A stretch of DNA of 64,000 nt from assembly GCF_963853765.1 (NCBI RefSeq), contig NC_088860.1, forward strand, positions 41,168,001 through 41,232,000, given 5' to 3'. This document shows positions 1 through 64,000 of the stretch, piece by piece. Positions within the stretch are counted from its first letter, which is position 1. Each line of letters opens with the position of its first letter. The notes beneath the pieces were generated by a model. That model was not told where the DNA came from, searched no databases, and saw only the letters and a program-made list of their open reading frames with translations. Position numbers and translations under genes: made by a program. This stretch comes from Magallana gigas (lineage: Eukaryota).

Positions 1-13690: not shown

Positions 13691-13893
13691 TTCTAAAATG
13701 TAACCACACTCTTTGACTGTTATTCCAGATTTCGTTGTAGATTTTTACGTGCATCATTGTTGCATGCCATTGAATGGTATGCATTTAAAATTCTTAATTG
13801 TTGTTATTTTGCATGAATTATTGCGAACTGACTATTCGTGTAAAGTATATGCAAACCAATTGATTGTGTTCATGAAGTATTTTTACTTGTAAC

Positions 13894-14114
13894 TACTGTA
13901 ATTAGGGTAAATTTCGCCTCGTGTTATTTTCGCCTCCCCTTTTCTTCAATTGCAAACAGTTTAGCTTCGTCTTAAATACGCCCAGACATAGCTGTGTTTA
14001 AAAAAAGAATAATTTGAGCCAATGCAATTTGCCCAGGCTTAAATTAGCCCGTAGACAAGGAGGGCGAAATGGGCGAAAATAAAGCGGGGTGAATATTTCC
14101 TTGTATATACAGTA
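13894..14114. mobile_element. MITE, paralog of 1210-1434
   Basis: TACTGTA...TACAGTA ends at the matching position. Confidence 0.55.
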
Positions 14115-14583
14115 TATATAGACGAATATTCATATAAAAACATAATTTTTCATTATTAGATGTGGGATAAAAAGACATTGCAGAAAAAATTGATAACCCA
14201 CGTTGGCGGATTATCAATTTTTGGACAATGATCGCTACGTGCATACCTTCATAACCCGCATCGTTTTATTGTTACATCTTTTTTTTAAACAAAACGATTG
14301 ATTTGAAAGAGTAAGTAAAAACTAAATTATTGATAATGTACAACAGTAGATGCGGTAAAGGAATAGCCAAATCATCTTAAATGGGAATTGAAGTCTAAAA
14401 GCATCATCATTATTTATTAAAGTCCGTGATTTTTACCACGCTTTAGGTCTCAAGAAATCCACACAGATCAACCGATTGAACAGTTTGGTTCTCTGTCAGC
14501 ATTATCTTTTACGACAGAGGAACTAAACTACAGCCTAGATTGTTCCCCAGGGAGCCGAGTCCTCTCCCTCAGACCGGTCACTG

Positions 14584-15393
14584 ATGGATGTACCCGGGGT
14601 CATCACAGCTATAAATACAGGATATGAATATCTATGGGGTGTGACGTGTGTGAATGATACAGAAGTATGGATGCGTGGTAGTGACGACAAGATGAAACTA
14701 TTCAACCTGCAAGGAGAACTAGTGGAGTCTATCCAAACCAAGTCAGGGAACAGTCCAGCAAACATAGCAGTGACAAGGAGTGGGGATCTAGTTTATACTG
14801 ATTACCGTGATAGAACTGTGAACATAGTGAATAATACACAGATACAGACAGTGATTAGACTACGGGGGTGGATACCTCATGGTGTCTGTAGTACTTCCTC
14901 TGGTGACCTCCTGGTTGTCATGGACAGTGATGATTATGAACAAACAAAGGTTGTGCGTTACTCTGGCTCCAGAGAGAAACAAAGTATTCAGTACAACGAC
15001 AAAGGACAACCTCTCTATAAGTATTTATCTGGTCACATTAAACACATCAGTGAGAACAGGAACCTAGATATCTGTGTGTCAGACAATGGAGCCCGTGCAG
15101 TGGAGGTGGTCAATCAGGCCGGGAAACTCCGGTTTACCTACACTGGTCCTCCCTCTACAACCAAGGGATCATTCTATCCACAAGGCATCACAACAGACAG
15201 CAAGCTTCGGATCCTAACAGCAGACTGGGAAAACCACCGTATCCACATCCTGGATCAGGACGGACAGTTCCTCCGCTACATTGATAACTGTGATTTACAT
15301 TTCCCATGGGGTTTATGTGTGGACCCCAGAGACAACCTCTTTGTGACTGAGAGAGACACAGGTATAGTGAAGAAAATTCAATATTGCATGTAA
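14584..15393 (+). CDS. NHL-repeat cassette copy B2; NHL domain intact, +1 frameshift in the upstream linker
   Basis: 269-aa ORF; linker from 14430 ([24 protein letters not shown]) is out of frame by one extra G near 14550. Confidence 0.8.
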
Positions 15394-15567
15394 ATCAATT
15401 AAACTTTAAATTAGATGTAAACAAATGAACCAAGTATACATTACATACCCGGTACTGTGAGTAGATATTACATGTAAAGACAGTGTTTGTATTGATCCTG
15501 AATATACCATCTACATTAGATGAGAATAGTGTGTGTGTTTATATTGTATAGGTATTTATCATTAGAG

Positions 15568-15570
<3 letters not shown>

Positions 15571-15656
<86 letters not shown>
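15571..15656. repeat. (AT)n microsatellite (mirror copy 27251-27310 is 60 nt)
   Basis: Direct inspection. Confidence 0.95.
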
Positions 15657-15663
<7 letters not shown>

Positions 15664-16487
15664 GGGGTCAATTACTTTGAAAAGTAATTAATTACTTTCA
15701 AATACATTGACAATTTTATCAATTACTTGCAATTACAATTACATTGATTTTTTAAAATGTAATTATTTACTCTCAATTACTTTGATAAATGAAATTAATT
15801 ACAATTCAATTACTTTAGTTTTATTTTTTTAAATCATGAGAACATATACATATATTAACGACATTAAGATATACAGGGCTTTATGTACGGTTATTTTTTT
15901 AAAGGTTGTATAGTTCAGTTCAGATCAGATTTCTTGAAAATTTTCTTTAACATTAAATTCATTAAGAACCATTGAGTTCATTTTTGGTTCTGAATAATAT
16001 TTTCTCTATAGTGAATTAATTTTTATTCACATATTAAAACTGTGTTTATTGAGAAAGTACAACTTTTGGCAGTACAGTGTATCAGTATATAAATAATAAT
16101 TGCTTTAATTCACAAGAATGAGATATTTTGATTCCCTTGAGTCTAAAATCAGTTCAGTCTAAAATCAATTGGGGTTCTTGGGTATTGGAGGAGTTCACAC
16201 CTCCACAAAATTAGATCTTTACCTATTGCTCTGGGCAGTGTGTCATACTGTATAAACATATGAAACATTATGGGACATTTAATTATTGTATAAACAAAAG
16301 TCCATGCCAAACATGTATAAAATCTATTTATCATTATAAGACACCTTTATGATATCTTAAACTTGGAGAAAAGTAATTGAGATGTAATTGAAAAGTAATT
16401 GAAAATTCACAATATTTTTGGAATGTATTTAAATACATTCAATTACTTTGAAAAATGTAATTAATTACACTCAATTACAAATACTTT
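15657..16487. mobile_element. AATTAC/GTAATT-rich MITE inserted in the (AT)n; right end lost in the N gap (mirror 26421-27250)
   Basis: Starts CAGAGTTGGGGTCAATTAC; inverted GTAATT arrays near 16370-16480; absent from the paralogous B1 flank. Confidence 0.6.
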
Positions 16488-16639
16488 NNNNNNNNNNNNN
16501 NNNNNNNNNNNNNNNNNNNNNNNNNNNNNNNNNNNNNNNNNNNNNNNNNNNNNNNNNNNNNNNNNNNNNNNNNNNNNNNNNNNNNNNNNNNNNNNNNNNN
16601 NNNNNNNNNNNNNNNNNNNNNNNNNNNNNNNNNNNNNNN
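16488..16639. other. Assembly gap (152 N)
   Basis: N run. Confidence 1.
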
Positions 16640-17051
16640 AAGTTTTTTTTCTATTGGATGAAAACAAATTGTTGACTATTTTCATATAACATGTAGGTTT
16701 CCATGTGTATAATTATATTGCATGTCATCAAACTATGTGCGTTTCAAAACCAAACTTTTTCTGCAAACAATTTGTTTCTCTCAAATTACATGTAGATTGT
16801 CCATTCTTGCATGTATATTATATGTAAACAAAATGGCTGCGTTTATGTAATTGTCAATTACTATGTGTATTAAATGACTCAATATTCATATTACATATAA
16901 ACAAACTCTCTTCATCATTTGATGCATATAAGATAAGAGTTTATCTATAACATGTCAAACAGTCTTTGTTTTTTTACATGAAACAAGGTAATGGTCTCTA
17001 TATGTTTAACTTACATGTGGTTATCTGAAGAAACTTTTTGTTACATGTATT

Positions 17052-17789
17052 TATAACCAGTGAAATGACATCCATTTCACTTTTGATAACTTTTAGGCTA
17101 AGCATACATTTTCATAGTCTACTTTATTTTACTTTATTCTAATCTTATATGTTCCCATACTTAGCAATTCCTTATTGACATCTAAAGCATTCCTTATTAT
17201 TTATTTCTAAAGGTTGTCCAAGCTGTTGTTTACTTCTTAATCACCTAGAATATTTAGTGATTTCACAGTAATTGTTAATCTTTATTGTCAGTGACACTGC
17301 TCATGGCACTGGGCACTCATAGGTGTAAGTTAGGGTAAACAAAACCACTTTGACTTCTTCACATCAAAGGGATGACACTGATAACTTAATTATTTGATAA
17401 GCCCTAAGTGACAACTTTACCTTAGGCAATTCATAGCGAAATTTATTCTTGTACATGAGTTCTTCTAGAGAGAGTTAGCTTTGAGACTTCGGACTGAAAG
17501 GATGTAGGGCGAAGCTAGGAAATCATGTAGAGTGTTAGGAGACAAATTTCTAATTCATCTGTTAAGGCCCCCTCCTCTAAATTACAGTTAGGAACAAGAC
17601 TTGCTCATTAATGTTGTTACCTGCGTGTGTAGATTGGATTATTTAACATTCAATCTTTAATAAACATTTCTCATATCCTGCCATTTGGACTTTGTGCATT
17701 CTTGATTTACTTATTCCCCTTGAGCTTAATTCCCCAAATGAACGTGCACCACTGCCTAGTTATGTACCAGACATCCGGGCGTGGTCACA
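17052..17789 (+). mobile_element. Probable solo LTR (738 bp, 4-bp TSD TATT); mirror copy 25128-25865
   Basis: Missing from the paralogous flank near 3760; ends TATAACCA...GGGCGTGGTCACA; AATAAA near the 3' end. Confidence 0.6.
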
Positions 17790-18239
17790 TATTAATGACG
17801 AAGGTTAATGGACGTGTAGCACTCAATTCTTTACTAGCAAAGGAACGAGGCCACAAAGGGACTGAGGCCCATTACTTATAAAGAGGAGTGATACAGGTAT
17901 ATTAACCCAAGTAGAATTCAAATTGTTCTAGCTAATTATCATAACTTACCTTAAATCTTAAGAATTAGAGTAGTTGTGTGTGATTTTTTAACAGCCTTGT
18001 TTTCTCTGCTGAATGTTCAAAGCTTCACAAAATCCACATCCAAAATATCCAGGTTCTTGTTGGGTGTCTTTTCTTTGAGTGTTTAATTTCCTGATCTGAT
18101 CAGACATCTTCCTGAAAATGTATTTAGACATTGAGTATATGTTGTTGTTTTTATACATCATTATGCTATGTATGGATTTTGTGAGTTTTAATCAATTAAA
18201 CTTTAGTCAGAGAAATAATGTGTTGTGAATTAAATAATG

Positions 18240-18343
18240 AATAAGGAATCATTCTTTGAGTATAATGAGGTGATAATTTCGGTCGGGGCGTGATCAAATC
18301 CATTAAGCCCGAAGGGCTTTATGATAGATTTGATCACGCCCCG
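18240..18343. mobile_element. Long-palindrome element split by the BEL/Pao insertion; the rest is at 56238-56267 (and 21141-21170 inverted)
   Basis: Palindrome breaks after GCCCCG and resumes CCCCGACCGAAATTATC after the 3' LTR. Confidence 0.8.
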
Positions 18344-19103
18344 TGTAGTGGAACCAAGAGTTATCTTTCTTGATCTTGTATTATACAGTCTGAGAGTTAT
18401 TCCTCTTTATGTGGAACTCTTCTATGTTCAGTTTTTCACGCTGTGTACGTGCGGTCCCGCCGCAGTGCTACACATTGTCTATACCAACATATTCCATGTT
18501 TCATCCTTGTCCCCTCAAATTGTAAGTATCATATGCATTTAGATATATGAAATATTCATTTTATTTGTTGTTTTTGCCATGACATGTTTATATAAGCAAA
18601 CATAAGCACCCTCGTAATGACTGTTACTGTAGTAGGTTGTAGGCGCCATATTTTCTCGTGTTTACATTTGTTGATGTTAAAACATATAAGTATAACTTCA
18701 TTATTTATATGATTTACTGGTCATTAATAAGTACACAGCACACCTATAAAGTGTGAATTCTATGTTTATATTTTTCAATTAAATTATTTTCCCTTTTTTA
18801 CCTATATTCCATAATTTCCCTCGGGCTACTGTTTCAATACTGGGTGCACATTTTGGAATTCGTCTATTTTGATAATTGTCAATTTATTTCTTATGAGAAC
18901 TATGATATATATACATATATGATATAAATGTATTATTGTGTGAATTGTTAAAATGTCAGTTTGCATATTATTCCATGTATTTATAAATTGTTTATAATTT
19001 GTTTCAGCAATTTACCACTTCAGATCTACATCAGATCTACATTCAATAAAGATTACCAATAGTTATTGAATCTGGTTATACTTGCTGTTTTTCAAACAGT
19101 ACA
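18344..19103 (+). mobile_element. BEL/Pao LTR, variant alpha (760 bp)
   Basis: TGTAGTG...CAGTACA ends; matches 21171-21930, 23814-24573 and 55478-56237; preceded by CCCCG. Confidence 0.95.
18978..19050 (+). promoter_or_regulatory. Predicted LTR core promoter and poly(A) signal
   Basis: TATTTATAAA 18978-18987, Inr-like TCAG 19004-19007, AATAAA 19045-19050, in U3-R-U5 order; motif-based prediction only. Confidence 0.5.
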
Positions 19104-19128
19104 GTAAATTGAATTTGAGGGGACAAGG

Positions 19129-19445
19129 ATGAAACCTACACAGTTTCCACTTGTTGAACCTGATAGTGACAGAGAAGTCCGTCCAATCGATAGACCTGTA
19201 ATATGCTCACAAACTGATGTTACCATTACAACAACAGGATCTGATCTCATTACCAAGAAATTTGATCGATTTGATCGTTGGAGTTGTCTCATTACGGGCA
19301 TTGCTTGTCTCAAGCGAGTTTGCCGCAGGTTTAGAGCTTGTCGTGACCAGAAACCTATGCAACTTACCCGTTATGATGAAATTTGTGAAGCAGAGACCTT
19401 TGTCCTAAAACAGATTCAACAAGAATTCTTCTCTAAAGAGATAAA
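19129..19445 (+). pseudogene. BEL/Pao pol fragment (RNase H-integrase linker) cut by an inversion junction
   Basis: Matches 53620-53936, then switches to the reverse complement of 56238-57962. Confidence 0.9.
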
Positions 19446-21170
19446 TCTATAACTATAAAACAGAATTTTGCACCGTACATTGATTATAAGTCATATTTTA
19501 ATGTTTCATAAATAAGCTAAGCATAATTTGGTTTAGAATGATAAAAGTTATATAATAACGCATTTCAATTTTATTATTTTGAATTATTTACACTGTCATT
19601 AAATTGTCATTAGAATAAAAACATATTCGGTATGTTGCTTTAAAAAAAACCTTTTTGACTTCTTTTAACATTTCGTGATTACTATAACTATAAAATAGAA
19701 TTTCATAAATAAGCATAACCCGTCTCGGTGTAGAGTGATAAAAGTTACATAATAACGAATTTCAATGTTTTATTTTGAATATTTACACTGAACCATTTCC
19801 CCCCCCCCCCCCCCAGGGATCCCCTGACGATGAATTAAAGTAATTTTAGAAGGCCTATGGTAGTATTACTTCGAACTTTTCTGTACACGTGGGGCTTTTA
19901 AGATATCAAATATTAACCAAAAAAAGTTCTCAGTTGATTAAAGTATATTTGCATGTTTGCCAGAGGTTCCAACGCCTATTTACTGTAACTTAACTGTTAA
20001 TCATATACGTTTTGATTATCCTAGTTGGGGGGGGGGGGGTTCCAGATGATCTGACCAACCCTCCCCTCAAGATCTGCGCAGCGCACAAGCCGCAGGGATT
20101 TTTTTCATCCTGAATTTAATACATATTTTTGAAAAATTAAAAGCTAGTAATTGACTATAAATCAAATATGATAACTACACCAACTTTAATTTATTAATGT
20201 TTGTTTGAGTTAATTTTGAACAGGTAAATTCTTTGGGGGGGGGGGGGGGGTTACATTTCTAGGTTGGGTTCAGGATACAATTACGATAAGGTACTTGTCG
20301 TCTGGAGGTTGCAGAGGGATATTTTTTTAAAGGGTACTTTAAACATATAGCTTATATTTATATATCATTATGGATTATTTTAAATTTCAACAGCGTGCAG
20401 TGTTATTAAAAAAAATATATCCCCTGTGTGTTGATGTCATACATATGATATTTGTACTCAGCCACAGTGCCTTATAACCGTCTTTGCTAGCCAAGGGTTT
20501 TTGGTCCACTTTCCTCGGAGCGAAGATGCTAATAACAAAAACCCCAAATGTTTCTGATAAAGATAAAAGTTAATATATAAAATATTAAACATGTAAGCCC
20601 TTCAAAAATACGTTTTTTTCTTTGAATCATACAAACTTCTTTTAAACAAGATTATAACATAAAATGTCTATATTTCATGTTTCTTTGAATCAATACGACA
20701 TTCGTTTCAGTTGGATGGCATATATACGCGGATCGAGAAAGAATTCCTATGGCGATCCGAGTGATAAAGACGTTTTCCGGGAGGAGAGTCGATGGAGAGT
20801 GCGAGGCCTATTTTAGGTAACTTTACAATGTGGATTTAAGAAGTTTGAATTTTTTAGGGTAAGTTTGTCAGGAAAATCCCCTCCAGATCTACCACCAAGG
20901 GGATCAGTGGATGAAAAACTGGAATAAAAATTTAATCATTTATATATGATAAATAGATACATGTATATAATTTTGTATATTTACATTTTCCAGTGTCTTT
21001 GCCTGTGATAACACTACGTATCGATTTTGTACTATATAACCGATAATACAAATGACGCCAAATTGAGGCTCCATCGGGGTTTGCTTATTCATATTTAAAT
21101 ATTTAATCGTACGATGGCTCAAAATTATATAAATATAAGTAATAAGGAATCATGATAATTTCGGTCGGGG

Positions 21171-24100
21171 TGTACTGTTTGAAAAACAGCAAGTATAACC
21201 AGATTCAATAACTATTGGTAATCTTTATTGAATGTAGATCTGATGTAGATCTGAAGTGGTAAATTGCTGAAACAAATTATAAACAATTTATAAATACATG
21301 GAATAATATGCAAACTGACATTTTAACAATTCACACAATAATACATTTATATCATATATGTATATATATCATAGTTCTCATAAGAAATAAATTGACAATT
21401 ATCAAAATAGACGAATTCCAAAATGTGCACCCAGTATTGAAACAGTAGCCCGAGGGAAATTATGGAATATAGGTAAAAAAGGGAAAATAATTTAATTGAA
21501 AAATATAAACATAGAATTCACACTTTATAGGTGTGCTGTGTACTTATTAATGACCAGTAAATCATATAAATAATGAAGTTATACTTATATGTTTTAACAT
21601 CAACAAATGTAAACACGAGAAAATATGGCGCCTACAACCTACTACAGTAACAGTCATTACGAGGGTGCTTATGTTTGCTTATATAAACATGTCATGGCAA
21701 AAACAACAAATAAAATGAATATTTCATATATCTAAATGCATATGATACTTACAATTTGAGGGGACAAGGATGAAACATGGAATATGTTGGTATAGACAAT
21801 GTGTAGCACTGCGGCGGGACCGCACGTACACAGCGTGAAAAACTGAACATAGAAGAGTTCCACATAAAGAGGAATAACTCTCAGACTGTATAATACAAGA
21901 TCAAGAAAGATAACTCTTGGTTCCACTACACTCCCCGCCTGGCATCTTTGAGATGCCACTACTCATATGCATGCACAAAACATTTCAAAATTGTGATAAA
22001 CTAGTTGATAAATAATACATCTCGTGATCACTTGATACATGAATCATAATACAAGTCAATGTTTACAAATTCATTGTTAACAGTCCATTATTCACAGTCC
22101 ATAAGTTACAGTCCATTATTCACAGTCCATAAGTTACAGTTCACATCTAGTCACTGTTCACTTTCTATTAGCAACACGAGATCATGAATTGGTCGAATGT
22201 AAAATGTTGGTTTTCCTGCTCGAATAGTTCGCACAACAACTTTTCTCACGATTCCATCGTCACTTGGAAATACGCGGTCGATAATACCAGTTGGCCAGTT
22301 GTTCCGGTGCTCAGCGGGATCTTTCAACAGTACCACATCATCTACTTTAACGTTTCTGGTTTTGCTTTTCCACTTACGTCTACTTTGTAGGATAGATAGA
22401 TACTGCTTACGCCACTGATTCCAGAAAATATCTGCAAGGATTTGGACACGTTTCCATTGCGCTCTGTAAACGTCTTGTAGACTGAGTGAATCAGACACGA
22501 CTGGTAGGAAATCAACTTTACCGGTGAGAATCATAGTTGGTGTAAGAATCATTGGGTCATTTGGATCCGAAGGTATCGGTGCTATAGGTCTAGAGTTTAT
22601 GATGGCACAAACTTCACATAAAAATGTTGCTAATGTCTCATGTGTTAGAGGTTTACCACTAGATTCCAAAAGCATTGAATCGAGGATTTTCCTTGTCATT
22701 CCTATGACTCGCTCCCAGACACCACCCATATGGGAGGAATGTGGGACATTGAAAATCCAGGTGATGTAGGATTTGTCCAGGAACTGTTGAACTGGTCCCT
22801 CTTCTACTTTTATCGTGTTCACTCTCATTTCCTCAGCAGCTCCAATGAAATTGGTGCCTCGGTCAGATCTTATTATCTTCACTGGGCCACGGAGTGATAG
22901 AAATCTACGCAGTGCATTTATAAAACATGAACTCGACATCTCTTCAATAACCTCTATGTGAGCCGCTCTTGATGTTAAACAGGTAAACATCAGTCCCCAT
23001 CTCTTGCTGTTTGCAGCTCCTCCTCTAGTTCTGCGGGTACAGACTTCCCATGGTCCGAAGACATCAATTCCAACAGATGTGAAAGCTGGGCCTGGTGTGA
23101 TCCTGTCCTCTGGTAAGTCTGCCATCATCTGTGTTTCAAGGCCACGGCGAAGTTTTCGACAAGTCACGCAAGTGTGAATGAAAGATGAAATCATGCGCTT
23201 GCCTCCCAGGATCCAATAACCTGCCGTACGAAGTGCACCTTCAGTGAATAATCTCCCCTGATGTTTGACTTGCTCGTGAAAATGACGTATCAAAAGAACA
23301 GAGATATGACTGTTCTTGGGAAGAATAATTGGATTGATTTCCTTTGATGGTAAAATTCCAGCAGCTTTGTTCAATCTTCCACCAACACACATTAGTCCAT
23401 TTTCATCTAAGAATGGTGCAAGTGTGGATATACTTGTGTCTTTGTTCAAAGGTTTTCCAGACTTTAAACTGTTTATCTCTTTAGAGAAGAATTCTTGTTG
23501 AATCTGTTTTAGGACAAAGGTCTCTGCTTCACAAATTTCATCATAACGGGTAAGTTGCATAGGTTTCTGGTCACGACAAGCTCTAAACCTGCGGCAAACT
23601 CGCTTGAGACAAGCAATGCCCGTAATGAGACAACTCCAACGATCAAATCGATCAAATTTCTTGGTAATGAGATCAGATCCTGTTGTTGTAATGGTAACAT
23701 CAGTTTGTGAGCATATTACAGGTCTATCGATTGGACGGACTTCTCTGTCACTATCAGGTTCAACAAGTGGAAACTGTGTAGGTTTCATCCTTGTCCCCTC
23801 AAATTCAATTTACTGTACTGTTTGAAAAACAGCAAGTATAACCAGATTCAATAACTATTGGTAATCTTTATTGAATGTAGATCTGATGTAGATCTGAAGT
23901 GGTAAATTGCTGAAACAAATTATAAACAATTTATAAATACATGGAATAATATGCAAACTGACATTTTAACAATTCACACAATAATACATTTATATCATAT
24001 ATGTATATATATCATAGTTCTCATAAGAAATAAATTGACAATTATCAAAATAGACGAATTCCAAAATGTGCACCCAGTATTGAAACAGTAGCCCGAGGGA

Positions 24101-24573
24101 AATTATGGAATATAGGTAAAAAAGGGAAAATAATTTAATTGAAAAATATAAACATAGAATTCACACTTTATAGGTGTGCTGTGTACTTATTAATGACCAG
24201 TAAATCATATAAATAATGAAGTTATACTTATATGTTTTAACATCAACAAATGTAAACACGAGAAAATATGGCGCCTACAACCTACTACAGTAACAGTCAT
24301 TACGAGGGTGCTTATGTTTGCTTATATAAACATGTCATGGCAAAAACAACAAATAAAATGAATATTTCATATATCTAAATGCATATGATACTTACAATTT
24401 GAGGGGACAAGGATGAAACATGGAATATGTTGGTATAGACAATGTGTAGCACTGCGGCGGGACCGCACGTACACAGCGTGAAAAACTGAACATAGAAGAG
24501 TTCCACATAAAGAGGAATAACTCTCAGACTGTATAATACAAGATCAAGAAAGATAACTCTTGGTTCCACTACA
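21171..24573 (-). mobile_element. Internally deleted BEL/Pao element (3403 bp) with two LTRs, PPT and 5-bp TSD CCCCG
   Basis: LTRs 23814-24573 and 21171-21930; CGGGG at 21166-21170 and 24574-24578; gag, PR, RT and RH absent. Confidence 0.92.
22151..23788 (-). CDS. Integrase-only ORF of the deleted element (545 aa)
   Basis: HHCC zinc finger (HEQVKH...CVTC), GIDVFG, SDRGTNF, GVWER core and WKRVQ C-terminal domain. Confidence 0.85.
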   Translation of the reverse strand: MKPTQFPLVEPDSDREVRPIDRPVICSQTDVTITTTGSDLITKKFDRFDRWSCLITGIACLKRVCRRFRACRDQKPMQLTRYDEICEAETFVLKQIQQEFFSKEINSLKSGKPLNKDTSISTLAPFLDENGLMCVGGRLNKAAGILPSKEINPIILPKNSHISVLLIRHFHEQVKHQGRLFTEGALRTAGYWILGGKRMISSFIHTCVTCRKLRRGLETQMMADLPEDRITPGPAFTSVGIDVFGPWEVCTRRTRGGAANSKRWGLMFTCLTSRAAHIEVIEEMSSSCFINALRRFLSLRGPVKIIRSDRGTNFIGAAEEMRVNTIKVEEGPVQQFLDKSYITWIFNVPHSSHMGGVWERVIGMTRKILDSMLLESSGKPLTHETLATFLCEVCAIINSRPIAPIPSDPNDPMILTPTMILTGKVDFLPVVSDSLSLQDVYRAQWKRVQILADIFWNQWRKQYLSILQSRRKWKSKTRNVKVDDVVLLKDPAEHRNNWPTGIIDRVFPSDDGIVRKVVVRTIRAGKPTFYIRPIHDLVLLIESEQ

Positions 24574-26277
24574 CGGGGCGTGATCAAATCTATCATAAAG
24601 CCCTTCGGGCTTAATGGATTTGATCACGCCCCGACCGAAATTATCACCTCATTATACTCAAAGAATGATTCCTTATTCATTATTTAATTCACAACACATT
24701 ATTTCTCTGACTAAAGTTTAATTGATTAAAACTCACAAAATCCATACATAGCATAATGATGTATAAAAACAACAACATATACTCAATGTCTAAATACATT
24801 TTCAGGAAGATGTCTGATCAGATCAGGAAATTAAACACTCAAAGAAAAGACACCCAACAAGAACCTGGATATTTTGGATGTGGATTTTGTGAAGCTTTGA
24901 ACATTCAGCAGAGAAAACAAGGCTGTTAAAAAATCACACACAACTACTCTAATTCTTAAGATTTAAGGTAAGTTATGATAATTAGCTAGAACAATTTGAA
25001 TTCTACTTGGGTTAATATACCTGTATCACTCCTCTTTATAAGTAATGGGCCTCAGTCCCTTTGTGGCCTCGTTCCTTTGCTAGTAAAGAATTGAGTGCTA
25101 CACGTCCATTAACCTTCGTCATTAATATGTGACCACGCCCGGATGTCTGGTACATAACTAGGCAGTGGTGCACGTTCATTTGGGGAATTAAGCTCAAGGG
25201 GAATAAGTAAATCAAGAATGCACAAAGTCCAAATGGCAGGATATGAGAAATGTTTATTAAAGATTGAATGTTAAATAATCCAATCTACACACGCAGGTAA
25301 CAACATTAATGAGCAAGTCTTGTTCCTAACTGTAATTTAGAGGAGGGGGCCTTAACAGATGAATTAGAAATTTGTCTCCTAACACTCTACATGATTTCCT
25401 AGCTTCGCCCTACATCCTTTCAGTCCGAAGTCTCAAAGCTAACTCTCTCTAGAAGAACTCATGTACAAGAATAAATTTCGCTATGAATTGCCTAAGGTAA
25501 AGTTGTCACTTAGGGCTTATCAAATAATTAAGTTATCAGTGTCATCCCTTTGATGTGAAGAAGTCAAAGTGGTTTTGTTTACCCTAACTTACACCTATGA
25601 GTGCCCAGTGCCATGAGCAGTGTCACTGACAATAAAGATTAACAATTACTGTGAAATCACTAAATATTCTAGGTGATTAAGAAGTAAACAACAGCTTGGA
25701 CAACCTTTAGAAATAAATAATAAGGAATGCTTTAGATGTCAATAAGGAATTGCTAAGTATGGGAACATATAAGATTAGAATAAAGTAAAATAAAGTAGAC
25801 TATGAAAATGTATGCTTAGCCTAAAAGTTATCAAAAGTGAAATGGATGTCATTTCACTGGTTATAAATACATGTAACAAAAAGTTTCTTCAGATAACCAC
25901 ATGTAAGTTAAACATATAGAGACCATTACCTTGTTTCATGTAAAAAAACAAAGACTGTTTGACATGTTATAGATAAACTCTTATCTTATATGCATCAAAT
26001 GATGAAGAGAGTTTGTTTATATGTAATATGAATATTGAGTCATTTAATACACATAGTAATTGACAATTACATAAACGCAGCCATTTTGTTTACATATAAT
26101 ATACATGCAAGAATGGACAATCTACATGTAATTTGAGAGAAACAAATTGTTTGCAGAAAAAGTTTGGTTTTGAAACGCACATAGTTTGATGACATGCAAT
26201 ATAATTATACACATGGAAACCTACATGTTATATGAAAATAGTCAACAATTTGTTTTCATCCAATAGAAAAAAAACTT

Positions 26278-26420
26278 NNNNNNNNNNNNNNNNNNNNNNN
26301 NNNNNNNNNNNNNNNNNNNNNNNNNNNNNNNNNNNNNNNNNNNNNNNNNNNNNNNNNNNNNNNNNNNNNNNNNNNNNNNNNNNNNNNNNNNNNNNNNNNN
26401 NNNNNNNNNNNNNNNNNNNA
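26278..26420. other. Assembly gap (143 N), mirror of 16488-16639
   Basis: N run with the same flanks reverse-complemented. Confidence 1.
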
Positions 26421-27243
26421 AAGTATTTGTAATTGAGTGTAATTAATTACATTTTTCAAAGTAATTGAATGTATTTAAATACATTCCAAAAATATTGTGA
26501 ATTTTCAATTACTTTTCAATTACATCTCAATTACTTTTCTCCAAGTTTAAGATATCATAAAGGTGTCTTATAATGATAAATAGATTTTATACATGTTTGG
26601 CATGGACTTTTGTTTATACAATAATTAAATGTCCCATAATGTTTCATATGTTTATACAGTATGACACACTGCCCAGAGCAATAGGTAAAGATCTAATTTT
26701 GTGGAGGTGTGAACTCCTCCAATACCCAAGAACCCCAATTGATTTTAGACTGAACTGATTTTAGACTCAAGGGAATCAAAATATCTCATTCTTGTGAATT
26801 AAAGCAATTATTATTTATATACTGATACACTGTACTGCCAAAAGTTGTACTTTCTCAATAAACACAGTTTTAATATGTGAATAAAAATTAATTCACTATA
26901 GAGAAAATATTATTCAGAACCAAAAATGAACTCAATGGTTCTTAATGAATTTAATGTTAAAGAAAATTTTCAAGAAATCTGATCTGAACTGAACTATACA
27001 ACCTTTAAAAAAATAACCGTACATAAAGCCCTGTATATCTTAATGTCGTTAATATATGTATATGTTCTCATGATTTAAAAAAATAAAACTAAAGTAATTG
27101 AATTGTAATTAATTTCATTTATCAAAGTAATTGAGAGTAAATAATTACATTTTAAAAAATCAATGTAATTGTAATTGCAAGTAATTGATAAAATTGTCAA
27201 TGTATTTGAAAGTAATTAATTACTTTTCAAAGTAATTGACCCC

Positions 27244-27313
<70 letters not shown>

Positions 27314-27487
27314 CTCTAATGATAAATACCTATACAATATAAACACACACACTATTCTCATCTAATGTAGATGGTATATTCAGGATCAATACAAACACTG
27401 TCTTTACATGTAATATCTACTCACAGTACCGGGTATGTAATGTATACTTGGTTCATTTGTTTACATCTAATTTAAAGTTTAATTGAT

Positions 27488-28044
27488 TTACATGCAATAT
27501 TGAATTTTCTTCACTATACCTGTGTCTCTCTCAGTCACAAAGAGGTTGTCTCTGGGGTCCACACATAAACCCCATGGGAAATGTAAATCACAGTTATCAA
27601 TGTAGCGGAGGAACTGTCCGTCCTGATCCAGGATGTGGATACGGTGGTTTTCCCAGTCTGCTGTTAGGATCCGAAGCTTGCTGTCTGTTGTGATGCCTTG
27701 TGGATAGAATGATCCCTTGGTTGTAGAGGGAGGACCAGTGTAGGTAAACCGGAGTTTCCCGGCCTGATTGACCACCTCCACTGCACGGGCTCCATTGTCT
27801 GACACACAGATATCTAGGTTCCTGTTCTCACTGATGTGTTTAATGTGACCAGATAAATACTTATAGAGAGGTTGTCCTTTGTCGTTGTACTGAATACTTT
27901 GTTTCTCTCTGGAGCCAGAGTAACGCACAACCTTTGTTTGTTCATAATCATCACTGTCCATGACAACCAGGAGGTCACCAGAGGAAGTACTACAGACACC
28001 ATGAGGTATCCACCCCCGTAGTCTAATCACTGTCTGTATCTGTG
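27488..28044 (-). pseudogene. Inverted, 5'-truncated duplicate of NHL copy B2
   Basis: Reverse complement of 14837-15393; homology stops at 28044. Confidence 0.9.
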
Positions 28045-29161
28045 GGGTTTTTTTTGAAAAGCAATCTAGTACATGTATGTACCACTAAATAAATACTTTC
28101 GTATTGACAAAAAAGGTACCAATTTTCATTACCATCTTCTGAGAGTAACACCTATTATTATGACATATATTGTAAAAATTGAAATACAGATGTTACAAAG
28201 GCCTCCTTTTCATAAATTCTTTAAAGACCAAAGGTGGTAAACTAGACATAGAAGATAATGAATAGTTCATAGAAAGAAACAATTTCCTTTTGCTAATAAA
28301 GTTTTCTCCAGTCATCTGTTGACTGTTATAATCAATATTCATTTAATTAATAGACATGTCTCCTAGTAGCTTCATAACTGTGGAGAAAAAAGTATGTTTC
28401 TTCTATCAGGAGTATATGACATCAAGATATATGTTAAGAATGTCAAGGCAGCATATCCTTTATATACATTATTAGCTCAAATTTTGATGTTAAAAAGTTT
28501 GTTATATGAGTGCAACTAGACAGATAAAGCCAATAATTATACTGATTGTGACATATACTCATGACAATATAAAACAAAAACCAGTTCAGACTGATATTTA
28601 GGAATTCATTTAAACAATAAACACCTCTAAGAAATCTGCTGACATAGAAAAAGTGGCCAAAATTTCTGAATCTCTCCTGGGTATATTTGTAAAATTCTTT
28701 GAAAAAAAGCAAAAACTGCTAATGCAAAACTTTTAATATGATATTATTAAGGATGACAATTTCTAACCTTTTAAATGGTTACTTAGTCAGAACGATGGTA
28801 ACTGGTTACAGATTTGGAAATAGGTTAATCATATAAAATCAATTAAATGTACATTTAATTTAAACACAATTTCATTCAAAATTTGATTTTGTAACTTCTA
28901 AGAGAAGTTCCCTAGAAAACAGGTAAGGCCCCTGGGCTGAAGGGAATCGGGATGTAGGTGTTGATTACATTTAATTACTATCAAAACAGCATGCCACTAG
29001 TCTGTCTTGTTATTTTCATATCAAAAAAGCTTTCTGTGGGTGATATATTCACAGAAGTGAAAAAATTAGAGTTTGGTTCAGTAAGACATAGCATGATCTA
29101 TAATAATACCAATATCAGTGTCTGTCATGACTTTCAGTCCTTTGATTTTTTGATATCTTAC

Positions 29162-29262
29162 CAATACACATTCTCGTCAAGGATGACCACGGCCAGAGCT
29201 CCCACACTCAGCGCGTAGAACGCACAGTCTCGGAACAACGGCCACCAGTGAAGGTTCACAAC
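29162..29262 (-). CDS. SLC24A: K+-dependent Na+/Ca2+ exchanger (NCKX) exon; last exon found
   Basis: AG|VVNLHWWPLFRDCAFYALSVGALAVVILDENVY-TG|GTAAG. Confidence 0.88.
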
Positions 29263-30635
29263 CTGTCAAAACCAGTTAGGAGAAGGCCATTGTGTATCAA
29301 CATTTCCATTTATTTAATGCAAGAATGATACATGGATCAGCTGCTATTGGATTTGATAACATTACTTTTAGCCATATTAGTTCTGAGAAAAACTAGTAAA
29401 TCATTTGATTTTTCATTAAATACCATTATAAATCTGGCCAAATTACTTTGCAGATAAACCCATAATTCGGCTGACTTTAAAGGAAGAATGGAGATTGAGA
29501 GACATATTCTTCTGCTATCCATATAATGATTTGCAAAATAAGAAGTTCAGTCATTGATTTTCACTTAAACTTTAAAATGCTATCATCATGCAAAATATAA
29601 TTTTATATACATAAAATTATGAAATTAAATTGTCTCAGAGAGCAAAAAGACGAGAAAGAAAGAGATTGATTAAAATGAAGAAAACAGGAAAGAATTTTTT
29701 TTTTTAATCAGATTTTAAGGGTAAATTGGTAAATGAATAGGACCCCAAAACCCACAATAGATCACAATAGATCGTTTTAAATCTGCTCTGCTTGGAAATT
29801 CAATTTCCTGTTACTTCATTACTAAAACTGTATCATCTGTCAAATATCTATGAAATGATTTATTCTACATGAGAAATTGAATCAATACTTTAATTTACAC
29901 ATGTTTTCTTCCACATCCACTTAATTGTTAGAATTGTACCTGTGCAGTGTACTACTAATATGTAAACATGTGCGAAATAAGCCACATTAGTGATATCTAT
30001 AAGCAACAATTGTTTACTTTTATAATTTCTTAGTAGAGCTTAGCCAGGACACATCAGCTTGCAGCTTAAAAAAATAGAAATATATCTACAATCAAAAATA
30101 TCTTTATTAAAACAAATTTTTTTATCCTAGCTGACCAAATAGTTTCTAACAACAAAAAAAATATTATTCTGGAGGGTAGAAATTAAAAGTAAAGTGAGCC
30201 AGTTGCTTTGGGTAATAAAGACACAGATTGAAAAATACTATGGATCGACAAGTGTGAAGTCCGAAAACCATCAGAATCAACATGCGTATCTCCAATGCAT
30301 CTACAGAAATATTCAACAATCTAAAGTATTGAAAAATGTAGAGGGAGTTATAAAATACCTAAATGCGGTACCAGGAATGTATCACAGCATGGATTCAATA
30401 GCTTCATTGTATGACATTGAGATTGATAAATGTTTAGAGAACTGAAGGAAAATTAATTTTTCTCCCTATTAATTATTATTCACAAAACAACTTACTATGC
30501 GATGAAGGAGTGCATACAGACACAAAGTGAAAAAAAAATCAATACATTTTGAGTCTTTCAAAGAACATAAAAACTGATGACACATAACACACAGTGCACA
30601 GAAACTAGTGACAAAGATCACACAAAGAGACTTAC

Positions 30636-30722
30636 CATGCCAGCACCCAGAGCACAAACACTGATGACAAACATCACGTTATACACAGCTGAGCCAACCA
30701 CTGCTCCTAACCCAATGTCATC
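30636..30722 (-). CDS. SLC24A: NCKX exon
   Basis: AG|DDIGLGAVVGSAVYNVMFVISVCALGAGM|GTAAG, second half of the alpha-1 repeat. Confidence 0.9.
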
Positions 30723-31945
30723 CTAAAACAGAAATTTTTCTGAGAATTAAAATGATACATCAAACTTCATTAGACTCGATTTCATCAGCAGTTTAAAATT
30801 AAAAAAATATGCAAATTTTTACTGTCTCAGACGAATCTTTATCATAATATGATTACCTTTTGTAAATAAAAAAAATTAGTTCCTGGTACAAGTTATTTCT
30901 GTGAAGTTAGTTATATTCCTCCTAGTTTCAATCATATTTAACATTTACAAAATGTACATAATAAATTTATAGAACATGTTTCTATTTATAGCCTATCACA
31001 AACTGCTTGTCCCTGGCATTCTACTGTTGGTCTGGGTGATAATGTACATGTAAATGTATTACCCTTAGATCACATGTACCACCCTTACTATAGCTGATTA
31101 GTGAGTAAAGTTGGGCCCTAGCTGGCAAACAAATACAGCCCATGTCAAAGAATACACATTGTTTATACATGTACTTCAAAACCGAGTCAGACGTACATTT
31201 ACACTGGTTGGTGCAAGAAGTATTATGCCATATATTTTTTTTATTAAAATTCTCCTTGAAAAATGCATATATATACTTAGTTGATACTTTTGAATAGATC
31301 ATTTATCCACATGCTACTCTCAAACAACCGCCTCCAGTTGCTCGCCTATTGTTCTGTAACTTCATCCTTCATAATTATATGAACAGGTAGCTATTCCTGT
31401 ACATGTATACAGGTAGCTATTATACATGATCCCTCCATCTGCCTGTACACACTGATCGTGACAATTTGTTCCCACCATTCAGGGGAATATTAATTATTAA
31501 GACTGTTGACATGTGTTTGTAACTATCCTTGTTTACCGGTAACATTGGGGAGGGGGTCAATATTTAAATAAATGACTGTAAAAATGGTTCTTTATGCTGG
31601 CCAGGTGGTTACATAAGTGCTTTCAATAATCATACAATACGGGTGGGTATTAAATACACGGATGCACGATTAACTACTCTAAAGTTTTGATTTTTTTACC
31701 ATACAAGAAATTTTGGTTTTAGAAAATTCTGAGAAAGAACGGTAACTTCTTAAACTAATCAATGACATATATTTCATATGTGTATTATGTTTAATGTTTC
31801 ATATGAAATAGGAAGATTTTTTATTAATTGATCTCAGCTAATCATCTCAGTTTTTATGTAAGAAAGTTTTTTTTAATGGAACCTTTCAATGCGCAATTTG
31901 TTTTCAATGGTGTTTATTTAAATCATAAATATAATTCAGGAATAC

Positions 31946-32046
31946 CTCTGCTATGAACACTGCGATGACAGCTGTGGCTAACTCTGGAGCGGAACTTCCT
32001 GCTGCCATTAACGTGGCTCCCGCAACATCTGGCTGGATGTGAAAAG
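31946..32046 (-). CDS. SLC24A: NCKX exon (alpha-1 repeat)
   Basis: DVAGATLMAAGSSAPELATAVIAVF; splice phases fit both neighbours. Confidence 0.92.
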
Positions 32047-33879
32047 CTGCAAACCAGAAGTTGTCACATTACAGTACAGAAGTTTTTTAAAATGCATGGT
32101 CACTAAGCTTGGCTAAATTGGCCATCTTAATTATTACAAATAAATAAAAATATCAAAATCACCAACAACTATTCCTCAGATTTCTGCTTACTACCCCCCA
32201 AAATAAGAACCTAAATAATGAAAAAATGGCACACAAACACATTTTATTATACAAAAACCCTAAGTCAATGTTTTGTTCTTAAAAAACTATACAACAGGCA
32301 CTTAATTAATACTGGTAATCTATCTATACATTTAATTAAATGGATGTTTTATTTAGGAGGAAGGAAGATAATCATATTAATACAATTTCTTGAAAATTTC
32401 ATCTTGAATAAATGTAGCGTATCAAATATGTTATACATATGTACATGATATAAAATGATGTATGTACCTGAATTGTGTGAATTACATGAAAAATCAATAC
32501 TTCAAACAGATACACTATCCAGATTAGGGGATTCTTATGTAAAGATCTTAAATATTCTCACGTTAATTAAATATTCTATGCATTAAAGATGTACATCCGC
32601 AGTAAACTTTTTTTTCAAGGGAGTGGGCATAATAATGCAAATTACACAATCATCTTCTTTTTTCTTAAACTGTTTAATTCATTTTCAAATTCAATCTAAT
32701 TAAAATGAGATATTCTGAATCCGCTACCACTTCTTAAATGTTTGAGAAGCGGTATTGGGTTCAGATCATCTCATTTTAATTACTGGTAGATTGTTTTAAA
32801 ATTGATTGCTTGTACTGTAAAATAATGCTACTGAATATTATGCCATAATAGGAGATACTTGTGGATGAATAAAGCCTGTTTTTGATGAATAGATCATGAA
32901 GATTAATTGTTCTTGTGATTAACGAGCATCTAACTGAAGCAAATACAATGTACATGTATAAACCACCAAAAAACAGACTGAATTACTGCAATAGAATGAG
33001 CTCCTACAGCACAACTGCTACATGTATATTCTATCATTCCAATAGCGAGCACACGTCAGATAGAAATAAACCTCAATTGGCTGTGTTTTCTCTTTTAAAC
33101 ATTTGTGGAGTAACATGATGGTACATCAAGTCGTTTAATTTGTTAGGGGTTATGCATTTTCTAAAAGAGGCAGGGTGAATGGGAAAGGAGGTGTCAAGGG
33201 GGTCTGAACAGCCCCCCCCCCCCCCCGGAAAAATTGAAATTTTAAAATTAACATTAACTCCTTCCCCAACCCCCAACCTAAAACAAAATTTCACTCTAGG
33301 AAAATGGTGTAAGTCTTCAGCATAAGACATCCTCTTCCTTCTGAAATAATTGCTCAATGAGTTTGATTATAAGGGGTGATTGGGCTCTCAGTACTGAATG
33401 TTGATAAATTATATTGCTAAATTGTAGTGAAAGGAGATGGTGAATGTCCTAGACTAAGTGATGTTTTTCGTAAATATACTTATTTTAAGCAAAGAAGTTA
33501 ATTGATTACTGCAAGATAATTTTTATTGATTACACTGCTAGTTAAAATTGATGAATATGTGTCATTTAACAATTAACATGTCTGTTCTGCAAGACAATGT
33601 GTAGCCCCAGGAGAAAGGAGGGAGTGTGAAGGGGGAGGGGTACCTTAAAGGGCATTTTTAATTTTTTAAATCAAAAGTTCATTTTTATCAGTCCATGCGT
33701 TAAGACTTTGTTTAAAGTAGTTTTACATGTTTTAAAATTGCACTTTTAGAGATCACATACTGCTGATAAAAATAAAATAAAAATTCAATTTTGAAATAAG
33801 TAATTTAAAGCACTTCTTGATTGTAAGAAAAAAAGAATGAAAAAATGAGATATTTATTATTTCTTTCATTTTCTTTTAC

Positions 33880-34077
33880 CATCACTCATAATTTCCAGAG
33901 ATGGAACAAAGTAGTCTTCACATATGTAAGCAAATGCTGCAAACATGTACGCTGACACCAAGATGTGGAAGAGAACAGCGCCATCTGCCCTCTGTTTCTG
34001 CGTGAAGAGGTCTCGCGGAAATTGTTTGATGGCTCGTGGAGTACAGTTGACAAGGGAGTTCAATTTCCGAGCACCAA
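33880..34077 (-). CDS. SLC24A: NCKX exon (TM1 region); upstream signal-peptide exon not located
   Basis: RKLNSLVNCTPRAIKQFPRDLFTQKQRADGAVLFHILVSAYMF...CEDYFVPSLEIMSD with AG/GT bounds. Confidence 0.9.
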
Positions 34078-34320
34078 CTGTAAATGAACAAAAACTGCAA
34101 GATTAGATTATGGTTTTCAACATCTTGAGATAATATGGAATGATTGAAATACTTTTTTAAAGCACCCTGTATGTCTGTGACTCTAACTGTCATTTTGACA
34201 AAGTCATTAGCATCGATAGACTACATGTATCTACTAGATTTTCCATAGAGCAATCTCCCCTCAATTAATACTAAGTACATGTATCTGTATCAAGTTTTTC
34301 TCCATAAATATACACAATCC

Positions 34321-34324
<4 letters not shown>

Positions 34325-34376
<52 letters not shown>
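34325..34376. repeat. (TC)n microsatellite
   Basis: Direct inspection. Confidence 0.95.
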
Positions 34377-34379
<3 letters not shown>

Positions 34380-34882
34380 AATGGATGTTTACATCATTAG
34401 AACAATTAATTTTTCAACATATGATGACTCTTTTCTGACAGCACCCACACACAATTGTACAAAATGTATCACATTTCTCAGTAGATCTATAGGTTGACTT
34501 TACAGATCAGGTAAGTGTAGGTGTGTTATTGTACCATTCATGTGTGATCTCTACCTGTATTCACCTGATACACATCAATTTCTTTCTACAAGGTCCATCA
34601 ACCAAGCAATCATTTAAACTATGATGGAAATAACAATTTTATTCACAAAACTTAAAATACTCTTGATCATTTTATCTGATGGAACACCAAGTTTCTTGAT
34701 TTAATATCAGACTTCAATATACTTCTCCAATTTAACATGCACCAGTACTTGTACATATATTGTATATAAAACAGTATCCTCTATCATTTTAAGTGAGATT
34801 CATATCCAAATGTATTTTATCAGCAAAGAAGCTGATACAAAATGATGTATGAAAAATGCCATATATATAGAATCAAGAGTAT

Positions 34883-34984
34883 TGGTTCAAGGTGATGAAT
34901 ACCATATAAGGTATGGTTCAAGGTGATGAATACCATATAAGGTTTGGTTCAAGATGATGAATACCATATAAGGTATGGTTCATG
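34883..34984. repeat. 31-bp minisatellite, ~3.3 copies
   Basis: TGGTTCAAGGTGATGAATACCATATAAGGTA at 34883, 34914, 34945, partial at 34976. Confidence 0.9.
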
Positions 34985-35103
34985 GTAATTTGCTCAACAT
35001 TCAAGGTGATCTTAATGTCAAAAACTTAATCAAAGTACTGAAGTACTGAAAGCCGGGCTCTTTTGGTGTGTCTTTATGCATATTGTGTGGTAAAGACTGA
35101 AAA

Positions 35104-35104
<1 letters not shown>

Positions 35105-35165
<61 letters not shown>
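35105..35165. repeat. (TC)n microsatellite
   Basis: Direct inspection. Confidence 0.95.
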
Positions 35166-35169
<4 letters not shown>

Positions 35170-37886
35170 GCTTTTAATGTCGGCAAAGCATCAGAGAGCG
35201 ATCAATTTTTGTAAGCGGCTAAAAACAAAAATATGTCTGTCTAGTAGAAAAAAGTTCAACAGTTTCTGCCTTGAATTTTGCAACAAGCGTTATATATTCA
35301 ATCCCCATTTCTTCAACGCGCAGCAAAGTAGTTCATGAAAATTCATGCGCATTTTATGTATCCAAAATGCATAGTCTTGTTTTTAAAACAATTAAGTTAT
35401 TAATAAGAAAACTAAAAAAGAAAGACAATTCTCTCGAAATTAAAATAAAAGAAACAATTAAAATGCCAACACTTTTGACAAAACGTGGCTCTTTGTGTAA
35501 CTATTTGGTATAGCGGAAGCTTTTACTTTGACGCTGTTTGGTTTTTTGTTTACTTGTGCTATTTATAGTAAAATTGGCGATTTGCCTGCCTATAGCCAGG
35601 ACTCTGCTTTCAGCAGAGCCCGGCTAAGATGTAATAAGTTAACTTGTTACATGTACATGTATATTAATTTATTAAACCTTATGCCATCGTGTATACTACA
35701 TTATAACTAAAACCAGAACATCTACCTGGGTGGGTTTTTTTGTACTTTTGATGATACATTTACATTGTACATTTCTATTTCAGACCTTTCAGATATTTAT
35801 ATTTCTGTAACCCTAGTTGCATGTAAATCTCTGGTGACAACTGGCAGAAGGCGTTCCGTGAGTGCATGTGTGTGCATGTTGTCAATGTAACATCATTAAA
35901 TGGAAAACGATAGGTTTCTATAGACATGATAGAAGTGCAGTCTGTTGAATACTCTTGATATAGAATAAACCAAACACAACATATTTACATCGAAGCTTGA
36001 AAATTAAATTACATGCCTTGGCTGTACATCCTGTTATTCTGATTAAAATTAAGTGACCTTTACAAAAGTGAATCCTAGAATATAGATCAGAAAAATTTCA
36101 ATGTGATCAAATCCTTCTTAATCCCTTAATCCTTATTTAAAGCATATAGCTTTGCTGATAAAGAGAAATCTGACCTGCCAAGTACTTTAAGAATTAAGAA
36201 ATTGTGAAGTGAAAAGATTGAATTTGATTGCATTCATTCACTCAAACTCTCAGAAGAGAGAAAAAGAAGAATGTGATGTGTTACAATTGTTAATTAATTT
36301 TACATCGTTTGGTATTATCATCTTAAGATGTTAACATCAGATTTATGACTGCAGTTTGTTGTGAAATCAATATATAGCAAGACATAAATTGCAGGCTGGA
36401 CAATCTTACAAGCAAAGATTACAGGAAGCTCTCACCAAAACAACCTCAGATAATATGATTGAGACATGATTGAAAAACAGTTAAAAGTTACACTGTTCAA
36501 TTCATAACGCACTTCAAAACTCATTCCTTCTTCTTCCTGGAAATTGCATAACCTCGTGTCAAACAGAAATTTTATTACCACATAGTTTGTGACCATATTG
36601 TGTTGCTCATGAAAACAAAAGTTAACAATGATGGAAATCTAAATATGTTCAAAATAAATCATCTTATATTTGCACCCAAAACTAAGTTCTAAATGATATA
36701 TTGATACTTTATATATAATCAATGTATCAACAACTAAAATTTCATTACAATTAATTATTACAAAATCTCAATCACAGCCACATTTGAAAAGGATGAATAC
36801 CAGGAATATCTATAATAGTACATGTATATCAATCACTAAAAAAAGTCAGCCATTATACCATACTAACATTAAAATACAAGTCATGCACCTGTAACTCAAA
36901 TGTAACATTTTCAACTGCACTGAAACTTCAAATTACTGACAATTTTATTTGAACTTGTCAACTTTTAAAGTCTGATTTAAAAGTCACTACCGGTATATGT
37001 GCAAGTGCTAACTTAATTAAGTTAATGAGCACAATATATTATCCTTATCATGTTTTAATGGAGTAGGATGGCATGACTGATGCTCTGGTCAAAACGGTCA
37101 GAAACAGTTCATGGTCATTGAATTCTGAATGCAGGAATAAATACTATATATGTAACGGTTTTAAATCATAGGACGTATGTGGGATATCAATTAATTTCTT
37201 GTCAAAAATTAAATAACCTATGAAAGAGGTACTATTTTTCTTGGAAATTTTAATCCATCAATTTAAGCAAGGCCTTTTTTAATGATTTTGTGATGAACTA
37301 AGCTGATAGAGCTCTGTTTCAAGGAAATTGCAAATAGTACTTATTCTACAGATCAGCTTTTCATCAGAACAGCCTAATTACCTTGATACATAATGGTTAG
37401 GTAATTTGTTATAGTATGATGCATTGTAACAGAAAACAATGAAATCTCAACCTGCACATTGTCAACCTCATGCATGGTATGATAGAAAACTTATAATCAA
37501 TCAAGAGAATGTTCCCAGAAGATAGAATAGAAACATTTTACAAAATATCTACCACATCATCATGTTTCCACGCACTGGGCATTTTGATGGTTGTAAATGC
37601 ATGAGGTTGCTAAGATAAATTATATATATGATTTTGGACTAAAGAAAGGAGATTTACAATGCTTGCCAATGGCTCATGTAACTCCTCAATTAATAATCGC
37701 ACCAGTTGAACGGATGCAATTTTTTTTTAACTCAAAATATTTTGCAACCTATCAATTAAATATGAATATATCTGACACCTTTAAATTGCATGTCATTAAT
37801 AATTATGTACAATCAAAGTGTATGCATCATGAAAATACATCATAAAACATGCAAAGAACACAACAAAAAATCAAATCTAGTTAATA

Positions 37887-40800
37887 TTGATGGTAAAATT
37901 CCAGCAGCTTTGTTCAATCTTCCACCAACACACATTAGTCCATTTTCATCTAAGAATGGTGCAAGTGTGGATATACTTGTGTCTTTGTTCAAAGGTTTTC
38001 CAGACTTTAAACTGTTTATCTCTTTAGAGAAGAATTCTTGTTGAATCTGTTTTAGGACAAAGGTCTCTGCTTCACAAATTTCATCATAACGGGTAAGTTG
38101 CATAGGTTTCTGGTCACGACAAGCTCTAAACCTGCGGCAAACTCGCTTGAGACAAGCAATGCCCGTAATGAGACAACTCCAACGATCAAATCGATCAAAT
38201 TTCTTGGTAATGAGATCAGATCCTGTTGTTGTAATGGTAACATCAGTTTGTGAGCATATTACAGGTCTATCGATTGGACGGACTTCTCTGTCACTATCAG
38301 GTTCAACAAGTGGAAACTGTGTAGGTTTCATTTCTGTCACATCACACAACCATTGTGGACCAGTAATCCATGGTAACCGCATAATGTTGATCACATTAGT
38401 GTTGCATCTTGTACAAGAATCTGCAGGATTCTTTTCACTGGAAATGAAGTTCCATTGATTGGCATTAGATATTCGTAGAATACGATCAACTCGGTTGCTT
38501 ACATAGGTGTAAAATCTTCGAGTCCTATTACCAATGTAGCCTAACACAACTCTGCTATCTGTGTAAAATCTCATGGTTTGCAATGGGATGCCAAGTTGTA
38601 CAGATATGATCTCTGCGAGTTCCGTTGCTAAGACAGCTCCACACAATTCTAGGCGAGGAATGGTGTGGCCATTAAGAGGTGCTAACTTGCTTCTTCCCAT
38701 GATGAATCGAACGCTTGTTTGTCCATCACTTACAGTTTTTATATATGCTGATGCTGCTATTGCCTTTTCTGAAGCATCTGAGAATATGTGAACTTCTGCT
38801 GTCTGAGCTGAACTAACAGAGGTGTGAGACATCATACGGGGAATGGCGATATCACTGAGACAGTGAAGAGACGATTGCCACTCCTTCCACTTTTGAAGAT
38901 TATTGACAGGTAATGGTTCATCCCAGTCAACTCCTTCAGGTGTGCATTCTCGGAGAAGTATTTTACCGCTGATGATGATTGGTGATATGAAACCTAATGG
39001 GTCGAATAGGCTGTTTACAGTTGAGAGCAGACCGCGACGAGTAAAAGGTTTCTCTTCAGTAGGTACTGTAAACACAAAAGTATCATCCTTCAGTCTCCAA
39101 CAAAGTCCAAGAGATCTGTGTATCATGTCATCACTATCTATTTCTTTCAACTGTTCTCCATGATCACTGACATCAAAAGCGTCCATCACAGCTTGTTTGT
39201 TGGACGTGATTTTGTGAAGACGAATCTGACCTTCCTGTTTCATGGTTGACTGAGTGCGCTTCATCAGGCTGATAGCATCTGATTCATTTGGTAAAGAGAT
39301 TAACCCGTCATCAACGTAGAAGTTATGATGTACAAAGTTTTTCACATCTCGATCAGCGTGTTCGACAGTCTTAAGGAGTCCATAAGATGCAATAGCAGGC
39401 GACGGACTGTTGCCGAATACATGTGAAGTCATTCTGTACTCTATCATGATGTCATCTGGGTTGTTTTCTTTATACCAAAAGAAGCGTAGGTAATTGCGGT
39501 GGTTTTCATCAACACGAAATCGGTAAAACATCTGCTCTATATCTGCTGCCATCGCCACCTCATCCTTCCTAAAACGAAGCAAGATCCCAAGAAGGCTGTT
39601 GATCATGTCTGGACCAGACATGAGTACTGAATTGAGGGAAACTCCACCATACTTAGCCGACGAATCAAAAACGCCTCTTATTTGATCTGGTTTCTTTGGG
39701 TTACGAACGCCAAACAAAGGTAGGTACCAGCAACCTGTGCTTGTTGGAGGTGGCGCAACTTCTGCTGCTCCACTGTTTAGAACTTTCTCCATGAATTTCA
39801 CAAACTGTCTCTTCTTTTCTGTATCTTTCTGTAAACTGTTGTGTAGTATCTGAGCTCGATGTAATGCCTGAGGTCTGTTGTTAGGAAGATCAGGTTGGTT
39901 CTCTCGAAAAGGAAGAGGTACAGTCCACATGCCGTCCTTGTCTTTAGTGAATGTTCTATCCATCAACTTTAGGAATAGTCTGTCTTCTACCGATAAACCA
40001 ATACAATCATCTTCAGGGGTCTTCATAAAGACATCTTCACCATGAAATTGAAAGTCACGCTCACCAATTATATAGTTAGACACAAGTGTTTGCTCTTTCA
40101 CGTCAATGTTGTTCTGACAAGGTTGACTGCATGTAACTCTACCATCATTGAGAATAGACACTTTGTTGACATTCACGGAGGTTCTTCTATGAAGTTTACC
40201 GAGACAAACTTCACCAATTATAGCCCAACCAAGACTAAGTCTTTGAGCGAATGGTTCCCCTCGAGGTCCAGTGATCTGCTCTTCAATGTGATGGGCCTCA
40301 ATCAAGTCTCTACCAATAAGGAGCTGTATTTTTGAATTCACATCAAACTCAGGTATACTAGATGCAATTCTGAGAAGGTGAGGGTAGCTCTTAGCAACTT
40401 CTGGTGTAGGAATTTCAGAGGTTTCGTTAGGGATGTCATCACATTCCATCAGAAGAGGAAGGTCCATTGTCACAGCTGTGTCCAATGATCGTAACTTCAT
40501 ACTATGTGCTTGCCGACCATTTTGGGCTGTCTTTCCCATACATGTTGTCAAAGTGTAATGAATGGGTGAGGACATAATGTTCAAGGCATCAAATAGTTCT
40601 GGAGATGCAAGAGACTGGTTGCATTGGTCATCCACGATTGCGTAAACACGATACATGTTGTTAGGACAGTCTGTGTGAAATACATCCACAAGGAAAATTT
40701 TGCTGCATGATCTGCCTTGATAATGGTCACCACAGAATGTAGTACACTTGACACTAGTGTTTGTTGAAGCTTTCATAGGTACAGGCGATATGTTGTCTGT

Positions 40801-42597
40801 TTCTGACTTCATGGTTTGTAGAGATGAGTTATACATTTTCTCCCCGCCATGCATGCTTGGGCTTGATGATGGACCTTTGTTTATATGCAAAGCTGTCGTA
40901 TGATAAACACTCCCACAAGCAGTGCATTGGATTTTGACTTGGCAGTCTTTTGCTGTATGACTAGTTGAGGTGCAACATCTAGTACAAATGTTTTTACTTT
41001 GCAAAAAGTTCTTGCGTTCAAAGAACGGTTTTGCACGGAAGGCTCTACAATCATGGATGCTATGATCTGCCTTATGATATGGGCAGCGGGTGTTGTTGTT
41101 GTTGTCTGTTGACACCTCAGACTTTTTGGAGTATACCGGTCTCTTGAGAGCTGGTTGTCGGCTGTTGGTGAATACAAATGCCGGATCATTTCTGATTTCA
41201 CTCATTTCGCGTACAAATGTCACAAAATATGAAAATGGTGGGAACGGCACTTTGTTTAACTTTTTGAAATTGGAGGCTTTGGCGATCCATTTTTCCTGCA
41301 GGTGAAATGGTAATTTGTTGATGATAGGATTCACTCCAATTGACGAGTTAAAATACGATAGGCTTGTAGAAAATGTTGAATTGGCCATCAGTGATTCTAT
41401 CTTAATGAGAATGTTTAACAAGTCATACAGGCGCTTGTTTTCAGCTGATGTCACTGGTCGGAAGTTTTCTAGCTGGTGACGTATCGACGCTTCGATCATT
41501 TCTGGTCTCCCGTACATCTCATCAAGTCTTTTCCAGATTATTTGAAGTGCTTCCTTAGGTTTACCAGGATTTGCATTGCGAATTCCAATTGCTGTAAGTT
41601 TGGAATTGCCAGTGAGTCTATTTAACATTAACTCAAGTTCTTCATTACAGGAAACTTTTAGTTCACTGATAATATTGGTAAATGTTTCCTTCCAGGCATT
41701 GTACGAATCTGGCGAGTCATCAAAGTTTGAAAAACGTTCAGGAAGCATTTGCTTTTTAATCATAAGCAGGGCCATTTCAGATAGCACATGAGGCGATTCA
41801 GTTGTGGGTATCTGGACATCAACAGGATTGGAAGGGATGTTTTCCACAAACTTCTGTGTTCGTTCCCCTGAACTCTCTCTCTCAATGTCTGCAAGGTCTT
41901 GCTCCATTGAAAGTTCATCATCACTAGCACTCTGTTCTTGTTTCAGTAAATCTAAGTCAATGTCCAACTCACACTTTTTTCTGTTCATTTCAGCTATACG
42001 TATTGATTCATCTTCCTCAAGGCGAAGTTTCTGTTTTCTTAACTCTGCTTCTTTTTTCATTATTTCCAACTTCCGCTCTTTTCTTCTTTTCCTCTCAGTG
42101 CTGGTTGTTGATATTTCTGAGGCTGTTTCTAAGAGGTCTAATTTTGCAGCTTTAATGTTGTCTAAGGCCTTGTAAACCACTGACTTTCCTTTCTCGAAGT
42201 CCTCGGTACATCGTTTCATCTCGCTTTTACCTTGTTCACTTCTGGAGTGTCTTTGTAGAAAGACAAGGTACTGTTTAATACTGTTGTGAAATTCACTGAA
42301 TGTGTTCTCTATATCACTCTGTAAGATTTGATATTGTTCAATGTTTCTGTCACATTTTTGCACACGTAGAATGCATTTTTCGACTTTCCCCCATGTTTCG
42401 AATATAGGTTTTTTATATTTTGAACATTCTTCTTCAAATGCTAAGAGTCCTTTCTCACTCAAGATAACATCACGTTTATCCTTGATAGAGGTGTTGGTTT
42501 CTTCAATCTCGTTCTGGGAATCACTGTTCCGTGGTAAGGGGAGCCCTCCCGTAGCCATGTTTCCTTGGTGTGTAAATTCAATTTACTGTACTGTTTG
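37887..42597 (-). mobile_element. Inverted BEL/Pao copy (alpha): 11 nt of 5' LTR, leader, gag-PR-RT-RH, cut before integrase
   Basis: Reverse complement of 49354-54064; ORF 37840-42558 runs into host DNA after GILPS. Confidence 0.93.
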
Positions 42598-42653
42598 TTT
42601 TCAGCTGATGTCACTGGTTGGAAGTTTTCTAGCTGGTGACGTATCGACGCTTC

Positions 42654-45231
42654 GATCATATCGGTACAACTTGGCACCCCATTGCAAACCATGAGATTTT
42701 ACACAGATAGCAGAGTTGTGTTAGGCTACATTGGTAATAGGACTCGAAGATTTTACACCTATGTAAGCAACCGAGTTGATCGTATTCTACGAATATCTAA
42801 TGCCAATCAATGGAACTTCATTTCCAGTGAAAAGAATCCTGCAGATTCTTGTACAAGATGCAACACTAATGTGATCAACATTATGCGGTTACCATGGATT
42901 ACTGGTCCACAATGGTTGTGTGATGTGACGGAAATGAAACCTACACAGTTTCCACTTGTTGAACCTGATAGTGACAGAGAAGTCCGTCCAATCGATAGAC
43001 CTGTAATATGTTCACAAACTGATGTTACCATTACAACAACAGGATCTGATCTCATTACCAAGAAATTTGATCGATTTGATCGTTGGAGTTGTCTCATTAC
43101 GGGCATTGCTTGTCTCAAGCGAGTTTGCCGCAGGTTTAGAGCTTGTCGTGACCAGAAACCTAAGCAACTTACCCGTTATGATGAAATTCGTGAAGCAGAG
43201 ACCTTTGTCCTAAAACAGATTCAAAAAGAATTCTTCTCTAAAGAGATAAACAGTTTAAAGTCTGGAAAACCTTTGAACAAAGACACAAGTATATCCACAC
43301 TTGCACCATTCTTAGATGAAAATGGACTAATGTGTGTTGGTGGAAGATTGAACAAAGCTGCTGGAATTTTACCATCAAAGGAAATCAATCCAATTCTTCT
43401 TCCCAAGAACAGTCATATCTCTGTTCTTTTGATTCGTCATTTTCACGAGCAAGTCAAACATCAGGGGAGATTATTCACTGAAGGTGCACTTCGTACGGCA
43501 GGTTATTGGATCCTGGGAGGCAAGCGCATGATTTCATCTTTCATTCACACTTGCGTGACTTGTCGAAAACTTCGCCGTGGCCTTGAAACACAGATGATGG
43601 CAGACTTACCAGAGGACAGGATCACACCAGGCCCAGCTTTCACATCTGTTGGAATTGATGTCTTCGGACCATGGGAAGTCTGTACCCGCAGAACTAGAGG
43701 AGGAGCTGCAAACAGCAAGAGATGGGGACTGATGTTTACCTGTTTAACATCAAGAGCAGCTCACATAGAGGTTATTGAAGAGATGTCGAGTTCATGTTTT
43801 ATAAATGCACTGCGTAGATTTCTATCACTCCGTGGCCCAGTGAAGATAATAAGATCTGACCGAGGCACCAATTTCATTGGAGCTGCTGAGGAAATGAGAG
43901 TGAACACGATAAAAGTAGAAGAGGGACCAGTTCAACAGTTCCTGGACAAATCCTACATCACCTGGATTTTCAATGTCCCACATTCCTCCCATATGGGTGG
44001 TGTCTGGGAGCGAGTCATAGGAATGACAAGGAAAATCCTCGATTCAATGCTTTTGGAATCTAGTGGTAAACCTCTAACACATGAGACATTAGCAACATTT
44101 TTATGTGAAGTTTGTGCCATCATAAACTCTAGACCTATAGCACCGATACCTTCGGATCCAAATGACCCAATGATTCTTACACCAACTATGATTCTCACCG
44201 GAAAAGTTGATTTCCTACCAGTCGTGTCTGATTCACTCAGTCTACAAGACGTTTACAGAGCGCAATGGAAACGTGTCCAAATCCTTGCAGATATTTTCTG
44301 GAATCAGTGGCGTAAGCAGTATCTATCTATCCTACAAAGTAGACGTAAGTGGAAAAGCGAAACCAGAAACGTTAAAGAAGATGATGTGGTACTGTTGAAA
44401 AATCCCGCTGAGCATCGGAACAACTGGCCAACTGGTATTATCGACCGCGTATTTCCAAGTGACGATGGAATCGTGAGAAAAGTTGTTGTGCGAACTATTC
44501 GAGCAGGAAAACCAACATTTTACATTCGACCAATTCATGATCTCGTGTTGCTAATAGAAAGTGAACAGTGACTAGATGTGAACTGTAACTTATGGACTGT
44601 GAATAATGGACTGTAACTTATGGACTGTGAATAATGGACTGTTAACAATGAATTTGTAAACATTGACTTGTATTATGATTCATGTATCAAGTGATCACGA
44701 GATGTATTATTTATCAACTAGTTTATCACAATTTTGAAATGTTTTGTGCATGCATATGAGTAGTGGCATCTCAAAGATGCCAGGCGGGGAGTGTAGTGGA
44801 ACCAAGAGTTATCTCTCTTGATCTTGTATTGTGCAGTCTGAGAGTTATTCCTCTTTATGTGGAACTCTTCTATGTTCAGTTTTTCACGCTGTGTACGTGC
44901 GGTCCCGCCGCAGTGCTACACATTTTCTTTACCAACATATTCCATGTTTCATCCTTGTCCCCTCAAATTGTAAGTATCATATGCATTTAGATATATGAAA
45001 TATTCATTTTATTTGTTTTTTTTGCCATGACATGTTTATAAAAGCAAACATAAGCACCCTCGTAATGACTGTTACTGTAGTAGGTTGTAGGCGCCATATT
45101 TTCTCGTGTTTACATTTGTTGATGTTAAACATATAGGATACCTTCATCATTTATATGATTTACTGGTCATTAATAAGTACACAGCACACCAATAAAGTGT
45201 GAATTCTATGTTTATATTTTTCAATTAAATT
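42654..45231 (+). mobile_element. BEL/Pao variant beta: 3' pol (ORF 42682-44571), 3' UTR, PPT and LTR truncated at nt 440 (44792-45231)
   Basis: 629-aa ORF with beta-specific changes (KPKQ, EIRE, SETRNVKEDD); LTR joined to the leader through TAAATT. Confidence 0.9.
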
Positions 45232-45252
45232 GAATTTACACACCAAGGAGAC

Positions 45253-45681
45253 ATGGCTACCGGAGGGCTCCCCTTACCACGGAACAGTGATTCCCAGAAC
45301 GAGATTGAAGAAACCAACACCTCTACCAAGGATAAACGTGATGTTATCTTGAGTGAAAAAGGACTCTTAGCATTTGAAGAAGAATGTTCAAAATATAAGA
45401 AACCTATATTCGAAACATGGGGGAAAGTCGAAAAATGCATTCTACGTGTGCAAAAATGTGACAGAAACATTGAACAATATCAAATCTTACAGAGTGATAT
45501 AGATGTAGTGGAACCAAGAGTTATCTCTCTTGATCTTGTATTGTGCAGTCTGAGAGTTATTCCTCTTTATGTGGAACTCTTCTATGTTCAGTTTTTCACG
45601 CTGTGTACGTGCGGTCCCGCCGCAGTGCTACACATTTTCTTTACCAACATATTCCATGTTTCATCCTTGTCCCCTCAAATT
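45253..45681 (+). mobile_element. Beta gag first 251 nt fused to the first 178 nt of an LTR
   Basis: ...GATATAGA|TGTAGTGGAACC at 45503/45504. Confidence 0.9.
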
Positions 45682-45689
45682 CAATTTAC

Positions 45690-46447
45690 TGTACTGTTTG
45701 AAAAACAGCAAGTATAACCATATTCAATAATTATTGGTAATCTTTATTGAATGTAGATCTGATGTAGATCTGAAGTGGTAAATTGCTGAAACAAATTATA
45801 AACAATTTATAAATACATGGGATAATATGCAAACTGACATTTTAACAATTCATACAATAATACATTTATATCATATATGTATATATATCATAGTTCTCAT
45901 AAGAAATAAATTGACAATTATCAAAATAGACGAATTCCAAAATGTGCACCCAGTATTGAAACAGTAGCCCGAGGGAAATTATGGAATATAGGTAAAAAAG
46001 GGAAAATAATTTAATTGAAAAATATAAACATAGAATTCACACTTTATTGGTGTGCTGTGTACTTATTAATGACCAGTAAATCATATAAATGATGAAGGTA
46101 TCCTATATGTTTAACATCAACAAATGTAAACACGAGAAAATATGGCGCCTACAACCTACTACAGTAACAGTCATTACGAGGGTGCTTATGTTTGCTTTTA
46201 TAAACATGTCATGGCAAAAAAAACAAATAAAATGAATATTTCATATATCTAAATGCATATGATACTTACAATTTGAGGGGACAAGGATGAAACATGGAAT
46301 ATGTTGGTAAAGAAAATGTGTAGCACTGCGGCGGGACCGCACGTACACAGCGTGAAAAACTGAACATAGAAGAGTTCCACATAAAGAGGAATAACTCTCA
46401 GACTGCACAATACAAGATCAAGAGAGATAACTCTTGGTTCCACTACA
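45690..46447 (-). mobile_element. Complete beta LTR (758 bp) at the palindrome centre
   Basis: Both termini present; two 1-nt deletions and over a dozen substitutions relative to alpha, counted by eye. Confidence 0.92.
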
Positions 46448-49356
46448 TCTATATCACTCTGTAAGATTTGATATTGTTCAATGTTTCTGTCACATTTTTG
46501 CACACGTAGAATGCATTTTTCGACTTTCCCCCATGTTTCGAATATAGGTTTCTTATATTTTGAACATTCTTCTTCAAATGCTAAGAGTCCTTTTTCACTC
46601 AAGATAACATCACGTTTATCCTTGGTAGAGGTGTTGGTTTCTTCAATCTCGTTCTGGGAATCACTGTTCCGTGGTAAGGGGAGCCCTCCGGTAGCCATGT
46701 CTCCTTGGTGTGTAAATTCAATTTAATTGAAAAATATAAACATAGAATTCACACTTTATTGGTGTGCTGTGTACTTATTAATGACCAGTAAATCATATAA
46801 ATGATGAAGGTATCCTATATGTTTAACATCAACAAATGTAAACACGAGAAAATATGGCGCCTACAACCTACTACAGTAACAGTCATTACGAGGGTGCTTA
46901 TGTTTGCTTTTATAAACATGTCATGGCAAAAAAAACAAATAAAATGAATATTTCATATATCTAAATGCATATGATACTTACAATTTGAGGGGACAAGGAT
47001 GAAACATGGAATATGTTGGTAAAGAAAATGTGTAGCACTGCGGCGGGACCGCACGTACACAGCGTGAAAAACTGAACATAGAAGAGTTCCACATAAAGAG
47101 GAATAACTCTCAGACTGCACAATACAAGATCAAGAGAGATAACTCTTGGTTCCACTACACTCCCCGCCTGGCATCTTTGAGATGCCACTACTCATATGCA
47201 TGCACAAAACATTTCAAAATTGTGATAAACTAGTTGATAAATAATACATCTCGTGATCACTTGATACATGAATCATAATACAAGTCAATGTTTACAAATT
47301 CATTGTTAACAGTCCATTATTCACAGTCCATAAGTTACAGTCCATTATTCACAGTCCATAAGTTACAGTTCACATCTAGTCACTGTTCACTTTCTATTAG
47401 CAACACGAGATCATGAATTGGTCGAATGTAAAATGTTGGTTTTCCTGCTCGAATAGTTCGCACAACAACTTTTCTCACGATTCCATCGTCACTTGGAAAT
47501 ACGCGGTCGATAATACCAGTTGGCCAGTTGTTCCGATGCTCAGCGGGATTTTTCAACAGTACCACATCATCTTCTTTAACGTTTCTGGTTTCGCTTTTCC
47601 ACTTACGTCTACTTTGTAGGATAGATAGATACTGCTTACGCCACTGATTCCAGAAAATATCTGCAAGGATTTGGACACGTTTCCATTGCGCTCTGTAAAC
47701 GTCTTGTAGACTGAGTGAATCAGACACGACTGGTAGGAAATCAACTTTACCGGTGAGAATCATAGTTGGTGTAAGAATCATTGGGTCATTTGGATCCGAA
47801 GGTATCGGTGCTATAGGTCTAGAGTTTATGATGGCACAAACTTCACATAAAAATGTTGCTAATGTCTCATGTGTTAGAGGTTTACCACTAGATTCCAAAA
47901 GCATTGAATCGAGGATTTTCCTTGTCATTCCTATGACTCGCTCCCAGACACCACCCATATGGGAGGAATGTGGGACATTGAAAATCCAGGTGATGTAGGA
48001 TTTGTCCAGGAACTGTTGAACTGGTCCCTCTTCTACTTTTATCGTGTTCACTCTCATTTCCTCAGCAGCTCCAATGAAATTGGTGCCTCGGTCAGATCTT
48101 ATTATCTTCACTGGGCCACGGAGTGATAGAAATCTACGCAGTGCATTTATAAAACATGAACTCGACATCTCTTCAATAACCTCTATGTGAGCTGCTCTTG
48201 ATGTTAAACAGGTAAACATCAGTCCCCATCTCTTGCTGTTTGCAGCTCCTCCTCTAGTTCTGCGGGTACAGACTTCCCATGGTCCGAAGACATCAATTCC
48301 AACAGATGTGAAAGCTGGGCCTGGTGTGATCCTGTCCTCTGGTAAGTCTGCCATCATCTGTGTTTCAAGGCCACGGCGAAGTTTTCGACAAGTCACGCAA
48401 GTGTGAATGAAAGATGAAATCATGCGCTTGCCTCCCAGGATCCAATAACCTGCCGTACGAAGTGCACCTTCAGTGAATAATCTCCCCTGATGTTTGACTT
48501 GCTCGTGAAAATGACGAATCAAAAGAACAGAGATATGACTGTTCTTGGGAAGAAGAATTGGATTGATTTCCTTTGATGGTAAAATTCCAGCAGCTTTGTT
48601 CAATCTTCCACCAACACACATTAGTCCATTTTCATCTAAGAATGGTGCAAGTGTGGATATACTTGTGTCTTTGTTCAAAGGTTTTCCAGACTTTAAACTG
48701 TTTATCTCTTTAGAGAAGAATTCTTTTTGAATCTGTTTTAGGACAAAGGTCTCTGCTTCACGAATTTCATCATAACGGGTAAGTTGCTTAGGTTTCTGGT
48801 CACGACAAGCTCTAAACCTGCGGCAAACTCGCTTGAGACAAGCAATGCCCGTAATGAGACAACTCCAACGATCAAATCGATCAAATTTCTTGGTAATGAG
48901 ATCAGATCCTGTTGTTGTAATGGTAACATCAGTTTGTGAACATATTACAGGTCTATCGATTGGACGGACTTCTCTGTCACTATCAGGTTCAACAAGTGGA
49001 AACTGTGTAGGTTTCATTTCCGTCACATCACACAACCATTGTGGACCAGTAATCCATGGTAACCGCATAATGTTGATCACATTAGTGTTGCATCTTGTAC
49101 AAGAATCTGCAGGATTCTTTTCACTGGAAATGAAGTTCCATTGATTGGCATTAGATATTCGTAGAATACGATCAACTCGGTTGCTTACATAGGTGTAAAA
49201 TCTTCGAGTCCTATTACCAATGTAGCCTAACACAACTCTGCTATCTGTGTAAAATCTCATGGTTTGCAATGGGGTGCCAAGTTGTACCGATATGATCGAA
49301 GCGTCGATACGTCACCAGCTAGAAAACTTCCAACCAGTGACATCAGCTGAAAACAA
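46448..49356 (-). mobile_element. Mirror of the beta block: gag 5' fragment, truncated LTR 46720-47159, pol ORF 47380-49269, 65-nt gag insert
   Basis: Position x pairs with 91951-x throughout. Confidence 0.92.
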
Positions 49357-49392
49357 ACAGTACAGTAAATTGAATTTACACACCAAGGAAAC

Positions 49393-52300
49393 ATGGCTAC
49401 GGGAGGGCTCCCCTTACCACGGAACAGTGATTCCCAGAACGAGATTGAAGAAACCAACACCTCTATCAAGGATAAACGTGATGTTATCTTGAGTGAGAAA
49501 GGACTCTTAGCATTTGAAGAAGAATGTTCAAAATATAAAAAACCTATATTCGAAACATGGGGGAAAGTCGAAAAATGCATTCTACGTGTGCAAAAATGTG
49601 ACAGAAACATTGAACAATATCAAATCTTACAGAGTGATATAGAGAACACATTCAGTGAATTTCACAACAGTATTAAACAGTACCTTGTCTTTCTACAAAG
49701 ACACTCCAGAAGTGAACAAGGTAAAAGCGAGATGAAACGATGTACCGAGGACTTCGAGAAAGGAAAGTCAGTGGTTTACAAGGCCTTAGACAACATTAAA
49801 GCTGCAAAATTAGACCTCTTAGAAACAGCCTCAGAAATATCAACAACCAGCACTGAGAGGAAAAGAAGAAAAGAGCGGAAGTTGGAAATAATGAAAAAAG
49901 AAGCAGAGTTAAGAAAACAGAAACTTCGCCTTGAGGAAGATGAATCAATACGTATAGCTGAAATGAACAGAAAAAAGTGTGAGTTGGACATTGACTTAGA
50001 TTTACTGAAACAAGAACAGAGTGCTAGTGATGATGAACTTTCAATGGAGCAAGACCTTGCAGACATTGAGAGAGAGAGTTCAGGGGAACGAACACAGAAG
50101 TTTGTGGAAAACATCCCTTCCAATCCTGTTGATGTCCAGATACCCACAACTGAATCGCCTCATGTGCTATCTGAAATGGCCCTGCTTATGATTAAAAAGC
50201 AAATGCTTCCTGAACGTTTTTCAAACTTTGATGACTCGCCAGATTCGTACAATGCCTGGAAGGAAACATTTACCAATATTATCAGTGAACTAAAAGTTTC
50301 CTGTAATGAAGAACTTGAGTTAATGTTAAATAGACTCACTGGCAATTCCAAACTTACAGCAATTGGAATTCGCAATGCAAATCCTGGTAAACCTAAGGAA
50401 GCACTTCAAATAATCTGGAAAAGACTTGATGAGATGTACGGGAGACCAGAAATGATCGAAGCGTCGATACGTCACCAGCTAGAAAACTTCCGACCAGTGA
50501 CATCAGCTGAAAACAAGCGCCTGTATGACTTGTTAAACATTCTCATTAAGATAGAATCACTGATGGCCAATTCAACATTTTCTACAAGCCTATCGTATTT
50601 TAACTCGTCAATTGGAGTGAATCCTATCATCAACAAATTACCATTTCACCTGCAGGAAAAATGGATCGCCAAAGCCTCCAATTTCAAAAAGTTAAACAAA
50701 GTGCCGTTCCCACCATTTTCATATTTTGTGACATTTGTACGCGAAATGAGTGAAATCAGAAATGATCCGGCATTTGTATTCACCAACAGCCGACAACCAG
50801 CTCTCAAGAGACCGGTATACTCCAAAAAGTCTGAGGTGTCAACAGACAACAACAACAACACCCGCTGCCCATATCATAAGGCAGATCATAGCATCCATGA
50901 TTGTAGAGCCTTCCGTGCAAAACCGTTCTTTGAACGCAAGAACTTTTTGCAAAGTAAAAACATTTGTACTAGATGTTGCACCTCAACTAGTCATACAGCA
51001 AAAGACTGCCAAGTCAAAATCCAATGCACTGCTTGTGGGAGTGTTTATCATACGACAGCTTTGCATATAAACAAAGGTCCATCATCAAGCCCAAGCATGC
51101 ATGGCGGGGAGAAAATGTATAACTCATCTCTACAAACCATGAAGTCAGAAACAGACAACATATCGCCTGTACCTATGAAAGCTTCAACAAACACTAGTGT
51201 CAAGTGTACTACATTCTGTGGTGACCATTATCAAGGCAGATCATGCAGCAAAATTTTCCTTGTGGATGTATTTCACACAGACTGTCCTAACAACATGTAT
51301 CGTGTTTACGCAATCGTGGATGACCAATGCAACCAGTCTCTTGCATCTCCAGAACTATTTGATGCCTTGAACATTATGTCCTCACCCATTCATTACACTT
51401 TGACAACATGTATGGGAAAGACAGCCCAAAATGGTCGGCAAGCACATAGTATGAAGTTACGATCATTGGACACAGCTGTGACAATGGACCTTCCTCTTCT
51501 GATGGAATGTGATGACATCCCTAACGAAACCTCTGAAATTCCTACACCAGAAGTTGCTAAGAGCTACCCTCACCTTCTCAGAATTGCATCTAGTATACCT
51601 GAGTTTGATGTGAATTCAAAAATACAGCTCCTTATTGGTAGAGACTTGATTGAGGCCCATCACATTGAAGAGCAGATCACTGGACCTCGAGGGGAACCAT
51701 TCGCTCAAAGACTTAGTCTTGGTTGGGCTATAATTGGTGAAGTTTGTCTCGGTAAACTTCATAGAAGAACCTCCGTGAATGTCAACAAAGTGTCTATTCT
51801 CAATGATGGTAGAGTTACATGCAGTCAACCTTGTCAGAACAACATTGACGTGAAAGAGCAAACACTTGTGTCTAACTATATAATTGGTGAGCGTGACTTT
51901 CAATTTCATGGTGAAGATGTCTTTATGAAGACCCCTGAAGATGATTGTATTGGTTTATCGGTAGAAGACAGACTATTCCTAAAGTTGATGGATAGAACAT
52001 TCACTAAAGACAAGGACGGCATGTGGACTGTACCTCTTCCTTTTCGAGAGAACCAACCTGATCTTCCTAACAACAGACCTCAGGCATTACATCGAGCTCA
52101 GATACTACACAACAGTTTACAGAAAGATACAGAAAAGAAGAGACAGTTTGTGAAATTCATGGAGAAAGTTCTAAACAGTGGAGCAGCAGAAGTTGCGCCA
52201 CCTCCAACAAGCACAGGTTGCTGGTACCTACCTTTGTTTGGCGTTCGTAACCCAAAGAAACCAGATCAAATAAGAGGCGTTTTTGATTCGTCGGCTAAGT

Positions 52301-55257
52301 ATGGTGGAGTTTCCCTCAATTCAGTACTCATGTCTGGTCCAGACATGATCAACAGCCTTCTTGGGATCTTGCTTCGTTTTAGGAAGGATGAGGTGGCGAT
52401 GGCAGCAGATATAGAGCAGATGTTTTACCGATTTCGTGTTGATGAAAACCACCGCAATTACCTACGCTTCTTTTGGTATAAAGAAAACAACCCAGATGAC
52501 ATCATGATAGAGTACAGAATGACTTCACATGTATTCGGCAACAGTCCGTCGCCTGCTATTGCATCTTATGGACTCCTTAAGACTGTCGAACACGCTGATC
52601 GAGATGTGAAAAACTTTGTACATCATAACTTCTACGTTGATGACGGGTTAATCTCTTTACCAAATGAATCAGATGCTATCAGCCTGATGAAGCGCACTCA
52701 GTCAACCATGAAACAGGAAGGTCAGATTCGTCTTCACAAAATCACGTCCAACAAACAAGCTGTGATGGACGCTTTTGATGTCAGTGATCATGGAGAACAG
52801 TTGAAAGAAATAGATAGTGATGACATGATACACAGATCTCTTGGACTTTGTTGGAGACTGAAGGATGATACTTTTGTGTTTACAGTACCTACTGAAGAGA
52901 AACCTTTTACTCGTCGCGGTCTGCTCTCAACTGTAAACAGCCTATTCGACCCATTAGGTTTCATATCACCAATCATCATCAGCGGTAAAATACTTCTCCG
53001 AGAATGCACACCTGAAGGAGTTGACTGGGATGAACCATTACCTGTCAATAATCTTCAAAAGTGGAAGGAGTGGCAATCGTCTCTTCACTGTCTCAGTGAT
53101 ATCGCCATTCCCCGTATGATGTCTCACACCTCTGTTAGTTCAGCTCAGACAGCAGAAGTTCACATATTCTCAGATGCTTCAGAAAAGGCAATAGCAGCAT
53201 CAGCATATATAAAAACTGTAAGTGATGGACAAACAAGCGTTCGATTCATCATGGGAAGAAGCAAGTTAGCACCTCTTAATGGCCACACCATTCCTCGCCT
53301 AGAATTGTGTGGAGCTGTCTTAGCAACGGAACTCGCAGAGATCATATCTGTACAACTTGGCATCCCATTGCAAACCATGAGATTTTACACAGATAGCAGA
53401 GTTGTGTTAGGCTACATTGGTAATAGGACTCGAAGATTTTACACCTATGTAAGCAACCGAGTTGATCGTATTCTACGAATATCTAATGCCAATCAATGGA
53501 ACTTCATTTCCAGTGAAAAGAATCCTGCAGATTCTTGTACAAGATGCAACACTAATGTGATCAACATTATGCGGTTACCATGGATTACTGGTCCACAATG
53601 GTTGTGTGATGTGACAGAAATGAAACCTACACAGTTTCCACTTGTTGAACCTGATAGTGACAGAGAAGTCCGTCCAATCGATAGACCTGTAATATGCTCA
53701 CAAACTGATGTTACCATTACAACAACAGGATCTGATCTCATTACCAAGAAATTTGATCGATTTGATCGTTGGAGTTGTCTCATTACGGGCATTGCTTGTC
53801 TCAAGCGAGTTTGCCGCAGGTTTAGAGCTTGTCGTGACCAGAAACCTATGCAACTTACCCGTTATGATGAAATTTGTGAAGCAGAGACCTTTGTCCTAAA
53901 ACAGATTCAACAAGAATTCTTCTCTAAAGAGATAAACAGTTTAAAGTCTGGAAAACCTTTGAACAAAGACACAAGTATATCCACACTTGCACCATTCTTA
54001 GATGAAAATGGACTAATGTGTGTTGGTGGAAGATTGAACAAAGCTGCTGGAATTTTACCATCAAAGGAAATCAATCCAATTATTCTTCACAAGAACAGTC
54101 ATATCTCTGTTCTTTTGATACGTCATTTTCACGAGCAAGTCAAACATCAGGGGAGATTATTCACTGAAGGTGCACTTCGTACGGCAGGTTATTGGATCCT
54201 GGGAGGCAAGCGCATGATTTCATCTTTCATTCACACTTGCGTGACTTGTCGAAAACTTCGCCGTGGCCTTGAAACACAGATGATGGCAGACTTACCAGAG
54301 GACAGGATCACACCAGGCCCAGCTTTCACATCTGTTGGAATTGATGTCTTCGGACCATGGGAAGTCTGTACCCGCAGAACTAGAGGAGGAGCTGCAAACA
54401 GCAAGAGATGGGGACTGATGTTTACCTGTTTAACATCAAGAGCGGCTCACATAGAGGTTATTGAAGAGATGTCGAGTTCATGTTTTATAAATGCACTGCG
54501 TAGATTTCTATCACTCCGTGGCCCAGTGAAGATAATAAGATCTGACCGAGGCACCAATTTCATTGGAGCTGCTGAGGAAATGAGAGTGAACACGATAAAA
54601 GTAGAAGAGGGACCAGTTCAACAGTTCCTGGACAAATCCTACATCACCTGGATTTTCAATGTCCCACATTCCTCCCATATGGGTGGTGTCTGGGAGCGAG
54701 TCATAGGAATGACAAGGAAAATCCTCGATTCAATGCTTTTGGAATCTAGTGGTAAACCTCTAACACATGAGACATTAGCAACATTTTTATGTGAAGTTTG
54801 TGCCATCATAAACTCTAGACCTATAGCACCGATACCTTCGGATCCAAATGACCCAATGATTCTTACACCAACTATGATTCTCACCGGTAAAGTTGATTTC
54901 CTACCAGTCGTGTCTGATTCACTCAGTCTACAAGACGTTTACAGAGCGCAATGGAAACGTGTCCAAATCCTTGCAGATATTTTCTGGAATCAGTGGCGTA
55001 AGCAGTATCTATCTATCCTACAAAGTAGACGTAAGTGGAAAAGCAAAACCAGAAACGTTAAAGTAGATGATGTGGTACTGTTGAAAGATCCCGCTGAGCA
55101 CCGGAACAACTGGCCAACTGGTATTATCGACCGCGTATTTCCAAGTGACGATGGAATCGTGAGAAAAGTTGTTGTGCGAACTATTCGAGCAGGAAAACCA
55201 ACATTTTACATTCGACCAATTCATGATCTCGTGTTGCTAATAGAAAGTGAACAGTGA
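49393..55257 (+). CDS. Intact BEL/Pao gag-pol polyprotein (1954 aa)
   Basis: One ORF in Gag-PR-RT-RH-IN order: three CCHC-type knuckles, YAIVDDQ protease motif, YVDD, FSDAS, HHCC, DVFG/SDRGTNF/WER; no stops or frameshifts. Confidence 0.96.
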   Translation: MATGGLPLPRNSDSQNEIEETNTSIKDKRDVILSEKGLLAFEEECSKYKKPIFETWGKVEKCILRVQKCDRNIEQYQILQSDIENTFSEFHNSIKQYLVFLQRHSRSEQGKSEMKRCTEDFEKGKSVVYKALDNIKAAKLDLLETASEISTTSTERKRRKERKLEIMKKEAELRKQKLRLEEDESIRIAEMNRKKCELDIDLDLLKQEQSASDDELSMEQDLADIERESSGERTQKFVENIPSNPVDVQIPTTESPHVLSEMALLMIKKQMLPERFSNFDDSPDSYNAWKETFTNIISELKVSCNEELELMLNRLTGNSKLTAIGIRNANPGKPKEALQIIWKRLDEMYGRPEMIEASIRHQLENFRPVTSAENKRLYDLLNILIKIESLMANSTFSTSLSYFNSSIGVNPIINKLPFHLQEKWIAKASNFKKLNKVPFPPFSYFVTFVREMSEIRNDPAFVFTNSRQPALKRPVYSKKSEVSTDNNNNTRCPYHKADHSIHDCRAFRAKPFFERKNFLQSKNICTRCCTSTSHTAKDCQVKIQCTACGSVYHTTALHINKGPSSSPSMHGGEKMYNSSLQTMKSETDNISPVPMKASTNTSVKCTTFCGDHYQGRSCSKIFLVDVFHTDCPNNMYRVYAIVDDQCNQSLASPELFDALNIMSSPIHYTLTTCMGKTAQNGRQAHSMKLRSLDTAVTMDLPLLMECDDIPNETSEIPTPEVAKSYPHLLRIASSIPEFDVNSKIQLLIGRDLIEAHHIEEQITGPRGEPFAQRLSLGWAIIGEVCLGKLHRRTSVNVNKVSILNDGRVTCSQPCQNNIDVKEQTLVSNYIIGERDFQFHGEDVFMKTPEDDCIGLSVEDRLFLKLMDRTFTKDKDGMWTVPLPFRENQPDLPNNRPQALHRAQILHNSLQKDTEKKRQFVKFMEKVLNSGAAEVAPPPTSTGCWYLPLFGVRNPKKPDQIRGVFDSSAKYGGVSLNSVLMSGPDMINSLLGILLRFRKDEVAMAADIEQMFYRFRVDENHRNYLRFFWYKENNPDDIMIEYRMTSHVFGNSPSPAIASYGLLKTVEHADRDVKNFVHHNFYVDDGLISLPNESDAISLMKRTQSTMKQEGQIRLHKITSNKQAVMDAFDVSDHGEQLKEIDSDDMIHRSLGLCWRLKDDTFVFTVPTEEKPFTRRGLLSTVNSLFDPLGFISPIIISGKILLRECTPEGVDWDEPLPVNNLQKWKEWQSSLHCLSDIAIPRMMSHTSVSSAQTAEVHIFSDASEKAIAASAYIKTVSDGQTSVRFIMGRSKLAPLNGHTIPRLELCGAVLATELAEIISVQLGIPLQTMRFYTDSRVVLGYIGNRTRRFYTYVSNRVDRILRISNANQWNFISSEKNPADSCTRCNTNVINIMRLPWITGPQWLCDVTEMKPTQFPLVEPDSDREVRPIDRPVICSQTDVTITTTGSDLITKKFDRFDRWSCLITGIACLKRVCRRFRACRDQKPMQLTRYDEICEAETFVLKQIQQEFFSKEINSLKSGKPLNKDTSISTLAPFLDENGLMCVGGRLNKAAGILPSKEINPIILHKNSHISVLLIRHFHEQVKHQGRLFTEGALRTAGYWILGGKRMISSFIHTCVTCRKLRRGLETQMMADLPEDRITPGPAFTSVGIDVFGPWEVCTRRTRGGAANSKRWGLMFTCLTSRAAHIEVIEEMSSSCFINALRRFLSLRGPVKIIRSDRGTNFIGAAEEMRVNTIKVEEGPVQQFLDKSYITWIFNVPHSSHMGGVWERVIGMTRKILDSMLLESSGKPLTHETLATFLCEVCAIINSRPIAPIPSDPNDPMILTPTMILTGKVDFLPVVSDSLSLQDVYRAQWKRVQILADIFWNQWRKQYLSILQSRRKWKSKTRNVKVDDVVLLKDPAEHRNNWPTGIIDRVFPSDDGIVRKVVVRTIRAGKPTFYIRPIHDLVLLIESEQ

Positions 55258-55268
55258 CTAGATGTGAA

Positions 55269-55332
55269 CTGTAACTTATGGACTGTGAATAATGGACTGT
55301 AACTTATGGACTGTGAATAATGGACTGTTAAC
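55269..55332 (+). repeat. 28-bp tandem repeat in the element 3' UTR (present in all 3' UTR copies)
   Basis: CTGTAACTTATGGACTGTGAATAATGGA twice plus a partial copy. Confidence 0.9.
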
Positions 55333-55467
55333 AATGAATTTGTAAACATTGACTTGTATTATGATTCATGTATCAAGTGATCACGAGATGTATTATTTAT
55401 CAACTAGTTTATCACAATTTTGAAATGTTTTGTGCATGCATATGAGTAGTGGCATCTCAAAGATGCC

Positions 55468-55477
55468 AGGCGGGGAG
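55468..55477 (+). promoter_or_regulatory. Polypurine tract AGGCGGGGAG
   Basis: Directly abuts the TG of the 3' LTR. Confidence 0.85.
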
Positions 55478-56237
55478 TGTAGTGGAACCAAGAGTTATCT
55501 TTCTTGATCTTGTATTATACAGTCTGAGAGTTATTCCTCTTTATGTGGAACTCTTCTATGTTCAGTTTTTCACGCTGTGTACGTGCGGTCCCGCCGCAGT
55601 GCTACACATTGTCTATACCAACATATTCCATGTTTCATCCTTGTCCCCTCAAATTGTAAGTATCATATGCATTTAGATATATGAAATATTCATTTTATTT
55701 GTTGTTTTTGCCATGACATGTTTATATAAGCAAACATAAGCACCCTCGTAATGACTGTTACTGTAGTAGGTTGTAGGCGCCATATTTTCTCGTGTTTACA
55801 TTTGTTGATGTTAAAACATATAAGTATAACTTCATTATTTATATGATTTACTGGTCATTAATAAGTACACAGCACACCTATAAAGTGTGAATTCTATGTT
55901 TATATTTTTCAATTAAATTATTTTCCCTTTTTTACCTATATTCCATAATTTCCCTCGGGCTACTGTTTCAATACTGGGTGCACATTTTGGAATTCGTCTA
56001 TTTTGATAATTGTCAATTTATTTCTTATGAGAACTATGATATATATACATATATGATATAAATGTATTATTGTGTGAATTGTTAAAATGTCAGTTTGCAT
56101 ATTATTCCATGTATTTATAAATTGTTTATAATTTGTTTCAGCAATTTACCACTTCAGATCTACATCAGATCTACATTCAATCAAGATTACCAATAGTTAT
56201 TGAATCTGGTTATACTTGCTGTTTTTCAAACAGTACA
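55478..56237 (+). mobile_element. 3' LTR (alpha), followed by TSD CCCCG
   Basis: 760 bp; AATAAA reads AATCAA in this copy. Confidence 0.95.
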
Positions 56238-58182
56238 CCCCGACCGAAATTATCATGATTCCTTATTACTTATATTTATATAATTTTGAGCCATCGTACG
56301 ATTAAATATTTAAATATGAATAAGCAAACCCCGATGGAGCCTCAATTTGGCGTCATTTGTATTATCGGTTATATAGTACAAAATCGATACGTAGTGTTAT
56401 CACAGGCAAAGACACTGGAAAATGTAAATATACAAAATTATATACATGTATCTATTTATCATATATAAATGATTAAATTTTTATTCCAGTTTTTCATCCA
56501 CTGATCCCCTTGGTGGTAGATCTGGAGGGGATTTTCCTGACAAACTTACCCTAAAAAATTCAAACTTCTTAAATCCACATTGTAAAGTTACCTAAAATAG
56601 GCCTCGCACTCTCCATCGACTCTCCTCCCGGAAAACGTCTTTATCACTCGGATCGCCATAGGAATTCTTTCTCGATCCGCGTATATATGCCATCCAACTG
56701 AAACGAATGTCGTATTGATTCAAAGAAACATGAAATATAGACATTTTATGTTATAATCTTGTTTAAAAGAAGTTTGTATGATTCAAAGAAAAAAACGTAT
56801 TTTTGAAGGGCTTACATGTTTAATATTTTATATATTAACTTTTATCTTTATCAGAAACATTTGGGGTTTTTGTTATTAGCATCTTCGCTCCGAGGAAAGT
56901 GGACCAAAAACCCTTGGCTAGCAAAGACGGTTATAAGGCACTGTGGCTGAGTACAAATATCATATGTATGACATCAACACACAGGGGATATATTTTTTTT
57001 AATAACACTGCACGCTGTTGAAATTTAAAATAATCCATAATGATATATAAATATAAGCTATATGTTTAAAGTACCCTTTAAAAAAATATCCCTCTGCAAC
57101 CTCCAGACGACAAGTACCTTATCGTAATTGTATCCTGAACCCAACCTAGAAATGTAACCCCCCCCCCCCAAAGAATTTACCTGTTCAAAATTAACTCAAA
57201 CAAACATTAATAAATTAAAGTTGGTGTAGTTATCATATTTGATTTATAGTCAATTACTAGCTTTTAATTTTTCAAAAATATGTATTAAATTCAGGATGAA
57301 AAAAATCCCTGCGGCTTGTGCGCTGCGCAGATCTTGAGGGGAGGGTTGGTCAGATCATCTGGAACCCCCCCCCCCCCCCCCAACTAGGATAATCAAAACG
57401 TATATGATTAACAGTTAAGTTACAGTAAATAGGCGTTGGAACCTCTGGCAAACATGCAAATATACTTTAATCAACTGAGAACTTTTTTTGGTTAATATTT
57501 GATATCTTAAAAGCCCCACGTGTACAGAAAAGTTCGAAGTAATACTACCATAGGCCTTCTAAAATTACTTTAATTCATCGTCAGGGGATCCCTGGGGGGG
57601 GGGGGGGAAATGGTTCAGTGTAAATATTCAAAATAAAACATTGAAATTCGTTATTATGTAACTTTTATCACTCTACACCGAGACGGGTTATGCTTATTTA
57701 TGAAATTCTATTTTATAGTTATAGTAATCACGAAATGTTAAAAGAAGTCAAAAAGGTTTTTTTTAAAGCAACATACCGAATATGTTTTTATTCTAATGAC
57801 AATTTAATGACAGTGTAAATAATTCAAAATAATAAAATTGAAATGCGTTATTATATAACTTTTATCATTCTAAACCAAATTATGCTTAGCTTATTTATGA
57901 AACATTAAAATATGACTTATAATCAATGTACGGTGCAAAATTCTGTTTTATAGTTATAGATTAGTAATCACGAAATGTTAAAAGTAATCAAAAAGTTTTT
58001 TTTCTACAAAAGCATCATACCGAAATTTTTTTTTATTTGTGAAATGAAAATTAATGTTTGTCCATGCATTCTGATTATGACTATGTCTTATGCTGGCGAA
58101 TATACACAAAATATGACTGATTTGATATACGTGCAGTGTTCCTCATTTTATTTTTACGTAGCGTGGGATTTTCATATTTAAA

Positions 58183-58985
58183 GGCCCTGTCACACTATAA
58201 GCTGCGTCCCCACGGCGTGTTCACGGCGTTGTAAAATTTATGGAATCGCCGTAGGATCGCAAGGAAAATTCAGAAAAAATGTACATTGTTTTTTGAAAAT
58301 TTTACAAGTGGAGATGTCACGGCGTCCTGACGGCGACCGAGGCGTTCTTACGGAGCTCCCACGGCGTGTAACTGCGTTTTCAGGGAGTTCTACTTGCATG
58401 GCGATTAACTGCGCTCTCGTTGAGTCTCCGCCGAGCGCTCATGACGTGCTAGGAGTTTTAACCGCGCGTCAACGGCGTGCTCTGTGCGCTGACTGCGTGC
58501 ACAAGACGTTCTTTACTTCTTGGTATGTTAATATTAATTTGTACAATTGTATGGGAAACAAACAAGAATTTACAACTAGTAAATAAATGATTAAAAATTG
58601 TTTTGATTTTATGGAAAGGTACATTGTAATTGAAACATAACTAATTCTAACCATTTTGTGAAGGACAAGGACAAAACTCTTAGTAGTAGGTCTACAAAAA
58701 AAGATCCGTTATTAGTTGTTAGAAAACATAGAAAAGATGTGAAAACATCAGAACCAAATGGCATGAATTCCATCTACGTCCATTGATAGGTCTTGGAATA
58801 TTAGCAAATGCTACTTTTTACGTATAGTCATCTACATCCAGTTTGATAATTATTACATCGCTTGCTATTGTACAACAGCCATTGTTCGAGTTTTCGTGGT
58901 CTTGATGACAACGCACTAGAAACGCCGTGGAAGCGCGGTATAAACGCAGAAGACACGTCACGAGAGCGCGAGGATCGCAGCAACA
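58183..58985. mobile_element. GC-rich MITE-like relic (PIF/Harbinger-like left end), right end missing
   Basis: GGCCCTGTCACAC after TAAA; loose inverted halves with CACGGCG/CGCCGTG motifs. Confidence 0.4.
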
Positions 58986-59591
58986 GCTCTTTGGCGCAGC
59001 CAAATGAAAAACAACTTGTTCAATTTTTTTTTCTACGTCCAAGGGACATAACTCTGATAAAAATTGCTCGATTGCACCCAAAATTGAACTTCACTTAGAT
59101 ATTTTTTTGGTAAATCTGTATACCAAATTTCATTTTAATATGTGCAACTTCTGCGAAGAAAATGAACGGAAACTTGCAAATAATAGGAATTTTTCTAAGT
59201 CCAAGGGGCATAACCTTTGTCGAAAATTACACGATTGTACCCAAAATCAAACTTGACTTAGATACATGTACCGGGGTATTATTACGATAAATCTGAATAC
59301 CAAATTTCATTTCAATGCGTGAAACTCTTGGAAAGAAAGTGAGCGGAAACTGCAAATAATAGGAATTTCCAAGGGGCATAACTCGGGTGTAAATTGCAGG
59401 ATTGTGCCTAAAACATGACCAAGATATTATGATAAACCTGTATACCAAATTTCATTTTAATACTTGCAACCTCTGAGAGAAAATGAACGGAAACTATGGT
59501 GGACCAATCGACCAACAGATAGACAGAAAGACGGGCAGCAGCAAATCAAGATGCCTTCCCTTCTTCGAAGATGGAGGGGGGGGGGCATATA
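58985..59591 (+). mobile_element. Second HINE/pearl-like element with three ~162-168-bp internal repeats; left boundary approximate
   Basis: TCCAAGGG anchors at 59038, 59200, 59368; GACA/GACC tract; 3' CCCTTCTTCGAAG...GGGGCATA end. Confidence 0.6.
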
Positions 59592-61410
59592 ACTACAGCT
59601 AGAGCAGTTTCTCCTCAGGGAAAATACTATATATAGTAGTAGATTTCCCCCATGGAAAGCCCATGACCGATCCACTTCCATCGTTTTCCTTTTATTAGGA
59701 CAGATATGGCAGCTGTTTGAGTTGTCTTGTACAGTTCTTAGATGCTGATCTTGTCTGGACAGAAGTTCTTGAGGATCCTACGGAGGGTTTGTTCCCGTTT
59801 TGCACACATTTGAAAATTAGGTATCGAAAAAATGTGTGCGAAACGGGAATTTGACCAGGTGAGATAATTGCTTAATTGCTATAGTCTATATCACAGTTCC
59901 TGTGAGGGCAATCGACAATAAAATAAATATAAAACATCTACTCTAATTGATATTTACATTTATTTTATGTTACAATATAAATTGCGTAAAAGCACATTTA
60001 CATAAAAATTGACATTCATGTTCTTGAATCTAATTTCAAATATCAATTTGGTCATGAATAATTTCATTAAACAAAAAATATTATTGCAAAAATGTTGGAT
60101 ATGTAATGCAATAACTTGCTGTCTATAGGAAGTACTTGTTACAAGTTTGAAGAGAAAATATATTTTAATATTCAATTAATGCTTTTGCCAACATAAATGA
60201 AGGAAATATGTCTAGTGAAAACGCTGCTATATATTTTTCATTTATGCTTTTGCTTCAATAATCATAGAAAATAGACAAATTGTATGATGATATATATGAT
60301 GATAAATAGGCAATTTTATATGCTTCAAAAACTGTTATATATATTTTCACAAAACCTATCAAATGTGGACCTAATTCATGCTTGTTCAACCTTCTTCAGA
60401 TTGAAGTACATGTGTATATCGAATCAATATGAAAATCATTATTTTTGTAGGATTTTTTTTTGCTTCATGCATTTAGCCACTGATTTGAAAAACCAGAAAG
60501 TGACCCGCATTACATACTTAAGCGATGACAGCATAAGAATTTATCGAATCAATGTCAAAATAATCATTTTTGCCGGAACATAAGAACTTTTCGAATCAAT
60601 GTCAAAATAATCATTTTTGTCGGAAATGTTTGTGCTTCATGTTTTTAGCTTAGTTCTATATCTGAAAAATCAGAAAGTGACCCACAATATATACTAAAGC
60701 GGTGATGTCATAAGAACTACTGTCAAAGCCGCTACTTCAAAGATTGAAATATTTTGTGATAAAGATATGTCTCCTTTCACAATATTCTTTCTGTTGATAC
60801 CAATCAACAAATTATAAACATGCGTTTTACATATTTTTGCAAACAAGTTGTAAAAAAAGACACGAAGTACCCCATCATCTTCACAACGTCACAAGACTAA
60901 AAATATCATTATCTTTATTTTATCAAATGAAAAAAAAATGATGATATTTATTAGTTATTAGACCTAAAACCCAACAAAATGTCTATTCTTGTTTCATAAA
61001 GGCACTAATAAAACACAGGTAAAAATCCAGGTAAAATCTTTGACCGAAAGCAGACTATAATTGCTATCACAACACAATTCACACCTATTGTTCTATACCC
61101 AATTATCAAATGTGTGCAAAACGGGAACACACCCAACGGAGGCATCTCGTTTGGAAGGTGTCTAGTTTTTGAAAGATGGTATCTGTCACCTTCCAGGTCT
61201 CAGATTCAAGTAGGAGGACCCCAATTATGTTTGTTTTGAAAGTCCTGATGTTTGATGTCTTCAAAATGTTCCGCAGGTTTTCATAAATTGTACAGGCTTT
61301 TGTTATCCTGTATTTAACATCCAATACAGAGTCTCCATTGACTGTTATGTTACTGCCATGGCATACGGAATTGTTGACTTCTTATATTCTGTTATTGTTT
61401 GCTATGATTT
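59592..61410 (-). mobile_element. Decayed RTE-clade LINE fragment in two pieces (61134-61410 and 59592-59785)
   Basis: GSNITVNGDSVLDVKYRI...ESETWK...TFQTRCLR continues as RILKNFCPDKIS...RWKWIGH across the insertion. Confidence 0.8.
59786..61133. mobile_element. Non-autonomous DNA transposon (Merlin-like), 1348 bp
   Basis: ~45-bp TIR GGT(T/G)TGTTCCCGTTTTGCACACATTTG; 8-bp TSD CTACGGAG/CAACGGAG; superfamily inferred from GG ends and TSD length. Confidence 0.7.
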
Positions 61411-62250
61411 CGCTATCTTTCATTCAATAGCTCCTCATAATTAGAGTTAGGAGTACATAAATTTATTTTACTTCTCGTGGTTTAGGAGGTCAACACTATT
61501 CTTTACTTTTTGTGAACGGTGTGTTGTTTTTACCTGAATTTGAAATTACAATGAAAATTGAAAAAAAAAATGCAACAACAAGTTTCAACAATTTTCTTTT
61601 TAAATTTTTAAAAAAATTCTCTGGCCATGATCATGAGTTTAAAATAAATTTTTAAAACACCCGCAGAACAACTTCATGTATTTAATCAATAATTAATACA
61701 AAACAAAACGTACATGTATTCCTGTCTCTTTTTGTGTGAAATAATTGCGCAAGCAACTTTAACTGTACAAAAGTATAAACGAAGAAATAAAAAGATTTAT
61801 GTGCAGAGAAAGAAGACCGAGTCCTACACAGCATTTAAACAAAATTCATGATTATTTTCTGCAATATTCTATTTTTTTTAAAATGTATTATTTTCAACAG
61901 TCCATCAGAAAAATTCTGTAGGGCTAACTCACTCCATATGACCATTATTGCATGTTAATGTTATTTTCCTTATACATGTATCATTTAAATATCATAACTT
62001 TAATACAATTCAATCTTCTTTTTCTTTCCACGTCAAATGGCCATTTTTCAAATGGAGCAATTACCAACATCAACGTTTTTTTTAAAGTTTACAACTTAAT
62101 TGTTCAGAATGTGGAGTCCACACGTCTTGAATCAAGAATGCAAGAACACATATACTGAACAACGCAGCACCTTGCTTAGATAGTCAATGAACACGGAACC
62201 AACAGAAAACAACCCAGTAATAACACAGCGTGTGGAGGTCTAAATACGAA

Positions 62251-62341
62251 TCACATCTTCTTCTTCTTAGCTCCCTTCTTAGCCCCCTTTTTTGCTCCTT
62301 TCACTAGATTTGTAAATCGACCAGTCATCTTTGCCTTTTTT
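62251..62341 (-). CDS. RRP12: RRP12-like protein, last exon
   Basis: KKAKMTGRFTNLVKGAKKGAKKGAKKKKM*. Confidence 0.88.
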
Positions 62342-62639
62342 CTAAAAAAAAAAAAATAAAAATAAATAAACTCTATATTAAATCTGAACAGCTGACATAA
62401 ACAATTAATATTAGTAATCAAGTGAAAATGCTCACGACAGCTTAAAAAGTTACCAACCATATATCTAATGTAATTTTGCAATGCTAATACATGCATAAGA
62501 CGAGAGTTTGTCTTTATCAATTGCCAGTATCAAGGAAAAAAAGACACACTTTTTGAGAACTTTTCTATCAGATTTCTTGAGTATATTGAATGAAATAATT
62601 CAATGGTCATTCCATGCCTTGGAGCATCAAGTGTTTTAC

Positions 62640-62805
62640 CTCTTGTTGAGAGCTTGGAAGTTGAGTGGGAGGTAGACATAGGGGTCCGGCTTGCCCGTCT
62701 TTTTTATGTCCCCTCCAGCTTTCTTGGCTCTGTACTCACTGGCAGGGTCATGAGGAGCCGACCGCTTGGCCTTCACAATTGGTCTGTGTATGCCTCCACC
62801 TCCAG
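62640..62805 (-). CDS. RRP12: RRP12-like protein exon
   Basis: GGGGIHRP...[26 protein letters not shown], the conserved RRP12 C-terminal motif. Confidence 0.92.
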
Positions 62806-63745
62806 CTAAAGAAAATAAGATCACTCTTAACTTGGAATAGATATTCACAAAATACTACTCTATGTTTATCATTAAAAATAACAGAGTGGACTACTTTTGA
62901 CTTTTGTTACTATGTAACTATGATGTTGTCAGATATTTGTTTGTAATGAAAATATTTCATAGGATGACTGCACTTTGCGCCGGGTTTTGGACCCTTTTCA
63001 ATTGCTTCAGTTGCGTTCATTTCTTATTATCACTATTGTTAAATTTTTAAAAGAGTCTAGTCAATTTCCAACATCAATAGTGATTTTAGACTGTGATACA
63101 ATAAGTTCATTCAATGTTTTTCTCATTTAATACAACTTTCGAAAAATGGAGAATTTTCGCTTATCTGCCCTTGATCAAACATAAGATTAATTAAATATGC
63201 ATGAGAGGTGGAGCTGACATTATCAGAATGGTATTGAAATTATACGCATGAATGACGATGCCATGTATACAATTTATGTGATCCCTCTTTCACCATAACC
63301 CTATCTATTCTAGGGAAAGTTAAAGTAAGAAGAAGCAGTTTTTTTTCTCATTTAAACCATGAGCGCATGTTTGTCTATTAATCTCCCTTTGACATAACTT
63401 TGATAATGCAAATATACAACTACTGTTAAATGGAGAACAATAGACAAATGTGCACTGACTATATATGAAGTCAGTATAAAAGTTGGCGTCCTCATCGTAT
63501 GGAGATTAAAGAAATCGTGATGACCCCCGCTTACTCATACTTGGTAACAACATACTTTTATTTAACGCAATTACGTAAAGTTGCAGTTTAGATGTTGACC
63601 ACTTCTGCTATTCAAAGAAAAAATCTTCTTTTAAAAGTAAATTTTTCTCGCAAATATCGCATGTCCTTAAGTGCAGTCATCCTTTATTTGGTTTTGATAA
63701 TAAAATGATGATGGCATTAGTTGGGACATCCACACGAAACGTTAC

Positions 63746-63812
63746 CTTTATATTTGGGAGCCGGCCCTTCTTCATCAGATCCCAAATCCTCAACCTTCCT
63801 CTTCTTGGTTTT
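63746..63812 (-). CDS. RRP12: RRP12-like protein exon
   Basis: KTKKRKVEDLGSDEEGPAPKYK; phase fits the next exon. Confidence 0.85.
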
Positions 63813-63908
63813 CTGTTACAAAAATGACATGTAAGAAGATACATATAAGACAGGAGATAATTTCTTCTGCAGTCAGCACTTTTGTGATAAACTGATTTCA
63901 TTATTTAC

Positions 63909-63988
63909 CTTAACATTCCCTGCACCTTGCTCAATGGCATTTAATAAGTCATCTAACTCCTCATCATCACCTGCCATTTTCTCAGGTT
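63909..63988 (-). CDS. RRP12: RRP12-like protein exon; gene continues beyond the window
   Basis: PEKMAGDDEELDDLLNAIEQGAGNVK with AG/GT bounds. Confidence 0.8.
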
Positions 63989-64000
63989 CTGCAATAAAAT

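What the first reader, a model, noticed from the sequence alone, without database searches (positions are those of the whole stretch)
18978..19116. Candidate tRNA-independent, self-priming BEL/Pao retrotransposon
Seen: the LTR ends ...CAGTACA and is followed directly by GTAAATTG, with no TGG-type tRNA primer-binding site anywhere in the 28-nt leader (49365-49392). The exact complement CAATTTAC lies at 19008-19015, beside an Inr-like TCAG, 21 nt after the TATTTATAAA box and ahead of AATAAA, so at the predicted RNA 5' end. The pairing ends exactly on the first base after the LTR, so a primer cut there would start cDNA at the terminal TGT. The motif is kept in alpha and beta LTRs. Established: S. 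pombe Tf1 primes by pairing its first 11 nt to the PBS, with RNase H cleavage. Inference: this element may do the same; I know no such report for BEL/Pao. Caveats: only 8 bp in AT-rich DNA, the start site is predicted, and a second partial match (TCAATTTA, 18879-18886) exists.
Basis: partly seen in the sequence, partly recalled or inferred. Interest (0 to 1): 0.8.

Follow-up and report, generated by a model that had tools for sequence, protein, structure and literature searches.

The report
Retrotransposon self-primer assembled by splicing
This oyster BEL/Pao retrotransposon, and 15 related families tested from molluscs, a brachiopod, a priapulid and a fish, have no tRNA primer site; the site matches a piece of the element's own RNA that, in 13 of the 16 families, becomes continuous only once an intron inside the LTR is spliced out.

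Summary
The LTR ends ...CAGTACA, GTAAATTG follows it directly, the leader has no TGG site, and CAATTTAC lies at 19008-19015.

The "Inr-like TCAG" is in fact a 3' splice site. The LTR holds a GT..AG intron (18522-19007), and a spliced 919->1405 joint is seen in RNA runs. Splicing joins AAATT to CAATTTAC. That product is the exact reverse complement of the first 13 nt after the LTR (GTAAATTGAATTT).

The same design appears in all 16 BEL/Pao families examined: 7 oyster families plus Saccostrea, Pinctada, Argopecten, Mytilus, Patella, Littorina, Lingula, Priapulus and the fish Odontesthes. Each has an 11-14 nt perfect Watson-Crick match that starts at the first base after the LTR. Every family has its own sequence, and no pair is G.U. 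In 13 families the match is split by an LTR intron. In 3 the LTR lacks the intron and the match is continuous.

Best reading: Tf1-like self-priming, new for BEL/Pao, in which the primer is assembled by splicing. The transcription start, the cleavage step and the priming itself are inferred and have not been shown.

The parts
18339..18343 (.). Left copy of the 5-bp target-site duplication CCCCG. The right copy is at 56238-56242.
   Evidence: the flanks read ...CGCCCCG|TGTAGTGG and ...CAGTACA|CCCCGACC.
18344..19103 (+). 760-nt LTR, TGT...ACA. This is the copy that contains the finding.
   Evidence: Further copies lie at 55478-56237 (+), and at 21171-21930, 23814-24573 and 45690-46447 (-).
18517..18521 (+). 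AAATT, the last 5 nt of LTR exon 1 and the 5' half of the self-primer.
   Evidence: Together with 19008-15 it forms the reverse complement of 19104-19116.
18522..19007 (+). Spliceosomal-type intron inside the LTR (486 nt). Donor CAAATT|GTAAGTAT, acceptor TTTGTTTCAG|C.
   Evidence: One search shows a GT..AG joint 919->1405 on L009 in an RNA contig (depth 53, against 25 for the intron) and in one raw RNA read. One search finds the joined form absent from the genome. One search shows donor and acceptor kept in all copies.
19008..19015 (+). The predicted cleavage and primer 3' end lie after C19015.
19045..19050 (+). AATAAA poly(A) signal in exon 2 (R region).
   Evidence: An AATAAA or ATTAAA lies in exon 2 of most of the families listed.
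19083..19101 (+). Predicted 8-bp hairpin at the end of U5, 2 nt before the LTR edge. It resembles the U5-IR stem-loop; its support is weak.
   Evidence: z = -1.3 here. A similar terminal hairpin appears in about 10 of 16 families.
19104..19116 (+). Primer-binding site GTAAATTGAATTT (13 nt), starting at the first base after the LTR.
19117..19136 (+). Aberrant continuation of the site. The reverse complement of exon 1 runs on (32 nt in all from 19104), then the sequence jumps to pol position 4256 through an 8-nt microhomology.
   Evidence: Twins lie on the - strand at 23782-23813 and 45658-45689. A similar case is seen in L013.
49365..49392 (+). Leader in front of the long reading frame. The site occupies 49365-49377. 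Only the last ~11 nt of an LTR precede it here.
49393..55257 (+). gag-pol reading frame (1954 aa) of BEL/Pao type.
   Evidence: Peptidase_A17 1.6e-45, DUF5641, RVT_1, Integrase_H2C2.
55468..55477 (+). Polypurine tract AGGCGGGGAG.
   Evidence: The same ...GACGGGGAG|TGT context is seen in the relatives.
55478..56237 (+). 3' LTR. Intron 55656-56141; primer halves 55651-55655 and 56142-56149.

Best explanation
The element primes its own reverse transcription, as Tf1 does, but the primer is put together by splicing. Its LTR contains a canonical GT-AG intron. Removing the intron joins the last 3-6 nt of a short upstream exon to the first 6-8 nt of the downstream exon, which is the R region. The joined 11-14 nt (AAAUU|CAAUUUAC in this family) pair perfectly with the first 11-14 nt after U5.

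Inferred steps: a cut after ...UUAC, by the element's RNase H as in Tf1, leaves a 3'-OH facing the last base of U5. From there minus-strand DNA starts, and this fixes the LTR edge. After the first strand transfer, the unspliced 3' LTR copy restores the intron and the primer region. Plus-strand synthesis then copies the primer back into the site, which keeps the match perfect.

If the 3' copy is also spliced, the progeny carry intron-less LTRs. Such lineages exist.
For: (1) In 16 of 16 families the first 11-14 nt after the LTR are the exact reverse complement of a segment of the family's own LTR. Positions 1-11 are 100% Watson-Crick, with 3-4 pair types at positions 7-11 and no G.U pair.

(2) In 13 families the segment is interrupted by GT(A/G)AG...Y-tract-YAG introns of 110-486 nt. 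Shuffled sites reach the observed length in 0-16 of 2000 trials per family.

(3) The pairing always ends on the first base after the LTR. The LTR edges are fixed by the 3' LTR and by 5-bp target duplications.

(4) The spliced joint is seen in RNA: a contig at depth 53 against 25 for the intron, plus one raw read with GT..AG ends. It is absent from the genome.

(5) The LTR of family F7 equals the F4 LTR minus exactly the intron. Patella and Littorina also carry the contiguous form.

(6) The duplex is part of the minimum-energy fold of the spliced leader in all 12 families folded, with mean pair probability 0.66-0.99.

(7) There is no TGG site. The sites differ between families, so no single tRNA fits them all, and the 19 tRNAs sampled pair with at most 6 nt.
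Against: No biochemical step has been observed. Cleavage, the primer's 3'-OH and the primer-cDNA junction are all inferred.

The transcription start is unmapped, because read depth was too low.

Splicing evidence in RNA exists for one family only. It rests on one contig and one read, and it does not say whether the 5' or the 3' LTR copy was spliced.

Sense poly(A)+ coverage of the intron is near zero in run X21. That raises the question of how intron-containing LTRs are passed on if the 3' copy is also spliced efficiently.

Three F1 copies carry a mismatch at pair 12.

The host tRNA set was only sampled.
Confidence: 0.78

Rival explanations
1. Transcription starts at the TCAG just before CAATTTAC, and the unspliced first 8 nt of the RNA pair with the site, exactly as in Tf1. 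The intron is irrelevant.
For: The 8-bp pairing exists without splicing. In this family a TATA-like box lies 21 nt upstream. In run X21, sense coverage resumes near the acceptor.
Against: In all 13 intron-bearing families the complement continues for 3-6 more nt precisely at the end of the upstream exon. That would be inexplicable if the RNA began at the acceptor. The YAG with its pyrimidine tract is used as a splice acceptor. TATA-like boxes lie at inconsistent distances in other families. Intron-less LTRs carry the joined sequence.
Confidence: 0.05
2. The pairing is a structural RNA element, for example one that controls splicing, poly(A) site use, packaging or dimerisation. Reverse transcription would then be primed by something else, such as an unidentified tRNA fragment or another host RNA.
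For: The site begins GT(A/G/T)AA in all families and looks like a 5' splice site. The primer segment (...YUUAC|C) resembles the 5' end of U1 snRNA (own knowledge). A role in masking a U1-binding site is therefore conceivable. The tRNA set was incomplete.
Against: The duplex abuts the LTR edge to the base in 16 of 16 families. That is the signature of a primer 3' end. Not one G.U pair occurs among about 190 pairs, which fits templated copying of the primer rather than selection on an RNA helix. The sites vary between families, so no shared host primer fits. Nothing else in the short leaders resembles a primer site.
Confidence: 0.12
3. The primer acts in trans or comes from the 3' LTR. The spliced junction that pairs with the site would belong to a second, co-packaged spliced RNA, or to the spliced 3' LTR of the same RNA, not to the 5' end.
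For: Aberrant copies carry the site followed by 11 to more than 170 further nt complementary to exon 1 and U3 (19117-19136; 45658 leftwards; L013). In those events the primer RNA therefore reached well upstream of the junction. The RNA contig with the joint has at least 30 nt of upstream exon.
Against: Those copies are rare products and lie in a region that is probably mis-assembled. A CA dinucleotide, typical of start sites, lies within 2 nt of the start of the complement in 15 of 16 families, which favours a primer that begins at the RNA 5' end. This rival is a variant of the best explanation, not a contradiction of it.
Confidence: 0.2

Closest known systems
Tf1 / Tf2 / Tj1 self-priming (fission-yeast Ty3/gypsy elements) and the Tf1/sushi group
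   Same: There is no tRNA site. The site directly after U5 pairs with an upstream part of the element's own RNA (11 nt in Tf1). The primer is freed by a cut at the end of the duplex, and a stem-loop in U5 may assist (PMC4600332 and the papers of Levin and Lin cited there).
   Different: The superfamily differs: this is BEL/Pao, with Peptidase_A17 and DUF5641. In 13 of 16 families the primer sequence is not contiguous in the DNA and has to be joined by splicing an LTR intron. Whether it sits at the very 5' end of the RNA is unknown. The duplex is 11-14 bp.
Predicted self-priming in plant Tcn1 (Ty3/gypsy) and TAR / Houba / Osr-1 (Ty1/copia) lineages
   Same: Self-priming was inferred from sequence complementarity between the LTR and the primer site (PMC6317226).
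   Different: The complement there is contiguous, the hosts are plants, and the superfamilies differ. No intron is involved.
Canonical BEL/Pao (Belpaoviridae) as described by ICTV
   Same: Same gene content and order, LTRs with TG..CA ends, a polypurine tract and 5-bp target duplications.
   Different: ICTV states that replication is primed by a host tRNA (Arg or Gly) through an 18-nt site (PMC8742986). None of the 16 families here has such a site.
Elements without a recognisable primer site: bivalve TRIMs and GalEa copia elements with a conserved hairpin site
   Same: These are mollusc or other invertebrate LTR elements for which no tRNA site could be found and for which internal inverted repeats were noted (PMC6934838).
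   Different: There the repeats lie inside the internal domain and no mechanism was established. Here the partner lies in the LTR, abuts the LTR edge and is split by an intron.

Membership tests
BEL/Pao LTR retrotransposons (Belpaoviridae) | Polyprotein with a Pao-type peptidase (PF05380), reverse transcriptase, integrase and a DUF5641 tail | tested here: met
   Peptidase_A17 1.6e-45; DUF5641 9.3e-24; RVT_1 and Integrase_H2C2 are weaker hits; thousands of relatives with the same Pfam pattern.
BEL/Pao LTR retrotransposons (Belpaoviridae) | LTRs with TG...CA ends, a polypurine tract before the 3' LTR, and a 5-bp target-site duplication | tested here: met
   (CCCCG here; ATTAT, CTTCC, GTTAT, CAATA and others in relatives).
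BEL/Pao LTR retrotransposons (Belpaoviridae) | Primer-binding site complementary to the 3' end of a host tRNA (ICTV profile, PMC8742986) | tested here: not met
   No family has TGG next to the LTR. The sites differ between families. The 19 sampled host tRNAs pair with at most 6 nt (the tRNA set is incomplete).
Tf1-type self-primed retroelements | The site immediately 3' of U5 is complementary to an upstream segment of the element's own transcript | tested here: met
   11-14 nt perfect in 16 of 16 families, with covariation. In 13 families this holds only after intron removal.
Tf1-type self-primed retroelements | The complementary segment is the very 5' end of the mRNA | tested here: inconclusive
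   Reads were too few to map starts. A CA lies within 2 nt upstream of the complement in 15 of 16 families. Against this, aberrant copies extend at least 24 nt further into exon 1.
Tf1-type self-primed retroelements | RNase H-dependent cut of the RNA duplex that creates the primer 3' end | not testable with these tools
   This needs biochemistry. Only the position of the LTR edge implies a 3' end after ...UUAC.
Tf1-type self-primed retroelements | U5-IR-like stem-loop next to the site | tested here: inconclusive
   a terminal hairpin is predicted in about 10 of 16 families, but z-scores run from +0.8 to -2.5.
Tf1-type self-primed retroelements | Membership of the Tf1/sushi clade of Ty3/gypsy | tested here: not met
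   BEL/Pao domains. The element works like Tf1 but is not a relative.
Spliceosomal (GT-AG) intron | GT(A/G)AG donor, pyrimidine tract plus YAG acceptor, spliced form present in RNA and absent from DNA | tested here: met
   (consensus sites in 13 families). (joint in RNA for this family). (0 genomic hits for the joined form). (precise intron loss in F7).

The most novel reading that the evidence does not exclude
Splicing licenses reverse transcription. Exon 1 would be a 3-6 nt micro-exon that begins at the cap, so the whole 11-14 nt 5' end of the spliced RNA is the primer, as in Tf1, and an unspliced RNA cannot prime.

The site (GTAAG/GTAAA...) would also act as a U1-binding pseudo-donor that silences the poly(A) signal of the 5' LTR. 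The primer, which mimics the U1 5' end, would displace U1 once the RNA is in the particle.
Probability: 0.25. Interest if true: 0.95.

Novelty: new variant of a known kind. Interest (0 to 1): 0.9.

Why it matters
Self-priming was known or predicted for Ty3/gypsy (Tf1/sushi, Tcn1) and for one copia lineage. BEL/Pao elements are described as tRNA-primed (PMC8742986). I found no report of self-priming in BEL/Pao, and none of a primer that must be spliced together.

If it is correct:
- All three LTR-retrotransposon superfamilies include self-primers. That bears on the old question of whether hairpin or self-priming came before tRNA priming (PMC3601003).
- A spliceosomal intron inside an LTR would be part of the replication machinery. 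This would link nuclear splicing to the start of cDNA synthesis, a control point with no counterpart in retrovirus biology that I know of.
- The feature is old and widespread, found in molluscs, a brachiopod, a priapulid and a teleost.
- Annotation pipelines that look for a tRNA site will score these abundant elements as lacking one.
- Intron-less and intron-bearing LTR lineages offer a natural experiment on what the intron contributes.

Tried and rejected
1. tRNA primer. The variety of sites between families makes a shared tRNA untenable anyway.

2. Start-site mapping. Read laying on L009:600-3700 gave too little depth, and no "begin" places were reported. The Logan transcript-like contig L087 starts inside R at a tandem repeat and says nothing about the 5' end.

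3. A "fossil" primer-cDNA junction at 45660-45710. I first read AAATT|CAATTTAC|TGTACTG as a preserved primer-cDNA joint. One search showed it is simply the reverse complement of every normal LTR/site edge. Only the continuation of the complement into exon 1 is informative, and a microhomology-mediated DNA rearrangement could also produce it.

4. The window's perfect palindromes as evidence of snap-back cDNA. They include N runs and flanking DNA, and the whole block shares one target duplication. Haplotype mis-assembly is the likelier cause.

5. G.U-extended 8-bp pairing in F5 and F6. This was superseded by the spliced 13-bp pairing.

6. An alternative F2 donor (TTTAAAT|GTGCTA, 13 nt). I rejected it in favour of the donor homologous to those of F1 and Saccostrea (CTCAAAAT|GTAAGA, 12 nt).

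7. TGGCTAC... at the gag start as a distant tRNA site. It lies 28 nt from the LTR and does not look like an acceptor stem.

8. Argopecten L080 at first looked like an exception. Its 3' LTR is truncated, and an unbiased search found the split complement at the true LTR end.

Full report
**What is at the coordinates.** A 760-nt LTR (18344-19103, TGT...ACA) ends ...CAGTACA and is followed at once by GTAAATTG. The same edge precedes the 1954-aa reading frame at 49365. The 28-nt leader has no TGG. CAATTTAC lies at 19008-19015, after TCAG and before AATAAA (19045-19050). The reading frame is BEL/Pao: Peptidase_A17 at 1.6e-45, plus DUF5641, RVT_1 and an integrase zinc domain. The genome is an oyster's; the best protein hits are named Crassostrea/Magallana gigas. 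It holds about a dozen copies of this family (F1), and each copy with a full 5' LTR has it joined directly to GTAAATTGAATTT. The 8-mer by itself is weak evidence: 12 in the window against about 5 expected.

**Covariation.** A search with gag found many other BEL/Pao families in the same genome. In six of them (33-62% gag identity) the 7-8 nt after a pyrimidine-rich ...YAG in the LTR are the exact complement of the first 7-8 nt after the LTR, and the sequence differs in each family. Examples: CCTTTTAC with GTAAAAGG, CTTCTTAC with GTAAGAAG, TTTTTTAC with GTAAAAAA. In two families the LTR edges were fixed by the 3' LTR and by 5-bp target duplications.

**The turn: an intron.** Raw RNA reads and RNA contigs laid on a full copy (L009) gave little depth. 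They did show one joint, 919->1405, which skips 485 nt and has GT..AG ends. It appears in an RNA-run contig at depth 53 (the intron contig has depth 25) and in one raw read. In window coordinates the donor is CAAATT|GTAAGTAT (intron from 18522) and the acceptor is TTTGTTTCAG|CAATTTAC (exon from 19008). The joined form does not occur in the genome (0 hits), so the joint comes from splicing. Splicing produces AAATT|CAATTTAC, the exact reverse complement of the first 13 nt after the LTR.

**Generality.** The same holds in every family I could examine. The oyster families give 12-14 nt when a consensus donor in the LTR is joined to the YAG acceptor. Whole elements fetched from other species through related polyproteins show the split complement in Saccostrea (12 nt), Pinctada (13), Argopecten (11), Mytilus (11), the brachiopod Lingula (11), the priapulid Priapulus (11) and the fish Odontesthes (11). 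Introns are 110-486 nt long.

Three families have intron-less LTRs in which the complement is contiguous: Patella (11 nt), Littorina (13 nt, with the duplex running on into U5) and oyster F7. The F7 LTR aligns to the F4 LTR at positions 1-266 and 608-733, so it lacks exactly the intron.

Over all 16 families, pairs 1-11 counted from the LTR edge are 100% Watson-Crick, with three or four pair types at positions 7-11 and no G.U pair. Shuffled sites reach the observed length in 0-16 of 2000 trials per family. In the predicted fold of the spliced leader, the duplex is part of the minimum-energy structure in all 12 families folded.

**Mechanism.**
- Shown: the split complement exists; it abuts the LTR edge; it covaries; the intron is spliced in RNA in this family; intron-less LTR lineages exist.
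- Inferred by analogy with Tf1, where the 5' segment of the mRNA primes after an RNase H cut (PMC4600332 and references there): the spliced RNA folds so that the joined 11-14 nt pair with the site. A cut after ...UUAC gives the 3'-OH, and cDNA starts on the last base of U5.
- Further inference: because the cut removes the primer from the template, everything upstream of it (the first 8 nt of exon 2, the intron, exon 1 and U3) has to be copied from the 3' LTR copy after strand transfer. An element can therefore splice its 5' copy and still pass on the intron, provided the 3' copy stays unspliced. If the 3' copy is spliced too, the progeny are intron-less, as in F7, Patella and Littorina.
- The perfect, wobble-free match and its abrupt end fit a site that is re-copied from the primer at each cycle, as retroviral sites are re-copied from the tRNA (established knowledge of retroviral plus-strand strong-stop synthesis).

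**Open points.**
- The transcription start is unknown. A CA dinucleotide lies within 2 nt upstream of the start of the complement in 15 of 16 families, which would make exon 1 only 3-6 nt long. Against this, rare copies carry the site followed by 11 to more than 170 further nt complementary to exon 1 and U3 (19117-19136; 45658 leftwards; L013), so in those events the primer RNA reached further upstream.
- In the stranded run X21, sense coverage of the intron is close to zero while the internal region is covered. This suggests efficient splicing and leaves open how unspliced 3' copies are kept for packaging.
- A hairpin at the end of U5 is predicted in about 10 of 16 families but is not significant.

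**Caveats on the window.** The block 18344-56237 sits between one pair of target duplications (CCCCG). It contains perfect palindromes up to 7.8 kb long, some of which include N runs and flanking DNA. This is probably haplotype mis-assembly, so I use junctions from this block only as supporting evidence. The main evidence comes from other loci and other genomes.

**Literature.** The ICTV profile states that BEL/Pao elements are tRNA-primed (PMC8742986). Self-priming is documented or predicted for Tf1/sushi, Tcn1 and TAR (PMC4600332, PMC6317226). The large BEL/Pao survey does not discuss primer sites (PMC3118150). Full-text searches found no report of BEL/Pao self-priming or of a spliced primer. 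The library is incomplete, so priority cannot be guaranteed.

Noticed in passing
window 16498-26419 and 37887-54064: Perfect (100%) inverted repeats of 2.9-7.8 kb. Some include N runs (16488-16639, 26278-26419) and DNA flanking the element. The whole block 18344-56237 is bounded by a single CCCCG target duplication. This looks like haplotypes of one insertion site (a 3.4-kb internally deleted form and a longer form) stitched together, rather than a real structure.
   Followed up: partly
window 44791-45689: Composite arrangement: LTR 1-443, then leader and gag nt 2-279 (joined through the microhomology TAAATT), then LTR 1-178 spliced to CAATTTAC. It looks like a product of template switching during reverse transcription.
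   Followed up: partly
window 49286-49364: The long reading frame is not preceded by an LTR. It is preceded by a 71-nt gag fragment (element nt 1081-1152) joined to the last ~11 nt of the LTR. Upstream of that lies an inverted copy of the pol 3' end.
   Followed up: no
L011 (G000:C7:17025200-17025264): Tandem duplication of about 43 nt covering the end of U5 plus the first nucleotides of the primer site. It may be a slip at the start of cDNA synthesis.
   Followed up: no
all 16 families: The site always starts GT(A/G/T)AA, like a 5' splice donor, and the primer segment ...YUUAC|C resembles the 5' end of U1 snRNA (own knowledge). The site might bind U1 and silence the poly(A) signal that lies 40-150 nt upstream in the 5' LTR. 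This is an idea only.
   Followed up: no
L081 (Littorina saxatilis) 3540-3875: Here the complement runs on for 13 more nt into U5 (26 bp in all), so the predicted cut would lie inside a long duplex. The 5' LTR also carries a 60-nt insertion that forms a 22-bp inverted repeat around an AATAAA.
   Followed up: partly
L009:741-877 (= first ~137 nt of the LTR): RNA reads pile up here (up to ~100x) but carry six fixed differences and other sequence on both sides. A diverged copy of the LTR start is part of some well-expressed transcript elsewhere in the genome.
   Followed up: no
G000:C6:42917682-42956338 and C3:27432031-27471694: Long tandem arrays of identical tRNA genes spaced about 2.3 kb and 1.8 kb apart (Lys, Ala, Arg, and a Met-Thr-Lys unit), seen while collecting tRNAs.
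   Followed up: no
window 1-2655, 9979-10643, 13209-15393 and 11205-12384: An unrelated repeat family (75-97% identical copies, each with a ~268-aa reading frame) and a tandem array with a period of about 165 nt. Neither was examined.
   Followed up: no

Follow-up and report, generated by a model that had tools for sequence, protein, structure and literature searches.

A rearranged young BEL/Pao insertion in Magallana gigas whose palindrome probably folded back at a predicted splice joint of the LTR

We analysed a window of 64,000 nucleotides of Magallana gigas DNA (NC_088860.1, positions 41,168,001 to 41,232,000), which belongs to a contig of 51 Mb in an assembly of 564 Mb. The large palindrome in this window, here called palindrome B, is probably the product of a real, rare rearrangement in one young BEL/Pao insertion, in which fold-back was seeded by reverse transcription through a predicted splice-made primer. 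Since the centre of the palindrome is the exact predicted splice joint of the LTR, fold-back via a spliced RNA primer is likely. That the allele is real has, in our judgement, a high probability, and the structure is most likely a defective by-product.

As a preliminary description had already stated, palindrome B consists of two arms of 7,795 bp each (37887-45681 and 46270-54064) in which position x pairs with position 91951-x, and there is one mismatch in 7,795 positions (44202/47749). Arm pairing is lost at once outside 37887 and 45681. Palindrome B is not a chance match. Of the 14 inverted matches with a length of 500 bp or more and an identity of 97% or more that were detected in the 692 kb surrounding the window, 11 lie at this locus; the other three are 0.6 to 1.4 kb long, less than 99% identical and 58 to 145 kb apart. 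A comparable palindrome was found neither in the remaining 628 kb examined nor in any of the 17 element loci tested. The view that palindrome B is made of retrotransposon DNA only was borne out, as 37887-54064 could be assigned entirely to one BEL/Pao family, and the two haplotypes proposed earlier, alpha and beta, were verified. Alpha differs from beta by about 1% and has an exact match in none of ten dispersed copies.

Using one natural element copy as a ruler (coordinates e1 to e7629), the arms were found to contain element nt 748-5458 (gag-PR-RT-RH) and 4734-6871 (RH end-IN-3'UTR), followed by LTR 1-440, the gag start (760-1037) and LTR 1-178. In each arm, beta e748-5458 is joined to an alpha block composed of e1849-1910, e4734 to LTR 440, e760-1037 and LTR 1-178. 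The left arm opens with the beta body on the minus strand (37887-42597; nt 748-5458), which ends at a 5-nt microhomology with the neighbouring host segment, and continues with a templated piece of about 62 bp on the minus strand (42595-42662; nt 1849-1910) flanked by two microhomology junctions. The rest of the arm is alpha sequence on the plus strand. The end of RH, IN, the 3'UTR, the polypurine tract and LTR 1-440 (42654-45231) are connected via 6 nt of microhomology with the start of the primer-binding position; the leader and gag start (45226-45503; nt 760-1037) then meet the exact TG end of an LTR with no microhomology, and LTR 1-178 (45504-45681) terminates with the last base before the fold-back point at 45681/45682, which is the predicted splice donor. 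The right arm (46270-54064) mirrors 37887-45681. The long frame at 49369-55257 on the plus strand, a BEL/Pao gag-pol frame of 1,962 codons, is indeed stop-free, and of its 5' LTR only 12 bp (LTR nt 748-759) are left, a point that had been missed.

The element is a BEL/Pao element, with Peptidase_A17, RT, integrase and DUF5641 in one frame and RT before IN. Members of the family are 7.63 kb long, have TG..CA LTRs of 759 bp and produce 5-bp target duplications. Among 11 dispersed copies examined, LTR pairs were identical in four and a full-length stop-free frame was present in four; therefore, the family moved very recently. We also considered whether the beta body has a 5' part of separate descent, and rejected this because the divergence pattern there resembles that of another copy.

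Palindrome B lies inside a single insertion with ends at 18344 and 56237, both flanked by CCCCG as a 5-bp target-site duplication (18339-18343 and 56238-56242, plus strand). The two outer LTRs, both beta and on the plus strand (5' LTR, 18344-19103, with a predicted intron at LTR 179-664; 3' LTR, 55478-56237), differ by 1 substitution in 760 nt, and the insertion carrying palindrome B is, judged from its sequence, very young. The interior of this 37.9-kb insertion also contains a second palindrome (A) and 9.8 kb of host DNA (segment X), in the order palindrome A, segment X, palindrome B. The rearrangement of this single insertion spans 14837-57962 and so extends beyond palindrome B, where the preliminary description had stopped.

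Palindrome A (14837-28044) has arms at 14837-19445 and 23472-28044, each made of host flank, LTR and junction, around a 4.0-kb spacer in which element nt 5331-7629 and 1.7 kb from the host flank on the right are present as an inverted copy. The complete inverted copy in palindrome A comprises the left flank, the LTR, e5014-7629 and 1.7 kb of the right flank. Behind the 5' LTR, the stretch 19104-19445 (plus strand) consists of the primer-binding position, 24 nt antisense to LTR exon 1 and, after a jump with 7-nt microhomology, element nt 5014-5330. Between the copies of the duplicated host flanks, the only differences are in the length of homopolymers or microsatellites. At 1754-2659, 10081-10692 and 14539-15393 of the window there are tandem NHL-repeat exons with a similarity of about 80%, probably from a cluster of TRIM-NHL genes. 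The last of these exons ends 3 kb before the insertion, and its 3' part is duplicated in palindrome A.

The 5' LTR is followed by GTAAATTGAATTT, with no tRNA-type (TGG) site, and leaders in BEL/Pao copies start with GTAAA or similar, not with TGG. The left arm of palindrome B stops at LTR 178, immediately 5' of GTAAGT, and the next 8 letters in the window are the 8 letters that follow a pyrimidine tract and CAG at LTR 663, the predicted start of exon 2 (LTR nt 664). The predicted splice product, AAATTCAATTTAC, is present at 45677-45689 and complements, without mismatch, the 13 nt that follow the 5' LTR; none of 400 shuffles gave such a match. The order at the centre of palindrome B is exon 1, 8 nt of exon 2 and the minus-strand LTR end. 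Indeed, fold-back at the donor plus 8 exon-2 nt accounts for the length of the 588-bp spacer (45682-46269, minus strand), which consists of alpha LTR 179-758 (580 bp; predicted intron, exon 2 and U5) and the first 8 nt of the primer-binding position. The unspliced transcript offers a contiguous complement of only 8 nt, which lies behind the predicted splice acceptor, and its first bases are not complementary to the primer site in the manner of Tf1. We rejected pairing of the Tf1 type with a start of the unspliced RNA near LTR 663 or 434, since the 8-nt site, with a pyrimidine tract and AG directly before it, reads as an acceptor. The extended pairing between exon 1 and the leader has -16.6 kcal/mol and is not the best among LTR windows. 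Two closer AAATT sites (LTR 438 and 642) were left unused by the fold-back. A small GTAAATT-G-AATTTAC hairpin was considered as the cause of fold-back and rejected, as it has only -2 kcal/mol and is absent in two of the four copies folded. We infer LTR splicing, the start site and the primer cut from sequence covariation.

The 19-mer at the centre occurs four times in the assembly: twice in palindrome A (as mirror copies), once in palindrome B and once in an independent, older insertion at G000:C5:46478166-46478184 (L031, L168). In this C5 copy, 6 leader letters are overwritten by antisense LTR exon 1 and the normal leader follows. The C5 copy also carries a 7.7-kb insertion and a 3' deletion. 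After the eighth base, the antisense match to exon 1 extends over 3-5 nt in ten of 11 dispersed copies, over 11 nt in the C5 copy, over 24 nt in palindrome A and over all 178 nt in palindrome B. Primer sequence appears to have been copied into progeny DNA, as expected of Tf1-type self-priming, and the graded series of 3-5, 11, 24 and 178 nt looks like the trace that would be expected of plus-strand synthesis through an unremoved primer. As LTR 730-771 contains no diagnostic site, the junction in palindrome A may derive from that in B and would then not count as an independent event. At another locus (L028; G000:C7, near 17025200), the LTR end is repeated in a short tandem duplication whose start lies 11 nt inside the primer-binding position; it is likely a mis-transfer at the same place.

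Complementarity across a predicted intron was also found in other BEL/Pao families. We examined 66 loci, of which one belonged to this family, 25 were related hits and 40 were taken from 150 Peptidase_A17 hits (long frames, differing length). Thirteen had no LTR pair in the stretch and nine had no clean ends, leaving 44 loci in 26 families. A complement of 10-15 nt across the predicted intron was present in 20 of these 26 families (at most 1 in 300 shuffles each); of the others, one had 8 nt, one had 13 contiguous nt and four (L154, L130, L158 and L159) had none. A GTRAGT donor was found in 17 of the 20 complement-bearing families, and in 16 of the 17 the last three exon-1 bases ahead of such a donor are complementary to the primer site. 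Cross-family pairs reached 10 nt in 30 of 380 cases, a comparison that favours the cognate fits because these were picked as best. In the family of L141 and L146, the 13-nt complement is contiguous, the LTR is 342 bp long (L141) and no GTRAG donor is present; the LTR of L141 is likely one that has lost its intron. L159 has a TGG-type site 4 nt past the called LTR end. Within G000:C1:68462855-68522575, four Peptidase_A17 hits spaced by 16-26 kb share the same score and frame length, and four similar hits lie within C1:16314493-16461810; both stretches appear to be tandem segmental duplications that include a BEL/Pao piece.

There are nine distinct new junctions in 40 kb, and microhomology of 5-7 nt is seen at five of the nine. 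It amounts to 5 nt at the centre junction, which recurs in palindrome A, to 7 nt at the jump to e5014 and to 5 nt at the junction between X and the arm. At the transition from e1037 to the exact TG end of an LTR there is 0 nt, and this junction resembles what integrase would leave. The remaining junctions have 2 nt, 0-1 nt, 3 nt (read by eye), 6 nt and 6 nt. Four of 14 element-side breakpoints lie at most 15 nt from an LTR end (P about 2e-5, for a zone picked after looking).

Segment X (28045-37891, plus strand; 9.8 kb) is ordinary host DNA in all four sequencing runs examined. It was at first regarded as unique DNA because only an internal repeat was seen, but this was rejected when a 95%-identical allele was found 0.54 Mb downstream, at G000:C8:41737672-41749985. 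In contigs from two other studies, X runs on past 37891 into host sequence and not into the element, and this host continuation is located at C8:41749986. Moreover, the X allele of the window is present in one run without differences over three contigs. Since the host continuation and a 95%-identical home allele lie elsewhere and the allele of the window occurs in that run, another allele appears to be the source of X; its presence here would be compatible with a switch to the homologue, with later recombination or with haplotype mixing in the assembly. The read check covered 6 of 24 runs, none apparently from the source animal, and the junctions readable in it were the two of X. These two outer junctions were not found in the contigs of other animals, the best of which contained 0.82 of the words. 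A metagenome scan for X gave 0 matches. The allele at C8:41.745 Mb lacks a 600-bp high-copy insertion that X carries at 35029-35628, and one contig in each of four runs skips this insertion. Beside the home locus of X, 182-bp satellite arrays lie in opposite orientation (G000:C8:41751212-41753594 and 41762339-41774180), and a pair of 326-bp arrays, also in opposite orientation, lies at window coordinates 127845-139378.

In the route that we propose, the 5' end of the spliced RNA would pair with the primer-binding site and be cut after the eighth exon-2 base, as in Tf1, so that exon 1 plus 8 nt would prime minus-strand DNA. Plus-strand synthesis would sometimes cross the unremoved primer and thereby extend the 3' end by a tail that is antisense to exon 1. 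If short, such a tail would overwrite the leader with 6 extra nt, as in the C5 copy, and a longer one would have mis-jumped, as in palindrome A. In the alpha copy, the tail would have snapped back onto the LTR of the same molecule, in which alpha and beta were already joined, and 7.8 kb of this molecule would have been copied. The e760 junction would represent an end of the minus strand that was transferred to the wrong place, and the junction at the exact LTR end would stem from autointegration or a nested insertion. The aberrant DNA and the beta insertion would then have been patched into the chromosome by microhomology template switches, and the same repair switches, acting on chromosomes, would have copied both host flanks and the segment from 0.54 Mb away.

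Chromosomal break repair alone would account for part of these data. A break between the beta LTR and the leader would have folded back by microhomology and been extended by serial template switches of the MMBIR or DUP-TRP/INV-DUP type; there would be no reverse-transcription intermediate, and the match to the splice donor would be a side effect of built-in complementarity. Since the centre junction has 5-nt microhomology, a DNA-only fold-back beside the LTR gives identical letters in A and B. The number of junctions with 5-7-nt microhomology (five of nine) and a weak 7-bp hairpin at the fold-back site agree with such a process, and the copied host flanks and the distant segment do require chromosomal templates. 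However, break repair leaves unexplained why the C5 copy has 6 overwritten nt and then the normal leader, why one junction falls on the exact LTR end and another on the first bases of the primer site, and why the two closer AAATT sites were skipped. Fold-back by microhomology is known at yeast breaks, but the fold-backs described there measure only 2-150 bp (PMC11724301). We consider break repair alone unlikely.

We see similarly little likelihood in an artefact, in which fold-back or chimeric reads or haplotype mixing would have made or mis-ordered the structure. It is true that the arms are 99.99% identical, that the duplicated flanks differ in homopolymer or microsatellite length only and that the lone arm mismatch is at a family-polymorphic site, as mis-polishing would give. 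X and alpha are also alleles without an assembled counterpart elsewhere, both of which haplotype mixing could yield, and both X junctions are absent from the contigs of other animals examined. On the other hand, nine different junctions occur in 40 kb, several of them at biological landmarks, and no similar structure came to light elsewhere in the 628 kb or at the 17 element loci. Depending on the platform, fold-back reads make up about 0.6% of reads (ONT genomic DNA) or are near zero (HiFi data; PMC12870357). The preliminary description had offered a chimera as its alternative, and this is unlikely, since junctions fall on the predicted splice donor, the primer-binding site and the exact LTR end and since the same junction motif occurs in the independent C5 copy. 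Such artefacts have no reason to track splice sites.

The palindrome had also been suggested to act as a silencer like Mu killer, and as far as anatomy goes this was correct: the structure is an inverted duplication of the element's own DNA. Whether such a read-through hairpin would be diced to small RNAs that silence the family in trans is a separate matter, which is compatible with the proposed origin; a Mu-killer function of palindrome B is doubtful, and we would give it a low probability. In its favour, copies of LTR exon 1 face inward in both palindromes, and transcription leftward from the whole LTR at 46447 would yield RNA antisense to IN and the gag start, with internal stems of 278 bp and 725 bp if it reached 37887. 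The claim of kilobase-long dsRNA over the ORF does not hold for LTR starts inside palindrome B, the stems of which measure about 0.8 kb at most; this figure assumes a start within LTR 1-178, where TCAGT, an initiator-like motif, lies at LTR 85. Only a transcript that starts to the left of 42597, or a long one running leftward, could form a gag-pol duplex. Moreover, AATAAA is present on both strands near the centre of palindrome B. Palindrome A, in which whole beta LTRs face inward in both arms and antisense IN and 3' LTR lie in the 4-kb spacer, is from its anatomy the better killer candidate. In RNA runs X21 and X24, which come from other animals, 22 and 21 reads per 1.9 Gb mapped to 36850-38600, mostly to the pol piece and mostly in one orientation, counts that are too low to rank expression. 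For molluscs, two studies report abundant piRNAs but no DICER2/siAGO and no endo-siRNA signature (PMC11114477, PMC12479628). If the locus is transcribed, antisense and short hairpin RNA would be made, and piRNA, editing or interferon-like responses would be more likely than siRNA. Nothing indicates selection for the allele, since with its X junctions it was not seen in other animals. A self-made killer, in which read-through of the splice-made BEL/Pao primer writes inverted-repeat and antisense loci and the allele feeds piRNAs against the family and can end its burst, is an idea to which we attach little weight. The silencer claim matters only if small RNAs turn up.

Many BEL/Pao primers have no obvious tRNA match, and the covariation in 20 of 26 families together with the apparent DNA record points to a self-primer spliced by the host. 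If this is true, reverse transcription would be tied to splicing, and the 5' LTR would have to be spliced and the 3' LTR not. It would also provide a specific way for a retrotransposon to give rise to palindromes of several kilobases and to antisense loci. We found no report of splice-made primers in BEL/Pao elements in a search of the open-access literature, PMC6317226 and PMC3601003 among it.

The element resembles Tf1 of S. pombe in that it has no tRNA site and its primer-binding position complements its own RNA; the Tf1 primer is reportedly not removed. Pairing in Tf1 involves the first 11 bases, RNase H cleavage falls between bases 11 and 12 (PMC7175516), and self-priming is known in Tf1/sushi, Tcn1 and TAR elements (PMC6317226). 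Unlike Tf1, the element described here belongs to BEL/Pao, its complement exists only across the predicted LTR intron, and exon 1 with 8 further nt would form a longer primer, so that a read-through tail would be able to snap back and build a palindrome. With the mollusc BEL/Pao elements (Belpaoviridae) it shares the single gag-pol frame, Peptidase_A17, RT, IN, DUF5641, the TG..CA LTRs (759 bp) and the 5-bp target-site duplication. The clades of these elements include the Sailor lineage, and the main text of the study concerned does not use the term 'PBS' (PMC6238403).

As in Mu killer of maize, part of an element is inversely duplicated and could be transcribed into a hairpin; Ac killer is grouped with Mu killer as an inverted element duplication. 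Mu killer is a rearranged MuDR, the hairpin of which gives rise to 21-22-nt RNAs and heritable silencing (PMC8224964). In contrast, the structure in M. gigas consists of a Class I element with 7.8-kb mosaic arms, lies in an animal reported to have no endo-siRNAs and likely originated in reverse transcription. Capture of Ty1 cDNA at breaks is a parallel for the captured retrotransposon DNA. Normal-inverted-normal copies, microhomology junctions and a templated distant segment are features shared with MMBIR and DUP-TRP/INV-DUP rearrangements (PMC11724301), but unlike in these, the fold-back point falls on the structure predicted for priming instead of on some arbitrary inverted microhomology.
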